Made by a program: the position numbers and the translations under genes. Under the pieces are notes generated by a model, which worked only from the letters and a program-made list of their open reading frames with translations, was not told where the DNA came from and searched no databases. From positions 2,088 to 66,087 of the forward strand of contig JBAQRU010000053.1 in assembly GCA_049296025.1 (NCBI GenBank): 64,000 nucleotides of DNA. The letters are read 5' to 3'. This document shows positions 1-64,000 of this stretch, piece by piece. Position 1 is the stretch's first letter; the number at the start of each line of letters is the position of its first letter. The DNA comes from Lysobacteraceae bacterium (GTDB lineage Bacteria > Pseudomonadota > Gammaproteobacteria > Xanthomonadales > Xanthomonadaceae).

Positions 1-1
1 G

Positions 2-235
2 CTTCTTTCCAAGATGGAAACCTTCATGCGGGGCGGCGAGATCCTGGCCGTGCATTGCCTGGCCGGTCTCGGCCGCACCGGCACCATCCTCTGCGCGTGG
101 CTGATCCGCGAAGGGCTCACCGCTGACGAGGCCCTGCGCCGACTGCGCCGGATCGATCCCGGGTTCGTCCAATCGCAGGAGCAAGAAGATCTGCTGCACG
201 AACTGGAAGCGAACCTGCTCATCCGGGCGAAATGA
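2..235 (+). CDS. Protein-tyrosine/dual-specificity phosphatase, 3' part (5' end lies off the window)
   Basis: The frame is open to the window edge. VHCLAGLGRTGT matches the HCxxGxxR(S/T) cysteine-phosphatase P-loop. Confidence 0.7.
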   Translation, partial: LLSKMETFMRGGEILAVHCLAGLGRTGTILCAWLIREGLTADEALRRLRRIDPGFVQSQEQEDLLHELEANLLIRAK

Positions 236-333
236 CTTTGCGGGCGACCACCGCACCCTGACCACACACCTCCGCCGATTCACCCGAACCTTTTCACCCG
301 ACCTTTTCACCCAACCTTATTCTGGAGCTATCC

Positions 334-744
334 ATGAGCCAACTTGACACCGCACTCCAACAAGCCATCGCCTCCGTGCCCGAATGCCTGGCCGGCGGTT
401 ACGTCGACATCGCCTCCGGCATGATGCTTTCCGTCAAGACCATCGACTCCCATCCCCGGGATGTGCTTGATCTCGTCGCCGCAGCCACATCGGATCTCTA
501 CCAGGGCCCCAACGTGACGATGATCGAGAAACTCTTCCGCCAGGCGCGCGGCCTGCCCCCCGACGACGGTGCCCACTATTTCCAGGAAATCATCGTCAAC
601 AGCGAAAATCTGATCCATGTGTTTCTGCGCGGCAAGCTGCATCCGGACTACGTGCTGGTGTTGGTTTGCCGCAAGGCGGCGAACTTGGGCATGGCGTTGA
701 CCAAGGCCCGACTGGCGCTGCCATCGATCGAAGCGGTGATCTGA
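334..744 (+). CDS. Hypothetical protein, possibly Roadblock/LC7 (MglB-like) fold
   Basis: Clean 136-aa ORF with GC-typical codon usage. The pattern ..VPECLAGGYVDIASGMMLS..D..DLVAAATSDL resembles Roadblock/LC7 domains; this is from memory only. Confidence 0.5.
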   Translation: MSQLDTALQQAIASVPECLAGGYVDIASGMMLSVKTIDSHPRDVLDLVAAATSDLYQGPNVTMIEKLFRQARGLPPDDGAHYFQEIIVNSENLIHVFLRGKLHPDYVLVLVCRKAANLGMALTKARLALPSIEAVI

Positions 745-748
745 GTCC

Positions 749-1246
749 ATGCGGCGATTGATCACCGACATCGGAGATCAAGACTTGCGTCTGCCTGCCC
801 TCGTCCTTGCCCTTGTCGCCCTCGCCTCCTGCGGCGGCGACAAACCCAATGTCGCGAAACGCATCGATACCCCGCAGGAAACGGTGACCCGCGAGGGCGA
901 CGTGACGATCCGGGCGAACGTGATCGCCACCGCGCATCTGAACGAGCGCATGGCGCGCGACTACGGCATCCCAAGCGACGGTCACAGCGCGTTGCTGATG
1001 GTGTCGGTGCGGCGCGGGCCGGATGGTTTCGACGTGTCGCTGCCGGCGACGATCACCGCCAGCGCAACCAATCTGCAGGGGCAGACCCAGCCCATCGCGA
1101 TGCGCGAGATGCGGGTCGGCGAATTGACCGACTACATCGGTACGGCGCGGATGTCGCCACCGGAGACGCTGCGCTTCGATGTGAAGATCATGCGCGAAGG
1201 CGCGGCGGCTTCGACAATGACGTTCTCGCGGGATTTCGAACCCTGA
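749..1246 (+). CDS. DUF4426-like lipoprotein
   Basis: Signal peptide with lipobox LASC. VTIRANVIATAHLNERMARDYGIPSDGHSALLMVSVRRG resembles the DUF4426 core. It starts 4 nt after the previous stop. Confidence 0.6.
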   Translation: MRRLITDIGDQDLRLPALVLALVALASCGGDKPNVAKRIDTPQETVTREGDVTIRANVIATAHLNERMARDYGIPSDGHSALLMVSVRRGPDGFDVSLPATITASATNLQGQTQPIAMREMRVGELTDYIGTARMSPPETLRFDVKIMREGAAASTMTFSRDFEP

Positions 1247-1271
1247 ATAGCGCAGCGGGCTGAAGGCTGTT

Positions 1272-2078
1272 TTACCGGTTCGCCCATGCCTGAATGATCT
1301 TCGCGATCTCGCGCACGCCGTCGGTCAGCGCAGCGGGACCCGGCTGCAGGATGATCGGCGATTTGATCTCGTGCAGTTGTCCGTCGCGCACCGCCGGAAT
1401 CGCGTCCCAGCCCGGACGCGCAGCGACTTTCCGCGGTCGGAATTTCTTGCCGCACCACGAACCGAGGATGATGTCCGGCGCGCGCCGGATCACCTCGTCC
1501 GTATCTTCGAGAATCCGCGCCTTCGCCAGCGATTCCGCCGCGCGCCCGGGAAAGATATCGTCGCCACCGGAGATCCGCACCAGCTCCGCGACCCAGCGGA
1601 TGCCGCTGATCAACGGATCGTCCCATTCCTCGAAATACACCTTCGGCCGACACGGCAGCGTCGCCGCCTGTGCGGCGATGGCGTCAAGCCCGCGCTGCAG
1701 TTCGTCGGCATAGGCATTCGCTTTCTCCACCGCACCGACCAGCGCACCGAGCCGACGGATGTAATCGAGAATGCCGTCGACGCTGCGGTGGTTGCTGATC
1801 CACACCTCCACGCCCTGCTTGATCAGCGCCGACGCGATCTCCGCCTGGATATCGGAAAACCCGATCACGAAGTCAGGCTGCAGCCTCAGGATCTCGCCGA
1901 TCTTCGCCGAGGTGAACGCACTGACCTTCGGCTTTTCCCTGCGCGCGATCGCAGGCCTGACCGTAAACCCGCTGATGCCGACGATGCGGTGCTGCTCACC
2001 GAGCGCATACAGCACTTCGGTGGGCTCTTCGGTGAGGCAGACGATGCGTTGCGGGCCGCAGACGCGCGTTGGGCTCAC
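1272..2078 (-). CDS. Periplasmic binding protein, cobalamin/siderophore-binding (BtuF-like)
   Basis: [34 protein letters not shown] is typical of class III periplasmic binding proteins. The ORF-track N-terminus overlaps pdxH, so I moved the start to the GTG at 2078, which forms a GTGA overlap with the pdxH stop. Confidence 0.75.
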
Positions 2079-2671
2079 GGATACAGCATCCGCTTCGTCC
2101 AAACCCCATCCGTACCGCGCTCGTAGAGATACCGCTCGTGCAGGCGGAACTGCGCGCCGTACCAGAATTCGATCGCGCGGGGCTTCACGCGGAAGCCGCC
2201 CCATCGCGGCGGGCGCGGCACGTCGCGGCCTTCGAATTCACGCTCGGCGTCATCGAAGCGCTGTTCGAAGGTTTCGCGGGTCTCCAGCGTTTCCGACTGA
2301 TGCGAGGCCCAGGCGCCGAGCTGGCTGGCGCGCGGACGCATCGCGAAATACGCCTCGGCTTCGGCGTCGTCGACGGTCTCGACCTCGCCCTCGACGCGCA
2401 CCTGCACGCCGTCATCGCCCAGCGTCTTCCAGAAGAACAACAGTGCGGCGTTCGGATTCGCCTGCAGCTCGCGGCCCTTGCGGCCGTCGAGATGGGTGTA
2501 GAACACGAAACCGCGCGCATCGTGCGCCTTGAGCAGCGCCATCCGCGCCGAGGGCAGGCCGCCGGGTGTGGCGGTGGCGACAGTCATCGCCGTGGGTTCG
2601 GCAATACCGGCCGCCTTGGCCTGCGCGAACAGCGAATCGAATGTGGCGAGGGCTTCGGCGTAAAGGGTCAT
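2075..2671 (-). CDS. pdxH: Pyridoxamine 5'-phosphate oxidase
   Basis: Diagnostic C-terminus [27 protein letters not shown]. Start set at the internal ATG (MTLYAEAL), giving about 199 aa. Confidence 0.9.
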
Positions 2672-2751
2672 GGCGGTGGCTTCCTGATGCGCGGCGTTGC
2701 GCCATTGTCGCGCGATGCCACGCGGCCCGCACCTGAGCCCGATCAAAGCGC

Positions 2752-2773
2752 GGGACGCGCGGTGGCGCGTCCC
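2752..2773 (-). terminator. Perfect 9-bp GC hairpin between the dodecin gene and pdxH (weak terminator/attenuator candidate)
   Basis: GGGACGCGC-GGTG-GCGCGTCCC. Only a weak U-tract follows on the minus strand. Confidence 0.3.
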
Positions 2774-2828
2774 CGCTGTGCTGCTGGATCGACTGCTCGA
2801 TCAACTGATCGACTGATCGAGTGCAGCG

Positions 2829-3032
2829 TTACTCGACGACGAAACTTACCCGCATGTTCACCCGCCACTCGGTGACATTGCCGGCATCGTCGGTGACGAC
2901 CTTGGTTTCGTTGACCCAGGCCCCCTTGATGTTCTTGACCGACTCGGCGCACTTCTTCAGACCGCTGCGGACGGCGTCTTCGACACTGGTGTTCGAGGCG
3001 GCATTGATTTCGATGACCTTGGCGATGGACAT
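2829..3032 (-). CDS. Dodecin-family flavin-binding protein
   Basis: 67 aa. [30 protein letters not shown]...[10 protein letters not shown] matches the dodecin pattern. Confidence 0.8.
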
Positions 3033-3104
3033 GGGTTGAACTCCTCGACTGGGCCGGCAGCATGCCGGAACAGCAGGTTACGCCCCGGCTGTTAAAATCA
3101 CGGA

Positions 3105-3665
3105 ATGAACCCCGCGTCCCACCTTGTCCTGATCGGCCCGATGGGCGCCGGCAAGTCCTCGCTCGGGCGCCGACTCGCGCAAGCCCGGGGGCTGGCTTTC
3201 GTCGATCTGGACCGCGAGATCGAAGCCCGCGCCGGCACCGATATCCCGACCATCTTCGCCTGCGAAAGCGAAGCCGGGTTCCGGCGCCGCGAACGCGAAG
3301 CGCTTGCGGATGTGCTCGCGCGCAAAGGCTGCGTGATCGCCAGCGGCGGCGGTGCGGTGCTCGACCCCGACAACCGTGCGTTGATGTGCCGGCGGGCTTT
3401 CGTGGTATCGCTGCAGATCGATGTCGACGAACAGCTGGCGCGGCTGGCCAACGACCGCAGCCGGCCGTTGCTGGCGGGTCCGGATCGAGCCGAGGTGTTG
3501 ACCCGGCTCGCGGCCGAACGCGCGCCGCTGTATGCCGAAATCGCCGACCTGGAGTTTTCTCCCACTGGTCTGACACCCGGCGACGCCGCAGAGCATCTGG
3601 CCGGCCTGCTCGAAATCCGCTGGCAACGCCCCGACGCTCCTGTCGCCGCACCGGAATCGCCATGA
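3105..3665 (+). CDS. aroK: Shikimate kinase
   Basis: Walker [18 protein letters not shown]. The size and the ATGA overlap with aroB fit. Confidence 0.9.
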
Positions 3666-4780
3666 CGCACTCCGCACTCCGCCTCGTCCACATCGGTGGC
3701 GCCCACCCGTACACCATTTCGATCGGCGACGGCCTGCTCGACGACGGCATCGCGCTGACCTCGCGAATCCGCGGTCGCCACGTCCTGATCGTCAGCGACG
3801 AACACGTCTCCCCGCTCTATGCGCGCCGGATCGAAGCCGCCCTGCACAACGTCCGACCCGATCTGCGCCTGAACCGGTTCGTGATGCCTGCCGGCGAGCA
3901 GGCCAAAACCATGGCCCATTTCAGCCAGGTCATCGATGCGCTGGCGACGTTGGGCGCGACCCGCGATGCCTGCGTGCTGGCGCTCGGTGGCGGCGTGGTC
4001 GGAGACCTTGCGGGGTTCGCTGCCGCCTGCTGGATGCGCGGTATCGATTGCCTGCAACTGCCGACCACGCTGCTGGCGATGGTCGATTCGTCCGTCGGCG
4101 GCAAGACCGCCGTGGATCTGCCGCAGGGCAAGAATCTGGTGGGCGCCTTCCATCCGCCCCGTGGCGTTTTCGCCGACACTGCCGCACTCGACACGCTGCC
4201 CGACCGGGAGTTGCGCGCCGGGCTGGCCGAAGTCATCAAGTATGGCGCGATCGTCGACGCGCCTTTTCTCGATTGGCTCGAAGCCAATACCATCCCGCTG
4301 TTGGCGCGCGAGCGCGAGCCACTGATCGAAGCGATCGCACGCAGTTGCCAGCACAAGGCCACGATCGTCGAGCACGATCCCTTCGAGCACGGCGAACGCG
4401 CGCTGCTGAATTTCGGCCACACTTTCGGCCACGCGATCGAGGCCGAACAGGGCTACGCCGGCCACGGCCTCGACAACGAGGCGCTCAACCACGGCGAAGC
4501 GGTCGCGGTCGGCATGGTGATGGCGGCGCGGCTGTCCGCGCAATTGGGCATGGCCCCGGCTGCCGATGCCGAGCGCCTGCGCATGCTGCTGGCCGGATTT
4601 GGCCTGCCGATCGCACTGCCAGAGGGACTGGAACCGGATCGTCTGCTGCAGCGGATGCGTCTGGACAAGAAAGCAAGCGCCAGCGGCCTGCGCTTCGTGC
4701 TCTGGGAGGCACCGGGCACCGCACGGATCGTCTCCGATGTGCCCGAGGCCGCCGTGCTGGAAACGCTGCTGGGAAGCTGA
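3662..4780 (+). CDS. aroB: 3-dehydroquinate synthase
   Basis: [44 protein letters not shown] motifs. Start set at ATG 3662 inside the longer track ORF. Confidence 0.9.
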
Positions 4781-4841
4781 AGTCCCGTCGGTCTACAGCC
4801 CCGGCGGCGCGGACGGCAGCATCACCGCTTACAATCCACCC

Positions 4842-5096
4842 ATGCGCCTCTTCCTGCAACAACGCCCTGATGGACGCGAAGCCCCGCGCTTCGTGCAGTT
4901 GCAGTTGGAAGCCGATCTGATCGGCGGCTGGACGCTCACCCGCGAATCGGGCCAGATCGGCGGCCGCAGCACGCTCAAGCGCGAGCAGTATCTCGACCAG
5001 ACTTCCGCGCTGACCGCCCTTGAGCGTGCCCGCGACCAGACGTTGAAGAAAGGATTCCAGTTGATGTTCGCGCAAGGCGTCGACGCGCCGAACTGA
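4842..5096 (+). CDS. WGR domain-containing small protein
   Basis: MRLFLQQR....[26 protein letters not shown] fits the stand-alone WGR pattern (RFY.L.L..DLFG.W.L.R.WGRIG). Start set at ATG 4842. Confidence 0.65.
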
Positions 5097-5158
5097 ACCT
5101 CCTTTTCCGCGTTCCTCCAACCCGCTTTTCTCCAGCCGCTTCCATTCAGGATCTCCGC

Positions 5159-6238
<1,080 letters not shown>

Positions 6239-9200
6239 TCAGTTCGTTTCGATGCGCTCCGCGAGTCGATCGTGCAGCGCATCGCCCAGCGCATCTCCCG
6301 TCAGCGGCTTGCGCAGGAACGCATCGAAGCCTGCCTCTTTCGCATCCGACTCCGCACCGCTGTCCGCACGTGCGCTGATCGCGATCATCGGTGTTGTCCA
6401 GCCCTGCGCGCGCAGATGACGCGCAAGCGCGAGGCCATCCATCCCCGGCAGATCCAGATCGAACAAGGCGATATCGAAGCTGCCTGTGGCGATTTCGGTC
6501 AATGCCGCCAGCGCATGCCCGGCGTGCGTCACCCGATGCCCCTGCGCCTGCAACATGCCGACAAGCACGTCCGCGACGATGGCATCGTCCTCGACCAGGA
6601 GCACATCGCGGGGTGTCCGCACATCACCTTCCTGGTACCGGAAATGCACGGGCGCACTCGCGGCTGTTGCACGCTCCAACGGCAACCTCACCGTGAAGCG
6701 AGTCCCTTCTCCCGGCGCGCTGTGCAGTTCGATGCCACCGCCCATCGCCAACGCCAATTCCTCGCAGATCGCAAGCCCGAGCCCACTGCCGCCATACCGA
6801 CTCGCGGTGCGCGCGCCTTCCGCCTGCTCGAAACGGCGGAACAAGCGCTGCTGCTGCTCTGTATCCAGACCGGGACCGGTATCGCTTACGACAAATTGCA
6901 GTCCGTGCGGCATCGCCGCTTCGATCGACAATGCGACCTCGCCGCGCTCGGTGAACTTCACGGCGTTGCCGAGAAGATTGAGCAGAATCTGCCGGATCCG
7001 GGTCGGATCGCCGTGCCAACCGCCTCCAGCATCCGGCGCGATGTCGACACGAAGCGCCAAGCCCTTACGATCGGCCAGGGAACGCATCAACGCCGCCACT
7101 TCTTCCACCACTGCATCGAGATTGAAATCGACGACCTCAAGCTCAAGGCGTCCCGCTTCGATACGCGCGAGATCCAGCGCATCGTTCACGAGTCGCAACA
7201 AATGTTCGCCAGCCCGGCGAATCGAATGCACCTGCCCCTGCTGATTGGTATCGAGCGATGTCGATAACAACAGTTCGCTCATGCCGAGTACGCCGGTCAT
7301 CGGTGTACGCACCTCGTGACCGAGATTCGCGAGAAAACGACTTTTCGCCTGCGATGCCTGCTCCGCGATTTCGCGCTTCTGCGCGATCATCTGGTACTCA
7401 TGGCGCCGTTTGAGTCGAAGACGATAGAGATAAGCCGCCCACCAGAAAAGCATCGCAAGCGCAATGGCATAGCAGACCAGCGCCCACCACCGCTGCCACC
7501 AGGGCGCCTGCACCAATATCTCGACCCGCCGAATCGGGGACCAGACGCCGTCGGCATTCGCCCCCTGGACCTCAAGGACATAGTACCCAGGCGACAGTGC
7601 GGAGAATATACGTTCTCCACGGCTGCCTTGATCCACCCAGTCGGGATCATAGCCACTCAATCTGAACCGGTAGCGATAAGCCGCAGGATCGGCGAACGAC
7701 ATGATCCTTGCGACAATCCTGAGATCGCGGTCATCCGGCTGCATGACTGCGTGAAGATCCGCATTGCCGTGTCGCGAAAAAGCGACAGTGTCTTCTCCTC
7801 GCCGCAACTCGATCGTCTCGATCCCCAACGCGGACGCACGCGGCGCCGGCAACGGCTGGTCCGGGTCAAACATGACGATACCTTCTTTGGAAACAGCGAT
7901 CGCCGGGCCATCAGCCCTTCTTTTCAACACATCGACGGTGAAATCAAGGCCCGGCAAGCCATCCCGCAAACCGAACAAACGCGCGCGCCGCTGATGGGAA
8001 TCGTAGTGAACCAGGCCTCGAACAGTATTCAGCCAGATATTTCCAGTGGAAGTCACAAGCACACTCCTTGTTTCCACGGCAGGCAGTCCTTCCTGCGCCG
8101 TCACGCGCTCGCGCAAGCGAAGCGCGACCCCATCCCACTCGTAGCGCTCAAGACTACCGAAGCGCGCCACCCACAACTGATCTGCAGACGCGAAATCGAG
8201 GCCGTAAACATATTCGCCTGCAGGCAGTGGGGCACGAACGAATCGAGCACCATCCCAGCGCCTCAAATCCTTACCATCGCTGTACCACGGCGACCCATCT
8301 GGTGAAAATCTCAAGTCTATGAAAGCCTCCGTTTCTGCACCCAAAGTCTCTTCTGGCGAAAAATCTTTAATCAGCCTGCCTTTTTTTGAATATACAGACA
8401 TACCACCGCCAAAAAATGAAATCCAAATGTCGCCATTAAAATTGCACGCCAAAGCCTCCATTCTATGCAGCGCCTTATCTCTGTACTTTATTATTTTATC
8501 TACCTTTAGATTCCTCACACCTGAAACAAAAATCCCATCAGATCCTGCAATTAAAAAACTCCCATCTTCACAAATTTTTACGGACTTAGGATTTTCTGTC
8601 ACTATTCCGTACCTTACCTCACTTTTGAAATTTCTTTCAGTAGACAAACCAGTCTCATAGAAGCCATCGGAAGTTAGCACCCACAAGAAACCTTCGCCAT
8701 CCACTTCCCCACTAATAATATTACCTCCGCTCGAAAATCCAACCTTTTCGAGGAAAAAAAATCGACCGTCTTCTGGAGGAATATAAAGCAAACCCTCAGA
8801 GTTGCTGCCCAGCCATATTCCCGCCTCATCATCTTCAACAACACTATTAACACCACTCACTACGCCAAATCCGTCGTCGGCTCGTCTCCATCGGGTTGGA
8901 ATTGCCATTCTTCTGTACAATCCGTAGTAGGTGCCTATCCAATAGCTATCATCATTAGCATGCAGAACTACAGCACGTCGAGATAATTTTGGCGACCTCC
9001 ACGGAGGATTTCGAATCTCCCCATTTTGCCCAATCATGAATAAGCCATTTTCTGCGCCCACCCAAACCATGCCATTTTTATCAAGAGATAACGCAAATAC
9101 TGCGCCACCCTTGGTTTTTTCCTTATGCATTGCGACTGGACGAGAATTTAGAGCGCTCGGCTCGACTCGCCACAAACCCGTATCGGCGCCTATTAACAAA

Positions 9201-9805
9201 GTGCCTGACGTAAGCACCCTAATCGCCACAGGAACAGAGCCACCCAAATAAGAGTCTTGACCTAGCACCCCATTAAGCCTTGAAACAGCACCATCCGCTT
9301 CGATTCGGCATATGTCTCCCACATAGTTTCCAATCCAAAGAACACCTTCCTGGGTTGACGTCATCGCAGTGATATCGATACCGCATCGAGCAGCATCACC
9401 GCGAAACTGGATTGTTTTGGGAACTCGATGATCAGCGTCAAGGACGCTCAACGCGAACCACGTCGCCGCCCATACACGGTCCGCAGAATCCACATGGACC
9501 AAAGTCACTTCGTTGTCAGGCAAAGACGCTGGATCCCCTACGACACGGCGCCAGTAGCGGAAATTCGTCCCGTCGTAGCGGGCCAGGCCATCGCCTGTTG
9601 CCACCCAGATGTATCCTTGGCGATCGATTGCCAAGTCGTTGATCGTCGACGACAAGCCTTGTTCGACGCCGAACCGGATGAAGCGCGGCTCCCGTTGATC
9701 CGCCCCGGAGACTGGCGCTGCGGCCATGACTTGACCCGCGAACACCAGCACCACCGCGCATACCAGCGCAGCGATCGCAATCCTGCGCCAAGCTCCCTTC
9801 AGCAT
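6239..9805 (-). CDS. Hybrid sensor histidine kinase/response regulator with periplasmic beta-propeller and Y_Y_Y-type sensor
   Basis: Signal/TM segment, long propeller-like repeats, TM helix WWALVCYAIALAMLFWWAAYLY, H-box LANLGHEVRTPMTG, ATPase G-box GSGLGLAI, and receiver LLVEDD..DLDLPGMDG..LRKP. Start set at ATG 9805, preceded by AGGAGG. Confidence 0.85.
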   Translation of the reverse strand: MLKGAWRRIAIAALVCAVVLVFAGQVMAAAPVSGADQREPRFIRFGVEQGLSSTINDLAIDRQGYIWVATGDGLARYDGTNFRYWRRVVGDPASLPDNEVTLVHVDSADRVWAATWFALSVLDADHRVPKTIQFRGDAARCGIDITAMTSTQEGVLWIGNYVGDICRIEADGAVSRLNGVLGQDSYLGGSVPVAIRVLTSGTLLIGADTGLWRVEPSALNSRPVAMHKEKTKGGAVFALSLDKNGMVWVGAENGLFMIGQNGEIRNPPWRSPKLSRRAVVLHANDDSYWIGTYYGLYRRMAIPTRWRRADDGFGVVSGVNSVVEDDEAGIWLGSNSEGLLYIPPEDGRFFFLEKVGFSSGGNIISGEVDGEGFLWVLTSDGFYETGLSTERNFKSEVRYGIVTENPKSVKICEDGSFLIAGSDGIFVSGVRNLKVDKIIKYRDKALHRMEALACNFNGDIWISFFGGGMSVYSKKGRLIKDFSPEETLGAETEAFIDLRFSPDGSPWYSDGKDLRRWDGARFVRAPLPAGEYVYGLDFASADQLWVARFGSLERYEWDGVALRLRERVTAQEGLPAVETRSVLVTSTGNIWLNTVRGLVHYDSHQRRARLFGLRDGLPGLDFTVDVLKRRADGPAIAVSKEGIVMFDPDQPLPAPRASALGIETIELRRGEDTVAFSRHGNADLHAVMQPDDRDLRIVARIMSFADPAAYRYRFRLSGYDPDWVDQGSRGERIFSALSPGYYVLEVQGANADGVWSPIRRVEILVQAPWWQRWWALVCYAIALAMLFWWAAYLYRLRLKRRHEYQMIAQKREIAEQASQAKSRFLANLGHEVRTPMTGVLGMSELLLSTSLDTNQQGQVHSIRRAGEHLLRLVNDALDLARIEAGRLELEVVDFNLDAVVEEVAALMRSLADRKGLALRVDIAPDAGGGWHGDPTRIRQILLNLLGNAVKFTERGEVALSIEAAMPHGLQFVVSDTGPGLDTEQQQRLFRRFEQAEGARTASRYGGSGLGLAICEELALAMGGGIELHSAPGEGTRFTVRLPLERATAASAPVHFRYQEGDVRTPRDVLLVEDDAIVADVLVGMLQAQGHRVTHAGHALAALTEIATGSFDIALFDLDLPGMDGLALARHLRAQGWTTPMIAISARADSGAESDAKEAGFDAFLRKPLTGDALGDALHDRLAERIETN

Positions 9806-9921
9806 TCTTCCTCCTTGAGCCCTGCGACACGCATCGCCGTGCAATGCTTTATTGCATTTTAGGACAGGCATATCCTGCGTCATCCGCCTAGAATCGGGCA
9901 ATCCTAACGCAGGGCCATTTC

Positions 9922-10617
9922 ATGCTGTTCGCCTGTCGCCACCTTTTCGCGATCGTCACTGGCCTCTGCCTGTTCAGTGGCAAGGCCATCGCCGCAGACC
10001 CCGTTCGCTACAACCTCGACCCCGTACATACCCGGGTGATGTTCGCGATCGACCATGCCGGGTTTTCGAAAGCGATTGGTACCGTATCCGGCAGCACCGG
10101 CAGCCTGATCTTCGACCCGGAACATTGGGACGATGCGACGCTACAGGCCGCCGTGCCGCTGGCTCGCATCGATCTCGGCGATGCCGGGTGGAACAAAGCG
10201 GCGTTGGCGCGAAATCTTCTGGATGCTGCCGCCTACCCGACAGCCAGGTTCGTATCGACCCGCGTCGAGCCCGTCTCACCCGATCGCGCTTCCGTCTATG
10301 GCAGACTCACGCTGCATGGGGTCTCGCACGAGATCAGACTGGACGTGAAGCTCAACGCCATCAAACGCCATCCGCTGCCGCCGTTCCGGCGGACGATCGG
10401 GTTCTCGGCCACGACCACCCTCAGCCGCAAAGCTTTCGGAATCGACGCCTGGCCGAGCCTGATCGGCGATGCGGTTGAACTGCGGATCGAGGCCGAAGCG
10501 ACTCGAAGCCGGGCCGATGGCGAACCCGACGCAACCGATGTCCCGGATGACGACTCTATTCCCATGGACATTCCCTCCACCGAAGCAGCACCCAAGACAA
10601 TGGAAGCCTCATCATGA
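9922..10617 (+). CDS. YceI-family periplasmic protein
   Basis: Signal peptide. YNLDPVHTRVMFAIDH.GFS...G.....G.L.FD and YGRLTLHGVSHEI match YceI. Confidence 0.85.
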   Translation: MLFACRHLFAIVTGLCLFSGKAIAADPVRYNLDPVHTRVMFAIDHAGFSKAIGTVSGSTGSLIFDPEHWDDATLQAAVPLARIDLGDAGWNKAALARNLLDAAAYPTARFVSTRVEPVSPDRASVYGRLTLHGVSHEIRLDVKLNAIKRHPLPPFRRTIGFSATTTLSRKAFGIDAWPSLIGDAVELRIEAEATRSRADGEPDATDVPDDDSIPMDIPSTEAAPKTMEASS

Positions 10618-11219
10618 CCTTGAAAAACACCATCGACCGCTGGGGCGGCATCAGCCAACTGCTGCATTGGGCCGTCGCAGTTCTCATCCTTGTCATGGCC
10701 TATATTGGTCTGACGATGGGCGATCTGCCCAACGGGCCCGATAAAATCAAGACCTATGCGTTGCACAAATCGATCGGCATCACGATTCTCGCGCTGGTCG
10801 CGCTGCGCGTGTTGTGGCGTGTGTACGCAGGCACGCCACGCCCGATTCCCGGCTCGCCGCGCCGGCAGGAGCGCATCGCTGCGCTGACCCACGCTGCCAT
10901 CTACGCGTTGCTCTTCGCCATTCCGATCAGCGGCTGGGTGTTGAACTCGGCGGCAGGTTTCCCGCTGCAGTGGTTCGGTCTGATCAACCTGCCACATATC
11001 GTCGGCGAGAGCCACGAGCTGCACGAACTGGCGGAGGAAGCGCACGAAATCATGTTCTGGGTTCTCGCACTGCTGGTCGTGGCGCATGCCGGCGCAGCGT
11101 TTTACCACCATCTCTTCCAGCGCGACGCAACGCTCGCGCGCATGTTGCCAAAAGGCTGGGTGCGTACCGACGATGCGACCATCACCCACCGCACACAGGA
11201 TTCCGACCATGTCGCGTAA
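10614..11219 (+). CDS. Cytochrome b561 family protein
   Basis: LHWAVAVLIL...ALHKSIGITILALVALRVLWR and a second His pair (HEIMFWVL..VAHAGAAFYHH). ATGA overlap with the upstream yceI-like gene. Confidence 0.85.
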   Translation: MTLKNTIDRWGGISQLLHWAVAVLILVMAYIGLTMGDLPNGPDKIKTYALHKSIGITILALVALRVLWRVYAGTPRPIPGSPRRQERIAALTHAAIYALLFAIPISGWVLNSAAGFPLQWFGLINLPHIVGESHELHELAEEAHEIMFWVLALLVVAHAGAAFYHHLFQRDATLARMLPKGWVRTDDATITHRTQDSDHVA

Positions 11220-11775
11220 ATTCGCACGTACGCTTTTGAACGCCACGCTCACCATAGGCCTGCTGCTCAGCGGCCCCAGCTTCGCCGCCGATTACGCCCA
11301 GGCCGCCGGTTCAATCCTCGGTTTCTCCGGCAAGTATCAGGGCGAAGCGTTCAACGGCCAGTTTCCCGGATTCGCCGCCACGCTTTCGTTCGATCCTGCA
11401 AAGCTGACGGGCGCGAAACTCGATGTGACCATCCCACTGGCCACCGCGACCACGCGCAACGCCGATTACGACAGCGAACTGCGAGGCGTTTCGTTTTTCA
11501 ACAGCAAGAAATTTCCGCAGGCGCATTACACCGCGACGAAGTTCCGCGTCCTTGGCGTCAACAAATATGCCGCCGACGGCATGCTGAGCCTGCGCGGCGT
11601 GAGCAAGCCGGTGACGTTGACGTTCACCTGGACCGCAGGCGCGAAACCGGTGCTTGTAGGCACCGCAGTCATCAAACGCCTTGATTTCGGCGTTGGAAGC
11701 GGCGATTGGGCAGATGTCGGTGTGATCCCGAACGACATCAAGGTCACCACCAAGGTGGTCTTCCAACCGAAGTAG
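11209..11775 (+). CDS. YceI-family periplasmic protein (second copy)
   Basis: Signal peptide MSRKFARTLLNATLTIGLLLSGPSFA. LSLRGVSKPVTLTFTW is YceI-like. Start set at ATG 11209. Confidence 0.85.
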   Translation: MSRKFARTLLNATLTIGLLLSGPSFAADYAQAAGSILGFSGKYQGEAFNGQFPGFAATLSFDPAKLTGAKLDVTIPLATATTRNADYDSELRGVSFFNSKKFPQAHYTATKFRVLGVNKYAADGMLSLRGVSKPVTLTFTWTAGAKPVLVGTAVIKRLDFGVGSGDWADVGVIPNDIKVTTKVVFQPK

Positions 11776-11802
11776 GCGCGAACTTGAGGCAGCGCCCGCC
11801 GT

Positions 11803-12360
11803 TTATTTCGCGGGCGTCTTCGCAGGTATCGGCCACAGCGAATAAACGAACGCGCCGAGCATATCGCCGGCACGTTTGTTCTTGTGGCAACCCAGGCATT
11901 CGCCACCCGCACGGATCGCACCGACCACACGCATACCGTTACCCTGCTTCTCGACGATCAGTCGCTGACCCGCATCGAGATCTCGGAGCGCCTGTTTCTC
12001 CCACGCCGTCATCCCGCGACTTGTCGTCCGTGGTGGCGGTGGCGTCTCCTTGTTCCGCTGATGAAAAATAAACATTTCATTCGAGAACACGCGCGGCGGA
12101 TTGTGCTTGGCAACACCAATCAATTCGAGTCTCGCGACGAACCAGCGCGAATCACCGACCGGGCGATGCATCACTCTCGACATTGCAGGCAACCTGGTCT
12201 GACCGAACCCTTCGCTGTCGATGAAAGCCAGCACGGAATCATCGTGCATCCGAAGCAGCTCGCGCGGCAGGCGTTCTCGCCCCACCGCAGACGACCAGCC
12301 GACGACGGCGGCGACCGCAGCCAGCACCACCAGCCCCACATGCAGTCCATTCATTCGCAT
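11803..12360 (-). CDS. Membrane-anchored hypothetical protein with a single CxxCH haem-c motif
   Basis: N-terminal TM segment. GGECLGCHKNK contains CxxCH near the C-terminus. Confidence 0.55.
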   Translation of the reverse strand: MRMNGLHVGLVVLAAVAAVVGWSSAVGRERLPRELLRMHDDSVLAFIDSEGFGQTRLPAMSRVMHRPVGDSRWFVARLELIGVAKHNPPRVFSNEMFIFHQRNKETPPPPRTTSRGMTAWEKQALRDLDAGQRLIVEKQGNGMRVVGAIRAGGECLGCHKNKRAGDMLGAFVYSLWPIPAKTPAK

Positions 12361-12421
12361 CGCTCGCCCCTTCGTTTATCGTCGTCGTGCTGGATACAAC
12401 GTAGCACATGGGCACAACCCT

Positions 12422-12682
12422 TCAAACCGGCGTCGGCGGCGACCCTGCATTCAGCGCAACAACCGCCCACGCCTCGAATGGCCAATCCAGTTCCGTACCA
12501 TCGACTTCATCCCGCAACACCGGCACCCGGCTTCCAAACCTCGCTTCAAGTATCTGGCTCTCATCGATGAAGACACTCTCGAAGGTCTCCAGCCGCGCCT
12601 CGGCCAGCACCGCCAGCGCCAGATCGCACAGATGGCAATCGTCGCGCTGGTAAAGAACGAAGCGGGGGGCGGAGGGAACCAT
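12422..12682 (-). CDS. Glutaredoxin-like small protein (DUF836 type)
   Basis: 86 aa. FVLYQRDDCHLCDLA...VPVL is a thioredoxin-fold CxxC pattern. Confidence 0.7.
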   Translation of the reverse strand: MVPSAPRFVLYQRDDCHLCDLALAVLAEARLETFESVFIDESQILEARFGSRVPVLRDEVDGTELDWPFEAWAVVALNAGSPPTPV

Positions 12683-12751
12683 ACGCTGGCGTCTCTACGG
12701 AGAGGGGAATGCGGCATAGAATACGGCCACCACACGAAAGGGGGGTTGCCC

Positions 12752-13024
12752 ATGTCGTACGCGCTCGTCAGCTATACCGTCCGTGATTACGCCCGCTGGC
12801 GCGCCGTATTCGATGATGACATCGTCGTACAACGTCACGCAGGGGTTTTCGTCCGCCACACGCTGCACGACGACAAGAACGAAACCCGGATCACGCTGGT
12901 CGCGCAGGTCAAGGACCGCCGCAGGGCCATCGAACTCTCATGCCGCAAGGATCTGTCCATGCTCATCGAAAAGGCCGGCCTGCTGCGCGACACCATCGAA
13001 TACAAGTGGCTTTGCGAGCGATAA
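12752..13024 (+). CDS. Small hypothetical protein (about 90 aa)
   Basis: ATG 12752 is preceded by GAAAGGGGGG. It lies in frame inside the longer track ORF and abuts the sdaA start. No family recognised. Confidence 0.45.
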   Translation: MSYALVSYTVRDYARWRAVFDDDIVVQRHAGVFVRHTLHDDKNETRITLVAQVKDRRRAIELSCRKDLSMLIEKAGLLRDTIEYKWLCER

Positions 13025-14407
13025 GTGGCCGTCAGCACCTTCGACCTCTTCAAGATCGGTATCGGCCCGAGCTCATCGCACACGGTCGGGCCGATGCGCG
13101 CGGCATGTCGCTTCGCGCATCGCTGGCTGGAAGAAAGCGATAACCTTGCCCGGACCTCTCGTGTGCGGGCCGAGGTTTTCGGCTCGCTCGCGCTCACCGG
13201 TCGCGGCCATGGCACCGACAAGGCGCTGTTGATGGGGCTCGAAGGCCATTGGCCGAACGTCATTGATCCGGACATCATTCCCGCTACGCTGGCGCGCATT
13301 CGCGGAGAAAAGAAAATCCGCCTGCTCGGCCGCCATGAGATCGCCTTCGACGAGAAGCACGACCTGATTCTGAACAAACGCCAGAAACTGCCGTTCCACA
13401 CCAACGGCATGCGCTTCACCGCCTACGATGCCGCAGGCACGGAAATCGCCACGCGGGACTATTACTCGGTCGGCGGCGGTTTCGTGGTCAATCAGGACGA
13501 AGCGGCCGAAGACCGGATCGTCGCGGACACCACCGAATTGCGACACCCGTTCGCCAGTGGCGCGGCGCTGCTGCAGCAGAGCCAATGCAGCGGGCTCAGC
13601 ATCGCCGCACTGATGTTCGACAACGAACGTCACTGGCGCAGCGACGACGAAATCCGCGATGGGTTACGGGACATCTGGAACGCGATGCAAGCCTGCGTGC
13701 AGCGCGGCATCCGCGAAACCGGAACCCTGCCCGGCGGCCTGCACGTCGTGCGTCGCGCACCGAGCCTGTACGCGGAACTGTCGTCGAAACCGGAAGCCGC
13801 GATGCGCGACCCGCTGACCGTTTTGGACTGGGTGAATCTCTACGCACTCGCGGTCAACGAGGAAAACGCCGCCGGCGGTCGGGTCGTCACTGCACCCACC
13901 AACGGGGCCGCCGGGATCATCCCCTCGGTATTGCATTATTACGACCGTTTCTGCGCAGGCGCGAACGAACAGGGCGTCTTCGATTTCCTGCTTACGGCAT
14001 CGGCCATCGGCATTCTCTACAAGGAAAACGCCTCGATCTCCGGCGCCGAAGTCGGCTGTCAGGGAGAAGTCGGCGTCGCTTGCTCGATGGCCGCCGCAGG
14101 CCTCACCGCCGCGCTCGGCGGCACCTCCGGGCAGATCGAAAATGCCGCCGAAATCGGCATGGAACACAACCTCGGCCTGACCTGCGACCCGATCGGCGGT
14201 CTCGTGCAGATTCCCTGCATCGAACGCAACGCGATGGGGGCGGTGAAAGCCATCAACGCCTCGCGCATGGCCCTGCGCGGCGACGGCGAACACAAGGTTT
14301 CGCTGGATAAAGTCATCAAGACCATGCGCGATACCGGCCGCGACATGCAGGACAAGTACAAGGAAACGTCGCGCGGCGGGCTGGCGGTGAATGTGATCGA
14401 ATGCTGA
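13025..14407 (+). CDS. sdaA: L-serine ammonia-lyase (L-serine dehydratase)
   Basis: N-terminus [24 protein letters not shown] and C-terminal [17 protein letters not shown] are SdaA signatures. Confidence 0.9.
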
Positions 14408-14423
14408 TGTTCTTGTTGCCTGG

Positions 14424-15521
14424 TTATTCGCACGATGCGATTTCCAGCGCATCACCCAACAACGCTGCCGCCGTAATCTCAGCACCCGCGCCCGGCCCCT
14501 GGATCACCAGCGGATGTTCGCGATAGCGATCCGACCAGATCGCGACGCGATTGTCGGTACCTGCGCCGATGGCCAGCGGATGATCGTCGGGCAGTGATTC
14601 GAGGCCCACGCGCGCTTCGCCGTTTTCCAGTCGGGCGATGAAACGAAGTTTTTCTCCACGCTGGTGGGCGATGGCGAAGCCTTGACGCATCGGCGCGTCG
14701 AGCGACGGCAGAACGGCGTCGACATCAGCGGCGGCCGCTTCGGTCAAGTCCGGCGTCAGCATCGAGACGACAGTGGGATTGTCGCTATCCAGTTCATATC
14801 CCGCCGCGCGCGCAAGGATCAGCAATTTTCGGCGCACATCCTCGCCGCTGAGGTCGTCGCGCGGGTCGGGCTCGGTGTAGCCGGCATCGCGCGCCTGACG
14901 CACGAAACCCGAAAACGGCCGCCGCCCATCATAGTGATTGAACAGCCACGCCAGCGAACCCGACAGCACACCGGCGATGGCGTGGATGCGATCTCCACCG
15001 TTCTGCAGGGCGCGGATCGACTGCAGCAGAGGCAAACCAGCGCCGACTGTAGCGGAGTCGCCATAACGGGCACCTCCAGTCGCGCAGGCGTCGCGAATGC
15101 CTTTCCAGCGCGCAAGCGAAGCGCCCTGCCCCAGCTTGCATGCGGTGACCACATGAATGCCCTGCTCCAGCCAGCGTGCGTGGCGCTCGGCGACGGCTTC
15201 GCTGGCCGTGGCGTCGATGATGATCCGCGTGCCGCGATCGCCCAGCGCCGGCGTGATTGCCTGCAGCGATGTGGCGACGTCAAACGCGTTTGCCTCGCGG
15301 GAATTCGCGCGCCGAACCGCATCCGCGAACGAAGTCGGCTGAAATCCGTATCGCGAATTGGCCGCATAGCGCAGCGACAATCGCTCACCGAATGTCGTGC
15401 CTTCCCACCCTGCCAGTCGCGCGAGGACCGCTTTGCCCACCACGCCCGTTCCGAGCAGCGCGATCCGCGCAGGGGCCGATCGCGACGGGACGGGCTTGCG
15501 CGTCGCGGCGACAGCATTCAT
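14424..15521 (-). CDS. hom: Homoserine dehydrogenase-like protein
   Basis: Rossmann motif IALLGTGVVGKAV. Last gene of the metX-metB operon, with overlapping start/stop. Confidence 0.75.
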   Translation of the reverse strand: MNAVAATRKPVPSRSAPARIALLGTGVVGKAVLARLAGWEGTTFGERLSLRYAANSRYGFQPTSFADAVRRANSREANAFDVATSLQAITPALGDRGTRIIIDATASEAVAERHARWLEQGIHVVTACKLGQGASLARWKGIRDACATGGARYGDSATVGAGLPLLQSIRALQNGGDRIHAIAGVLSGSLAWLFNHYDGRRPFSGFVRQARDAGYTEPDPRDDLSGEDVRRKLLILARAAGYELDSDNPTVVSMLTPDLTEAAAADVDAVLPSLDAPMRQGFAIAHQRGEKLRFIARLENGEARVGLESLPDDHPLAIGAGTDNRVAIWSDRYREHPLVIQGPGAGAEITAAALLGDALEIASCE

Positions 15522-16750
15522 ATCACGGCTTGTTTCGGCTGCGTTTTACCAGTCTCGACGGCATCGAGTGCACGATCCAGCGCTGCCGCGATGTCGGCAA
15601 CGAGATCATCGGCGTGTTCGATGCCCACCGACAACCGCAGCAATCCGTCGCCGATGCCCGCCGCCGCACGCGCTTCGGCGGTCATCGCCGCGTGGGTCAT
15701 GGTCGCCGGGTGCGCGATCAGGCTTTCCACGCCGCCGAGCGATTCGGCGAGCGTGAAATAGTCGAGACCCTCGATGAATGCGCGCACCGCTGCCTCGCCG
15801 CCTTCGAGTTCCAGACTCAGCATCGCGCCGAAGCCGTACTGCTGGCGCGCGGCCACCGCATGCCCGGGATGCGATGCGAGGCCCGGGTAATGCAGGCGAC
15901 GCACCGCAGGATGATCGTTCAGCAGTTCGACCAGCGCAGCGGTGTTTTCCTGATGCACGCGCAGGCGTGCATCAAGCGTGCGCAGGCCGCGCAGCGTGAG
16001 GAAGCTGTCGAACGGCGCGCCGGTGATGCCCAGCGCATTCGCCCACCACACCAACCGCGTGTGCTGCTCCGCGTCTTTCGCGATCACCGCGCCGCCGACC
16101 ACATCGCTGTGTCCGTTGATGTACTTGGTCGTCGAATGCACGACGAAATCCGCACCGAACGCGATCGGTGTCTGCAGCGCGGGCGAGAGGAAGGTGTTGT
16201 CGACCACCGCCAGCGCGCCGACCGCATGCGCGGCTTCGATCACGAAGCGCAGATCGGTGATGCGCAGCAGCGGATTCGACGGCGTTTCGATCCACACCAC
16301 CGCCGGTTTCGTCGCCAACGCTTCCGCCAGCGCACGCGGATCGGTGAAGTCGATGGTCTGCAGTTCGAACGCGCCCTTGTTCGCAAGCGCGTTGAACAGC
16401 CGCCAGCTGCCGCCATAGGCATCGTGCGGCACCACCAGGCGCTGGCCCGGCTTCAGCAGCGCGTGCAGCAGCAGCGTGATCGCCGACATGCCGGTGGACG
16501 TGACCACCGCGCCTGCGCCGCCTTCCAGTTCCGCCAGCGCTTCGGCCAGCAGGTCGCGGGTCGGGTTGCCGCTGCGGGTGTAGTCGTACTGCCGCTTTTC
16601 GCCGAAGCCGGCGAAGCTGAAATTCGACGACAGCACCAGCGGCGGCGTGACCGCACCGAACGCGGTGTCGCGGTCGATGCCGGCGCGCACCGCATGGGTC
16701 GAAGCGCGCGCGGGGCGGCGCTGCGGTTGATCGATCGTGCCCGCGCTCAT
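15518..16750 (-). CDS. metB: Cys/Met-metabolism PLP enzyme (cystathionine gamma-synthase / O-succinylhomoserine lyase)
   Basis: YTRSGNPTR, VVHSTTKYINGHSDV (PLP lysine) and AESLGGVESL motifs. Confidence 0.85.
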   Translation of the reverse strand: MSAGTIDQPQRRPARASTHAVRAGIDRDTAFGAVTPPLVLSSNFSFAGFGEKRQYDYTRSGNPTRDLLAEALAELEGGAGAVVTSTGMSAITLLLHALLKPGQRLVVPHDAYGGSWRLFNALANKGAFELQTIDFTDPRALAEALATKPAVVWIETPSNPLLRITDLRFVIEAAHAVGALAVVDNTFLSPALQTPIAFGADFVVHSTTKYINGHSDVVGGAVIAKDAEQHTRLVWWANALGITGAPFDSFLTLRGLRTLDARLRVHQENTAALVELLNDHPAVRRLHYPGLASHPGHAVAARQQYGFGAMLSLELEGGEAAVRAFIEGLDYFTLAESLGGVESLIAHPATMTHAAMTAEARAAAGIGDGLLRLSVGIEHADDLVADIAAALDRALDAVETGKTQPKQAVI

Positions 16751-17784
16751 GCCGCACCTCCGCAGACGCCATGCAGCACGTGTTCGAGGATGTTGCCGAT
16801 CTCTCGGGTTTCGGTGAGGAAGGCGTCGTGACCGAATTTGGAACGCAGCACGCGGATCTCGCTACGCGGCAGCGCTTCGGCCAGCGCGAACAGATCTTCC
16901 AGCGGCACCAGCCGGTCTTCGGCGATGGCGACGACGGTCGTCGGTACCGGCACGGTGCGCGGATCGATGGCATGCAGATCGATGGATTCGGACAGCCGCA
17001 GGAATGCGGTCGGCGACGTGCGCGCGACCCAGGTCGCGGCGCAGTGTTCGAGATAATCTTCCGCCGCCACACGCACGCGGCCATTCGACACTGTCGGCGC
17101 ATCGGCGAAGCGTTCGGCGAATTCTTCCGGGGTGCGGTAGCTCAGCATCGCCAGTTGCCGCGCCAGTGCGAGTCCCTGCGACTCGTCGCACTGCAGCTGA
17201 CCCAGCGCCACCGCCTGACGCTGCAGCGCGCGCCACGCGCTGGCGTACGGATGCGAACGATGCGCGCCGCTGATCGCGACCAGCTTGCCCACGCGCCGGG
17301 GATGACGTGCGGAGAAATGCAGGCCGACCATCGCGCCGTAGGAACTGCCAAAGAATGCGACGAGCTTCTCGATGCCCAGCGCGTCGAGCACCGCCGCGAT
17401 CGCATCGGCCTGATCGGCACTGTCGACCGGCACATCGAGCTGACCGTCGGCACCGAGCCAATCGATCGCGAGCAGCCGCACCCGCGTGGTATCGAGACCC
17501 ACGCCGCTCTGCGTTTGCCACCAGCCGGCTTCGGGAAAGGCATCGCTGGCGACGACGTGGCGGTGCGCGGAAATGCCGCCTGCGGCCAACACGACCGGCG
17601 CGTCGGCTGGGCCGACGAGCTCGTAGGCGATCTCCAGGGTACGCACGCCAGCATGCCGAAGCGCCAGAGTCGTGCGCACGCGTCCACGAATCGCGGCCGG
17701 GGCATCGGTGAAGGATGGCTGGAAGCACTCGGGCGACGGCCGGCACGCGGGGGTGCGGGGTTCCGGGTAAGCAGCGAGGGTCAT
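16747..17784 (-). CDS. metX: Homoserine O-acyltransferase (MetX family alpha/beta hydrolase)
   Basis: FFGSSYGAMVGL nucleophile elbow and FGHDAFL C-terminal motif. It overlaps the metB start. Confidence 0.85.
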   Translation of the reverse strand: MTLAAYPEPRTPACRPSPECFQPSFTDAPAAIRGRVRTTLALRHAGVRTLEIAYELVGPADAPVVLAAGGISAHRHVVASDAFPEAGWWQTQSGVGLDTTRVRLLAIDWLGADGQLDVPVDSADQADAIAAVLDALGIEKLVAFFGSSYGAMVGLHFSARHPRRVGKLVAISGAHRSHPYASAWRALQRQAVALGQLQCDESQGLALARQLAMLSYRTPEEFAERFADAPTVSNGRVRVAAEDYLEHCAATWVARTSPTAFLRLSESIDLHAIDPRTVPVPTTVVAIAEDRLVPLEDLFALAEALPRSEIRVLRSKFGHDAFLTETREIGNILEHVLHGVCGGAA

Positions 17785-18006
17785 GGCGGTCTCCGGGGCG
17801 ATGGGGCCATCGAAGCCGCGGGGAGACCGGAGGGAAGCTGCTGCGCACGGATGACGAGGACACGACCGCGACGCGCAACCATCTTCACGGCGGACACAGG
17901 GTCCCCGCAGGAGTTGGCACCTTGTGGAAGCCTCGCGTTGGCGATGCCTCCATCAGGTTGCCCCGGCGTCTTCGGGCCTGTCCCTCAGCCGGTCTTGATG
18001 GATGGC
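17785..18006 (-). promoter_or_regulatory. SAM-I (S-box) riboswitch leader of metX-metB-hom (aptamer about 17879-18006, SD-sequestering platform 17787-17830)
   Basis: The minus-strand RNA reads CCAUCCAUCAAGACCGGCUGAGGGACAGGCCCGAAGACGCCGGGGCAACC...GGUGCCAACUCCUGC...GUGAAGAUGG. This matches the conserved S-box core. Downstream, CGGUCUCC can pair with GGAGACCG, which contains the metX Shine-Dalgarno. Confidence 0.8.
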
Positions 18007-18114
18007 CGCAGCTTGCCCGAGGTTTTCCGGCATGTCAATCGCTTCATGCGGATGAAGCGATGACTTTGGTCGCACCCTGTTCGCGACCCTCCTGATTCGG
18101 CGATACTTTGAGCG

Positions 18115-19194
18115 ATGCAGATGTCACATTTCCGGCCGCTGGCCGCCTTGACCCTCCTCTTCATGACCACCGCCTGCGCGGCCCAGGCCGCTGCGCCGCA
18201 CCCGGCGTCGAAGGTGGTCGCTGAAGCCTATGTGTCGCCCGCAGCGTCGGGCGAAGAGTTCGACTCCCTCGCCACCTGGCGACATCCCGACGGCACGACC
18301 TGGCTGATCGCGACCGCGAAATCCAGTCATCGCCTGGTGGTCTTCGACGCCGACACCGGCACGCGCCTGCGCGAGATCGGCGGCAAAGGCTCGGAACCCG
18401 GCCAGTTCAAGCGACCGAACGGCATCGCCGTTCTCGGCGACCGGCTGTTCGTGGCCGAGCGCGACAACCACCGCGTGCAGGGATTCTCGCTGCCGGATTT
18501 CCGCCCGCTCGGCAGTTTCGGACAGAACGAACTGCGCTCGCCCTACGGCCTGTGGCTGAATCCAACCGCCCGGGACGCCGTCGATGTCTACGTCACCGAC
18601 AACTTCATGGAAGGGCCGCGATACGAAGTGGTACCGCCGCTGGAGCAGCTCGACCAGCGCGTGCGCCGCTACCGGCTCCGCTTCGATGCGACCGGCGCGT
18701 TGACCGCCGAGGCCCTCGGCAGCTTCGGCGACACCGGCGAAGCGACCGCGCTGCGGATCGTCGAATCGCTCGCAGGCGACGCACGACGCAGAATGCTGCT
18801 GATCGCCGACGAGGACACCCGGCGCGAATCGACACTGCGCGAGTACGACCAGAACGGAAAATCCACCGGACGCAGCGTGCCACCGGCGAGTTTCGCAGCC
18901 GAAGCCGAAGGCGTGGCACTCTGGGCCTGCGGTCGCAGGCACGGCTATTGGATCGCGGTGGATCAGTTGCCGGCCTTGACCGTGTTCCATCTGTTCGACC
19001 GCGCAACGCTCGCCATGCGCGGCAGCTTCACTGGCGCCACCGTCGCCGCGACCGACGGCATCAGTCTGCGCACGACGCCAAGCCATCGCTTTCCCAACGG
19101 CGCGCTGTTCGCGGTGCATCGCGACAAGTCGGTTGCGGCGTTCGACCTGCGCGATATCGTCGCGACACTGAAGCTCGACCGCAGCTGTCTCTAG
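18115..19194 (+). CDS. Secreted beta-propeller protein, phytase-like/NHL-repeat
   Basis: Signal peptide. NHL-type GSEPGQFKRPNGIAVLGDRLFVAERDNHRVQGF and phytase-like AEAEGVALWACGRRHGYWIAVDQ. Confidence 0.6.
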   Translation: MQMSHFRPLAALTLLFMTTACAAQAAAPHPASKVVAEAYVSPAASGEEFDSLATWRHPDGTTWLIATAKSSHRLVVFDADTGTRLREIGGKGSEPGQFKRPNGIAVLGDRLFVAERDNHRVQGFSLPDFRPLGSFGQNELRSPYGLWLNPTARDAVDVYVTDNFMEGPRYEVVPPLEQLDQRVRRYRLRFDATGALTAEALGSFGDTGEATALRIVESLAGDARRRMLLIADEDTRRESTLREYDQNGKSTGRSVPPASFAAEAEGVALWACGRRHGYWIAVDQLPALTVFHLFDRATLAMRGSFTGATVAATDGISLRTTPSHRFPNGALFAVHRDKSVAAFDLRDIVATLKLDRSCL

Positions 19195-19198
19195 CGCT

Positions 19199-20101
19199 AT
19201 GCGAACACGTGGTTGGATGTTGTTGCTGCTGGTGATCTGCTGCATGGGCGCGGCGCAGGCCGGCGATCTGTTCCGGTGGAAGGAACGCAAGAACGGGCAG
19301 CGCGACGCTGACCGTGCGCCGGAACATGTCCTTCCGCAGCCGCCGTCGGAAACGCGCGGACCGCTGATTCGCGAGCGCGAACCTGTCGCGCGGATGCGCT
19401 TCGAACGACGCGCCGATGCCATCGAAGTCTGGGTCGACAACAACCTCGCAGGGCCGATCGAAGTGCTGCTGCGCCCACAGCACAGCACGATCGCGAGCGC
19501 CAACCCGCCGCTGCCCGCGCGCGCCGTGGTTGCCGCACTGCAGCGGACGCTGGTCACGCGCCTGGGGCCCAAGACCACGGCCGAGCTGTGGTTGGATGTG
19601 ACCCCGGGCTCCCCCAACGCGCAGCCGAAGGATGTCGAATACGGGTATCCGCTTCGCAGCCCCGAACTGCAGGTCGAACAGGGCTGGGGCGGCGTCTACA
19701 GCCACAGCGACGACCAGAACCGTCACGCCGTGGATTTCGCCGCCGAGATCGGCACCCCGGTGCTTGCCGCCCGCGCGGGCACGGTGATGGAGGTCGAAAG
19801 CGATTTCGCGCGTGCCGGACTCGATACCGAGCAATACGCGCGCAGCGCGAACTTCGTGCGCATCGTCCATGACGACGGCACGATGGCGCTGTATGCGCAT
19901 CTCCAGCAGGACGGTGTGCTCGTGCGCGCAGGCCAGCACGTCCGCAAGGCCGAAGTGATCGGGCTGTCGGGCAACACCGGCTTCACCACGGGCCCGCACC
20001 TGCATTTCGCGGTGCAGGCGAACCGCGGCATGAAGCTCGAATCGATTCCGTTCCGGATGTTCGGGCCGCAGGGCATCCTGCGCTTCACCGAACCCCGATA
20101 G
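19199..20101 (+). CDS. M23-family metallopeptidase
   Basis: HAVDFAAEIGTPVLAARAGTV ... GNTGFTTGPHLHFAV (HxxxD and HxH motifs). Confidence 0.85.
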   Translation: MRTRGWMLLLLVICCMGAAQAGDLFRWKERKNGQRDADRAPEHVLPQPPSETRGPLIREREPVARMRFERRADAIEVWVDNNLAGPIEVLLRPQHSTIASANPPLPARAVVAALQRTLVTRLGPKTTAELWLDVTPGSPNAQPKDVEYGYPLRSPELQVEQGWGGVYSHSDDQNRHAVDFAAEIGTPVLAARAGTVMEVESDFARAGLDTEQYARSANFVRIVHDDGTMALYAHLQQDGVLVRAGQHVRKAEVIGLSGNTGFTTGPHLHFAVQANRGMKLESIPFRMFGPQGILRFTEPR

Positions 20102-20195
20102 CGTGCGCCTTGGCGCACCGATGCTTTTGATTCGCCGATTCAAAGCCGCCTATTCAAAGCACGCCGATTCAAAGCACGATGCGCCAAGGCGCATC

Positions 20196-20753
20196 CTATC
20201 GACGATGCTGCATCCACACCGGCTTGAGCCTTGCGATGCGCTTGTGCGCCGGGCAATCCTCGCGATGCGCACCGGGCAGATAGCCGAGACTCATCAGGAA
20301 CTCGCCGACGATTTCGCCGCCGGTGAAGCGGAAGCTTTTCTTGAACAGCTTCACCCATGCCGGCTTGTCGCGCAGCGCGCCGTCCAGCAACGCGTGCGCG
20401 TCCAGCCAGTCCGCGAAGCCGCCGTGCGAATCGCGCAATGCTCGAATCATCTGCGCGTTGTGGATCGCGGCGTCGACCTTGAGCCGGTTGCGAATAATCC
20501 CGGGATCGGCGAGCAATCGCGTACGTTCGGCCTCTCCGTAGGCCGCGACGATGTCCACATCGAAACCGTCGTAGGCGCGGCGGAAGCCATCGCGCTTCTT
20601 GAGTATGGTTTCCCAGCTCAGGCCCGCCTGATTGATCTCCAGGATCAGCCGCTCGAACAGCGCCGACTCGTCGCGGGTCGGTACGCCGTACTCGTGGTCG
20701 TGGTAAGGCCCGTGGACGGGATGGCCGGGAGCGAAATCGCAGTAGGTCGACAT
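20196..20753 (-). CDS. tag: DNA-3-methyladenine glycosylase I
   Basis: [38 protein letters not shown] is the Tag signature. Confidence 0.9.
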
Positions 20754-20859
20754 GCCGCCAAGGATAGCGCGCCCGCCTGCCAGGGCCTGTCAGCAGGCCG
20801 CCGCACGTATAATTCGCCGCTCCTCAGCCGCGTTCCGGCGCCCAGGCGCCGATCTCCCC

Positions 20860-22464
<1,605 letters not shown>

Positions 22465-22536
22465 GTTCCTCCGGCGCCGGGCGCCACCCTCTCCCGTACG
22501 CGGGAGAGGAAAATCGAAGGCTTCTGGTCTGCAACC

Positions 22537-23061
22537 ATGCTCGACACGATCCGCCAGTGGTGGCACTACCTGCTGAGCAAGCGCAGCGAAGTCGCGCAGA
22601 TGGACTACAAGGATGCGTACATGGCGAAAGTGGTCATGGACATCCATCGCAAGCGCACCGGCAAACGGCTGGCGCTGGTACCGCTGGCGCTGCTCGACCC
22701 GATCCATCGCATCGACCGCGACTCCGCGCTGCGCAGCACCCGCGAGCGTGCCGAGGCGCTGCGTGCGCATCGCGACGCGCTGCTGGAGACGACACTGCTC
22801 GACAGCGAGGCGCTGCAAACCATCATCCCGTCGGTGTCGCAGATCAAGGTGGTGCGCGACGGCGACCGCTGGCTGGCATTCGAGGGCAACGGCCGCCTGT
22901 ACGCGATGCGCGAGGTATTCACGACCGACGACGGCATGCGGGTGGAGGTCGAGGAATATATCTTCGACGATCCGCGCAGCATCCAGCGCAGGCTGCGCCG
23001 GGTACGCAAACTCAACCGGCTCCGGGCGCTTCCCGACAGCTCCCCCGATCCGTTAACCTAA
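22537..23061 (+). CDS. Hypothetical protein, possibly ParB/sulfiredoxin-like fold
   Basis: 174-aa ORF. LVPLALLDP... and IKVVRDGDRWLAFEGNGRLYA loosely resemble the ParB N-terminal domain (weak, from memory). Confidence 0.45.
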   Translation: MLDTIRQWWHYLLSKRSEVAQMDYKDAYMAKVVMDIHRKRTGKRLALVPLALLDPIHRIDRDSALRSTRERAEALRAHRDALLETTLLDSEALQTIIPSVSQIKVVRDGDRWLAFEGNGRLYAMREVFTTDDGMRVEVEEYIFDDPRSIQRRLRRVRKLNRLRALPDSSPDPLT

Positions 23062-23101
23062 ACGGGCCCCGCAACGGGGCGAACAATTATGGGGAGAGTC
23101 C

Positions 23102-23353
23102 ATGTATTTCCTTGGGTCAATTCTTGCCTTGGTCGGCGCTATCTGGATGACCGTCAATGCCGCCAAGAAGGACGGCGCGCTCGCAGCGATCCTATGCTTC
23201 ATCTGCGGGTTCTACACGATCTACTACGGCATCAAGAACTTCGCCGAGAACAAGATCCCGTTCATCCTGTTCCTTGCCGGCATCGCGATCGCTGTGATCT
23301 TCAATCCCGGCATGTCGGCCATGTCGGCAGCCACGCCCGTCACCAGCGGCTGA
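23102..23353 (+). CDS. Small membrane protein (about 83 aa, three hydrophobic segments)
   Basis: Hydrophobic ORF, preceded by GGGGAGAG and followed by a strong terminator. Confidence 0.5.
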   Translation: MYFLGSILALVGAIWMTVNAAKKDGALAAILCFICGFYTIYYGIKNFAENKIPFILFLAGIAIAVIFNPGMSAMSAATPVTSG

Positions 23354-23394
23354 TGCCCCGCTCGACGCCGTGAGCGTGTCGGCATCGCGATATC

Positions 23395-23426
23395 GAAACA
23401 TCCGGCATGGCCGGATGTTTCTTTTT
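23395..23426 (+). terminator. Rho-independent terminator
   Basis: GAAACATCCGGC-ATG-GCCGGATGTTTC followed by TTTTT. Confidence 0.6.
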
Positions 23427-23441
23427 GCGCCTGCTGAAGCC

Positions 23442-24053
23442 TCAGGCGTTCGCCAGCACCCTTGCCAACCATTCCGGTGCGGGCTGATCGGGATCGAAAT
23501 ATTCGAAGATCAGGTGGATGCGGTCGGTGTCGCCATCGTTCTTCACCGCATGCACGCTCATGTTGTTGACTTCGGCGGCCTCGCCTTCGGGCATGTGGTA
23601 GCCGACGCTGTCGACGAAAAAGGTCACCTTGCCGTTGGTCAGCAGCGGCACGTGGATCTTGTGCGGCCACTTCGCTGCGGCGTTGGCGTCGCGATGCGGC
23701 TTGATCTCGCCGCCCGGCGCCATCCGCGCGAACATCACCCGCGGAAACTGTCCGTTGGCGTAGCCGTAAGGCGCCACCGCCGCCTGCATGACCGGCTCCA
23801 ACAGCGCACGCCATTCGGCCCAGGCCGGACGGTCGTGCGAGCTGCGCCAGTCGCGCACGCTGTCGACGAAACGGAACACGATATGCCGGGTCTTGTCCAA
23901 GGCCTCGAAGCGGTTCGGCTTGTCCGCATTCTCCGCATCCCAGACCGACTCCGGCAGCGCCAGCACCGCCGCTTTCAGCGCAGCGATATCGACAGGGCCC
24001 AGGCGGCGGATCGTGGCGGTCTTTCGCGGATTGGCGTAGGGGTCGTGACTCAT
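23442..24053 (-). CDS. Aspartyl/asparaginyl beta-hydroxylase-family 2OG oxygenase
   Basis: KPHRDAN...KIHVPLLTNGKVTFFV....EGEAAEVNNMSVHAVKNDGDTDRIHLIFEY matches the Asp_Arg_Hydrox family. Confidence 0.8.
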   Translation of the reverse strand: MSHDPYANPRKTATIRRLGPVDIAALKAAVLALPESVWDAENADKPNRFEALDKTRHIVFRFVDSVRDWRSSHDRPAWAEWRALLEPVMQAAVAPYGYANGQFPRVMFARMAPGGEIKPHRDANAAAKWPHKIHVPLLTNGKVTFFVDSVGYHMPEGEAAEVNNMSVHAVKNDGDTDRIHLIFEYFDPDQPAPEWLARVLANA

Positions 24054-24097
24054 CGCATGGCTCGGGTTGGGTGCGGCTCGGATTGGGTGCGCTTGGG

Positions 24098-24721
24098 TCA
24101 GAAGCGGTAGTCGAACAGTTCCAGGTCGCGACGGTACAGCTCGGTCACGCCGTCGATCAGGGCCTGGTCGTAATACCGCCGGTAATCGCCGCGTTTGGAG
24201 CTGTTGACCTTGTCCAGCGCGCGGCTCGGGATGCCGACCTTCGCGCAGACCGCATCGTAATCGTCCTGCATGCGTTCGACCCGGCCGATGAAGTCCATCT
24301 CCAGGGTATCGTCGGCGTCGGTCAGCAAGGTGTACTGCGGCTGGAAGTGCACATGGTCCATCGGCCGCAATTCGAACAGGATCCTGCGCATCGTGCCCTG
24401 CGGGTCGCGCTCGAACGCACCGTGCTGGCGGGTCATGAACGCGCAGTACGAGACGAAGCGATCGAATGGATTGCGCACGAAGGTGAATTTGAAATAGCCG
24501 TCACAGACGTCATCGCCAAGATACGGGCGCACCTGACGCACGCTGAGATGACCATGTCGGATCCGCGCAACCTCATCGAACGGGAAGCGCTTGTTCACGA
24601 ACAGCCCGACCTGTTCGATATCGTCCGGGCCGAGATGCTCGCGCAGCGCCTGCCGCACCGAATGGGTGCCGGTCTTGGGCATCGCGACGAAAATGTAACG
24701 GTGCAGATGAGAAACGATCAT
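24098..24721 (-). CDS. Sulfotransferase family protein (Sulfotransfer_2-like)
   Basis: N-terminus MIVSHLHRYIFVAMPKTGTHSVRQAL is a PAPS-binding 5'-PSB-type motif. Start set at ATG 24721. Confidence 0.75.
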   Translation of the reverse strand: MIVSHLHRYIFVAMPKTGTHSVRQALREHLGPDDIEQVGLFVNKRFPFDEVARIRHGHLSVRQVRPYLGDDVCDGYFKFTFVRNPFDRFVSYCAFMTRQHGAFERDPQGTMRRILFELRPMDHVHFQPQYTLLTDADDTLEMDFIGRVERMQDDYDAVCAKVGIPSRALDKVNSSKRGDYRRYYDQALIDGVTELYRRDLELFDYRF

Positions 24722-24831
24722 GGTCGAGCCGGGTGCTGAGGGCGCATGATCGCACAGCCTGCTGGCATCCCGCCCCGCATGCGTCATGCTCGTGGAATGT
24801 TTGCACTAGTCGAACCGGAGATCGTCCAAGG

Positions 24832-25488
24832 ATGAAACGCACCCACACCGAACGCGAAGAAACCCTCGCCGAAGAAATCGCCAGCGCCCTCACCCACGGC
24901 CTGGGCGCTGCCGCAGCGCTTGCGGGAGGCGCGGTGCTCATCACCCTCGCCGCGCTGTACGGCGACGGTTGGCAGCTCAGCGCCGCCATCGTCTTTGGCA
25001 TCACCCTGCTGCTGCTCTACGTCGCCTCGACGCTGTACCACGCGATCCAGCATCCGGTGACAAAGGGCCGGCTGAAGATCTTCGACCACTGCGCGATCTA
25101 CCTGCTGATCGCCGGCACCTACACCCCGTTCACCTTGATCGGCCTGCGCGAGACCGTCGGCTGGTGGCTGTTCGGCACCATCTGGGCGCTGGCGTTCTTC
25201 GGCGTGATCTTCAAACTGTTCTACACCGGCCGCTTCCAGCTGATCTCCACCATCGTCTACATCGCGATGGGCTGGCTGATCGTGGTCGCCGCCAAGCCCG
25301 CGATGAAAGCGCTCGATCCGTGGACCTTCGCCTGGCTGCTCGGCGGCGGCGTCGCCTACACGCTCGGCACGTTTTTCTACCACCGGCCGAAGATGCCGTA
25401 CTCGCACGCGATCTGGCATATGTTCGTGATCGCCGGCAGCGTCTGCCACTACGTCGCGGTAATGGCGCAGGTGGTCTCCGTCCGGTAA
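24832..25488 (+). CDS. Hemolysin III / PAQR family membrane protein
   Basis: EEIASALTHGLG, STLYH, DHCAIYLLIAGTYTPF and HAIWHMFVIAGSVCHY motifs. Start at ATG 24832. Confidence 0.85.
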   Translation: MKRTHTEREETLAEEIASALTHGLGAAAALAGGAVLITLAALYGDGWQLSAAIVFGITLLLLYVASTLYHAIQHPVTKGRLKIFDHCAIYLLIAGTYTPFTLIGLRETVGWWLFGTIWALAFFGVIFKLFYTGRFQLISTIVYIAMGWLIVVAAKPAMKALDPWTFAWLLGGGVAYTLGTFFYHRPKMPYSHAIWHMFVIAGSVCHYVAVMAQVVSVR

Positions 25489-25573
25489 ACGACATCGGAA
25501 GCCGGGCTGGCCGGCCATCGTTGCCAAGCCCGTCTACCCGGTGCCGCGACCGATTCGCGCGAAGGGGATTGCC

Positions 25574-25873
25574 ATGACCCAGCCGCTGCCGGGCATCGAC
25601 CACATCGTGGTGCTGATGCTGGAAAACCGTTCGTTCGACAACCTGTTCGGCGGCCTGTATCCCGCCGGCCCGGGTTTCCACGGTCTGACCGGAAACGAAT
25701 CGAACTTCAACCCGACCGCACCCGGCGTCGGCACCTGGACGGTGTGGCAAGCCCCGCCGGGCAGCGCCACCGGCACGATCCCGAACCCGGGCCCGGGCTT
25801 TGCATGCGCGAATGCTCAGGGCAGCCAAAGACCTGTTCATGCGAGAAAGGCCAACGTCCCATTGATGCATTAG
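25574..25873 (+). pseudogene. 5' fragment of a phosphoesterase (phospholipase C / acid phosphatase family) gene
   Basis: GIDHIVVLMLENRSFDNLFG is the N-terminal signature of proteins that are normally over 400 aa. Here the frame loses similarity after about 80 aa and stops at 25873. No continuation is visible in any frame. Confidence 0.65.
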
Positions 25874-25931
25874 CAGCGGTGCAGCCATTCAACATTGGAG
25901 ACCCGGAGGGCGGTGCGCAGGACGCGCACCG

Positions 25932-25964
25932 TTTTTCGATGAGGCAGGACGCCTCATCGAAAAA
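25932..25964. terminator. Bidirectional intrinsic-terminator-like hairpin
   Basis: TTTTTCGATGAGGC-AGGAC-GCCTCATCGAAAAA. Perfect 14-bp stem including the T5/A5 flanks. Confidence 0.55.
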
Positions 25965-26016
25965 TCCCAGCCATATCGCAGATTGCTGTTTAGATTTGGA
26001 CCTGAATGTTTTCTTT

Positions 26017-26110
26017 GGTGACTTTCTTGACTCGCGCCTGCGGCGCTCGCCCTCCGGGCCGGCTTCGCCGTTCGCGCCGCACGCGGCGCAGTGCGCCAAA
26101 GAAAGTCACC
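26017..26110. repeat. 12-bp perfect inverted repeat bracketing a 70-nt GC-rich core (REP/MITE-like or element end)
   Basis: GGTGACTTTCTT (26017-26028) and AAGAAAGTCACC (26099-26110). Confidence 0.4.
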
Positions 26111-26177
26111 CACGCGACAGCGTGGAAGCTTTGCTTTTGACTGCTGACGGGTATCGCTAAGTCCAGCCCAGCCCATC

Positions 26178-27338
26178 TCACTCACTGTTTATTGCTTCCA
26201 GAATTTTTCTATCTGATGATAATCGACTGAGCTCTTTGTCAAACTCTGACAACCCGCTTGGTGGTTCAAAAACGAGATTAATTACATGAACTCCAGATGC
26301 ATCTGTATCAGAGAGAAGCTTATCCAAATCAGAAACGCCAGTCTCAAAATTTTTTATTATTTCAGAAGTCCACCCATGCATCATTTTGAAAAGTGGATCG
26401 AACGCTTCATGTGGCCTTGAAAAACGCACGTCCATCTCAAGATCGTATAGCGACAAAAGAACGCCGTACAAATTGTCGCAAGCACGCTTTATCTTTACTG
26501 CATCTCCAGGCATCCCAGAGGGGCCAAACGCACTCATGAGCTGATTGTTTAATATTTCACAAGCCGATTTAACAGAATTACTTATATCAGAAAGTAGATT
26601 TCTAATGAATTTAGGCGTGCTCTTCCCCGAAATGTATTTTTGCCTTCTGAAGACAAATCCAGAATTTAAATCTTCATATTTTATTGATATCTTCAGCAGC
26701 CTATCTTTCAATATTTCACAAGCAAGCCTGTATTCCCAAGAATCATATTTGTCCGTAGCTATTTTAACAATGGACTCATTTTCATAAGCAAAATCAGCAG
26801 GGACAATAAGTCGATTTTCTTGCATTCGAGTTATTAACTCCCTAAACCTTATCGATAACTGTATTTTTAATGAAGATATTATTTCTTCAGTTCTTGAAAA
26901 TGGGAAAACCCACTTTGAATCAGACTCGACCTCGCCCAGAAAATCAAAAACACCATTGTCTTCAACTACCGGGCCAAGATCTATTTTCGGATTGTTTTTG
27001 TGGATTAACCTAAGATCCCATACGGATTTATCAACAAAAACCAAGCAATCAATTTTCGCAAGCTTGGCTTCTCGGTATTCTGAATTGACAACCGACTTTC
27101 CACTTGAAGGATCAAGAGAACCTCTTTTCCCTCCAATTATCAAGACAAATATATCTGCCCTCTCCCTGACAACCTTCTTGCAATTGTCAACTGTTGACAA
27201 GCTTGGGCTAACCGGAAAAGACGCGTATTCACTTAAAACTGGATCATGTCCCAACGACGTGATCTCCGCCATGAGATGCTCTCTAAGAGCTCTCAAATCG
27301 TAACAAGTCGAACTAATAAATATTGAAGTAGGACGCAT
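26178..27338 (-). CDS. AT-rich orphan protein: DUF4062-like (TIR/Rossmann-like) N-terminal domain plus an unassigned helical C-terminal region
   Basis: Uninterrupted 386-aa ORF with AGGAG 7 nt upstream of the ATG. IFISSTCYDLRALREHL, ADIFVLIIGGKRGS and SVVNSEYREAKLAKIDCLVFV fit my memory of DUF4062. G+C is about 33% on the line I counted. Confidence 0.75.
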   Translation of the reverse strand: MRPTSIFISSTCYDLRALREHLMAEITSLGHDPVLSEYASFPVSPSLSTVDNCKKVVRERADIFVLIIGGKRGSLDPSSGKSVVNSEYREAKLAKIDCLVFVDKSVWDLRLIHKNNPKIDLGPVVEDNGVFDFLGEVESDSKWVFPFSRTEEIISSLKIQLSIRFRELITRMQENRLIVPADFAYENESIVKIATDKYDSWEYRLACEILKDRLLKISIKYEDLNSGFVFRRQKYISGKSTPKFIRNLLSDISNSVKSACEILNNQLMSAFGPSGMPGDAVKIKRACDNLYGVLLSLYDLEMDVRFSRPHEAFDPLFKMMHGWTSEIIKNFETGVSDLDKLLSDTDASGVHVINLVFEPPSGLSEFDKELSRLSSDRKILEAINSE

Positions 27339-27348
27339 CCATAAACTC

Positions 27349-27777
27349 CTAACTCGAAATATACCGCTGCAAAGAATCCAACTCCGCCCGCTGATCCTCG
27401 ATCACCGCCTTCACCAGATCCCCGATCGACACGATTCCCACAACATCATCACCATCCACCACAGGTAGATGCCGGATGCGACGCTCCGTCATCACCTGCA
27501 TGCAACCATCCGACGTATCGAGCGACGTAGCGACGATCACTTCGGACGTCATGATGTCGCGCACCGGCGTGTCCGAAGACGAACGCCCCTGCAGCACGAC
27601 TTTGCGCGCGTAATCGCGTTCGGAAAGGATGCCGACAAGGCGGGGGCCGTCCATCACCAGCAGTGCGCCGATGCGCGCCTCCGCCATCAGGCGGATGGCG
27701 TCGAGGACCGGGGCCTCAGGACGGATCGCGTGGATCGCGGGGCTCTTCGCTTCCAACAGCTGACGGACGGTACGCAT
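27349..27777 (-). CDS. CBS-domain pair protein
   Basis: Two CBS repeats (..IGALLVMDGPRLVGILSERD.. and ..IRHLPVVDGDDVVGIVSIGDL..). Start set at ATG 27777 (MRTVRQLL). Confidence 0.8.
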   Translation of the reverse strand: MRTVRQLLEAKSPAIHAIRPEAPVLDAIRLMAEARIGALLVMDGPRLVGILSERDYARKVVLQGRSSSDTPVRDIMTSEVIVATSLDTSDGCMQVMTERRIRHLPVVDGDDVVGIVSIGDLVKAVIEDQRAELDSLQRYISS

Positions 27778-28762
27778 GGCGCAAGTCTCCTTCAGGGGCG
27801 ATGTCCCCGGAGGATACGCCCGCAGCGGGCCGCCAGCGATCCACCAGATACAGCGGCCGCTGCTTGGATTCCTCATACAGCCGGCCGAGGTATTCGCCGA
27901 TTACGCCCAGCGCCATCAGCTGCACGCCGCCCAGCAGCAGGATCACGGTCATCATCGTCGGCCAGCCGGCCACCGGATCGCCCCAGAACATCGCCTTGAT
28001 CACGATCCACGATGCGTAGACGAACGCCAGCACGGCGGTGAGCACGCCGAGATAGGTCGCCACCCGCAGCGGCGCGGTGGAAAAACTGGTCACGCCTTCA
28101 AGTGCGAAGTTCCACAACCGCCATGCGTTGAACTTGCTGCGTCCGGCCACGCGCGCTTCGCGGTGGTAGGGAATGGAAACCTGCCGGAACCCGACCCAAC
28201 CGAACAGGCCCTTCATGAAGCGGTGCCGCTCGCGCAGTTCGCGCAGGGCGGCAAGCGAGCGCGGTGACAGCAGGCGGAAGTCGCCGGTATCGGTAGGGAT
28301 CGGGGTTTTCGACAGCCGCTGCATCACCCGGTAGAAGCCGTGGGCGGTGGTGCGCTTGAACCAGCCCTCGCCGTCGCGCGCGGTGCGGGTGCCGTGGACG
28401 TCGTCGTAGCCCTCGCGCCATTTCGCCACGAACTGCGGGATCAGCTCCGGCGGGTCCTGGCCGTCGGCGTCGAGAATGATCGCGGCACCTTCGCGGACCT
28501 GATCGAGACCGGCGGTGAGCGCGGCCTCCTTGCCGAAATTGCGGCTGAGCCGCAGCAGCGACACCCGAGGGTCGGCAGCGGCGATGTCGTCGAGCACCGC
28601 CCAGGTGCGGTCGCGACTGCCGTCGTCGACGTACAGCACATGCCCCTCCACGCCCTCGCCCACCAGCCCGTCGAGCACGGCGGCGATCCGCGGGTGCAGC
28701 GCCGGCAGGGCTTCGGCCTCGTTGAAGGCGGCGACGACGACGGTCAGGCGATCGGCATTCAT
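27716..28762 (-). CDS. Polyprenyl-phosphate glycosyltransferase, GT2 (GtrB/ArnC/DPM1-like)
   Basis: LTVVVAAFNEAEAL..YVDDGSRDRT..LSRNFGKEAALTAGL..ILDADGQDPPE plus two C-terminal TM helices. Start set at ATG 28762. Confidence 0.85.
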   Translation of the reverse strand: MNADRLTVVVAAFNEAEALPALHPRIAAVLDGLVGEGVEGHVLYVDDGSRDRTWAVLDDIAAADPRVSLLRLSRNFGKEAALTAGLDQVREGAAIILDADGQDPPELIPQFVAKWREGYDDVHGTRTARDGEGWFKRTTAHGFYRVMQRLSKTPIPTDTGDFRLLSPRSLAALRELRERHRFMKGLFGWVGFRQVSIPYHREARVAGRSKFNAWRLWNFALEGVTSFSTAPLRVATYLGVLTAVLAFVYASWIVIKAMFWGDPVAGWPTMMTVILLLGGVQLMALGVIGEYLGRLYEESKQRPLYLVDRWRPAAGVSSGDIAPEGDLRHAYRPSAVGSEEPRDPRDPS

Positions 28763-28787
28763 ATAGATAGAGTACGCGCCAGCGCCG

Positions 28788-29591
28788 TCAGTCGAACTGC
28801 AGGTAGGCGACGCCGCCCAGCGCCCGCATCTGCCGCTCGATCGACCGGCTGCGGCGCTGCACGTAGGGGCCGGGCTTGGCGACGCTGTATTTGCGCGGAT
28901 TGGGCAGCACTGCGGCAAGCCGGGCGGCTTCGGCAGCCGTGAGCCTGGATGCGTCCTTGCGGAAGAATCGACGCGCGGCGGCCTGGGCGCCATAGACGCC
29001 GTCGCCGTATTCGATGACGTTGGCGTAGACCTCGATGATCCGCTCCTTCGGCCAGAGCGCTTCGATCAGCACGGTGTACCAGACCTCCAGGCCTTTGCGC
29101 AGCCAGCGGGTCACGCCACTGCCGCGCCAGAGAAAGAGGTTCTTCGCCAACTGCTGGCTGATGGTGCTGGCGCCACGCACCTTGCGGCCCTTGGCGTTGT
29201 GGGCACGGGCCTTCTCGATGGCCTTGAAGTCGAAACCGTCGTGAGCGGGAAAGTTCTGGTCTTCGGCGGCGACCAGGGCCAGCGGCAACAGCTTCGAGAT
29301 CTGGTCTGCGTCGCGCCAGTCGTAGGCGAGCGCGAAACCGCGGTCGCCCCCGCTCCACGCTTCGACGTAACGACCGACCATGAAGGCGGTCAGCGGCGGG
29401 TCGACGAAGCGCAGCACCGCGACCTGCAGCACCGTCGCCACCACGAACAACAGCGGAAGCCGGAAGAAGACCCAGCGCAACCAGCGACGGCGGTGGCGCG
29501 GCTTCGAAATGCCGGGCACGGCCCGCGCCGCGGGCTCGCCGAGGTTTGTTGAATCTGCGCCGTCGTGCCCCATCTTCTGCTGTCTCCCCAT
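28788..29591 (-). CDS. mtgA: Monofunctional peptidoglycan glycosyltransferase
   Basis: [27 protein letters not shown] and [34 protein letters not shown] motifs. Confidence 0.9.
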
Positions 29592-29676
29592 GCTGTCGCC
29601 GGTAGACCGGCTGCGGCATTATCCGCGATGCCACAGCTTCTTCACGACACCCCACGCCAATGAGCCCTACTCCGAC

Positions 29677-30582
29677 ATGACCGCTGAAGCCTCTCCCGAC
29701 CGACTCACCCGCTTCCTGCTGGAAGAAGCCGGCATACGTGGCGTGCATGTCCGTCTGGACGAGACCTGGGCACAGATCCGCAGTCGCGCCGAATATCCGG
29801 CCGCTGTCGCCACCATGCTGGGCGAAGCGGTCGCGGCCTCGGCGCTGTTCACCGCTCACGTGAAAGTGGATGGTCGGCTATCGGTGCAATTGCGCGGCGA
29901 CGGCGCGCTGCGCACCCTGTTCGCTGAATGCACCGGCGCCGGCACCCTGCGCGCCATCGCCACGATGGCCGAAGGCGACATCGAGGAGATGCATTCGCTG
30001 AGCTCGCTCGGGCCAGACGCCCTGCTCGCGATCACCATCGAAAATCCCGGCGCCCGCGATCAGGAGCCGTCGCGATATCAGGGATTGGTTGGGCTGGATG
30101 CCGACACCTTGTCGGAAGCGTTCGAGGGCTATTTCCGCCAGTCGGAACAACTGCCGACCCGGTTGCTGCTGGCCGCGAACCACGACCGGGTGTCCGGGCT
30201 GATGCTGCAGAAGCTCCCGGGCGATGAAGGCGACCTCGACGGTTGGGAGCGCGCCAGCGCGCTTTTCGACACCTTGGCCGCTCCGGAACTGATGGCAACG
30301 CCGGTCGAAACACTGCTCCACCGCCTGTTCCACGAGGACGGCGCGCGCCTGCTCGGCGAGAAACCGCTGAAGTTTGCTTGCTCATGCTCGCGCGAGCGGG
30401 TCTCGGCCATGCTGGAATCCCTCGGCGAAGACGAAGCGCGGGCTGCGGTGGAAGACAATGCCGGACAGGCGGAGATCCGCTGCGAATTCTGCGGCGAGAC
30501 CTACCTGTATTCGGCAGTGGAGGTCAGCGCACTCTTCTCCCGGCGCCCGGCCGAATGGAAGGCTCCCGAGCGGCTGCAATAG
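29677..30582 (+). CDS. hslO: Hsp33 redox-regulated chaperone
   Basis: Zinc centre CSCSRERV ... CEFCGETY at the C-terminus, with an N-terminal Hsp33 core. Start at ATG 29677. Confidence 0.9.
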   Translation: MTAEASPDRLTRFLLEEAGIRGVHVRLDETWAQIRSRAEYPAAVATMLGEAVAASALFTAHVKVDGRLSVQLRGDGALRTLFAECTGAGTLRAIATMAEGDIEEMHSLSSLGPDALLAITIENPGARDQEPSRYQGLVGLDADTLSEAFEGYFRQSEQLPTRLLLAANHDRVSGLMLQKLPGDEGDLDGWERASALFDTLAAPELMATPVETLLHRLFHEDGARLLGEKPLKFACSCSRERVSAMLESLGEDEARAAVEDNAGQAEIRCEFCGETYLYSAVEVSALFSRRPAEWKAPERLQ

Positions 30583-30710
30583 AACGCTCCTGCGCGCTCT
30601 GTCACGGTTTTCCAGACCCTTCCGGATTGTTAAAGAACCATAAATCTGATAGCCTGAAGCTCAGTGGACCCCAAGGAACTCGACCGCGTTTACACGGTCT
30701 GACGCACACC

Positions 30711-31553
30711 ATGCGCACCAGCCTTCGCACATTGCCGCTCCTGATGTTGCTCGCCCTCGGCGCGGCAACCTCGGCTCATGCGCAATCCAAAGCGGGCCGT
30801 GATCGCGTCGAACTCCCGATCTGGAACAAATCCAGCGGGCAATTCGAGGGAGTGGTGGTGCTCGAACCTGCGGACAATGCAAAATCCCGCACGCTCGCAC
30901 GGTTCGGGGTTCGTCATCTCGATTCGATCTTTGGACTCAGTGCCGGTGATTCACTGGGCCTGCTGTGCGATCGCAAGCAGGGTCTGACCAGCGCACTGAA
31001 CAATCTCGCAGACAACTGCGTGCTCGCCTCCTTCCCATCCAGTCGCCGCACCGGCGCCGCCGCGCTTTTCCAGCGTAACGGCACCCAGGTCGGCGTCGGC
31101 ACTGGCAGCACCCGCGCCGCCATGCCTGCCTGGCTGGCCCCGAGCGCTGGCGGCAACGGCCGGATCGATGTCAACGACCTGACCATTTTCAGCCAGAAGA
31201 CCCTTCCGCGCGAAGGTTATGTCTCGATCGCCGGCACGGTCGCCAAGGCCCGTCTGCAGACGCCATCCGAAATTCCCGGCTTCAGCGACCGCTGGACCTC
31301 CCGTCAGCTCAATGTCGGTGGCGGTATTGGCGCCTTCGGCGTCAATGTCATCGGTGAAGTCATTGATACGCCCGGTCGCGACCAGTGGAGCAGCCTGGGC
31401 CTCGGCCTGAGCTGGCGTACCCCGTGGAGCGGACAGCTCACGGTCGGCGCCGACAACCTGGTCACCCGGGGCAAAAACCCTTTCGCCCCGAACGCCGTCC
31501 AGGGCGAAGACGAGGGCGCAGTGCCCTACGTCCGTTACGAGCAGGATCTGTAA
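30711..31553 (+). CDS. Secreted hypothetical protein, possibly an outer-membrane beta-barrel
   Basis: Signal peptide MRTSLRTLPLLMLLALGAATSAHA. Gly/Ser-rich beta-like sequence ending ..GADNLVTRGKNPF..VPYVRYEQDL. Start at ATG 30711. Confidence 0.55.
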   Translation: MRTSLRTLPLLMLLALGAATSAHAQSKAGRDRVELPIWNKSSGQFEGVVVLEPADNAKSRTLARFGVRHLDSIFGLSAGDSLGLLCDRKQGLTSALNNLADNCVLASFPSSRRTGAAALFQRNGTQVGVGTGSTRAAMPAWLAPSAGGNGRIDVNDLTIFSQKTLPREGYVSIAGTVAKARLQTPSEIPGFSDRWTSRQLNVGGGIGAFGVNVIGEVIDTPGRDQWSSLGLGLSWRTPWSGQLTVGADNLVTRGKNPFAPNAVQGEDEGAVPYVRYEQDL

Positions 31554-31723
31554 GCCTGCGGTTTCCCTCGGGATTTGCCGACTTTCCGGCCCCGTGTTAA
31601 CGACACTTTAATTTTTCTCCGAGTGGGGCTACTATCGGCCCCGGCCTGACCTGCATTGGCGTCTTTCTTGACGGCAGCGGGCGGGTTCCCATGGGAAACC
31701 CCAAGACTCACTTGGAGAGAGAG

Positions 31724-34717
31724 ATGACTTTGAAGACCAACAAACTCCGCGACGCGATTTCGTTCGCGCTCGTGGGCGCTACCGCCCTCGCGGGCACGAG
31801 CGTTGCATTCGCTCAAGACACGCCTTCCGATGATGAACTCGACACCGTCGTCGTCACCGGTTCGCGCATTCGCGTCGCCACCGACGAAGAAGGCACCTCG
31901 CCGCTGCTGACCATCGATCGTGCCGCGATCGAAGCTACCGGTCTGACCTCGGTCGGCGACATCCTGTTCAACATCACCGCCAGTGACGGCGGCGCGTTGC
32001 GCAATATCACCACCAGCACCAACGGCAGCGACGGCACTCAGAACATCTCGCTGCGCGGCTTGGGTTCGACCCGTACCCTGCTTCTCGTCAACGGCCGCCG
32101 CTGGGTTACCCAGGGTTCCGGCGACGTCGACCTGAACACCATTCCGATCTCGGTCGTCGAGCGCATCGAAGTGCTGAAGGACGGCGCCTCGGCCATCTAT
32201 GGTTCCGACGCGATCGCAGGCGTGATCAACGTGATCACCCGCAAGAATTTCGACGGCGCCGAAGCCAAGGCCTACATGGGCGCTTACACCAAAGGCGACG
32301 GTCTGCAGCAGTCCTACGACTTCACCGTCGGCTCGAACAGCGATCGTTGGAACGCCGTGCTCAGCCTCGGCTACCAGACCCAGGATCCGGTGTACGCCGG
32401 TGATCGTGAAATCTCGTCGGTGCCGGTCTACGGCGGCGGTGATCTGGCGTCGGGCGGTCTCTACGGTTCGGGCAGCACTCTGCGCGGCAACTTCACCCGT
32501 TGCGCCGGTGCTCTGACTCCGACTTCGACCGGCTTCCAGACCTGCACCATCGTCGCTGGCGGTCCGTTCACCCTGAATCAGGGCGACGATGGCCGTCAAG
32601 CGACCGACTTCCGTCGTTTCATCAGCTACACCTTCGACGGTTCGGGCAGCTCGGACCGCTACAACTTCGCACCGGTCAACTACCTGTTGCAGCCGATCGA
32701 ACGCTTCAACGTCTACGGCCAGGGCACCCTGCGCCTGACCGACCGCATCAACGCCAATGTCCAGGCCGTCTACGTCAAGCGCGACTCCGACCAGCAGTTG
32801 GCCGAAGTGCCGCTGACCATGGACATCCGCGGCGCGAGTGGTCCGCAGTGGGCGTTCGCGCCGACCGCTGGCAACGTGTTCAATCCCTTCGGTCAAGACC
32901 TCCGCGCGGCCAACTTCCGCGCAGCTGCCGTCGGCCCGCGCAAGCCTTACTACGACAATGACAACACCGCGGTGACCCTGTCGTTCGACGGCTCGTTCGA
33001 CCTGGCCGGCCGTGACATGTACTGGGATGCCGGTTATTCGTACCTGAACTCGCGCATCTCCGTCCGTGGCGAGAACTACATCAACCTGTTCAACCTGCGT
33101 CGTGCCGTCGGCGATTCCCGTCGTAACGCCGTAACCGGTGCGCTGGAATGTCTGGACGGTGCCGGCGCGGTCATCAGTGGTTGCGTGCCGTACAACCTCT
33201 TCGGTGGTCCGGACCTCGGTCTGGCGGCAGGCGTGATTTCGCAGGCCGAATACGATGCGATGAACCGCTACATCAGCTACACCAAGAACGAGTTCCAGGA
33301 AAACACCACGAAGGATTACTTCGCGAATCTTTCCGGCTCGATCGTCGATCTGCCGGCCGGCCCGCTGGGCTTCGCCGTTGGCCTGGAACACCGCCGCACC
33401 AGTTTCGTCAACCAGCCCGACGCGCTCGTCGCTGGCGGCGGTTCGTCGGACAATTTCTCCGAGCCGACCAGCGGCGCGGTGAACTCCGATGAAATCTACG
33501 CCGAGTTGAACGTGCCGATCCTGGCCGACATCCCGGGCGCCAAACTGCTGGAACTGAATCTGGCGGCCCGCAAGTCCGACTACGAAACCTCCGGCTTCTT
33601 CGGTGGAAGCAACATCTCCCCGAACCTCGGTGGCGACACTTCGAAGAAGATCGGCGTGAAGTGGCAGGTGTTCGACGACCTGATGTTCCGCTACACCCAT
33701 TCGGAATCGTTCCGCGCCCCGAGCGTGACCGATCTGTACGCAGGCGGCGGCGAAAGCTTCCCGCAGGCTGTCGATCCCTGCAACCCGGCCAATATCGGTC
33801 TGGCGACCACTGATGCATCGCGATGCATCGCTGATGGCGTGCCCGCTGGCGGCGTGGCACAGCCCAATTCGCAGATCCGTTCGCTGGTCGGCGGCAACCC
33901 GAATCTGGAGCCGGAATTCGGCACCACCCAGAGTTTCGGCGTGGTCTACAGCCCGAGCTGGGCCCCGGGTCTGAACTTCACCCTCGACTGGTACAAGATC
34001 GAGCTTGAGGAAGTGATCTCGTTCCGTGGCGCGCAGTCCATTCTCAACGCCTGCTACCGCAACATCGGTTCGCCCGGTGGTGCAGACGATGCCGCCCAGC
34101 GCGCCTTGTTCTGCTCCTTCGTCACCCGCGACTCGACCGGCACTATCACCGACCTGCGCCAGTCGAGCTTCAATCTGGACAAGGGCAAAGTCGAGGGTTA
34201 CGACTTCCAGGCCACCTACGCCATGCCGGAAACCGCATGGGGCAAGTTCGCGTTCCAGTGGGATAACACCTATCAGACCGAGAACACCCTGTTCGGCACC
34301 GTGGGCGAGTACAACGGTGCGCCGACGTGGCGTCTGCGCTCGAACTTCACCACCTCGTGGAAGAAGGGCGACTGGGATGCTTCGTGGGCCGTCCGCTACT
34401 ACTCCGCCCTCGACGAAACCTGCGATGGTGGTTACTACTTCGAATACGGCATCACGCCGAGCGAAATCTGCAACCACGACGTCTACGATTCCAACGGCAA
34501 CTTCCTCGCCTACGAAAACCAAATCGGCTCGCGCATCTATCACGATGTGCAGGTCGGCGTGAAGTTGCCGTGGAATGCCAAGGTTTCCGCCGGTGCCCGC
34601 AACCTGTTCGGCAAGGAACCGCCGATCACCCGCAACTCGTTCGCGCATTCGTTCGACGGCGCTTACGATCTGCCGGGCGGTGGTTTCTTCTACCTGCAGT
34701 ACAACCAGAAGTTCTGA
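31724..34717 (+). CDS. TonB-dependent receptor
   Basis: Signal peptide, plug motifs (LDTVVVTGSRI, ISLRGLGSTRTLLLVNGRR, IERIEVLKDGASAIYGSDAIAGVINVITR) and terminal FFYLQYNQKF. Start set at ATG 31724. Confidence 0.9.
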   Translation: MTLKTNKLRDAISFALVGATALAGTSVAFAQDTPSDDELDTVVVTGSRIRVATDEEGTSPLLTIDRAAIEATGLTSVGDILFNITASDGGALRNITTSTNGSDGTQNISLRGLGSTRTLLLVNGRRWVTQGSGDVDLNTIPISVVERIEVLKDGASAIYGSDAIAGVINVITRKNFDGAEAKAYMGAYTKGDGLQQSYDFTVGSNSDRWNAVLSLGYQTQDPVYAGDREISSVPVYGGGDLASGGLYGSGSTLRGNFTRCAGALTPTSTGFQTCTIVAGGPFTLNQGDDGRQATDFRRFISYTFDGSGSSDRYNFAPVNYLLQPIERFNVYGQGTLRLTDRINANVQAVYVKRDSDQQLAEVPLTMDIRGASGPQWAFAPTAGNVFNPFGQDLRAANFRAAAVGPRKPYYDNDNTAVTLSFDGSFDLAGRDMYWDAGYSYLNSRISVRGENYINLFNLRRAVGDSRRNAVTGALECLDGAGAVISGCVPYNLFGGPDLGLAAGVISQAEYDAMNRYISYTKNEFQENTTKDYFANLSGSIVDLPAGPLGFAVGLEHRRTSFVNQPDALVAGGGSSDNFSEPTSGAVNSDEIYAELNVPILADIPGAKLLELNLAARKSDYETSGFFGGSNISPNLGGDTSKKIGVKWQVFDDLMFRYTHSESFRAPSVTDLYAGGGESFPQAVDPCNPANIGLATTDASRCIADGVPAGGVAQPNSQIRSLVGGNPNLEPEFGTTQSFGVVYSPSWAPGLNFTLDWYKIELEEVISFRGAQSILNACYRNIGSPGGADDAAQRALFCSFVTRDSTGTITDLRQSSFNLDKGKVEGYDFQATYAMPETAWGKFAFQWDNTYQTENTLFGTVGEYNGAPTWRLRSNFTTSWKKGDWDASWAVRYYSALDETCDGGYYFEYGITPSEICNHDVYDSNGNFLAYENQIGSRIYHDVQVGVKLPWNAKVSAGARNLFGKEPPITRNSFAHSFDGAYDLPGGGFFYLQYNQKF

Positions 34718-34750
34718 TCGCTTCCGGTTCAGCTTCAATCGCACGACGAA

Positions 34751-34777
34751 ACGGCCTCCGAAAGGGGGCCGTTTTTT
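34751..34777 (+). terminator. Rho-independent terminator after the TonB-dependent receptor
   Basis: ACGGCCTCC-GAAA-GGGGGCCGT followed by TTTTTT. Confidence 0.7.
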
Positions 34778-34818
34778 GTGCGGCACTTTATATCGCTTGC
34801 GTAAACCAGCCGAGGCAC

Positions 34819-35475
34819 TCAGCCAGGGCGATTGAACCAGGCGTTGAACGCGACCGTGACGCGTTGCCCCGTACCGCGAAACGGCGTGACGTAATGACCG
34901 AGCCACGAGGGAAAGAACACCAATTGGCCAGGCTTGAGGGTAATCACGAAGTTGCCGTGACTGTAGGGCCAGCGTAGACGCGCATTGGCAGCATCGAGGA
35001 ACGTGTTCACCGCCATTTGCGGATGCGGAAACACGAGACAACCGTTGTTCTCGTAGCCGGGGTCGGGCTGTCCATCCGACACACAGTAGACACCGGACCA
35101 GCTCGCCATCGGATGGTTGTGATAACCGAAATAGCCGCCGTCACGGGTAACGTGGAACCACGTCTGACTGGCGATACGCAGCCCCCGGGTACCCTCGGCC
35201 AGATCCGGATTGATGTTGCGCAGGAATTCGCCCAAAGCCCCCCAGACCCAACCGCGCAACGCCTGCACGCAAGCCTCTTCGCTCGCGAAGAAATCGAAAT
35301 CGCTTTCGAACAGCCCATCGGGCTGGTGGACGACCGGATCCGGGTTGCGGTAGCCGGCACCCCGCGCTTCGAGGGCCAGAATCACCCGCATCAGCGCTTC
35401 ATTCAACTCAGCCGGCTCAGGGTGGAAGCGTTCCGCCATCGGCACGGCGAAGGCGGGAAACACATTGATGGTCAT
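34819..35475 (-). CDS. 2OG-Fe(II) oxygenase, TIGR02466/2OG-FeII_Oxy_5-like
   Basis: TWFHVTRDGGYFGYHNHPMASWSGVYCV and LVFFPSWLGHYVTPF motifs. Start set at ATG 35475 (MTINVFP). Confidence 0.75.
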   Translation of the reverse strand: MTINVFPAFAVPMAERFHPEPAELNEALMRVILALEARGAGYRNPDPVVHQPDGLFESDFDFFASEEACVQALRGWVWGALGEFLRNINPDLAEGTRGLRIASQTWFHVTRDGGYFGYHNHPMASWSGVYCVSDGQPDPGYENNGCLVFPHPQMAVNTFLDAANARLRWPYSHGNFVITLKPGQLVFFPSWLGHYVTPFRGTGQRVTVAFNAWFNRPG

Positions 35476-35590
35476 CTGTGGAACTCCCCGGAATGCAGTC
35501 AGACGCACCATAGCTGCGGGGCCGAGCGACCGACACCGCTGACGTCAAATTTTGGCTGCGCGCTTTCTCTGACAACTCGCGTGACCCAGG

Positions 35591-37174
35591 TCAAAGTAAG
35601 CCATGCGTCGCCAGACGGTCGAGCATCGGCCCCAGATGGCGTTCGTAAGCCCGCCACAAACCGCCGCGATTGGTGAGGATGCCCTTGCGGACCTGGTTCG
35701 AGCTGGCGGTGGCGACCATGCCGCTGCCGCGCCCGACTTCCAGCATGTCCGGGCGGAAATCGAAGCCGCAGTGCGCCGCGATCCGACGCGCCTGCGTCTC
35801 GGGCTCGGACACCATGGCATCGTAATCGATGTCGAACACCCGCCCCGGCAAGGTCTCCCGCCAATAGTCCATCAGGTCGCGGTAGGCCTTGTAGTAATCG
35901 GTCATCTCGATCTGGTCGTATGAGTACGACGCTTCGGTGGTGAACAGCGTGCGCAGGTTGGAGAAGCAGGTGTCTGCCGGATCGCGACGCATATGCAGCA
36001 GCCGTGCCTGCGGCAACGCCTTGGCGATCGGGCCCAGCAGGACGAAGTTCGGATTCTGCTTCTCGGTGACGAACGCACGCCCGCGCCCTCGGGTGCGCAT
36101 GGCATTGAGGAAACCACGGCCGATGGCCGGGTAGTCAAAGCCACGGGCGCGCTCGACGATCGTCGAATCCACGATGCCGCGGCAGAAGTGGTCGGCGGCG
36201 TGGCGCAGTTGCGCCGGAAAGGTGTAGGTCTCGCCGGCGTCGGCGACATCGGGATGACCCGACAAAATGCGCTCAAGCAAGGTGGTGCCGCTGCGATGCA
36301 TGCCGACGATGAAGATCGGAGTCATCGGATCTTCGATCGGTTCGCCGCAGGAAAATTCGGCGTCGAAGGCCGAGCGCAGCGCGTCGAAGACCGCCGTGGT
36401 CTGGGCATGGTCGTAAGGCTGTTCGACCCGGCGGGCGCGGCACGCGCGCGCCAGTGCTTCCCACGCGCCGTCGTAGTCGCCCAGATCGTGCAATTCGTTG
36501 TGCAGGGCGTAACCGAGATGCCCTTCGTCCTTGGCCGTGAGGTTGGGCTGCGCCAGCAGCTTGCGCAGCGCGTCGACACGGTTGCGCTCCGGCGTGTTCC
36601 TGGCCACTCGCGACAGCACCGAATACACCGCCGCAAAGGTCGGACGGATTTTCAACGCGCGCTCGAAAGCCACAACGGATTCCTCGGAGCGGCCCGCGAA
36701 CATCAGCACCAATCCGTGCATGTTGTGCGCCTCGGCGAGGTCCGGACGCAACTTCAACGCGTGTTCGATCCAGATCAGCGTCTTCTCGTGGTCGCCGGCA
36801 CTGGCGAAAAATGAGGCGAGATCGATCAGCTTCTCTGGCGACAGCTTCATCGCCAGCCCGGTGCGTTCGATATACGCCTGCAGCTCGGGCAGCGCTTCGA
36901 ATCGGCGCAGGCGCCGCGCCACTGCCAGCCCTGCCATCGGCGGCACGCCATCGACCTTGGCTGCGGCAAGTACCGCGTGCAAAGACTCACGATAGGCGTC
37001 GAGCTTTTCCTTCGCGGTGGACAGCTCCAGCCACGCCGGCAGGAAACTGCGGTCGTGCTCGACGATGGCCTCGTAGGAAGCTGCAGCCTGGCGCCATTGC
37101 TGGTGCTGGGTATGACGCTGCCCCTGCTGCCAGAGCGCCTGTTGCTTGTTCGACAGTGTGGGGTTCGACATCAC
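35591..37174 (-). CDS. TPR-repeat sulfotransferase
   Basis: N-terminal TPR-like helices, then PIFIVGMHRSGTTLLERILSGHP (PAPS-binding loop). Confidence 0.8.
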   Translation of the reverse strand: MMSNPTLSNKQQALWQQGQRHTQHQQWRQAAASYEAIVEHDRSFLPAWLELSTAKEKLDAYRESLHAVLAAAKVDGVPPMAGLAVARRLRRFEALPELQAYIERTGLAMKLSPEKLIDLASFFASAGDHEKTLIWIEHALKLRPDLAEAHNMHGLVLMFAGRSEESVVAFERALKIRPTFAAVYSVLSRVARNTPERNRVDALRKLLAQPNLTAKDEGHLGYALHNELHDLGDYDGAWEALARACRARRVEQPYDHAQTTAVFDALRSAFDAEFSCGEPIEDPMTPIFIVGMHRSGTTLLERILSGHPDVADAGETYTFPAQLRHAADHFCRGIVDSTIVERARGFDYPAIGRGFLNAMRTRGRGRAFVTEKQNPNFVLLGPIAKALPQARLLHMRRDPADTCFSNLRTLFTTEASYSYDQIEMTDYYKAYRDLMDYWRETLPGRVFDIDYDAMVSEPETQARRIAAHCGFDFRPDMLEVGRGSGMVATASSNQVRKGILTNRGGLWRAYERHLGPMLDRLATHGLL

Positions 37175-37240
37175 GCGATTTTAGGGGAAACCCAAGCCGC
37201 CGCGCATTCGGCAACGGCCGAGGATGCGCGGGAGCGACCG

Positions 37241-39040
37241 TCAGCCGCCCAATTCGCCGAGGATACGCGCCTGTTCGACCTTCAGGACCGCAGGCATGCG
37301 CGGGCCGTATTCGTCGAGGAACTCGCCGATGCTGGCGAATTCGGCTTGCCATCCGGCGCGATCGAAACCGAACAGTTTCTCGCCAGCTTCACTGCTCAGG
37401 CTGACGCCATCAAGATTCAAATCGCCCGGTTGCGGCAACCCGCCGATCGGCGTATCGAGGGCTCCGGCCGTGCCCTTCACACGTTCGATCATCCACTCGA
37501 TCACGCGCAGGTTGTCGCCGAAGCCCGGCCACAGGAATTTTCCGTCGTCGCCCTTGCGGAACCAGTTGACGTGGAAAATCTTCGGCAACTTCGCGCCGGC
37601 TTGATCGAACGACAGCCAGTGTCCGAAATAGTCGGCGAAGTTGTAGCCGCAGAAGGGCTTCATCGCCATCGGGTCACGACGCATCACGCCGACCGCACCG
37701 GTCGCTGCGGCCGTGGTTTCCGAGCCCATCGCAGCGCCGATCAGCACACCGTGAGTCCAGTCTCGCGCCTCGAATACCAGGGGCACCAGCGACGCACGAC
37801 GACCGCCGAACACGATCGCGCTGATCGGTACGCCCTGCACATCTTCCGCTTTCGGCGAGTACGACGGGCACTGCTTGGCGCTGACGGTGAAGCGTGAGTT
37901 CGGATGCGCGGCCGGACCACGCGCTGGATCGTTGCAATCGTAGTCACGACCGCGCCAATCAAACGCTGGCACGCCGCCATCCAAGCCCTCCCACCATGGC
38001 TGCACGTCGGCGGTCAGTGCGACGTTGGTGAAAATCGTGTCGTGCTGGATCGTCGCCAATGCATTGGGATTGGACTTGCTCGACGTGCCGGGCGCGACGC
38101 CGAAGAAACCGGCTTCCGGATTGATCGCGTACAGACGGCCGTCGGCGCCGGGGCGCATCCAGCAGATGTCGTCGCCGATGGTGGTGACTTTCCAGCCATC
38201 GTGGCGGTAGCCCTCCGGCGGAATCAGCATCGCCAGATTGGTCTTGCCGCAAGCCGAGGGGAAAGCCGCAGCGATGTAGTGGGTCTCGCCCTGCGGATTT
38301 TCCACGCCGAGGATCAGCATGTGCTCCGCAAGCCAACCTTCGCTGCGCGCCTGGTACGAGGCGATGCGCAACGCGTGGCACTTCTTGCCCAGCAGCGCAT
38401 TGCCGCCATAGCCGGAACCGAACGACTTGATCGTCAGCTGCTCCGGGAAATGCATGATGAAACGACGGTTGGGATCGAGTTCGCCAATCGAATGCAGGCC
38501 CTTCACGAACACGGCGCCCGCGAGCCCTTCGCGCTCGATGCGCGCCAGCGCCGACGCGCCCATGCGGGTCATAATGCGCATGTTCGCGACCACGTACGGC
38601 GAATCGGTGATTTCCACGCCGCAGCGCGACAGTGGCGAATCGATCGGGCCCATGCAGTACGGAATCACGTACATCGTCCGACCTTTCATGCAGCCATCGA
38701 ACAAGGCATCCATGGTGGCATGGCCTTCGTCGGGCGCCATCCAGTGATTGTTCGGACCGGCGTCGTCGGCCTGCGTGGTGCAGACGAACGTGAGGTGCTC
38801 GACGCGGGCGACATCGTCCGGATGCGAGCGGTGCAGCCAGCTGTCCGGATGGGTCTTTTCGTTGAGTTTGATCAGGGTGCCGTCGGCCTGCATCTTGGCG
38901 ATCAGCGCGGCGTTCTCGGCATCGCTGCCGTCGCACCAGTGGATCGCGTCCGGGCGGGTCAAGCGCGCGGCCTCCTCCACCCATTGATTCAATGCGTCGA
39001 GACGGGTGACGGGGTGTTGGGGCACGGCGAGGGCATTCAT
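37241..39040 (-). CDS. pckG: Phosphoenolpyruvate carboxykinase (GTP)
   Basis: About 600 aa with FPSACGKTNLAML (kinase-1a P-loop), WMRPG..G.LYAINPE and HVNWFRK motifs. Confidence 0.95.
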   Translation of the reverse strand: MNALAVPQHPVTRLDALNQWVEEAARLTRPDAIHWCDGSDAENAALIAKMQADGTLIKLNEKTHPDSWLHRSHPDDVARVEHLTFVCTTQADDAGPNNHWMAPDEGHATMDALFDGCMKGRTMYVIPYCMGPIDSPLSRCGVEITDSPYVVANMRIMTRMGASALARIEREGLAGAVFVKGLHSIGELDPNRRFIMHFPEQLTIKSFGSGYGGNALLGKKCHALRIASYQARSEGWLAEHMLILGVENPQGETHYIAAAFPSACGKTNLAMLIPPEGYRHDGWKVTTIGDDICWMRPGADGRLYAINPEAGFFGVAPGTSSKSNPNALATIQHDTIFTNVALTADVQPWWEGLDGGVPAFDWRGRDYDCNDPARGPAAHPNSRFTVSAKQCPSYSPKAEDVQGVPISAIVFGGRRASLVPLVFEARDWTHGVLIGAAMGSETTAAATGAVGVMRRDPMAMKPFCGYNFADYFGHWLSFDQAGAKLPKIFHVNWFRKGDDGKFLWPGFGDNLRVIEWMIERVKGTAGALDTPIGGLPQPGDLNLDGVSLSSEAGEKLFGFDRAGWQAEFASIGEFLDEYGPRMPAVLKVEQARILGELGG

Positions 39041-39048
39041 GCGCTGAC

Positions 39049-39645
39049 TCAGGCTTTGTGAAGAGGAGGAATCAAGGTGTCCATGACGTGCTCGACGTAG
39101 GCCTCGAATTCGTCGTGCGCCAGACGCGGTTGATGCAGCTGCAGGCTGAGCTGCAGGAAGCCGACGTACGCGGCGTAGGCTAGGCGCGCGCGATGCTGGG
39201 CATCGGTGCGCACCAGCCCGGTCTGACGGAAAGAAGCAGCGAGATAGTCGAGGCGACGTTGCGAGACGCGACCGATCACCGGCCCCACTGCGGGGTGATC
39301 CAGCGCTTTGAGCAGTTCGCTGTAGATCTTGTGCGATTTCACTTCGTGCGCGACCACCTGGAACAGCGCGCGCAGGCGCTGTCGAGGATCGCGCACGGCT
39401 TCGAGTTTGCCGAAAACGGTCTCCTGCTCCACCGATTCCCAGCGCTCCAGCGCCGCCGCCAGCAAGGCGTCGCGGGATGGAAAATGCCAGTAGAAACTGC
39501 CTTTGGTGACGCCGAGGCGTCGAGCCAGCGGCTCGACCGCCACCGAGGCCACGCCCTGCTCGGAGATCAGGTCCAGGGCGGCCTGCGCCCAGTCTTCGGC
39601 GCTCAGGCGGCCGTTCCGTTCGGTTTTCGCGGCGACATCGGTCAT
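39049..39645 (-). CDS. TetR/AcrR-family transcriptional regulator
   Basis: N-terminal HTH ..AALDLISEQGVASVAVEPLARRLGVTKGSFYWHFPSRDALL. Confidence 0.85.
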   Translation of the reverse strand: MTDVAAKTERNGRLSAEDWAQAALDLISEQGVASVAVEPLARRLGVTKGSFYWHFPSRDALLAAALERWESVEQETVFGKLEAVRDPRQRLRALFQVVAHEVKSHKIYSELLKALDHPAVGPVIGRVSQRRLDYLAASFRQTGLVRTDAQHRARLAYAAYVGFLQLSLQLHQPRLAHDEFEAYVEHVMDTLIPPLHKA

Positions 39646-39752
39646 GCCGCCAGTTTAACCATACGGAACGGTTCGGGACAGTATCGTGTGACTACGATTT
39701 CAATCCAGTATTCCGGCACTTTCCGGCACATTGACATCCGCCGATCCGTCTA

Positions 39753-39772
39753 TCCATACTTCAGCGTATGGA
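39753..39772. promoter_or_regulatory. Candidate operator: TCCATAC-N6-GTATGGA in the TetR/fadE divergent region
   Basis: Perfect 7-bp inverted repeat about 16 nt downstream of a TTGACA (39731-39736). A further CCATAC copy lies near 39660. Confidence 0.3.
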
Positions 39773-39840
39773 GCAGCCATCCGGCCGCTCCGCAAGGCAT
39801 TCACATCCCACGCCGAGCCGACGGCTCGCCGGAGCGCATC

Positions 39841-42327
39841 ATGAGCATCGCCATCCACTATCTCGCTCCTTTCCTCGCTCTTCTGCTCGGTAGCGCGTTC
39901 GCCGCTTATCACCGTTTGCGTTTGGCGGTCTGGGCCGCGATCACCGCCACCCTGCTGGTCGGCTGCTGGCTGCTCGGTGCAGACCAGACCGCCGTGCTGG
40001 TCGCCACGGCCTTCATGCTGCTGGTCGCGGTGCCGTTGCTGATCCCGCCGCTGCGCAAGAATCTGATCACCGCACCGCTGCTGAAGTTCTATACCAAACT
40101 GCTGCCGCCGCTGTCCGACACCGAGCGCACCGCGCTGGAATCGGGCACGGTCGGGTTCGAGGGCGAACTGTTCTCCGGCAAGCCGGACTGGAACCAGCTC
40201 CTGTCGCTGCCCAAGCCCATGCTGACCGCCGAAGAGCAGGCCTTCCTCGACGGCCCCTGCGAAGACCTCTGCCGCATGACCAACGACTGGGACATCACCC
40301 ATGTCCGCGCCGATCTGCCGCCGCACATGTGGGATTTCCTCAAACAGCAGAAATTCTTCGGTCTGAATATTCCGAAGGAGTACGGCGGCCTCGGTTTCTC
40401 GGCGCTGATGAACCACAAGGTCATCCAGAAGCTTGCGCCCTCTTCGTCGGTGGTCAGCTCCACCGTCGGTGTGCCCAACTCGCTCGGCCCGGCCGAACTG
40501 CTGATGCACTACGGCACCGATGAACAGAAGCGCTACTACCTGCCGCGCCTGGCCGATGGCCGTGAAGTGCCGTGCTTCGCGCTGACCGGACCGTTCGCCG
40601 GCTCCGATGCCACATCCATCCCCGATTACGGCATCGTCTGCGAAGGCGAGTGGAACGGCGCCAAGGTCGTGGGCATCAAACTCACGCTCAACAAGCGCTA
40701 CATCACGCTGGCGCCGGTCGCCACGCTCATCGGCGTCGCGTTCCGCATGTACGACCCCAACGGGCTGCTCGGCGACAAGAAGGACATCGGCATTTCGCTG
40801 GCTTTGGTACCGCGCGATACCGCCGGGCTCGAGATCGGTCGCCGTCACTTCCCGTTGAATGCGCCGTTCCAGAACGGTCCGATCCGCGGCAAGGACGTGT
40901 TCGTGCCGCTGAGCCAACTCATCGGCGGCGAAGAATTCGCCGGCCAGGGCTGGCGCATGCTGATGGAATGCCTGTCGATCGGCCGCTCCATCACCCTGCC
41001 CTCCACCGCCAGCGGCGGCGCCAAGATGGGCGCGATCGTGACCGGCGCGTATGCCCGCATCCGCAAGCAGTTCGGTCTGTCCGTCGGCCGCTTCGAGGGC
41101 GTCGAAGAAGCGCTGGCGAGGATCGCAGGCAAGGCCTACGCCACCAGCGCGCTGTCGGAAGCCACTGCCGCCGCGGTCGCGCGCGGCGAAAATCCGGCGG
41201 TGCCGTCGACCATCTCCAAATACCACTGCACCGAGATGGGCCGCGAAGTCGCGCGCGACGTCATGGACATCCACGGCGGCAAGGGCATCATCCTCGGCCC
41301 GCGCAACTACGCCGGCCGCGCGTGGCAGGCCGCACCGATCGCGATCACGGTCGAAGGCGCCAACATCATGACCCGCAGCCTGATGATCTTCGGCCAGGGC
41401 GCGATCCTCTGCCATCCGTGGGTGATGAAGGAGATGAAGGCCACCCAGCTCGAAGACCCGAAGCAGCGCCTGGCCGAATTCGACCGCAGCCTGTTCGGCC
41501 ACATCAGCTACGCGATCTCGAACGCGGTGCGCGCGTGGTGGTTCGGTTTCACCGGCTCGCGCATCGGCACCACGCCCGGCGGCGAATACACCCGTCGCTG
41601 CTATCGCAAGCTCAACCGCTACTCGGCGGCGCTGGCGGTGATGGCGGACACGTCGATGCTGCTGCTCGGCGGCAAGCTCAAGTTCAAGGAATCGCTCTCG
41701 GGTCGTCTCGGCGACGTGCTCAGCCACCTGTATATCGCCAGCGCGATGCTGAAGCGTTACGAGGACCAGGGTCGTCCGATCGCCGATCATCCGTTCCTGG
41801 CCTGGGCGTTCCACGACTCGATCCACAAGATCGAGCTGGCGCTGTCCGGCGCACTGCGCAACTTCCCGATCCGTCCGGTCGGCTGGCTGCTGTGGGCGGT
41901 GATCTTCCCCTGGGGCCGTCGCGCCGAAGCGCCGAGCGATCGCCTGGGCCACCGCGCCGCCGCGCTGCTGATGACGCCGTGCGAAGCCCGCGACCGCCTC
42001 GCCGACGGACTGTTCCTGGAAGCCTGCGACAACAACCCCGCCGGCCGCATCAACAGCTATCTCGCCAAGATGATCCTGGCCGAGCCGGTCGAACGGAAAT
42101 TCCTCAAAGCGCTGAAGAACAGCGATATCGAAGCCTTGGAATTCCCCGCGCAATTGGACGAGGGCGTGCGCGAAGGCTGGATCACCGCCGACGAGCGCAA
42201 ACAGCTGGAAGAACTGCGCGAAATGACGCTCGACACGATCATGGTCGACGACTTCGAGCCGTGGGAGCTGCGTTCGGCCGGTTATGTCGAAGACAAGCAG
42301 GCTGTCGCTCCTCGCGCCGCCGCCTGA
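39841..42327 (+). CDS. fadE: Large acyl-CoA dehydrogenase (FadE type)
   Basis: About 828 aa with N-terminal TM helices, an ACAD core (ALTGPFAGSDA, VEGANIMTRSL) and a long C-terminal domain. Start at ATG 39841. Confidence 0.9.
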   Translation: MSIAIHYLAPFLALLLGSAFAAYHRLRLAVWAAITATLLVGCWLLGADQTAVLVATAFMLLVAVPLLIPPLRKNLITAPLLKFYTKLLPPLSDTERTALESGTVGFEGELFSGKPDWNQLLSLPKPMLTAEEQAFLDGPCEDLCRMTNDWDITHVRADLPPHMWDFLKQQKFFGLNIPKEYGGLGFSALMNHKVIQKLAPSSSVVSSTVGVPNSLGPAELLMHYGTDEQKRYYLPRLADGREVPCFALTGPFAGSDATSIPDYGIVCEGEWNGAKVVGIKLTLNKRYITLAPVATLIGVAFRMYDPNGLLGDKKDIGISLALVPRDTAGLEIGRRHFPLNAPFQNGPIRGKDVFVPLSQLIGGEEFAGQGWRMLMECLSIGRSITLPSTASGGAKMGAIVTGAYARIRKQFGLSVGRFEGVEEALARIAGKAYATSALSEATAAAVARGENPAVPSTISKYHCTEMGREVARDVMDIHGGKGIILGPRNYAGRAWQAAPIAITVEGANIMTRSLMIFGQGAILCHPWVMKEMKATQLEDPKQRLAEFDRSLFGHISYAISNAVRAWWFGFTGSRIGTTPGGEYTRRCYRKLNRYSAALAVMADTSMLLLGGKLKFKESLSGRLGDVLSHLYIASAMLKRYEDQGRPIADHPFLAWAFHDSIHKIELALSGALRNFPIRPVGWLLWAVIFPWGRRAEAPSDRLGHRAAALLMTPCEARDRLADGLFLEACDNNPAGRINSYLAKMILAEPVERKFLKALKNSDIEALEFPAQLDEGVREGWITADERKQLEELREMTLDTIMVDDFEPWELRSAGYVEDKQAVAPRAAA

Positions 42328-42400
42328 GCCCGCACGGCTCGCCATGCAACACCACGAACGGCGGGATTTCCCGCCGTTCGCATATCCGGAACCCGCCACG

Positions 42401-42874
42401 ATGGCCAACAAGACGCTTGCTCTCTACCGCCGCATGCAGCGCTGGCCCGCCGGCAACTGGCTGTTCACGCGCGCGATCTGCTTCAAGGCGCCCTACTTCG
42501 CCAGCATTTCACCGCGTATCGAAAGGCTTGAACCGAATCGCTGCGAAGTGACCCTGCGCCACCGTCGCAAGGTCACCAACCACCTCGGCACGGTGCATGC
42601 GATCGCGCTTTGCAACATGGCCGAACTCGCGGGCGGCATGGTGACCGAAGTGTCCTTGCCCGATTCGATGCGCTGGATTCCGAAAGGCATGACCGTCGAG
42701 TACGTGAAAAAGGCCATCGGCGCGATGCGCGCGGTGGCGACGCCTTCGATCCCGATCGTCGAAGCGAACGAAGGTTACGCACTGCCGGTGGAGGTGATCG
42801 TCACCGACCCGAAAGGCGAAGCGGTATTCCGCGCCACGATTTCGATGTGGCTGTCGCCGAAACCATCCTCCTGA
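42401..42874 (+). CDS. Hotdog-fold thioesterase-like protein (DUF4442/PaaI-like)
   Basis: NHLGTVHAIALCNMAELAGG is typical of PaaI/DUF4442 hotdog proteins. Start at ATG 42401. Confidence 0.65.
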   Translation: MANKTLALYRRMQRWPAGNWLFTRAICFKAPYFASISPRIERLEPNRCEVTLRHRRKVTNHLGTVHAIALCNMAELAGGMVTEVSLPDSMRWIPKGMTVEYVKKAIGAMRAVATPSIPIVEANEGYALPVEVIVTDPKGEAVFRATISMWLSPKPSS

Positions 42875-42892
42875 CCCGGCACGATTACCCGC

Positions 42893-43270
42893 ATGACCAA
42901 CAGCGCCCTCCTGTTGCTTTGCGGCTTGCACAGCCTTGGCTTCGCGGCGTTCCATCTCGCGTTCTGGGCACTGTTCCGCTGGCCGAAAACGCTGGCATCG
43001 ACCTCCTTGGCCAATCGCGCGATCCTGCAGATCGCCAATATCCAGCTGATCTGGGTGTTCCTGTGCATCGGCGGCCTGTGCCTGCGCTTTCCCGACGCGC
43101 TGATCCACACCGCGCTCGGTCGTGCCCTCATGTTGGGCATGTCCGGATTCTGGCTCTTACGCCTGATCCAGCAGTTCGTATTCCTGCGCGTCAAGCATCC
43201 ACTGGTGCACGTGCTCTCGGTTCTGTTCGCGCTGGGTGCGGCCCTGTTCGCACTGCCTATCGTGCGCTGA
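42893..43270 (+). CDS. Hypothetical membrane protein (four hydrophobic segments)
   Basis: 125-aa hydrophobic ORF with no recognised family. Confidence 0.5.
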   Translation: MTNSALLLLCGLHSLGFAAFHLAFWALFRWPKTLASTSLANRAILQIANIQLIWVFLCIGGLCLRFPDALIHTALGRALMLGMSGFWLLRLIQQFVFLRVKHPLVHVLSVLFALGAALFALPIVR

Positions 43271-43288
43271 TCGCAGCGCAAGGCAGGC

Positions 43289-43642
43289 TTATTGCGTGAA
43301 CACCACAGCCGCGATCGCCGCCAATGCCGGCACGCCCTGCACATAGAAGATGCGCTTGCTGACGCTGTACGCGCCGTACAGCGCCGCGACGACAACGCAG
43401 CCGAGGAAGAACAATGCGACATCGTGCTTGCCTGTGAACGCGGCCCAGAGCAAACCGGCGGCGAGGAAGCCGTTGTACAAACCCTGATTCGCGGCAAGCA
43501 CCTTGGTGATCTCGGCCTTCTCTGGCGAATTGCGGAACACCTTCATGCCCAAGCGCTTTGTCCACAGAAACATTTCGAGAACCAGGAAATAAACGTGCAG
43601 CAACGCAACCAGGGTGATCAGCACAACGGCGATCAGCGACAT
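43289..43642 (-). CDS. DUF1304-family membrane protein
   Basis: LHVYFLVLEMFLW........F.........ANQGLYNGFLAAGL matches the DUF1304 pattern. Confidence 0.7.
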   Translation of the reverse strand: MSLIAVVLITLVALLHVYFLVLEMFLWTKRLGMKVFRNSPEKAEITKVLAANQGLYNGFLAAGLLWAAFTGKHDVALFFLGCVVVAALYGAYSVSKRIFYVQGVPALAAIAAVVFTQ

Positions 43643-43703
43643 AGGAGACAGTCCCGTGAGTGAATGTGGGCCGCTACCGCGGCGGGAACGACGGCGGAAA
43701 TCA

Positions 43704-45071
43704 TCATTCGGGTAGTTTGCGCTGCGCCCGGATCACCTGCCAAGCGCTGAGTGTCATGCCGATGGCAATGGCGATGCCAGCCAGAAATACCGTGCGGCTG
43801 CCGAAGGCCGCCAGCCACTTGTGCAGCCAGACATAGGTGAGGTCTCCGCTGCGATAGACGGCAGTGTCGACGAAGGCCTTGGCCTTGTAGCGCGCCTCGC
43901 GATCGACCCGGGTGTACAGCGTCTCGCGACCCGGCTTGCTCAACGAAAATTCGCCCGAGCGCGTCGCGATCTGCACCGCGGCGATCAACAACGGCAGCGG
44001 CGACATCGCCAGCAGACAGTAGCCGAAGGTGATCGCGAAAGCGGGAATCAGCAACACCGGTCCCACACCGTAGCGCCGCAGCAGCCAGCGCGTCAGGAAG
44101 ACCTGGACGAGGATGGTGCATGCATTGATCGCGAAATCGATCCGTGCGTAAAACTTGGCAGCTTCCGACGGCGAGGGGTAGAACTGTTTCACGATCGCCG
44201 CCTGTTCGTTGTAGAGCAGCGTCCCGACCCCCACACCGAAGAACATCAGCAGCGCGAGGCCGCGCAGCATCGGGTCTTTCGCGACCAGTCGGAAACCGGC
44301 CCACATCGAACCGCCCATCGCTTCGCCGGACGCCGGGTAGCCGCTGCGCTGTTCGCGCAGCAACGCCCAGGGCCGCAGCCGCACGATGCAAAGCAGACAC
44401 ACGACCAGAAACCCGGCCGACACCAGCAGCAGACTGCCGATGCCGACGCGATCCACCAGCACCTGCGTGATCACCGGACCGAGCAGCGCACCGATGGTGC
44501 CCCCGGCGCCGATGTAGCCATAGACACGCTTGGCATGCGCGTTGTCGAAGACATCGGCCATGAAGCTCCAGAACACCGAGACCGCGAACAGATTGAAGAC
44601 GGCGGTCCACACGAAAAACAGTGCGCCGCGACCGGAGACATCGTGATTGAAGATCCACCAGAAACCGATCAGGCAGACGATGAAGAGCAGATACAGGCCC
44701 GGCAGGAACACCCGCCGTGGGTAGCGCGAGACCAGCGCACCGTAAAGCGGCTGCAGCAGCACCATTGACACGAATGTGCCGGTGAACAGCAACTGCAGCA
44801 CGAAATCCTTCAGCTCGAAACCACGACTCAGCGCCCATGCGATCCACGCATCCGGAAACACCGTGGTCATGTCTGCGGACGCAGCCATGGCGTCGCGCAC
44901 CGGGCGCAGCACGTAATAGCCGCACAGAAGGCTGAAGAAATACAGCAGCGCCCACCACAGCGGCGGCGATTCGACCAGTTCCTGCCGCAGACGCTGCAGG
45001 GCACCTGTTGGGAGATCGGAGCTGCGCTTGGAATCCATTTCAGGCTTCGGCGGCATCGGTTGTGATGACAT
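43704..45071 (-). CDS. MFS-type transporter
   Basis: 455 aa with about 12 hydrophobic segments. Confidence 0.75.
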   Translation of the reverse strand: MSSQPMPPKPEMDSKRSSDLPTGALQRLRQELVESPPLWWALLYFFSLLCGYYVLRPVRDAMAASADMTTVFPDAWIAWALSRGFELKDFVLQLLFTGTFVSMVLLQPLYGALVSRYPRRVFLPGLYLLFIVCLIGFWWIFNHDVSGRGALFFVWTAVFNLFAVSVFWSFMADVFDNAHAKRVYGYIGAGGTIGALLGPVITQVLVDRVGIGSLLLVSAGFLVVCLLCIVRLRPWALLREQRSGYPASGEAMGGSMWAGFRLVAKDPMLRGLALLMFFGVGVGTLLYNEQAAIVKQFYPSPSEAAKFYARIDFAINACTILVQVFLTRWLLRRYGVGPVLLIPAFAITFGYCLLAMSPLPLLIAAVQIATRSGEFSLSKPGRETLYTRVDREARYKAKAFVDTAVYRSGDLTYVWLHKWLAAFGSRTVFLAGIAIAIGMTLSAWQVIRAQRKLPE

Positions 45072-45291
45072 GCGCTGTGGTGGCCGCAGCCACCCATCCT
45101 AGCAATGCAAAGCCGACACTCTAGCAGGCCGCAGGAGCCGCCCGGCGCTGCGGGGAATGGACCGGTGCACCCGTGTCCGGTCCATCCATCCCCCAGTCCC
45201 GAGCGGACGAAACCGGCCGCGCTTTCCGCAGAGTATTTGCTCTAGGGCGCGGGCATAGTGTCGCCTGCACACGATTTCATAAGGTCTGCGC

Positions 45292-46872
45292 GTGTTCGAC
45301 TACATCATCATCGGCGCCGGTTCCGCGGGTTGCGTCCTGGCCAATCGGTTGAGCGAAGATCCTTCGGTGAAAGTGCTTCTGCTGGAGGCCGGCCCGCGCG
45401 ATTGGCACCCCTTCATCCACATGCCCGCCGGTCTTGCCAAGCTGGTCAACCAGAAAGGCGTGAACTGGAACTACAACACCGCCGCCGAACCGAATCTCAA
45501 CCAGCGCGCCCTGTGGTGGCCGCGCGGCAAGGTGCTCGGCGGTTCCAGCTCGATCAACGCGATGTGCTACATCCGCGGCGTCGCCGACGATTACAACGAC
45601 TGGGCGGCACGGGGCGCCAGCGGCTGGGATTGGAACAGCGTCCTGCCGTACTTCAAGAAGTCCGAAAGCAACAGCCGCGGCGCCGATGCGTTCCACGGCG
45701 CCGACGGCCCGCTGGGTGTCTCCGACCTGCGCTACACCAACCCGCTGTCGCAAGCCTTCATCGATGCAGGTCAGCAGATCGGTCTGGCCCACAATCATGA
45801 TTTCAACGGCGCGGCGCAGCGTGGCGTCGGCTTCTACCAGGTCACCCAGCGCGACGGCGCACGCTGCTCGACGGCGGTGGCCTACCTCAATCCTGCCCGC
45901 CAGCGCCCGAACCTCACCATCCATACCGGCGCCGTCGTCAGCCGCATCACCTTCGAAGGCACGCGTGCGAACGGCGTGGCCTACGTCATGAACGGCCAAG
46001 CCTATCACCAGCCGGCCGCGCGCGAAGTCATCCTCAGCGGCGGTGCGATCAACTCGCCGCAGTTGCTGATGCTGTCGGGCGTCGGTCCGGCCGAAGATCT
46101 GCGCAAACTGGGCATCGAGGTCATCGCGGATCGCGCGGGCGTCGGTGCCAATCTGCAGGACCACCTCGACGTCTGCACCCTGTTCCATTCGACCGAACGC
46201 GTGACCTACGACCGCGTCGGCGACCTGAAGATCGCTTTCGACTATTACCTGCGCGGTCATCGCGGCCCGGGCACCAGCAACGTCGCCGAGGCCGGCGGCT
46301 TCGCACGCTCTCCGCTGGCGCCGGACGATCGCGCCGACATCCAGTTCCACTTCGTGCCGGCGATGCTGGACGATCACGGCCGCAATCGCCTGCCGGGCGA
46401 CGGCTACACCCTGCACGCCTGCTTCCTGCGCCCACGCAGCCGCGGCCGGGTCGGGCTGGCCAGCAACCGCGCCGGCGACAAGGCGCGGATCGAGGCCAAT
46501 TACCTCGGCGATGCCGAAGGCTTCGACCTGAAGATGATGGTCGAATGCGCCAAGATTTCGCGCGAGATTCTCGCCCAGAAGGCTTTCGACCGGTATCGCG
46601 GCGCCCCGATCTTCCCGGCCCGCACCGATCTGGACGATGCCGGGCTGATCGAATTCATCCGCGCGAAGGCCGAAAGCGTCTACCACCCGATCGGGACCTG
46701 CCGCATGGGCAGCGACGCCGACGCCGTGGTCGATCCGTCGCTGCGGGTCAACGGCGTCGAGGGTCTGCGCGTGATCGACGCCTCGGTCATGCCCTGCCTG
46801 ATCGGTGGCAACACCAACGCACCGACGATCATGATCGCCGAGCGCGCGGCCGATCTGATCAAGGCCGCATGA
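45292..46872 (+). CDS. GMC-family oxidoreductase (choline dehydrogenase-like)
   Basis: FDYIIIGAGSAGCVLANRLSED FAD motif, GGSSSINAM, and C-terminal HPIGTCRMG..VVD..LRV.G..GLRVIDASVMP. Confidence 0.9.
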   Translation: MFDYIIIGAGSAGCVLANRLSEDPSVKVLLLEAGPRDWHPFIHMPAGLAKLVNQKGVNWNYNTAAEPNLNQRALWWPRGKVLGGSSSINAMCYIRGVADDYNDWAARGASGWDWNSVLPYFKKSESNSRGADAFHGADGPLGVSDLRYTNPLSQAFIDAGQQIGLAHNHDFNGAAQRGVGFYQVTQRDGARCSTAVAYLNPARQRPNLTIHTGAVVSRITFEGTRANGVAYVMNGQAYHQPAAREVILSGGAINSPQLLMLSGVGPAEDLRKLGIEVIADRAGVGANLQDHLDVCTLFHSTERVTYDRVGDLKIAFDYYLRGHRGPGTSNVAEAGGFARSPLAPDDRADIQFHFVPAMLDDHGRNRLPGDGYTLHACFLRPRSRGRVGLASNRAGDKARIEANYLGDAEGFDLKMMVECAKISREILAQKAFDRYRGAPIFPARTDLDDAGLIEFIRAKAESVYHPIGTCRMGSDADAVVDPSLRVNGVEGLRVIDASVMPCLIGGNTNAPTIMIAERAADLIKAA

Positions 46873-46992
46873 CCCCGTTCGCCCCAGGGCCACAGCGACT
46901 CGCGGCGCCCCCCTTGAACCGCTAAAATTCCGGTTTCTGGCCCGCCGGCAAGATCAACGGGCCCTTCTTCCGCTCCCAGGACATTCCGAACG

Positions 46993-47739
46993 ATGAAGAT
47001 CCTCGTCGGTTACAAGCGCGTGGTGGACTACAACGTCCGCATCCAGGTCAAGCCCGACGGCTCCGGCGTGGTCACCGATGGCGTCAAGCTGTCGCCCAAT
47101 CCCTTCGACGACATCGCGCTGGAAGAAGCCCTGCGCCTGCGCGACAAGGGCATCGCCACCGAAGTCGTGGTCGTCACCATCGCCCCGGCCGATGCCCAGC
47201 CGCATCTGCGCAACGGACTGGCGATGGGCGCGAATCGCGCCGTCCACATCGTCAGCGATGCCGGCATGCAGCCGCTCACCGCCGCCCGCGCGCTGCTGAA
47301 ACTGATCGAGAAGGAACAGCCCGATCTCGTGCTATTGGGCAAACAGGCGATCGACGACGACGCCAACCAGACCGGCCAGATGCTGGCCACGCTGTGGGGC
47401 CGCCCGCAGGCGACCTTCGCCGGCAAGCTCGACATCGCCGATGGCAAGGCCACGGTGGTGCGCGAAGTGGATGCCGGCCTGGAAACGCTGGAAATCGATT
47501 TGCCTGCCGTGGTCACCACAGACTTGCGCCTGAACGAGCCGCGCTTCATCAAGCTGCCGGACATCATGAAGGCCAAGAGCAAGCCGCTGGAAACCATCCA
47601 GTTCGCCGATCTTGGCGTCGAATCGGGCGACACCCTGAAGACCACCCACTACGCCCCGCCGGCCAAGCGCAGCAAGGGCGTGATGGTGAAGGACGCAGCC
47701 GAACTGGTCGCCGCGCTCAAGGCAAAAGGTCTGTTGTAA
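46993..47739 (+). CDS. etfB: Electron transfer flavoprotein beta subunit
   Basis: MKILVGYKRVVDYNVRIQVK... and LLGKQAIDDDANQTGQMLA. Confidence 0.9.
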   Translation: MKILVGYKRVVDYNVRIQVKPDGSGVVTDGVKLSPNPFDDIALEEALRLRDKGIATEVVVVTIAPADAQPHLRNGLAMGANRAVHIVSDAGMQPLTAARALLKLIEKEQPDLVLLGKQAIDDDANQTGQMLATLWGRPQATFAGKLDIADGKATVVREVDAGLETLEIDLPAVVTTDLRLNEPRFIKLPDIMKAKSKPLETIQFADLGVESGDTLKTTHYAPPAKRSKGVMVKDAAELVAALKAKGLL

Positions 47740-47744
47740 CGACT

Positions 47745-47855
47745 CGTCATCCCTGCGGACGCGGGAGTGTTTTTCAACAGCCGAAGGCTGGTCATCCAGC
47801 GACGCTCTCTTCATCCGCATCAAGACACTGGATTCCCGCATTCGCGGGAATGACG
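47745..47855. repeat. MITE/REP-like element inserted between etfB and etfA
   Basis: Imperfect 22-nt terminal inverted repeats: CGTCATCCCTGCGGACGCGGGA (47745-47766) and TCCCGCATTCGCGGGAATGACG (47834-47855). The right arm contains the hairpin TCCCGC-ATTC-GCGGGA. Confidence 0.55.
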
Positions 47856-47873
47856 GAACCAGAGGAATCACCC

Positions 47874-48812
47874 ATGTCCAAAGTTCTCATCGTTGCCGAA
47901 CATCTCGACGGCAAACTCAATGCCTCCACCGCCAAGTGCGTCTCGGCAGCGAAAGCGCTGAATCCCGACACTATCGATGTGCTGGTGCTCGCAGACGATC
48001 CGACCGGCGTTGCCACCGATGCCGCGACTCTTTCCGGCGTGTCGAAGGTGCTGACCCTCGCCAACGCCGCCAACGCGAACGCCATCGCCCAGGTGCTGGC
48101 GCCGCAGATCGCACAGGCCGCCGCTGGTTACAGCCACGTCTTCGGTCCCAGTACCACTTTCGGCAAGGACCTGATGCCGTGCGTCGCCGCCCTGCTGGGC
48201 GTGTCGCAGGTCTCCGACATCATGGCGGTCGACGGCAGCCACACCTTCAAGCGCCCGATCTACGCCGGTAACGCCATCATCACGGTCGAAGCCGCCGCCG
48301 ACCGCGTCGTGGTCGCCACCGTGCGCACCGCCTCATGGCCCGAAGCCGCGCGCGGTGGCAGCGCCACCATCGAAGTCATATCGATCGATGCCGCACTGCC
48401 TGGGCACACCCGCTACGTGAGCCTCGCCGCCGGCAAATCGGACCGCCCGGACCTGCAGAGCGCCCGTCGCGTGGTCTCCGGCGGCCGCGGCGTGGGCTCG
48501 GCCGAGAACTTCAAGATCATCTACGACCTGGCCGACAAACTCGGCGCTGGCGTGGGCGCCTCGCGCGCGGCGGTCGACGCCGGCTACGTACCCAACGAAA
48601 TGCAGGTCGGCCAAACCGGCAAGATCATCGCCCCGGAGCTGTACGTCGCCGTCGGCATCAGCGGCGCGATCCAGCACCTCACCGGCATCAAGGATGCCGG
48701 TACGATCGTCGCGATCAACAAGGACGGCGAAGCGCCGATCTTCGAGATCGCGGACATCGGCCTGGTCGGCGATCTGTTCAAGCTGCTGCCGGAGTTGCAG
48801 GCGGCGCTGTAA
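47874..48812 (+). CDS. etfA: Electron transfer flavoprotein alpha subunit
   Basis: [10 protein letters not shown].. and C-terminal FAD-binding [26 protein letters not shown]. Start at ATG 47874. Confidence 0.9.
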
Positions 48813-48834
48813 CCGGATCGCGCATCTCCAAGTG

Positions 48835-48866
48835 ACAAAAAAGAGCCGGGTTTCCCCGGCTCTTTG
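48835..48866. terminator. Shared convergent terminator (etfA / paralog 1)
   Basis: AGAGCCGGG-TTTC-CCCGGCTCT. The A6 tract on the plus side gives U6 after the hairpin on the minus strand. Confidence 0.7.
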
Positions 48867-48887
48867 CGTTGGGCTCATCTGGAAAAA

Positions 48888-50012
48888 TCAGCGCCCCGGC
48901 ACGCGGCAACAGTGGACCCAAGGCGTCACCACCTGCGCATTGCTGTCCAGGTTGTAGACGAAGAAATTGCCGGACGTCGGGCCCATGTAACCGTCCGCCA
49001 TCACCACCTTCTGCGCCGCCTGGAAGCCCGCATTGGTGGAGCCGTAGCCCGCAGGACAACTCACGCCGAATCCATAGCCATACGTGTTGGCAGGTACGCT
49101 GGCCGCTGAGCCGCTGACAGTGATGCATTCCAGTGCGGTCGCCGCCGGTGGCGCGAAATAGCCGAGGATATCCACGACGTAATGCGATTGCGCATTGCTG
49201 TAGATCGTGAAATCGGAGGTCGATACCGGGTTGGGTATCGTCGCGATCACACCATTGGCGGCGGTGACGCCCGCGTAGTAGTTGACGTTCGACGACAGCG
49301 GCTGGGTCGTGCCGAAGGGAAACACCGTGGTATAGCCGTTGGCGACCGGCGTCACCGCCGTGACGTTCAACGCCACCGCCGTGGCGTTCAGACCGAACGT
49401 TCCGCAGTTGGTCGCGCTTCCGCCCTGGCTGGTGAAATTGCTCGCATTGGTCGATACAAAATTCCGAGTCGAGTTCGCGGCAATCTGACCAGCGGCCGTA
49501 TTGCGCGTATCGACGATGCGGCATGGCTGGATGGGCGTATACACGAGGTCCTGGTTCAGATCGCCGAATTTGGCGGCGACAGCGCTGGGGGCATTGGCGC
49601 CAGGCGCGAGCTTGGCCAGCCGGTCGATCGCCTGGGTGTCGCTGAGACGACGCCCGATGCCCGACAACTCCGCCATGGCGCCTTCGAAGGTCTCGCGCTT
49701 GAGCGCGTTGCGGAAGTTGCTCGAATCCACGGTGACGAAGTTCGGCACCATCCGCTGCGCCCACGTGCCGACCGGAACGTTGTAGATCCGCTGCACGTAC
49801 GCTCCCCACTTGAGCACGAACTGGCGCGTGAGCTGGCCGCGTTCCTTCGGCGACAGCTTCGCAGCCGAAGCGGTTGCGGAAGAAGAAAGGGGCATGGTCG
49901 CGAACGCATGCTGCTTGCCCACGCGCACTGGTGTCTGTGCGCCCGCAGCCGTAGCAGATACCGCAAACGCAAACGACAAAACAGCAGCAGAATAATGAAA
50001 GGAACGAGCCAT
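48888..50012 (-). CDS. Secreted protein, tandem paralog 1 (helical N-region, PCRIVDTR beta-module, Cys-framed C-terminal cassette, CCRVPGR end)
   Basis: Signal peptide MARSFHYSAAVLSFAFAVSATAAGA. AGGAGA lies upstream of ATG 50012. Long near-identical blocks are shared with paralogs 2 and 3. Confidence 0.8.
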   Translation of the reverse strand: MARSFHYSAAVLSFAFAVSATAAGAQTPVRVGKQHAFATMPLSSSATASAAKLSPKERGQLTRQFVLKWGAYVQRIYNVPVGTWAQRMVPNFVTVDSSNFRNALKRETFEGAMAELSGIGRRLSDTQAIDRLAKLAPGANAPSAVAAKFGDLNQDLVYTPIQPCRIVDTRNTAAGQIAANSTRNFVSTNASNFTSQGGSATNCGTFGLNATAVALNVTAVTPVANGYTTVFPFGTTQPLSSNVNYYAGVTAANGVIATIPNPVSTSDFTIYSNAQSHYVVDILGYFAPPAATALECITVSGSAASVPANTYGYGFGVSCPAGYGSTNAGFQAAQKVVMADGYMGPTSGNFFVYNLDSNAQVVTPWVHCCRVPGR

Positions 50013-50160
50013 CTTTTTTCTCCTAAGATCGACCCTGCATGCGCTCTCAGACAAACACGCCAGCAGCAATAAAGTGGGGGATTTTCGACCAGAGGATGTT
50101 AAGCCGAAAGAATGATGACCGGAATTGCGCGACTTTCCCCCATACCGAGGCGTTGGGCCA

Positions 50161-51267
50161 TCAGCGCCCCGGCACGCGGCAGCACATGAGTTTCGCGGTC
50201 ACGTTCTGGGCATTGACGCTCAGGCTCCTGACGAAAATCTGCCCGGCATTGCCAGCGGTATAACTGTCCGCAACCAAGACATTCTCGCCCGCACTGATGG
50301 ACAGACCGGTAGGCGTGTAATTGGCCGGACAGAACAGCGTGGGAAGGGACACATATGCACCGGCGGCCACGCTGGTCGGGGTCCCGGCGACGGTCGTGCA
50401 ATCCAGAGCAGTGGCCAGCGGCGGCGCGAAATAGCCGAGGATATCCACGACGTAATGCGATTGCGCATTGCTGTAGATCGTGAAATCGGAGGTCGATACC
50501 GGGTTGGGGATCGTCGCGATCACGCCATTGGCGGCGGTGATGCCCGCGTAATAATTGACGTTGGACGACAGCGGCTGGACCGTACCGAATGGAAACACCG
50601 TCGTGTAACCGTTGGCGACCGGCGTCACCGCCGTGACGTTCAGCGCCACCGCCGTGGCGTTCAGACCGAACGTTCCGCAGTTGGTCGCGCTTCCGCCCTG
50701 GCTGGTGAAGTTGCTGGCATTGGTCGAAACGAAGTTCCGGGTCGAATTTGCGGCGATCTGGCCTGCGGCCGTGTTGCGCGTATCGACGATGCGGCATGGC
50801 TGGATGGGCGTATACACGAGGTCCTGGTTCAGATCGCCGAATTTGGCGGCGACAGCGCTGGCCGCATTCGCCCCCGGCGCGAGCTTGGCCAGACGGTCGA
50901 TCGCCTGGGTGTCGCTGAGACGACGCCCGGTACCGGACAGCTCCGCCATGGCACCTTCGAAGGTCTCGCGCTTGAGTGCGTTACGGAAATTGGTCGGATC
51001 GACCATCACGAAGTTCGGGACCATCCGTTTCGCCCACGTGCTGACGGGCACGTCGTAGATCCGCTGCACGTACGCTCCCCACTTGAGCACGAATTGACGC
51101 GTGAGCTGGCCGCGCTCACTCGGCGACAACTTCGTGGCGGAAACCGCTGTGGGCATGAGCCCGAGTTTCTTGTCCGTGCGCGCCGGCGTCTGCGCACAGA
51201 CGGTAGAAGTGAATACGGCAAATGCGAGTGCTGTTGTACCAACAGCGAAATGAATGGGTCTATCCAC
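50161..51267 (-). CDS. Secreted protein, tandem paralog 2
   Basis: Same architecture. Start set at GTG 51267 with GGAGA 7 nt upstream. The signal peptide ends ..FTSTVCA. Confidence 0.8.
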   Translation of the reverse strand: MDRPIHFAVGTTALAFAVFTSTVCAQTPARTDKKLGLMPTAVSATKLSPSERGQLTRQFVLKWGAYVQRIYDVPVSTWAKRMVPNFVMVDPTNFRNALKRETFEGAMAELSGTGRRLSDTQAIDRLAKLAPGANAASAVAAKFGDLNQDLVYTPIQPCRIVDTRNTAAGQIAANSTRNFVSTNASNFTSQGGSATNCGTFGLNATAVALNVTAVTPVANGYTTVFPFGTVQPLSSNVNYYAGITAANGVIATIPNPVSTSDFTIYSNAQSHYVVDILGYFAPPLATALDCTTVAGTPTSVAAGAYVSLPTLFCPANYTPTGLSISAGENVLVADSYTAGNAGQIFVRSLSVNAQNVTAKLMCCRVPGR

Positions 51268-51371
51268 TTTCTTATCTCCAACAAAGAGCGGCAATAAAAA
51301 CAGGAAACCAGGCTAACGGAGCGCGACCGACAACAGCGCGCAATTCCGGCTAGGCATCTTCGAAAAAGCAA

Positions 51372-51397
51372 CAAAAAGAGCCGGGGAACCCGACTCT
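51372..51397 (-). terminator. Rho-independent terminator after paralog 3
   Basis: The minus-strand RNA AGAGUCGGG-UUC-CCCGGCUCU is followed by UUUUU. Confidence 0.65.
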
Positions 51398-51423
51398 TTT
51401 TGTGTGCAGCAGCGTTGGACCGA

Positions 51424-52524
51424 TCAGCGCCCCGGCACGCGGCAGCAGGTCCGCGACGCGCGGAGATCCTGGGCGGTCGTGTCATTGTTCCGCGCCGAGC
51501 AGGTACCACTGTGGGAGAACACGATCGGCATCAACCAGCTCGACGTCTCACAGTTGGTCGCAGTCTGCGTGTAGCCTGCCGCGCAGGCCGGAGCGACTGC
51601 GTTCGCGGTACCGCCCGCAATGATGTCGGCGACAACGGTATTCGCGGTGTCCTGGCACTGCAGCGCAGTCGCCAGCGGCGGCGCGAAGTAGCCGAGGATA
51701 TCGACAACATAGTGCGACTGCGCATTGCTGTAGATCGTGAAATCGAACGACGAAAGCGGATTGGGAATCGTCGCGATCACGCCATTGGCGGCGGTGACGC
51801 CCGCGTAGTAGTTGACGTTCGACGACAGCGGCTGGGCCGTGCCGAAGGGAAACACCGTGGTATAGCCGTTGGCGACCGGCGTAACCGCCGTCACGTTCAA
51901 CGCCACCGCCGTAGCGCTCAGACCGAGCGTCCCGCAGTTGGTGGCACTGCCGCCCTGGCCGGTGAAGCTGGACGAATTGATCGCCACAAAGCTTCGTGTG
52001 CTGTTCGCCGCAATCGTCCCGGCAGCAGTCGAACGGGTGTCGATGATGCGGCAGGGCTGCAGCGGCGTGTAGACCAGATCCTGGTTCAGGTCGCCGAACT
52101 TGGCCACTACGGCATTCGGGCCGGATGCGCTTGCACCGGGCGCGAGCTTGGCCAGCCGATCAATCGCCTGGTTGTCGGTCAGTCGACGTCCGGCCCCCCC
52201 CAGCTCGGCCATCGCACCTTCGAACGTGTCGCGCTTGAGGGCGTTGCGGAAATTGGTGGTGTCGGCGGTAACGAAGTTCGGCACCATGCGTTTCGACCAG
52301 ACGCCTACGGGCACGCCGTAGACGCGTTGTACATACGCGCCCCATTTGGTCACAAATTGGCGGGTCAGCGCACCCCGCTCTTGCGGTGATGCGTTGCCTG
52401 CAGAGATCGTGGCGCGGCCCTGTCGCGCACCCGCAGCGCCGGGAGGCTGTGCGGACGCTGTTGCAGCGAATGCCGCAAGCGCGAGCGCCAGCATGCTGGC
52501 GGAAGAACGGAATCGTGTTGACAT
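51424..52524 (-). CDS. Secreted protein, tandem paralog 3
   Basis: Signal peptide MSTRFRSSASMLALALAAFAATASA. Same core (PCRIIDTR ... VDILGYFAPP) and the same CCRVPGR terminus. Confidence 0.8.
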   Translation of the reverse strand: MSTRFRSSASMLALALAAFAATASAQPPGAAGARQGRATISAGNASPQERGALTRQFVTKWGAYVQRVYGVPVGVWSKRMVPNFVTADTTNFRNALKRDTFEGAMAELGGAGRRLTDNQAIDRLAKLAPGASASGPNAVVAKFGDLNQDLVYTPLQPCRIIDTRSTAAGTIAANSTRSFVAINSSSFTGQGGSATNCGTLGLSATAVALNVTAVTPVANGYTTVFPFGTAQPLSSNVNYYAGVTAANGVIATIPNPLSSFDFTIYSNAQSHYVVDILGYFAPPLATALQCQDTANTVVADIIAGGTANAVAPACAAGYTQTATNCETSSWLMPIVFSHSGTCSARNNDTTAQDLRASRTCCRVPGR

Positions 52525-52951
52525 CTTTACAATCTCCGAGAGTCTAGGCGGGCCGAGATTTGGAGTTGCCCGCTTTTACTGGTACGTAAAAGACCGTCCG
52601 GAGAGGCCATCAATGGTATGAACCATGGAGCAATTCCGCGCTGGACAGCGAGGACCGTCGGAACCGAAATATATTGGTTAGCCCGCGCCGGCCAGCCTGC
52701 ATGGGGAACCTGGAGCAGGGCTGATTGCCGCCGCTGCGGCCCATGCACTGGAGTTCACGGGAAAGACCGGGCTAAAATCGGCCGGCCACACATGGATTGG
52801 CGAGAGTGTGATCCCGGTCCAGTTTGGGTGCGCGCTCCCTCTCACAGCCCAATGTTCAGGAGATGTCTGCAGGATGCGGCGGCCCTGCGCTTGGGCGTAT
52901 GCTAGCCTCTCACGCCCCGAAGTCGGGGCACGATGTCGAGACCATCCTCCT

Positions 52952-55276
52952 ATGCGCAAGCTTGCCCTTACCCTCACCGTAGCGCTCATCGTCGGCGGTT
53001 GTTCGTCCGAATCGGAGGTCGCGCAGAATACCGCGCAGGCCAGCGCGAATTCGAAGAACATCACTGCCCCGGCACAGGTACGCCGTCCCTCTACGGATCG
53101 CAAGAGCTCATTCGCGGCCATGCCCGATCGTGGCACCTTGCTGGCCTACGACCAAAGCCAGCAACCGCGCCATCGCGGCGCGCAGATCTATCACGCGGTT
53201 CAGCTCAGCGAAGCGCATGCATTGAACGCTGCGGCGCCCGGCAAGTCGATCGAACTGCCGATACCTTCTGGCGGTACGATGCGCATCAACTACGAGCGCC
53301 ATGAAGAAGGTCTCGACGGCAACTGGTCGTGGGTCGGCAAGACCGCGGATGGTTTCGATGCCGTGATCACCTTCGGCGAGAGCGCCGTGTTCGGTCGCAT
53401 CGCCCAGCGCGATACCGAAGCACTGCGTCTGACAATGTCCGCAGGCCGTTCCTGGCTGGTCGAAAGCGACCCGAGCAAAATGCTCGACGGCAACCTCGGT
53501 CGCGACTCCGACGAATCCGACGTGCTGATCCCGCGCAGCGTGGTGGCTGCCGCCAGCGCCAGAAAGCTCAATTCCGCCGCAATGACGGCTGCAGGCGATG
53601 AAGCGGCCAGCCCCTCCAGCACCGTTGATGTGGTTCTCGGTTACACGAACGGCCTGGTTACGAAGTACGGTAATGCCGCGAATGCGAATACCCGTTTGGC
53701 CAATCTCGTAGCCATCACCAATCAGGGCTACGTCAACAGTCTCGTCAGCCCGCGCATTCGCCTGGTCCGTACGGTGCAGGTCAGTTACACCGATACCAAC
53801 AGCAACGATACCGCGCTGGAAGCAGTGACCGGCTACACATGCACGACCTCAGGCTGCACCGCGCAGGCGGTTCCGACCGAGCTGGTGCCACTGCGTACCG
53901 CCCGCGACACCTACGGCGGCGATCTGGTTTCGCTGGTCCGCCCGTTCCAGGCGCCCCAGCATCAGGGTTGCGGTATCGCATGGTTGCTCGGCGGCGGCGG
54001 TTTCACCATCGACAACACCGACGCGCCGTTCGGCTATTCGGTCATCAGCGACGGCACCGACGTGGACGAAGGCGACGGCCGCACCTACTTCTGCCGCGAG
54101 GAAACCCTTGCCCACGAGCTCGGCCACAACATGGGCCAGCAGCACAACATCGAAGATGCGGGTACGCCGCCGGACACCGGCACGCACTCGTACTCGTACG
54201 GCTACCGCGAGGCGACCACAACCGGCTTCTATACCGTCATGGCTTACCGCCTGGCCAACAGCAGCCAGTTCTCGATCAACTATTTCGGCAACCCGAGCGT
54301 CAACTATGCCGATACCGGTCGCCCGACAGGCACCGCTACGGCCGACAACGTGCGCAGCCTGAATCTTTCGATGCCGCTTGTCGTGCAGTTCAAAACCGCG
54401 GTGGTGCCGTTCGACGGCGTACCCTCGATGATGAACATCTTCAAGATGGGCGGATCGGGCAAAACCGAAGTGCATACGCTCAGCGGCAGCAGCAACTATG
54501 CCAATTTCTCGCTGCATACGACCACGGTATTCCCTTACACCGGCTTCGACTGGGCGTGGGAATTCATCGCTGGCGATTACAACGGCGACGGCGTCAAGGA
54601 TCTGTACTCGATTTTCCGGATGGGCGCTTCCAATACCACCGAAGTGCATGTTCTCAACGGCGCATCCAGCTTCCAGACCTACCTGCTGAACACCGCAACG
54701 GCCTTGCAGCGCACAGGGACGGCCGACAACTGGATTTTCCGTCTGGGCGACTACAACGGCGACGGCAAACTGGACCTGTACTGCATCGCGCGTATGGGCC
54801 TGTCGGGCAAGACCGAGGTGCATATCCTCAACGGCGCCAACAGCTTCAGCACTTATCTGGCCAACGTCGCGACCGTGTTGCCCAGCACTGGCAACGATGG
54901 CGCATGGAACTTCGAGATCAACGATTGGAACAAGGACAACAAGCCGGACATCATCGTGATATTCAAGGCCGGCGCGAGTGGCAAAGTCGAGACGCATATT
55001 CTCAACGGCGCCAACAACTTCCAGTCCTATCTCTTGAACCGCGCAACCGCCCTGCCGCTCGTCCCCGTTGGTTATCTGTGGGATTTCAAGATCGGCGACT
55101 ACAACCTGGATGGCGTCACCGACATCTATGCGATCAAGCGCCAAGGCGCCGGCGGCTTGGTCGAGTTGAAGGTTCTCGATGGGCAGTCGTCGTTCCTGAC
55201 CATTTCCGCAGACATCACGACCGGGCAGTACAACGTACCAAGCAACAACAGTTGGGAGTTCGAGATCGTGAACTGA
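52952..55276 (+). CDS. Lipoprotein zinc metalloprotease (reprolysin/M12B-like HExxHxxGxxH) with C-terminal FG-GAP-like repeats
   Basis: Lipobox LIVGGC. Zinc site TLAHELGHNMGQQHN. Five repeats of about 65 aa with GDYNGDGxxDLY. Start set at ATG 52952. Confidence 0.85.
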   Translation: MRKLALTLTVALIVGGCSSESEVAQNTAQASANSKNITAPAQVRRPSTDRKSSFAAMPDRGTLLAYDQSQQPRHRGAQIYHAVQLSEAHALNAAAPGKSIELPIPSGGTMRINYERHEEGLDGNWSWVGKTADGFDAVITFGESAVFGRIAQRDTEALRLTMSAGRSWLVESDPSKMLDGNLGRDSDESDVLIPRSVVAAASARKLNSAAMTAAGDEAASPSSTVDVVLGYTNGLVTKYGNAANANTRLANLVAITNQGYVNSLVSPRIRLVRTVQVSYTDTNSNDTALEAVTGYTCTTSGCTAQAVPTELVPLRTARDTYGGDLVSLVRPFQAPQHQGCGIAWLLGGGGFTIDNTDAPFGYSVISDGTDVDEGDGRTYFCREETLAHELGHNMGQQHNIEDAGTPPDTGTHSYSYGYREATTTGFYTVMAYRLANSSQFSINYFGNPSVNYADTGRPTGTATADNVRSLNLSMPLVVQFKTAVVPFDGVPSMMNIFKMGGSGKTEVHTLSGSSNYANFSLHTTTVFPYTGFDWAWEFIAGDYNGDGVKDLYSIFRMGASNTTEVHVLNGASSFQTYLLNTATALQRTGTADNWIFRLGDYNGDGKLDLYCIARMGLSGKTEVHILNGANSFSTYLANVATVLPSTGNDGAWNFEINDWNKDNKPDIIVIFKAGASGKVETHILNGANNFQSYLLNRATALPLVPVGYLWDFKIGDYNLDGVTDIYAIKRQGAGGLVELKVLDGQSSFLTISADITTGQYNVPSNNSWEFEIVN
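54430..55273 (+). repeat. Five in-frame coding repeats of about 195 nt (FG-GAP/VCBS-like blades) within the metalloprotease gene
   Basis: Recurrent ..F(K/R)MG.SG.TEVH.LNGA..F.TYL...AT.L..TG....W.F..GDYNGDG..DLY.. Confidence 0.7.
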
Positions 55277-55338
55277 TCGCAAGCTGGCTCGGGTCGTGCG
55301 CATGCACGCCCCAAGCGCAGGCTTACTGTGTTGTATTC

Positions 55339-55369
55339 GAAAGGCTCCCGATGGGGGCCTTTCTTTTTT
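55339..55369 (+). terminator. Rho-independent terminator after the metalloprotease gene
   Basis: GAAAGGCTCCC-GAT-GGGGGCCTTTC followed by TTTTTT. Confidence 0.7.
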
Positions 55370-55415
55370 GCGTCAACGGGCGGTGAGCCAAGCAGGCAGA
55401 ACGCTGCTGCAGGCT

Positions 55416-57557
55416 TCAGCGACGCGGGGGAAAACCCAATCCGGACGCGGCCGTGTCCGATTCGAGATTGGGGTTGTAAGCAGGATCGGCGTCGAGCCAA
55501 TCGCCCCAACGCTCACGCATGAGGCGGCTCTCGCGATCGCCTTGCAGCCTGTCCTCGGGCCTGATGCCCATACCGCGACTCACTGACTCGTGGTGCAGCA
55601 ACTCGGCGAAAGGCGTCCAGATCACGCGCAAGCCCGCTCGCCGTAGACGCAGGCACAGGTCGACATCGTTATAGGCGACGGCCAAGGATTCGTCGAATCC
55701 TCCAACCGCAAGAAACACCTCTCGACGTATCGCCAGGCAAGCAGCCGTGACCGCAGAGAGCCCCTGGACCAGGCGCGCCCGGTTCATATGGCCGGAGATA
55801 TCGGCGGGCTGTCGCCGATAGGCGTTCGCCGCGATCCCTTCGACACCGAGAAAGATACCGGCGTGCTGGATCCGGCCATCCGGGTAGTACAGCTTGGCGC
55901 CGACCGCGCCCACTTCCGGCCGACATGCCTGCGCCACCATCTCCTCCATCCAGCCGGGCGACAGCGCTTCGATATCGTCGTTGAGCAACAGCAGCACCTC
56001 GCCCCGCGCCTCAGCGGCCAGTCGATTGTTGAGCGCGGAAAAATTGAACGGGCTCGCGTCTCGGAACAGGCGAACATGGTCACGACTTGCCAGCCTGTCG
56101 AGCAGCTCCGCCGTGCGCGGCTGCAGCGAGCCGTTATCGACGATCAAGAACTCGCATCGGACAGCGCCACGCGTCGCTTCCACCGATTGCACGCAACGCT
56201 CCAGCATATCGGGTTGGTCGCGAGTAGGGATCAGGACGCTCACCTGCGGCGGCGGCGATGGAAGCCGGTGGATCACGCGATAGTTGCCTGGCTGCTCAGG
56301 CAGCGCCACGACTTCGGCGTGCTGTCCGCTACGTGCGAGATGGTCCCCGATCGCGCGCAGCGCAGCATCTTGCGCATAGGGTTTCACACCGGAAGCCGCA
56401 GCAGTGGATCCCGCCCATGCGCGCCAGTGATAGAGCACCCGGGGGATATGCCCAAGGCCTTCAGGTCCAAGCCGCTCGGCTACACGCAGCACCAGATCCC
56501 AATCCTGACTGCCATCGCAGATGCTGCGGAAGCCGCCGACGGTCCCGATCAGATCCCGTCGGATCGCGGTGAGGTGACTGATGCAATTGTGGGCACACAG
56601 CAAGTCCGGATTGAAGTCGGATTTGAAGTACGGATCGCTGCGAACGCCGTCGTCGTCGATTTTGTCCTCGTCGGTATAGACGAGCCCCCATTCGGGATGG
56701 GCGACGAAAGCGCTCGCGAGTTCGCGCAATGCATCCGGATGCAAGAGATCATCGTGGTCCAGCAACGCCACGATATCGCCGCTGGCGATTCCGATCGCGG
56801 ACTGGGTCGCCGCCGAAATATGCCCGTTGCGCTCGCGCCGCAACCAACGCACCCGTGCATCCCGCGCGGCATAAGCGCCGATCATCGCAGGCACGCCTGG
56901 ATCGGTGCTCGCGTCGTCGGCGATGCAGAGTTCCCAGCGGGTATAGCGTTGCGCCAACAGGCTGTCGATACATGCACGCAGATGGTCCAACCGGGGGTTG
57001 TAGACCGGCATCGTCACCGAGATGAGAGGCGCATCGACCCGATCATCGACATCACCCCCATAGAGCACAGGCACGTCGTCGTAGAGCCGCAACCAGTCGC
57101 GATAAGAACCGCCGGCCGCGCCGTCGATATCGCTGCGATAGGCGGCATACAGCCAGTCACCGACTCTGCGTCGGTCGCCGCGGGCGAGAATCCGCAGCCC
57201 GTGGATCCAGTCTGCAGGGCCCAGGCGCCCGACCAACGCCATTGCCATGCGTAACGCTGCGCGCCCCATGCCGAGGGAGCGCAGAGTGATTTCGCATCCT
57301 CGCAATGCGTCGGCTTCAAGCCCGCCATCGGTGAGGGCGCATGACATCGCACGCCGTTGCAGCAGGACGATGACTGACAGCGTGCGTCCATCGTCCGAAA
57401 CGAATCGCGAAAGCCTGATGCGATCGGAGAGACGCGGTCCGCTGCCGTCGTCGGGCGTCAGCGTGGGCCCGGAGAACTTGCCACCCGGGCCAAGTCGCGC
57501 GCGAAGGGCGTACCAACCAGGCGCGAAAGGACCCGTGCCGATCGTCCGCGAGGTCAT
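55416..57557 (-). CDS. Large glycosyltransferase with two GT2 domains
   Basis: Two GT2 cores (ISVTMPVYNPRLDHLRACIDSLLAQ..ADDAS..LDHDD and VSVLIPTRDQPDMLERCV..VDNGS..LNDD). Start uncertain: ATG 57557 or 57623. Confidence 0.8.
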   Translation of the reverse strand: MTSRTIGTGPFAPGWYALRARLGPGGKFSGPTLTPDDGSGPRLSDRIRLSRFVSDDGRTLSVIVLLQRRAMSCALTDGGLEADALRGCEITLRSLGMGRAALRMAMALVGRLGPADWIHGLRILARGDRRRVGDWLYAAYRSDIDGAAGGSYRDWLRLYDDVPVLYGGDVDDRVDAPLISVTMPVYNPRLDHLRACIDSLLAQRYTRWELCIADDASTDPGVPAMIGAYAARDARVRWLRRERNGHISAATQSAIGIASGDIVALLDHDDLLHPDALRELASAFVAHPEWGLVYTDEDKIDDDGVRSDPYFKSDFNPDLLCAHNCISHLTAIRRDLIGTVGGFRSICDGSQDWDLVLRVAERLGPEGLGHIPRVLYHWRAWAGSTAAASGVKPYAQDAALRAIGDHLARSGQHAEVVALPEQPGNYRVIHRLPSPPPQVSVLIPTRDQPDMLERCVQSVEATRGAVRCEFLIVDNGSLQPRTAELLDRLASRDHVRLFRDASPFNFSALNNRLAAEARGEVLLLLNDDIEALSPGWMEEMVAQACRPEVGAVGAKLYYPDGRIQHAGIFLGVEGIAANAYRRQPADISGHMNRARLVQGLSAVTAACLAIRREVFLAVGGFDESLAVAYNDVDLCLRLRRAGLRVIWTPFAELLHHESVSRGMGIRPEDRLQGDRESRLMRERWGDWLDADPAYNPNLESDTAASGLGFPPRR

Positions 57558-57650
57558 GGAAGCGATGCCGTCATGCCGACACCCACGATGTCCCCGCACG
57601 CCCCCTGACTTCGCAGAACGCACGTACGGGCAATCACCGGGAGCTGCCCC

Positions 57651-58103
57651 TTATGGCGTAGCGGTCTCTTCTGGATTCGGCAGCGGCCGCGGGTCTTCGG
57701 GAATCGAGCTGAACTCCTCTGGAGTGATGTAGATCACCTTGTGCGGGTCATAGCCATTGGCGGCGGGCCATTGGTCATCGGTGATCCAGCGGCGCATGCC
57801 GTCCTTCACGAGGAACCAGCCATCATCTTTGCCACGGCCGGCCTCCGGCTGATGGACGATCTGGTTGTCGTATTTGAGTGCCGCCGCGCTGGCAGGTTCC
57901 GTCACTGCACCTGCGGTATCGGCGGGCGCCCCATCCACAGCCGCAGGCGCCGGTGTCGCCGCGACAGGCGGCGGAACATCCTGTTGGACAGTCTCCGGCG
58001 CGGCCGCGGTATCGGTTGGCGCTGGCGCTTCGCCGCAGCCTGAGATGAGCAAGCCGGTCATAACGACGAGGACCGCCGTCAGGCGATTCGATTGCACAGT
58101 CAT
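57651..58103 (-). CDS. Lipoprotein with a Pro/Ala-rich linker, unknown function
   Basis: Lipobox LISGC, then a low-complexity PA-rich stretch and a 70-aa C-terminal globular part. Confidence 0.6.
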   Translation of the reverse strand: MTVQSNRLTAVLVVMTGLLISGCGEAPAPTDTAAAPETVQQDVPPPVAATPAPAAVDGAPADTAGAVTEPASAAALKYDNQIVHQPEAGRGKDDGWFLVKDGMRRWITDDQWPAANGYDPHKVIYITPEEFSSIPEDPRPLPNPEETATP

Positions 58104-58107
58104 GTTG

Positions 58108-59811
58108 TCACTCCTGTTTCGGTTGAGATGTCTGATGTTCGTTTATGTGCTTCGGATCGGTATCGCTGAATTCGATTTCGACAATGAATTCGTTGGTACC
58201 TGGTTGCGTCTCGGTAACGCGGAGAACCCGCATCACCGGTACATGGAATTCCGCGACATACGCAAGCAGGCTGCGCATGTTCCCAGGCGTGAAAGTGAAG
58301 CAGTGGACGTCCACTGTCGACAGGTCAACCGCGAGCGCCATCCTGGCCGCTTCAACCGGGTCATGCGTCGGCTTGGGAACATGATCGCCACGCCACGCCG
58401 CATCAGTCGAGATCGAGAAATCCGCATGCGAGTAGTAGTCGTGAACCATCGCACGCGATGGATTCCTGAGCTTCATTTCGTGGGCGGAAATGATATCCCG
58501 AATATCGGTTTCGGTTCTGAGCAGGTCGAAAGTGTAGCGCTTGTCGGGTACCCACATGAGCAGCTTGCCGCCGTCCACGAGAATCCTGGCGGCCGACTTG
58601 AAGAACTGGATGAAGTCGGGAACATGTTCGATGACGTGACTCGACACCAGATAGTAATAACGGCCATGCTCCAGTACTTCGTCGATCAATCGATCGCCAA
58701 GCACGATATCCACCTGCACCGGGGCGCCGTCGAGATAGGTGCCCGCAGGCCCCAAGTGATCGACCTTGTCGAGATATTCGACCTCGAACTGCCCCTTGTC
58801 GAGCATCGGCGCAGCCCCCGGCGACATTTCCACGCCCGGTTTTTTCTCCAGACCGCGCAGACGCGACACCAGCGGAAACGATCGCGAGTAATGCAGATCC
58901 TCGCCGAAAGCCGTGGCGAGCCCCTCTTCCGGCTCGAGCAGCACAGGGTCGCGCTGCGCCAGCCCCAGATACTCGAGCATGAGCGGCGAGCGGATCCAGC
59001 GTAGGCTCCGGTTCTCAACCAACATCAGCTTGTCTCTGTGCGGCGCGGAAACCGCGTTGACGAGGCAGCCCTCCAGTCCTTCGAGCGCGACCGTATCGAT
59101 CGATCGACGCAATTCCGTACGCAGTTCCACGAGCCGCCGAAGCGCCACGGAGTCGATATCGCGCTCGCCGGACACGCGGAAAACCAGTAGATGGTCGCCG
59201 CTGCGGTCATCCCGCGCCAGCAACACCTCGCCGCCGCGCCCGGCGATACTTGCGGCGGTTTCGACAACGAAACGCAGGGTGTCACTGTTGAATACATGCC
59301 TGTTGGCCGCGCTGTGTTCACCAAGCACCGCCACATAGGCCAGACCTGCCGCTTCTTCCTTGGTCTTTCCCTCCAGCTCGCCCGCGTCCGACCAGCTCCA
59401 CAGATGCGCGGCAATATGCTCGCGATTCTCGTAATCCCCATCGCGCGTGCGGAACGCATAGTCCAGCAGGAAATGCGATGGCGGCGTGGGCAGACGCAGA
59501 TTGTCGCGAGTGGTTTTCCGGTTCGGCGCACTCAGATAGAGAATGCCATCGTCCCTCAACAGCGAAATCCAGCCGATCAGGGTCTGGATGGCGTCAGCCG
59601 ACCGCTGCAATCCCCGGTGCGCGACCACGAAGTCCAACGAGCCTGCAGCGATATCATCATCCGCTGCGCAGAAACGCGCATCCGGATGTACGCACACCTG
59701 TACCTCACCCGCATCGAGTCCGAGGCCCCGGCAATACAATATCCCGAGCCGGTCCCTGCCTTCATCGGCAGGCAAGCGCGAGATGGGTGTCGCCACGCTA
59801 TCGCCCATCAT
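58108..59811 (-). CDS. Class I SAM-dependent methyltransferase-like protein with two MTase-like modules
   Basis: C-terminal module YYYLVSSHVIEHVPDFIQFFKSAARILVDGGKLLMWVPD. N-terminal module LDFVVAHRGLQRSADAIQTLIGWISLLRDDGILYLSAPN. Confidence 0.7.
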   Translation of the reverse strand: MMGDSVATPISRLPADEGRDRLGILYCRGLGLDAGEVQVCVHPDARFCAADDDIAAGSLDFVVAHRGLQRSADAIQTLIGWISLLRDDGILYLSAPNRKTTRDNLRLPTPPSHFLLDYAFRTRDGDYENREHIAAHLWSWSDAGELEGKTKEEAAGLAYVAVLGEHSAANRHVFNSDTLRFVVETAASIAGRGGEVLLARDDRSGDHLLVFRVSGERDIDSVALRRLVELRTELRRSIDTVALEGLEGCLVNAVSAPHRDKLMLVENRSLRWIRSPLMLEYLGLAQRDPVLLEPEEGLATAFGEDLHYSRSFPLVSRLRGLEKKPGVEMSPGAAPMLDKGQFEVEYLDKVDHLGPAGTYLDGAPVQVDIVLGDRLIDEVLEHGRYYYLVSSHVIEHVPDFIQFFKSAARILVDGGKLLMWVPDKRYTFDLLRTETDIRDIISAHEMKLRNPSRAMVHDYYSHADFSISTDAAWRGDHVPKPTHDPVEAARMALAVDLSTVDVHCFTFTPGNMRSLLAYVAEFHVPVMRVLRVTETQPGTNEFIVEIEFSDTDPKHINEHQTSQPKQE

Positions 59812-59859
59812 TGGTTATGCCCTCTTTTCATCGTTCGACCGATACGCATGCACCGACGG

Positions 59860-61614
59860 TCACGGCGCCCCGCGCAGGACCCGTGCCTGCCATTGCAACA
59901 TCACGACCACCGTCCACAACCACAGCGAGTGCTCCTTGCGGCCTGCGTAATGATCGTCCGCATCCCGACGCAATGCGGCGAAATCGATGTACTCAGCAAA
60001 CGGCCCCGCAGACTGCGCGGCGATCATCTCATACACCCTCGGCTTCATCGTTTTCAGCAGATCCGCGACCGGCACCGAGAACCCCATCTTCTTGCGCTCG
60101 ATCACCGAAGCCGGCAGCTTCGTCGCGAATGCGCGCCTGAGCAGCGACTTTCCGCCTTGCCCGCCGAGTTTGCAGGACTCGGGAAGCGCCGATGAGAATT
60201 CCAGGAGTGCCGGGGAGAGGAACGGGAAGCGGCCTTCCAGCGAATGCGACATCAGTATCTTGTCAGCCTTCGCCATCAGGTTCTCGGGCAACCAGGTCTT
60301 CTGGTCGAACGCCAGCATCCCATTGAGCGGCGAACGCTCGTCGAAGTAAATCTTCTGACGCATGTGGCGTGTCGGGTCGACATCTGTCCTGAGCGGCTTT
60401 CCGCCCGTGAAGTACCAACTCAGCTCCATGAACCGTCGAAACAGTTCCTCCACATTGGCCACATGCGCTCGCGCCCCGTGCGCGTGCTGCGGATAGCCCG
60501 CGAACATCTCGTCGCTGCCCTCTCCGGACAACACCACGGTGACTTTGCGCTTGATCGATTCGCAGAGGATATGCAGTGGGAAACAGGCCGGGTCGGCGAT
60601 CGGCTCATCCATCGCCGCGACGACGCGCTCGAAGCGCTCGGCGATGTCGGCAGGCGTGGTCTCCACCGCGACATGCGGCATCCCGAAACGGGTCGCGACC
60701 TCTTCCGCATAGGCGAATTCGTTGAGATCCGGGAAACCGATGCTGAAGGACGTCATCGACACGCCGATATCCGCGCACAGCGATGCGATCACGCTGGAAT
60801 CCAGGCCGCCACTGAGCAACAGACCGATCGGTACATCAGACATCTGCTGCTGCGCGACCGAGGCGCGCAACAGCGCGACCAGACGTTCCGCGGCTTCGTC
60901 CTCCGGCATATCGATCGCGTTCTCGTTCAGCGGCAGGTCCCAATAGCGCCAGGTCGTCGCCAAACCGCGGCTGATCTTCACGTAGGTGCCCGCCTCGACC
61001 CGGCGGATATTGCGGAAGAACGTCCCCGGAGCGACGACGTAGCGATAGGTGAGATATGCCGATAGACCAACCGGGTCCACTGCGAGGTCGGCGCCTGGAA
61101 TGCGCAACAACGGCGTCAGTTCGCTGCTGAACGCGAAGCGATAGGCATCCTCGTAGAGATACAGCGGCTTGATGCCGAGATGATCGCGGACCAGATAGAA
61201 CTCGCCCTCTTCGCTTCGGCGGAAGTCCCAGATGAATGCGGTGAACATGCCGTCGAAACGTGCGAAACAATCCGTCCCCTCTTCTTCGTACAGGGCCAGG
61301 AACAGTTCGGTGTCGCAATCGGTCTCGAACACTCTGCCGCGCGCTTCAAGATCGGCGCGCAGTTGCCTGAAATTGTAGATCTCGCCGTTATAGGCGATGC
61401 CCACCAGGCCATCGGCCGAACGCATCGGCTGCTGGCCATGGGTGACGTCGATGATCGACAGCCGCCGATGCACCACCGCATAGCCAGGACCGCAATGCAC
61501 ACCGCCCTCGTCGGGGCCGCGATGGAACAGCATGCGATCGAGTTCGCCCAGGAAACCGAGCTCGCGCTCGCCCAAGGCACCTTGTTTGGAGACGAATCCA
61601 GCGTATCCGCACAT
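59860..61614 (-). CDS. asnB: Asparagine synthase (glutamine-hydrolysing) family amidotransferase
   Basis: N-terminal MCGYAGF (Ntn Cys2) and the PP-loop LLSGGLDSS. Confidence 0.9.
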   Translation of the reverse strand: MCGYAGFVSKQGALGERELGFLGELDRMLFHRGPDEGGVHCGPGYAVVHRRLSIIDVTHGQQPMRSADGLVGIAYNGEIYNFRQLRADLEARGRVFETDCDTELFLALYEEEGTDCFARFDGMFTAFIWDFRRSEEGEFYLVRDHLGIKPLYLYEDAYRFAFSSELTPLLRIPGADLAVDPVGLSAYLTYRYVVAPGTFFRNIRRVEAGTYVKISRGLATTWRYWDLPLNENAIDMPEDEAAERLVALLRASVAQQQMSDVPIGLLLSGGLDSSVIASLCADIGVSMTSFSIGFPDLNEFAYAEEVATRFGMPHVAVETTPADIAERFERVVAAMDEPIADPACFPLHILCESIKRKVTVVLSGEGSDEMFAGYPQHAHGARAHVANVEELFRRFMELSWYFTGGKPLRTDVDPTRHMRQKIYFDERSPLNGMLAFDQKTWLPENLMAKADKILMSHSLEGRFPFLSPALLEFSSALPESCKLGGQGGKSLLRRAFATKLPASVIERKKMGFSVPVADLLKTMKPRVYEMIAAQSAGPFAEYIDFAALRRDADDHYAGRKEHSLWLWTVVVMLQWQARVLRGAP

Positions 61615-61620
61615 ATGTCG

Positions 61621-64000
61621 TTATCCCACGATGCGCTTGAGCAGCGCGGACCATTCCGCGAGGTAGCGGTCCTGGTTGAAAAGTTGCATCGCGGTGCGCC
61701 GCGAAGCCTGGCGCATCGCATCCGCCCGCTGTGGATTCGCTGCGAGCCACGCGAGTTGTTCCGCCAACTCGGCGGCGCTGTCGCCGAAGAATCCGTTGAC
61801 ACCGTTCTTGATGAACAGGTCCGCATCGTGATTGCGCATCGATACGGACACCAGCCCGGCCATCATCGCCTCACCGCGTGAACGCGGCATCGGCGAGCGC
61901 AGCGTGGTGTTGAGGTAGGTCTTGTAGCGCCCGATCTCGCGGACATAGTTCTGGTACTTCGCGGTCGCCCACGCGGCGGTGCCGGCCTCATACCCATCCG
62001 GGTCCGGTGTGCGCAGACAGTCGATCGTCGCGATATCGCCGGTGCGCGCACCCACCTCGTCATAGACGAACAGACCGTTGTAGTGCGGACGATTCCGCAG
62101 CGCATTGATGTTCATCGCCAGCACGTCGCGGTCATGCGCACCGGGCGGGAAATCGCACGGTGCGAAGCCATGCCAAATCGTCGTGGCATTCGCGAAACCC
62201 CATTCGGCGCGCGCCTGGTGACTGTTGCACACAACGGCGACATCAGCGAAGAGCTCGACGATCTCGCGTCGACTGGACTCGATCACAGCACCGAGATCGG
62301 AGCCTGCGTAGCCGCCATCGTATTGTCCGGCGAATTGCGGGGTGCCATGACAGATCGCCACGCCCGGCAGGTGGGCATTGCGCAACAGCCAGAGCATGGT
62401 CGCGCCCCAATCGGCCGGCACCATGCCTTGACAGCGTTCCGGATGAAGCAGGTTTTCGTCGAAGTGCAGGATCTTCGCGTCGTATTCCCGCGGATCGATC
62501 TCGTCGTAACGGACCATCCGGCAATTTTTCGGCATCGGCCGCTTATCCCACTCCCATTGCTCGCACAGGCCGGTTCCGGCGCCGGTGATCAGATCGAACT
62601 GGTGCCCGGTCTTGTAGAGCTCGTACTGGTGAGGCACGTGCCAGCGATGGGTGAGGATGCGCAATCGGCGACTGCGATCGATCACGATGGGTACGGCGCG
62701 ATAGCGCTGGAAACGTTTCTCCAGCCAGCGGAAATCGTCGTTGGCGTCGAGATCCGCGCCGACATGGCGTGCCCAGCCAACGATCGCCTCATAAGTCTGA
62801 GTCGCCCAGCGTCGCGAAGCCAGCAACAGGTCCGGGTGTTTCTCGAACAGCCGGCGATAGTTCCGCAACGAGCGCAATGGCTTCTCCGCCTCGTTCGCCG
62901 AGGACGGATGGCTGACGTGAATCGAAACCGTATCTTCGAGATACTTGATGCGCGCACCGGCTTGATACAGGCGCACACCCATTTCCACGTCTTCCCAGCC
63001 GAAGCCGGATGCGGGATCGGCCGAATAGCTGAACGCCTCATCGAACAGCGGGCCATCGACCCTGTTCGCGGCGAACTCGCGCGATACCGAGAAATTGCGG
63101 GTGATGCAATTGACGAACGACGCCTGATTGAGATCGTCCTGGGGCAGATTCTCGTATGCGGCAAGGCGCGGATCGGCCTCGTGGCGGCCAAGCACGGACA
63201 GCGCAGGAGCGTCGTTGGTCTCGATATTGATCGGACCGATCGCGACGTCGCAGTCGCCCATGGCATGGGCTGCGTAATGCGCGGCGAGAAAATCGCAGTT
63301 GAACATGCAGTCGGCGTCGACCACGATGACGATATCGCCACGGGCCTCGGCGATGCCGCGATTCCGGCTGCCGCAGTTGCCGAGATTGCGCTCGTTGCGC
63401 ACGATCCGCAGATCGACCTGACGCCGACGCGCTTCGGGCACCCAGCGTTCGAACTCGCGCACGACCTCGACCGAATCGTCCGGGGTCGCGTCGTCCATCA
63501 GGACGATCTCGTAGCGTCCGGCAAAGTCCTGGCGATACAAACCCTCCAGGAAGTAGCGCACTTCCCTGGCCTTGCGATACAGCACCGAAACCACGGTGAC
63601 GTACGGCGTTTCGCGCGCCGGGTCGGGCTTGGCGCTCACCCGCTGGCGCGTCGCGCCCTTCAACAACGCGCCATAGATGGCAACAGCCTCGTGTACGGCG
63701 TTGCCGATGTCGAAACGCGGTGCGATCTCCCGCTGTGCCGCGGCGCCCAACGCTGCACGTAGCGACGCATCGCCGACCAGCGCGGACAGCGCCACATGCC
63801 ATTCCTCCTCGCTGGCCGCCAGGAACCCGTTCTTGCCGCTGGCGATGACCGCCCTGAACGGCGCGGTGGGAGAAGCGATGGTGGGCACGCCCAACAGCGC
63901 CGCTTCGAATAATTTCAATTCACTCTTGCAGTCGGTGAAATCGTTACCCGATTCCAGCGGCGCGAGATTGACATCGATCTTCGCCAACTCCGCGAGCATA
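61621..64000 (-). CDS. Multi-domain glycosyltransferase (GT1/GT4-like, GT2, GT1-like); 5' end off the window
   Basis: The frame is open to the window edge. GT2 core VTVVSVLYRKAREVRYFLEGLYRQ..LMDDATPDDS..VDADC, flanked by GT1-type E..K.FEA...G.P..AS and SRGEAMMAGLV segments. Confidence 0.8.
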   Translation of the reverse strand, partial: MLAELAKIDVNLAPLESGNDFTDCKSELKLFEAALLGVPTIASPTAPFRAVIASGKNGFLAASEEEWHVALSALVGDASLRAALGAAAQREIAPRFDIGNAVHEAVAIYGALLKGATRQRVSAKPDPARETPYVTVVSVLYRKAREVRYFLEGLYRQDFAGRYEIVLMDDATPDDSVEVVREFERWVPEARRRQVDLRIVRNERNLGNCGSRNRGIAEARGDIVIVVDADCMFNCDFLAAHYAAHAMGDCDVAIGPINIETNDAPALSVLGRHEADPRLAAYENLPQDDLNQASFVNCITRNFSVSREFAANRVDGPLFDEAFSYSADPASGFGWEDVEMGVRLYQAGARIKYLEDTVSIHVSHPSSANEAEKPLRSLRNYRRLFEKHPDLLLASRRWATQTYEAIVGWARHVGADLDANDDFRWLEKRFQRYRAVPIVIDRSRRLRILTHRWHVPHQYELYKTGHQFDLITGAGTGLCEQWEWDKRPMPKNCRMVRYDEIDPREYDAKILHFDENLLHPERCQGMVPADWGATMLWLLRNAHLPGVAICHGTPQFAGQYDGGYAGSDLGAVIESSRREIVELFADVAVVCNSHQARAEWGFANATTIWHGFAPCDFPPGAHDRDVLAMNINALRNRPHYNGLFVYDEVGARTGDIATIDCLRTPDPDGYEAGTAAWATAKYQNYVREIGRYKTYLNTTLRSPMPRSRGEAMMAGLVSVSMRNHDADLFIKNGVNGFFGDSAAELAEQLAWLAANPQRADAMRQASRRTAMQLFNQDRYLAEWSALLKRIVG

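Follow-up and report, generated by a model that had tools for sequence, protein, structure and literature searches.

Introduction

Swarozyc from Klebsiella pneumoniae (KpSwz; Osinski et al., bioRxiv 10.64898/2026.05.01.722283; PDB entries 10wc, 11cq and 11cv) and Evangelion Eva01 from S. aureus pMW2 (WP_000072390.1, a 324-aa protein; Ibarra-Chavez et al., bioRxiv 10.64898/2026.06.25.731849) are single-gene systems in which a DUF4062 domain is combined with an auxiliary (AUX) domain. Both act by NAD+ depletion and abortive infection, and according to both preprints defence needs the catalytic glutamate as well as the AUX domain (bioRxiv 10.64898/2026.05.01.722283; 10.64898/2026.06.25.731849). 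In KpSwz the required glutamate is E97, and the products of KpSwz and of TEP1 are ADP-ribose and nicotinamide only, with no cyclic products; the AUX domain of KpSwz is of the HTH/winged-helix fold, carries a hairpin as an anchor and binds the phage portal (bioRxiv 10.64898/2026.05.01.722283). The same authors located DUF4062 in sequence space between the TIR and NDT clans and found three of four human DUF4062 proteins, NWD1, NWD2 and NPHP3, to be inactive, with no NADase activity in vitro (bioRxiv 10.64898/2026.05.01.722283). The counterpart of KpSwz E97 in TEP1 is the catalytic glutamate E1008.

Members of the Evangelion family are by definition encoded by one gene and couple a DUF4062 core, which is conserved, to an AUX domain that has diversified (bioRxiv 10.64898/2026.06.25.731849). 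Residues F11 and E87-Y88 are essential in Eva01, a protein that has been connected with DNA intermediates and with the recombination proteins of phages and whose activation disturbs several adenine metabolites besides NAD+; Eva02 gave no protection (bioRxiv 10.64898/2026.06.25.731849). Defence by DUF4062 proteins was published in mid-2026 with two characterised sensors only, the AUX domains of KpSwz and Eva01. The locus described here, which lies in a 64-kb stretch of Lysobacteraceae DNA (the window, meaning the whole stretch analysed), would add a third.

Results

Gene and locus

The gene occupies positions 26178..27338 on the reverse strand and, according to the ORF listing, is complete: it runs from an ATG start codon to a TGA stop codon (26178–26180) and encodes a 386-aa protein composed of a TIR-like DUF4062 domain and an AUX module. 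An identical protein is entered at NCBI as 'MAG: DUF4062 domain-containing protein [Lysobacteraceae bacterium]'. GC content is 0.388 and GC3 0.35, compared with 0.62–0.67 and 0.76–0.87, respectively, for the neighbouring genes and a GC content of 0.63–0.65 for the flanks, and the low-GC dip matches the extent of this one gene (~26180–27348). By composition the gene is foreign, AT-rich DNA that was acquired horizontally. The hand counts of G+C on which the first-pass annotation had based its compositional argument (20/60 at 26581–26640 and 37/60 at 27841–27900) proved exact. Its description of the gene as the only strongly AT-rich one in the window holds for whole genes. A second AT-rich patch (~8100–9400, GC 0.39–0.49) is found within a sensor-kinase ORF.

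Directly upstream lies a host gene encoding a CBS-domain protein (Pfam CBS; 27349..27780, reverse strand), which served as a flank marker. Its product is 87% identical to the Lysobacter brunescens counterpart, and the order CBS→HlyIII is conserved across the Lysobacteraceae. At this CBS-HlyIII locus the DUF4062 gene was absent from all 80 related genomes examined; conservation of the gene at its position, the pattern that would have spoken for host-like inheritance, was accordingly found in 0 of 80. A Shine-Dalgarno sequence, AGGAG (27346..27350, reverse strand; read from the sequence), overlaps the TAG stop codon of the CBS gene (27349–27351) and is followed by the ATG 7 nt further on. The 10-nt gap between the two genes was searched for a sigma-70-like promoter, and none was found. 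The DUF4062 gene is probably transcribed from the transcript of the CBS gene. On the 3' side, a consensus scan returned a terminator-like hairpin with a T-rich tail (26099..26126, reverse strand), 52–79 nt beyond the stop codon; it counts for little as evidence of a terminator because such sites are no commoner than in shuffles. A second hairpin, at 25932–25964 (14-bp perfect), was rejected as a terminator, the polarity of its T-run and A-run being the reverse of a terminator's on either strand.

The spacer beyond the stop codon contains a nested GC-rich palindrome (26017..26110; inverted repeats I5 and I7), in which perfect 12-nt outer arms, GGTGACTTTCTT and AAGAAAGTCACC, enclose inner arms. 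The window contains no further match to the outer arm (0.08 expected by chance), and the region folds with z=-3.3. On the far side of this spacer lies an ORF of the forward strand (25574..25873) whose Pfam PF04185 match is confined to profile positions 1–22 of 356. Its N-terminal ~75 codons have host-like GC, after which the frame enters foreign or spacer sequence. The truncated gene of host composition that had been noted beside the DUF4062 gene is therefore real, and represents the remnant of a phosphoesterase-family gene. No intact phosphoesterase is present at the CBS locus of the 80 relatives. The remnant consequently lies outside the conserved synteny, and, for the same reason, we can only infer that insertion of the DUF4062 gene truncated the phosphoesterase gene and so destroyed a host gene.

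Searches for mobility determinants were negative: the 64-kb window contains no tRNA, flanking direct repeats do not exceed chance, and the neighbouring genes scanned include neither an integrase nor a transposase. These neighbours are unrelated housekeeping genes, in agreement with the earlier statement that the gene has no partner gene, integrase or transposase. An integron gene cassette would have an attC site downstream of the ORF, with its R''/R' core sites 50–160 bp apart. A simple regular expression for such a core-site pair (RYYYAAC...GTTRRRY) found none between 25700 and 27450, and none in Vibrio loci either; the expression is of low power because it is equally blank on the latter. The gene would seem to have come by horizontal transfer, with little sequence beyond the ORF itself, and to have been inserted at a variable site, between CBS and HlyIII.

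N-terminal DUF4062 domain

Residues 6–91 (27066–27323, reverse strand) match Pfam DUF4062 (PF13271) over profile positions 2–82 of 82, with E=6.8e-19 and 68.3 bits, far above the cutoff of 24.7. The N-terminal module is therefore the DUF4062 domain that the first-pass annotation had taken it for. Its extent had been underestimated at the first 115 aa or so. The authors of the Swarozyc study point out that the Pfam model spans only about half of the domain (bioRxiv 10.64898/2026.05.01.722283), and in the AF2 model of the 386-aa protein (pLDDT 89.1) the TIR-like catalytic core comprises residues 1–148 (26895..27338, reverse strand), with five beta strands alternating with helices. It is followed by a long helix, alphaE or stalk (residues 150–173; 26820..26891, reverse strand), which links the core to the AUX module and may be the counterpart of the helical stalk of KpSwz.

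Foldseek placed the TIR domains of RPS4, SPARTA, SARM1 and BtpA at the top of its matches to the model, with a probability of ~1.0 and target-normalised TM-scores of 0.52–0.61, at E-values of only ~1e-3 to 1e-2 and in a library without the KpSwz structure. TIR-STING was also among the structural matches, and DNPH1, which has an NDT-like fold, was ranked lower. As far as a predicted structure can tell, the earlier characterization of the module as Rossmann/TIR-like is appropriate. Neither Pfam nor the AF2 model revealed a NACHT or STAND NTPase after the DUF4062 domain of the kind seen in TEP1/NWD-like proteins, as had been noted from the sequence.

The predicted catalytic residue is Glu87 (codon GAA, 27078..27080, reverse strand) in the motif N-S-E-Y. 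Together with F7 it is invariant in 52 family members, and the window protein retains all 24 family-invariant residues, E87 included. E87 aligns with the position of the E97A substitution in the KpSwz chain of PDB entry 10wc_A and with E87-Y88 of Eva01. The glutamate singled out at first reading, that of SEYRE, is thus this invariant residue, aligned with the essential catalytic glutamate of both characterised systems.

The relationship to KpSwz was reached by the family profile only (E=6.4e-10 against 10wc_A); a phmmer search of the PDB with the single window protein gave no match. A search of the protein database for full-length KpSwz with its N-terminal fragment returned only fragments of 93–170 aa, and a Vibrio plasmid protein found by tblastn (E=2e-97 to 10wc_A) was used as the full-length Swarozyc orthologue. 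Its alignment with the window protein by hhalign (E=1.2e-12, 27% identity) covers residues ~2–105 only. With both KpSwz and the Vibrio orthologue the profile alignment stops at about residue 105, and no homology to the KpSwz AUX was found. Likewise, BLASTP and hhalign found no full-length homology to pMW2 Eva01 that included its AUX. Over ~100 residues the core is 27–28% identical to those of KpSwz and Eva01, which are ~43% identical to each other.

C-terminal AUX module

The AUX module (residues ~181–386; 26181..26798, reverse strand) is an all-helical bundle that contains a W201-E202 motif and a G272-P-x-G275-x-P-G278-D loop. Modelled on its own by AF2, it forms a bundle of long helices of ~200 aa with a pLDDT of 93.8 and a pTM of 0.88. 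The C-terminal ~210 aa received no assignment from Pfam, NCBIfam, PADLOC or PHROG; the whole protein matched nothing in PADLOC v2 or NCBIfam, and in PHROGs gave weak N-terminal matches only. The original description of ~270 aa of apparently helical, unassignable sequence was hence correct as to the helices and the lack of a family, and too generous in length, since the TIR-like domain and stalk extend to residue 173. A Foldseek search of the PDB, in a library that predates the KpSwz release, yielded nothing closer than helical bundles of a general type, for example the talin rod (best E=0.26), and the viral structures in BFVD gave no meaningful match.

The AUX module is carried by at least 327 representative protein clusters (50% identity) and is joined to ~20 different N-terminal classes. 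Its partners are Cap5-like HNH (27/150), DUF4062 (21–25/150) and CAP12/Pycsar TIR (12/150), with further fusions to Mrr nuclease, Schlafen/AlbA_2, NNH5, T5orf172, EAD1, STAND NTPase and DUF4236. A homologous AUX was found behind N-termini of the HNH (probability 99.9%), CAP12-TIR (99.7%) and DUF4236 (99.2%) types. The module is accordingly a portable one, common to many effector types. Judged from these fusions, its distribution is what would be expected of one sensor that can be combined with alternative effectors, and the suggestion that the C-terminal domain might be a sensor gains strength from the occurrence of the same domain on many other defence effectors.

Homologues and genomic neighbourhoods

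The gene had been called an AT-rich orphan. AT-rich it is, but relatives exist: 508 homologues were found, most of them full length at ~387 aa, and ~80 full-length homologues are 50–57% identical. Relatives adjoin PARIS AriA/AriB, PDC-S31, an MTase, PD-T7-4 and PDC-S47/Abi_alpha, and resistance plasmids of Enterococcus carry full-length relatives as well, with genes for Fic and Doc toxins next to them. In the window, and likewise in three other genomes, the gene stands by itself amid housekeeping genes. The association with defence genes that a role in defence would predict is therefore seen for several homologues, those next to PARIS, PD-T7-4 and Abi_alpha, and others stand alone.

Discussion

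We put at about 0.68 the probability that the gene, by analogy with KpSwz and Eva01, belongs to the DUF4062+AUX class and acts against phages by abortive infection as a one-gene system. A single-gene conflict or defence architecture was proposed for it at the outset, and the combination of a DUF4062 effector with an auxiliary sensor was shown in 2026 to be anti-phage in related proteins; for the present lineage the same would follow by extension. NADase activity, abortive infection and a requirement for the AUX have likewise been shown for related proteins and would apply here by analogy. Because the DUF4062 domain is joined to an AUX that other proteins attach to nucleases or TIR domains, the window protein most probably represents abortive infection by a single gene, with a sensor of another kind. 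What speaks against a role in defence is that the presence of the domain does not guarantee activity, as NWD1, NWD2, NPHP3 and Eva02 illustrate. Other points on this side are the failure of PADLOC v2 and NCBIfam to recognise the protein, the solitary position of the gene here and in three other genomes, the departure from the Q/W/E motif of Evangelion proteins, and a core that is more distant from KpSwz and Eva01 than these are from each other.

In the mechanism that we propose, the N-terminal ~150 residues would act as a TIR-like NAD+ glycohydrolase with Glu87 as the catalytic residue, connected by helix 150–173 to the ~200-aa helical AUX. The enzyme would be kept inactive in the resting cell until the AUX encounters a phage-derived trigger, whereupon the protein would reorganise or oligomerise. 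[quoted passage not shown] The phage portal is not expected to be the trigger because the AUX is unlike the portal-binding one of KpSwz. The AUX would then be the sensor or assembly domain of the protein; alternatively, it could be an assembly scaffold and not a sensor. A broader proposal, to which we give slightly less than even odds, is that the AUX defines a widespread, previously undescribed module for phage sensing or trigger-dependent assembly, and that a whole superfamily of abortive-infection systems, each a single gene, shares it as the sensor for one conserved phage cue.

The TIR-like domain might instead be active without bulk depletion of NAD+, either by making a nucleotide signal, such as the cADPR isomer of Thoeris, or with nucleosides or nucleic acids as its substrates, as in the distantly related nucleoside 2-deoxyribosyltransferases (NDT). 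The position of DUF4062 between the TIR and NDT clans, the presence of DNPH1 among the low-ranked Foldseek matches and the alteration of several adenine metabolites by Eva01 are consistent with such an activity, which we nevertheless consider improbable: the locus has no partner effector gene to read a signal, KpSwz and TEP1 yield only ADP-ribose and nicotinamide, and elsewhere the AUX pairs with the directly toxic HNH and Mrr, which fits an N-terminal domain that is a terminal effector. It is similarly unlikely that we are dealing with a toxin of conflict or stress that is not aimed at phages, whether an addiction or selfish module, a mediator of stress dormancy, or a weapon in plasmid or inter-bacterial competition. 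Relatives are indeed found among toxin-antitoxin genes and on plasmids, and many copies are solitary and outside recognised defence islands; however, the two DUF4062+AUX proteins characterised so far are triggered by parts of the phage (portal and recombination machinery, respectively), no antitoxin-like small ORF adjoins the gene, and AUX partners are effector domains of the CBASS and Pycsar anti-phage systems. A reading of the gene as a passenger, foreign and AT-rich, that is either silent (unexpressed through xenogeneic silencing) or decaying and no longer functional in this host, would suit a GC content 25 points under that of the host without amelioration, the failure to detect a promoter of its own and a neighbouring gene remnant which suggests that the spot tolerates decay, but has little to recommend it given an intact, full-length ORF with all 24 family-invariant residues including E87, a strong and properly spaced Shine-Dalgarno sequence directly behind an expressed-looking host gene, and a confidently folded model.

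Identification of the AUX trigger would account for what hundreds of as yet uncharacterised one-gene systems are specific for, and annotation tools such as PADLOC and DefenseFinder could then find these systems by their sensor. It can further be seen from this locus how a foreign insert that consists of an ORF alone may join a host transcript directly behind a housekeeping gene. Such an insert, distant from any defence island, would escape guilt-by-association searches.

Among other known systems, Cap5-type HNH (CBASS) and CAP12/Pycsar TIR are effector domains that are found fused to the AUX type of the window protein. As in CBASS and Pycsar effectors, a stand-alone killing module would be under the control of a regulatory domain at its C- or N-terminus. 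There, however, the gate is a cyclic-nucleotide sensor (SAVED and others) served by a separate cyclase gene, whereas here it would be the AUX, with neither cyclase nor partner. With Thoeris ThsB, SPARTA TIR-APAZ and TIR-STING the window protein shares the TIR-type fold, the catalytic glutamate and NAD+ as the expected substrate. Unlike canonical TIR defence proteins, it belongs to Pfam DUF4062 and not to TIR or TIR_2, and it lacks an Argonaute, STING or ThsA partner.

The window protein resembles Swarozyc in being the product of one gene, with a TIR-like DUF4062 domain at the N-terminus whose glutamate aligns with the catalytic one of KpSwz, then a helical stalk and, at the C-terminus, an auxiliary domain, and in its comparable size (386 aa; KpSwz, ~340 aa). 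The two differ in the AUX, which is HTH/winged-helix in KpSwz and a long-helix bundle of ~200 aa in the window protein, without sequence similarity. As for Evangelion, the N-terminal DUF4062 core, the non-NTPase auxiliary region and the lack of partner genes fit its broad architecture. F7 and E87-Y88, all invariant in the family, correspond to the N-terminal aromatic residue F11 and to E87-Y88 of the acidic-SYT/E-Y motif in Eva01, and the gene is likewise horizontally mobile, with relatives on resistance plasmids, the setting stressed in the Evangelion paper. Q50-W51-E52 of Eva01, a Q/W/E motif reported to be conserved, aligns with T49-V50-D51 in the window protein (T-V-E in the family consensus), and the acidic residue alone is therefore kept. 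In contrast to the core, of which ~96 N-terminal residues align by BLASTP and hhalign (28% identity), the AUX is unrelated to that of Eva01, and nothing in the window protein points to a link with recombination or DNA intermediates of the Eva01 type. In the available text of the two DUF4062 preprints this AUX module is not described, and it has no Pfam or PADLOC v2 model. In comparison with those of KpSwz and Eva01, it is a third, structurally different AUX type.

Gene composition and insertion site

The DUF4062 gene (26178-27338, minus strand; 386 aa with an ATG start in the ORF listing) has a GC content of 0.388 and a GC3 of 0.35, compared with 0.62-0.67 and 0.76-0.87 for its neighbours. The dip is gene-sized: it begins directly after the stop codon of the upstream CBS gene (27349-27780, minus strand) and stops at the gene's own stop. 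The gene is of foreign origin. The G+C hand counts of the first-pass annotation (20/60 and 37/60) were exact on recount; its description of the only AT-rich gene holds for whole genes, but a second AT-rich patch lies at ~8100-9400. This patch (GC 0.39-0.49 versus 0.63), located in the N-terminal sensor region of a hybrid sensor-kinase-like ORF (6239-9901, minus strand, 1220 aa), suggests a recombined or mosaic segment inside an otherwise host-like gene.

Only 10 nt separate the CBS stop from the DUF4062 start, and a Shine-Dalgarno sequence, AGGAG, located 7 nt 5' of the ATG on the minus strand, overlaps the CBS TAG stop; the two genes are probably co-transcribed. A terminator-like hairpin (26099-26126) lies downstream of the DUF4062 stop. 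The spacer towards the phosphoesterase remnant contains a nested GC-rich palindrome (26017-26110), unique in the window, whose 12-nt perfect outer arms (GGTGACTTTCTT / AAGAAAGTCACC) surround a second inverted repeat. A further hairpin at 25932-25964 has a perfect 14-bp stem (TTTTTCGATGAGGC / GCCTCATCGAAAAA) and a 5-nt loop; it was rejected as a terminator because its 5' T-run and 3' A-run are reversed on either strand.

The CBS gene shares 87% identity with its Lysobacter brunescens counterpart, and the gene order CBS, HlyIII, prfC is kept across Lysobacteraceae. Between CBS and HlyIII lies a variable hotspot of this family, ranging from 27 bp to 2.9 kb (loci L007-L034) and containing an AsmA-like gene of 650-670 aa (several species), a BLUF-domain gene (L. 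brunescens) or nothing. Both the DUF4062 gene and the phosphoesterase were absent from this locus in 80 of 80 relatives. The phosphoesterase remnant (25574-25873, plus strand) covers only profile positions 1-22 of 356, and its truncation by the DUF4062 insertion is plausible. As first reported, no integrase or transposase was found at the gene, nor were tRNAs, flanking repeats or attC-like sites.

N-terminal TIR-like domain and homologues

Pfam DUF4062 matches residues 6-91 with 68.3 bits, well over the cutoff of 24.7, in agreement with the initial reading of the N-terminus. PADLOC v2 and NCBIfam yielded no matches for the 386-aa protein, and PHROGs gave weak, exclusively N-terminal ones. In a confident AlphaFold2 model computed from 52 homologues (mean pLDDT 89.1), residues 5-147 fold into a beta/alpha core with five strands, and a long helix at 150-173 leads into a C-terminal region made up entirely of helices. 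The TIR-like domain therefore comprises ~150 residues instead of the ~115 originally proposed, consistent with the remark of the Swarozyc authors that the Pfam model spans only half of the domain (bioRxiv 10.64898/2026.05.01.722283). The best Foldseek matches in the PDB are TIR domains (plant RPS4/RPP1, SPARTA TIR-APAZ, SARM1 and BtpA), found at probabilities of ~1.0 but with E-values no better than 2.5e-3. A different TIR chemistry, or a signalling role, is an improbable alternative to NAD+ hydrolysis.

The designation "orphan gene" has to be abandoned: 508 homologues are detectable, ~80 of them full-length (~387 aa) at 50-57% identity, with another tier at 32-41%. The protein has an identical NCBI entry, derived from a Lysobacteraceae MAG, and Rhodoferax ferrireducens, Methylobacter and Vibrio anguillarum are among the hosts identified by name. 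The 52-member alignment contains 24 invariant positions, including F7, the predicted catalytic E87, W143, Q160 and W201-E202. We consider it unlikely that the gene is a silent passenger.

The C-terminal AUX is a portable module

Modelled alone, residues 174-386 form a bundle of long helices (pLDDT 93.8, pTM 0.88). Foldseek found no significant relative of the AUX either in the PDB, where the talin R9 rod came closest (E=0.26), or in a set of predicted viral structures. As in the initial reading, the C-terminal domain is not assigned to any family.

The main new result is that the AUX is a portable module. With only the AUX as query, phmmer matched 327 clusters in a set of 1.84 billion representative proteins at E<=1e-3, 96 of them at E<=1e-10; the N-termini preceding the AUX vary widely in length. 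Among the best 150 matches, Pfam typing identified DUF4062 (21), CAP12/Pycsar TIR (6 at a strict threshold, 12 with clustering and weaker matches), NNH5, DUF4236 and Schlafen/AlbA_2 (3 each), Mrr_cat (2), and T5orf172, TIR_2, EAD1 and an nSTAND NTPase (1 each); PADLOC identified a Cap5-like HNH endonuclease (also PDC-M68A; 27) and a CBASS TIR effector (4), all N-terminal and none in the AUX. Local clustering distinguished ~20 N-terminal classes. Profile-profile comparison confirmed that the AUX is homologous in HNH fusions (probability 99.9%, E=6e-34), CAP12-TIR fusions (99.7%, E=2e-26) and a DUF4236 fusion encoded on a Bradyrhizobium plasmid (99.2%, E=1.5e-19). One regulatory module combined with exchangeable toxic effectors is a standard signature of defence sensors, and we infer that the AUX is a sensor.

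Several AUX proteins carry DUF4236, a domain of unknown function (L087:5635-6564 on Bradyrhizobium sp. 186 plasmid p186_1; proteins P0334, P0353 and P0358), a pattern that hints at a role for DUF4236 as effector or adaptor of a conflict system; the p186_1 copy is surrounded by recombinase/integrase genes. Approximately 60 of the best 150 matches are ~200-aa proteins with <40 residues before the AUX (e.g. P0246, P0247, P0253, P0259). These are either gene fragments or stand-alone AUX proteins, which might serve as decoys or as sensors acting in trans.

Genomic settings of homologues

Homologues occur alone, beside defence genes and on plasmids. Solitary copies amid housekeeping genes, again with gene-sized GC dips, were seen in Rhodoferax, just after groEL and in another MAG. 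At L089:8289-11161, L001 and L093, family members are, like the window gene, ORF-only low-GC inserts directly behind housekeeping genes (e.g. 93 bp after groEL), recurring without recognisable mobility genes. PADLOC confirmed the defence neighbours: one homologue adjoins PARIS AriA/AriB, PDC-S31 and a type II methyltransferase, with IS110 near; another adjoins PD-T7-4; and that on V. anguillarum chromosome 2 adjoins PDC-S47/Abi_alpha in a cassette-array-like region also containing ParE/Phd pairs. Four Enterococcus plasmids carry full-length homologues (32% identity, E=2e-45); on pXD5 the neighbours are Fic, a Doc toxin-antitoxin pair, an integrase and aminoglycoside-resistance genes. A conflict toxin not aimed at phage has a low probability.

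Proposed mechanism and comparison with known systems

In the most likely mechanism (probability about 0.68), the TIR-like NADase would be autoinhibited at rest; engagement of a phage-derived cue by the AUX would switch it on, NAD+ would be depleted and infection would abort. Enzymology and phenotype have been established by others for relatives of the window protein. DUF4062 is a TIR-like NADase (Osinski et al., bioRxiv 10.64898/2026.05.01.722283): Klebsiella pneumoniae Swarozyc (KpSwz) depends on both E97 and the auxiliary domain; it splits NAD+ into ADP-ribose and nicotinamide, acts by abortive infection, and is switched on when the phage portal binds its HTH/winged-helix AUX. Evangelion combines a conserved DUF4062 core with a diversified AUX (Ibarra-Chavez et al., bioRxiv 10.64898/2026.06.25.731849); in its founder, S. 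aureus pMW2 Eva01, F11, E87, W162 and the AUX are essential, infection lowers NAD+, and escape mutations fall in phage recombination genes. As DUF4062+AUX single-gene abortive infection has been a known system type since May-June 2026 (both preprints), the effector part is no longer surprising; new here is a distinct, uncharacterised AUX common to many effector classes. No description of this AUX shared across effectors was found in the accessible text of either preprint, in Pfam or in PADLOC. It would have escaped the Swarozyc authors, because they annotated auxiliary domains with Pfam only (bioRxiv 10.64898/2026.05.01.722283).

The family profile matches the deposited KpSwz chain 10wc_A (E=6.4e-10), with E87 opposite the E97A position. 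The alignment with Eva01, taken from pMW2, spans residues 5-92, with F7 opposite F11 and E87-Y88 opposite E87-Y88, whereas the Eva01 motif Q50-W51-E52 is T49-V50-D51 in the window protein. Both alignments end by ~residue 105; likewise, a Vibrio plasmid encodes a full-length Swarozyc orthologue (E=2e-97 to KpSwz), to which the family profile aligns only at residues 2-105. Because KpSwz and Eva01 are unalignable past ~105 and the AUX model has no significant structural relative, the window lineage has its effector, but not its sensor, in common with these systems.

Follow-up and report, generated by a model that had tools for sequence, protein, structure and literature searches.

Several described systems offer partial parallels to the three tandem genes analysed here. 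Jelly-roll domains are known from the carbohydrate-binding modules CBM6, CBM16 and CBM22, from TNF/C1q-like heads, from phage fibre tips and from viral capsids, and the central module of the proteins described below, which we call RxxDTR after its signature, is predicted to belong to the same fold class. Like CBM-type modules, RxxDTR is an extracellular module that is joined to secreted hydrolases and to domains of adhesin type. Unlike CBM-type jelly rolls, it has no Pfam, NCBIfam or PDB membership, gives weak Foldseek scores, carries a signature of its own and seems to form a closed triple. In the clostridial CWB2 system, three tandem copies presumably make up one pseudo-threefold accessory unit on secreted or surface enzymes, as triples of RxxDTR may do. 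However, the CWB2 fold is alpha/beta, no Pfam CWB2 match was found, and the proteins of the window (the whole 64-kb stretch of DNA that was analysed) have only one module each, followed by a head domain. A further analogy for the array is provided by the A, B and C chains of C1q, which we take to be encoded by tandem genes for heterotrimeric jelly-roll proteins. In both cases the paralogous genes are adjacent, the jelly roll occurs elsewhere in threes and a core is common to the paralogues. In contrast to C1q, our proteins show no C1q or TNF sequence match in Pfam, their variable part is a separate C-terminal head, and the trimer is only predicted. PEP-CTERM, GlyGly-CTERM and LPXTG signals resemble the ending of our proteins, CCRVPGR, in being short, strongly conserved motifs at the extreme C-terminus of exported proteins, but CCRVPGR comes without a transmembrane helix or basic cluster, is found in one domain family only, and has cysteines that are probably disulfide partners. 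Finally, in the Mep72/BamI operon of Pseudomonas aeruginosa a secreted metzincin-type protease is encoded beside exported proteins that are of small or medium size and whose fold is unknown (PMC4334185). The present locus is similar in this juxtaposition and differs in that only the metzincin domain matches, transcription is divergent and the family also occurs without the protease.

The original prediction for this region proposed three same-strand paralogous genes encoding secreted proteins of an uncharacterised family. Three minus-strand ORFs are indeed listed between 48888 and 52524 (Table 1), and the motifs quoted for them, LTRQFV.KWGAYVQR, PCRI[VI]DTR, ALNVTAVTPVANGYTTVFPFG and VDILGYFAPP, are all found in the translations. 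In pairwise comparison, B and C are 77% and 67% identical to A, respectively. Signal peptides, also part of that prediction, can be read in all three sequences and are of Sec type, those of A and B ending in …ATAAGA/QTP and …TSTVCA/QTP. The head of C is of the commonest type in the family (type 0), which is found too in singletons elsewhere in the genomes.

Table 1. Features of the array and of its divergent neighbour, in window coordinates
Feature	Position	Strand	Description or basis
Gene A	48888..50012	-	374-aa exported paralogue, head type 1 (4 Cys), ends CCRVPGR; ORF 48888..50069, likely start ATG 50012 with AGGAGA RBS 6 nt upstream
Gene A tail codons	48891-48911	-	stop 48888-48890; ORF listing
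Gene B	50161..51294	-	paralogue, head type 1 (4 Cys); tail codons 50164-50184; mechanical ORF from TTG 51294, likely true start GTG 51267 (368 aa) with GGAGA RBS before it
Gene C	51424..52524	-	366-aa paralogue, head type 0 (6 Cys); likely start ATG 52524, preceded by GGAGA RBS
Signal peptide of C (MSTRFRSSASMLALALAAFAATASA/QPP)	52450..52524	-	read from sequence; disordered in AF2
N-terminal helical domain of C, residues 47-125	52150..52386	-	five short helices; AF2 pLDDT about 85-94
Jelly-roll RxxDTR beta-sandwich module of C, residues 151-284	51673..52074	-	AF2 and sequence comparison
Cys-framed C-terminal head of C, residues 285-366	51427..51672	-	domain of ~85 residues
CCRVPGR tail of C	51427..51447	-	invariant; codons at gene end
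Terminator-like hairpin	51371..51403	-	15-bp stem and T-run, directly 3' of gene C
Terminator-like hairpin AAAGAGCCGGGGAAACCCGGCTCTTTTTT	48837..48865	-	3' of gene A, between the array and convergent etfA; read from sequence, absent from the consensus-scan listing
Reprolysin-like (M12B) metalloprotease with FG-GAP repeats	52952..55276	+	divergent neighbour; Pfam Reprolysin_4, Reprolysin_5, Reprolysin_3, FG-GAP; probable start ATG 52952 (MRKLALTLTVALIVGGC, lipobox-like signal)

In the AF2 model of C (pLDDT 79 overall, around 90 in the module), residues 1-42 and a linker at 126-145 are disordered, residues 151-281 form the beta module, and a second beta domain follows at the C-terminus (289-362). 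Its last strand, 352-362, ends with the CC pair; VPGR lies past the strand at lower confidence. The N-terminal region had been expected to be helical over about 120 aa. In copy C the helices are predicted, but over about 80 aa only. This helical domain is conserved within Lysobacteraceae and is divergent or absent in other family members. The module of C holds two cysteines, C158 and C197, which probably form a disulfide. The head follows the framework ATALxC … CPxGY … CCRVPGR, with an optional extra Cys pair before the ending; heads across the family have 4 or 6 cysteines, and those of the paralogues share 24-40% amino-acid identity. Structure searches, which had been proposed along with the original prediction, gave exclusively jelly rolls in Foldseek, all of them weak matches: capsid proteins, CBM6, CBM16, CBM22, TNF/C1q-like domains and phage fibre tips. 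The best E values were 5e-3 in PDB and 2.7e-4 in BFVD, with a query-normalised TM of 0.25 or less, and matches to APRIL, collagen VIII NC1 and BC2L-C-Nt had E values of 0.05-0.12. By its AF2 model and these weak matches, the predicted module can be recognised as having the beta-sandwich (jelly-roll) fold of a CBM or lectin; no CBM family of Pfam matched it in sequence. Because the matches are weak, the term "lectin-like" is based on the class of fold and on the fusion partners of the module.

The three proteins are members of a large, unnamed family that occurs in bacteria of soil and water, mainly in Lysobacteraceae; the source of the window is itself a gammaproteobacterium of Lysobacteraceae type and not an actinobacterium. 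The search gave 983 homologues, of which the best 120 have a length of about 365 aa, and the family includes hundreds of clusters (50% identity) with the ending C(C)xxPGR. Their source names are all "hypothetical". Consistent with the view of the family as uncharacterised, profile and sequence searches against Pfam, NCBIfam, PHROG, PADLOC and PDB sequences gave no match (for Pfam and PHROGs at E<=1, noise aside), and in 40 multi-module relatives the curated families likewise leave the module region uncovered. Ten polar residues are invariant across 123 members: R159, D162, T163, R164, Q190, N238, N247, D261, H271 and D275.

A survey of copy number and neighbourhood found tandem arrays of 1-7 copies between etfA and an M12B/FG-GAP metalloprotease gene, at the edge of a polysaccharide cluster of LPS O-antigen type. 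The order is etfB, etfA, array and M12B protease; beyond the protease come genes for glycosyltransferases, for a methyltransferase and for an asparagine synthase, and the same order is seen in other genera. In Xanthomonas and Stenotrophomonas, the segment between metB and etfA is occupied by the variable LPS cluster (PMC2238763). A homologue of the metalloprotease adjoins the family gene or genes in 26 of 72 related loci. Family singletons occupy unrelated housekeeping contexts, and therefore the link to the LPS locus and the protease may only reflect where arrays expand. The neighbouring protease was also considered as a Mep72 equivalog and rejected, since it scores 87.5 bits against an NCBIfam cutoff of 645 and aligns in the metzincin domain alone.

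The module itself, with the signature TPxRxxDTR … QGG…C … H.V.D..GYF, had been thought to recur in unannotated secreted proteins of actinobacteria. Such proteins exist, for example as "hypothetical protein" entries of Streptomyces, but the module is spread far more widely, from proteobacteria to Streptomyces, with matches in 16,518 cluster representatives (50% identity). Its partners in fusion proteins include RCC1-like propellers, fn3 and Ig-like domains, subtilase, M10 and M8 peptidases, SpoIID, CBM60 and S-layer domains. By these matches, RxxDTR is a very widespread extracellular accessory module. The multidomain representatives listed contain 2 to 7 RxxDTR motifs, most often 3, and all modules of the three-module proteins retain the R, D, T, R and two Asn residues. 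In six proteins the first module lacks the TPxRxxDTR strand, and precisely this strand is found at the C-terminal end. These circularly permuted versions imply that three tandem copies would close into a ring. An AF2 model of a three-module protein reached a pTM of 0.70 and a pLDDT of 67 from an alignment of six sequences, that is, at moderate confidence. It superposed poorly on single-chain APRIL-BAFF-BAFF and TNF-type trimers (query-normalised TM 0.22), and no solved structure matched the closed three-module arrangement above this value.

Within the array, core and head of the paralogues have different histories. In the helical and module parts, nucleotide identity between A and B of the same genome is 0.90-0.96, versus 0.88-0.90 between orthologues; the corresponding values for the head are 0.86-0.94 between orthologues and 0.56-0.58 between paralogues. 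For the A-B pair, synonymous divergence (dS) amounts to 0.28-0.44 in the core and exceeds 1 in the head. As read from these divergences, gene conversion is shown to homogenise the core of A and B, while each paralogue retains its own distinct head, conserved between orthologues.

Only A, B and C end in CCRVPGR-stop among the ORFs of the window. The expectation that the heptapeptide would be conserved outside the array was borne out: CCR[VIL]PGR is kept in 120 of the 120 closest homologues (in one, two extra residues follow), and 146 of 147 family ORFs from the 72 related loci and the window end in CCR[VIM]PGR, the remaining one adding two residues. In cluster representatives the ending persists, with point variants only, down to about 35% identity. 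This conservation is far beyond chance. The original prediction left a choice between a sorting, processing or anchoring signal and a disulfide-locked tip. In 1.05 Mb of related loci and 88 metagenome pattern matches, a search for unrelated proteins with the tail found it on no credible non-family ORF. All credible ORFs bearing it carry the head domain, including one (L144) with a different N-terminal region, and the remaining pattern matches are tiny Arg-rich junk-frame ORFs. CCRVPGR is part of the head domain and not a portable tag. There are two natural variants, P0203 with 2 Cys and P0190 with 4, that each lack both the first head Cys and the second tail Cys, and this co-loss points to two disulfide staples rather than a sorting signal, in favour of the disulfide-locked tip. 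The second tail Cys would pair with the first head Cys (ATALxC) and, going by the same two variants, the first tail Cys with the Cys of CPxGY; both bonds would staple the last strand onto the head. Most likely, the ending serves as a double disulfide staple by which a variable tip domain is closed.

That the ending is instead a signal read by a dedicated enzyme or secretion machinery, possibly by the adjacent metalloprotease, with subsequent cleavage or attachment of the protein, is unlikely. The conservation of RVPGR does exceed what the cysteines explain, the last four residues, being beyond the final strand and of lower model confidence, could be accessible, and the protease gene is adjacent in 26 of 72 loci. 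However, the chain stops five residues after the CC pair (RVPGR-stop), and neither a hydrophobic helix nor a basic cluster follows as it would in known C-terminal signals. Moreover, no sortase-, exosortase- or rhombosortase-like conserved neighbour was found in the related loci, singletons keep the tail with no protease or other conserved partner nearby, and both cysteines behave like partners in structural disulfides. As another alternative, the array could supply the protease with partners, substrates or inhibitors, by analogy with Mep72-BamI or AprA-AprI. The adjacency of array and protease across genera and the co-expression of the metzincin Mep72 with a neighbouring inhibitor (PMC4334185) speak for such a role. 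We nevertheless give it a small chance, given that transcription is divergent, a separate terminator-like hairpin follows each of C and A, numerous members of the family occur as singletons at a distance from any protease of this kind, and the neighbour is no Mep72 equivalog by the score given above. Nor would 1-7 paralogues with different heads be expected of a dedicated inhibitor.

Two further alternatives concern the activity of the proteins. Many Lysobacteraceae are known antagonists of other microbes, and the arrays might encode diversified bacteriocin- or toxin-like secreted antagonists in which the head is a receptor-binding tip and the helical or jelly-roll parts provide the activity. 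Paralogues with a common core and divergent heads would suit this idea, as would fold-level matches to phage fibre tips and to CBM-like domains found in the toxins Vip3 and Cry. It is quite improbable all the same: the heads are not hypervariable but conserved among orthologues, no toxin domain and no PADLOC or PHROG match was detected, and no small immunity-like gene is a conserved neighbour. Theoretically, RxxDTR could also be an enzyme, with its invariant polar residues, ten in the family and six in each module of the three-module proteins, forming an active site, rather than a module for binding or oligomerisation. This we consider very unlikely. The fold matches are non-catalytic jelly rolls, and the module usually sits on proteins that already have catalytic domains (subtilase, M10, SpoIID), as accessory modules do.

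The best explanation, to which we assign a probability of about one half, is that the array encodes Sec-exported, disulfide-bonded and probably oligomeric, possibly trimeric, binding proteins with stapled variable heads. The mature protein would consist of the helical domain, a flexible linker, one jelly-roll module and a head of roughly 85 residues. Extrapolating from the three-module proteins, single-module chains may trimerise through the module, possibly as mixtures. They are putative extracytoplasmic binding proteins, lectin- or adhesin-like, for a surface glycan or other extracellular ligand, with the variable head probably setting specificity. The adhesin, lectin or toxin-like role first suggested for the family is plausible. 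A more specific version is speculative and, as a whole, rather unlikely: RxxDTR would be an undescribed closed three-fold ring module, and the single-module chains of Lysobacteraceae would form homo- or heterotrimers in a C1q-like "mix-and-match" manner and bind surface polysaccharide of the cell itself or of competitors. Gene conversion would then ensure that the common trimerisation core still fits across paralogues, a different stapled head would be added by each chain, and the PGR-COOH tails may lie in a ligand or inter-subunit site. The predicted binding of surface polysaccharide would fit the position of the array at a variable LPS locus.

The family is large and its module occurs in over 16,000 clusters, yet neither has a name, a profile in a curated library or a solved structure. 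The domain boundaries, the proposed closure of three modules into a ring and the C-terminal double staple are set out here and offer annotators a concrete domain family. If the proteins are not glycan-binding assemblies, they would be a well-delimited "domain of unknown function". If they are such assemblies, with exchangeable heads and encoded at the LPS locus, this would bear on how Lysobacteraceae build and recognise surfaces.

The three tandem genes of the original prediction, all ending in CCRVPGR, were accurately described. In each of the reading frames A, B and C, a GGAGA ribosome-binding site lies 6-8 nt upstream of the start codon, and the N-termini read by eye as Sec signal peptides with the ends AGA/Q, VCA/Q and ASA/Q. 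B is 77% and C 67% identical to A, with near-invariant helical and beta parts and divergent last ~80 residues. Besides these three, no ORF with a CCRVPGR end was found within the 64 kb window. The coordinates are collected in the table; no clean terminator-like hairpin was found 3' of B. The closest relative of the window is L001, a locus labelled 'uncultured Xanthomonas sp.' (87% identical), where positions 8001-11591 hold the same three paralogues as window positions 48888-52524. Counted from the neighboring protease, L001 has them as C, A, B and the window as C, B, A, so the array was rearranged after the lineages diverged.

Table. Features of the array, its surroundings and the predicted structure of C
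Feature	Position	Strand	Remarks
GMC oxidoreductase, etfB, etfA	46993-48812 (etfB/etfA)	+	
Terminator-like hairpin	48865-48837	-	3' of A, clean
ORF A	48888-50069	-	CCRVPGR then stop; start ATG 50012, 374 aa
ORF B	50161-51294	-	CCRVPGR then stop; start GTG 51267, 368 aa
Terminator-like hairpin	51403-51371	-	3' of C, clean
ORF C	51424-52524	-	CCRVPGR then stop; start ATG 52524, 366 aa
Reprolysin-like M12B metalloprotease with FG-GAP repeats	52952-55276	+	divergent from array
Double GT2 glycosyltransferase, methyltransferase, asparagine synthase, GT1/GT2 protein	55416-63999	-	beyond protease
Disordered N-terminus	C residues 1-42		AlphaFold2
Five short helices	C residues 47-125		AlphaFold2
Disordered linker	C residues 126-145		AlphaFold2
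Beta module	C residues 151-281		AlphaFold2
Second beta domain	C residues 289-362		AlphaFold2; final strand ends at CC pair

A, B and C matched nothing in Pfam, NCBIfam, PHROGs or PADLOC, and the best hit of a whole-family profile in PDB (E 0.81) is noise. From 5.8 billion proteins, 983 homologues were retrieved; the best 120 measure ~365 aa and are 61-94% identical. Homologues that carry a name in their source are called 'hypothetical' and come from Xanthomonadales, Lysobacter or Arenimonas MAGs, and cluster members are almost entirely unnamed metagenome proteins. Scanning species-level genomes gave 188 coding matches, in Lysobacteraceae (Arenimonas, Lysobacter, Thermomonas, Pseudoxanthomonas, Luteimonas and Cognatilysobacter) and a few Betaproteobacteria, which points to a Lysobacteraceae-type gammaproteobacterium as the source of the window. 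Cultured carriers include Arenimonas metalli CF5-1, Pseudoxanthomonas mexicana and Cognatilysobacter terrigena. No paper on the motif came up in a literature search. This is a real, large and unnamed family of exported proteins. It had been called uncharacterised, and this is borne out by the names and by the profile and structure searches (Pfam, NCBIfam, PHROGs, PADLOC, PDB and BFVD), in which no curated profile or PDB sequence match was found and no well-characterised family could be assigned.

The AlphaFold2 model of C was built from a 123-sequence alignment (mean pLDDT 79). The helical region of the original prediction is present in the model, with a length of ~80 rather than ~120 residues. 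The last four residues of C, VPGR, lie past the final strand at lower confidence. Foldseek with the full-length model gave weak matches only (best E 5e-3 in PDB and 2.7e-4 in BFVD), all of them jelly-roll sandwiches: viral coat proteins, CBM6/16, TNF/C1q-like domains, phage fibre tips and knobs. With a query-normalised TM of at most 0.25 (full-length model against PDB and BFVD, three-module model against PDB), these are generic jelly-roll or CBM-array matches; they assign the predicted module to a fold class, not to a family. Several individual resemblances were set aside. A weakly matching Arthrobacter phage endolysin is unsupported, since the phage genome collection contains no module homologue. 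For the C-terminal head, the best PDB profile match (E 0.14) and a resemblance to the 'CPxG' of collagen IV NC1 (E 1.2) are at chance level, and hhalign against the Lcl_C-containing protein P0131 gave no sign of a relationship. The helical-domain profile (window 52150-52386, minus strand) has a marginal 46-residue match to residues 47-92 of E. coli WaaC (E 0.009). WaaC is LPS heptosyltransferase I and would agree with the LPS theme of the locus, but the match is too weak for interpretation; it was set aside because it covers a Rossmann-type fragment only, against an all-helical prediction for the window domain.

The RxxDTR module is very widespread. HMMER, run exhaustively over 1.84 billion cluster representatives, detected it in 16,518 proteins at E<=1e-3. 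Among the best 150, about 100 are single-module proteins of ~350 aa with the architecture seen in the window; about 40 others are long multidomain proteins with 2 to 7 RxxDTR motifs, 3 being commonest. Without exception, the domains that accompany these motifs are extracellular: RCC1-like propellers, fn3, Ig-like domains, FG-GAP, subtilase, M10 and M8 peptidases, SpoIID, CBM60, Calx-beta, Lcl_C and S-layer domains. Pfam and NCBIfam scans of the three-module relatives leave the module itself uncovered. In the plasmid collection its sole sources are Streptomyces plasmids, in proteins that PGAP calls 'hypothetical', which confirms the expectation that it recurs in unannotated actinobacterial proteins. 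Six representatives (P0224, P0229, P0237, P0239, P0246 and P0251) are circularly permuted: module 1 starts without the 'TPxRxxDTR' strand, and exactly this strand closes the protein, 13 residues short of its C-terminus. No matter which body it packs on, the N- and C-terminal ends must then meet in either the canonical or the permuted class, so that three modules would form a closed unit. Judged from these permutations, the module elsewhere must presumably be a closed triple carried on extracellular proteins. The AlphaFold2 model of the minimal three-module protein P0132 has a modest pLDDT of 67, and its pTM of 0.70 is compatible with a defined compact arrangement. In PDB, Foldseek found no match to this arrangement (query-normalised TM at most 0.22).

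The CCRVPGR ending is not peculiar to this array. CCR[VIL]PGR is kept in 120 of 120 close homologues (RTCCRVPGR in 111; one has two extra residues past the motif). In a set of 147 family ORFs from 72 loci and the window, 128 end in CCRVPGR, 16 in CCRIPGR and 2 in CCRMPGR, and the remaining one is longer by two residues. The heptapeptide is conserved outside the array: representatives down to ~35% identity show only point variants such as CCRVRGR, CCTVPGR, CCQLPGR, CCKLPSGR and CA[QR]IPGR. In 1.05 Mb of related loci, all credible ORFs ending in C..PGR are family members. Scanning metagenomes with the motif back-translated to DNA gave 88 CCRVPGR-stop sites in the 80 loci retrieved, 45 of them in ORFs with both module and head. 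The other 43 are contig-end or other fragments, a module-bearing ORF whose module falls below the HMM cutoff (L136), very short out-of-frame ORFs rich in Arg, of the sort that GC-rich DNA yields by chance, and L144 (Ga0075163_10203937). The last encodes a 251-aa ORF in which a type-1-like CCRVPGR head follows an unrelated beta-rich N-terminal region in place of the RxxDTR module, which shows the head to be separable as a domain. The C-terminal motif belongs to the Cys-framed head, and from its distribution the tail appears to travel with the head and with nothing else.

Heads in the 147 ORFs have 4 or 6 Cys in a fixed framework, running from ATALxC through CPxGY and an optional extra pair to CC. 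Two independent variants, P0203 (CIQIPGR) and P0190 (CARIPGR), have a single tail Cys and lack the first head Cys as well, leaving 2 and 4 Cys in total, respectively. This co-loss suggests that the first head Cys pairs with the second tail Cys, and the CPxGY Cys with the first. It implies two probable disulfide staples at the tail and speaks against a vicinal CC disulfide. The staples may explain the invariance of CC; that of RVPGR falls outside this account.

The heads also stand apart in their evolution. At synonymous sites, A and B have diverged by 0.28 in the module and 0.44 in the helical domain, against 1.05 in the head and 1.22 in the signal region; dN/dS values are 0.04-0.16 for the core and 0.55-0.74 for the head. 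When the window is compared with L001, A and B within a genome share 0.90-0.96 nucleotide identity in the core (helical domain and module) against 0.88-0.90 for orthologues. In the head this is reversed, with orthologues at 0.86-0.94 and paralogues at 0.56-0.58. The reversal shows concerted evolution of the two cores: gene conversion homogenises them and ends at the head boundary, each gene keeping its own head. Copy C evolves apart from both. Across loci there are about five recurrent head types and arrays carry mixed types; type 0 (C) is commonest and usual in singletons, and type 1 is found in A and B.

Copy number and neighbourhood were surveyed by ORF clustering over 72 loci. It gave 145 family ORFs in 71 loci, with 1-7 copies per array, and showed etfA (21 of the 72 loci) and the protease (26) as recurrent neighbors, along with etfB (18) and the GMC oxidoreductase (17). 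Singletons occur in housekeeping surroundings of several unrelated kinds, with proS, ftsK or a desaturase gene nearby. The window gene order was found again in other genera, and two of three syntenic contexts inspected have GDP-heptose-type sugar-nucleotide genes beyond the protease. Xanthomonas and Stenotrophomonas carry the hypervariable LPS O-antigen cluster between metB and etfA (PMC2238763), which places the arrays at the border of an LPS-type locus, on its etfA side. Placement beside etfA and the metalloprotease at a polysaccharide locus is conserved. The probable start of the protease at 52952 (MRKLALTLTVALIVGGC) has a lipobox-like, lipoprotein-like signal.

Other features of the window include a SAM riboswitch (17876-18004, minus strand; RF00162, 66.5 bits, E 2.8e-13) and low GC at ~8-10 kb (0.51 vs ~0.63 elsewhere), inside a gene for a 1220-aa hybrid sensor kinase (6239-9901, minus strand; Reg_prop, Y_Y_Y, HisKA, HATPase and receiver domains). 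A second low-GC island (26178-27876, minus strand; GC 0.49), encoding a 386-aa DUF4062 protein and a 175-aa CBS-domain protein, may have been horizontally acquired.

We give roughly even odds (about 0.5) to the reading that these are secreted or surface binding proteins, jelly-roll oligomers whose head sets specificity. The structural and evolutionary parts are held with much higher confidence than the function. A, B and C would be secreted or surface-associated, probably through Sec, periplasmic disulfide formation and a putative T2SS step, a route typical of Xanthomonadales. They may then oligomerise through the jelly roll and act as binding proteins, with specificity from the head. That they form mix-and-match heterotrimers with exchangeable heads, binding surface polysaccharide, is doubtful.

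For the tail, the original prediction offered a sorting, processing or anchoring signal or a disulfide-locked tip. The Cys co-loss favours the tip; a sorting or processing signal is unlikely, as the tail is confined to the head domain and no hydrophobic segment comes after it. The recurrent protease raises the idea that the proteins are its partner or inhibitor. The metzincin Mep72 is T2SS-secreted and co-expressed with an inhibitor, BamI (PMC4334185); the window protease has only the metzincin domain in common with it (87.5 bits vs a cutoff of 645), and we consider such a role improbable. Little weight is likewise given to bacteriocin-like antagonism, and an enzymatic RxxDTR module would be surprising. 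Secreted binding proteins remain our preferred reading.

These findings are in no conflict with known biology, and both the fold class and the logic of an accessory binding module plus variable tip are familiar. What is new is a module present in more than 16,000 clusters without a curated model, the ring closure suggested by circular permutation, and a probably double-stapled C-terminus with a PGR-COOH tail that the staples leave unaccounted for. The novelty lies in the family-level description of these exported proteins, together with their module and their tail.
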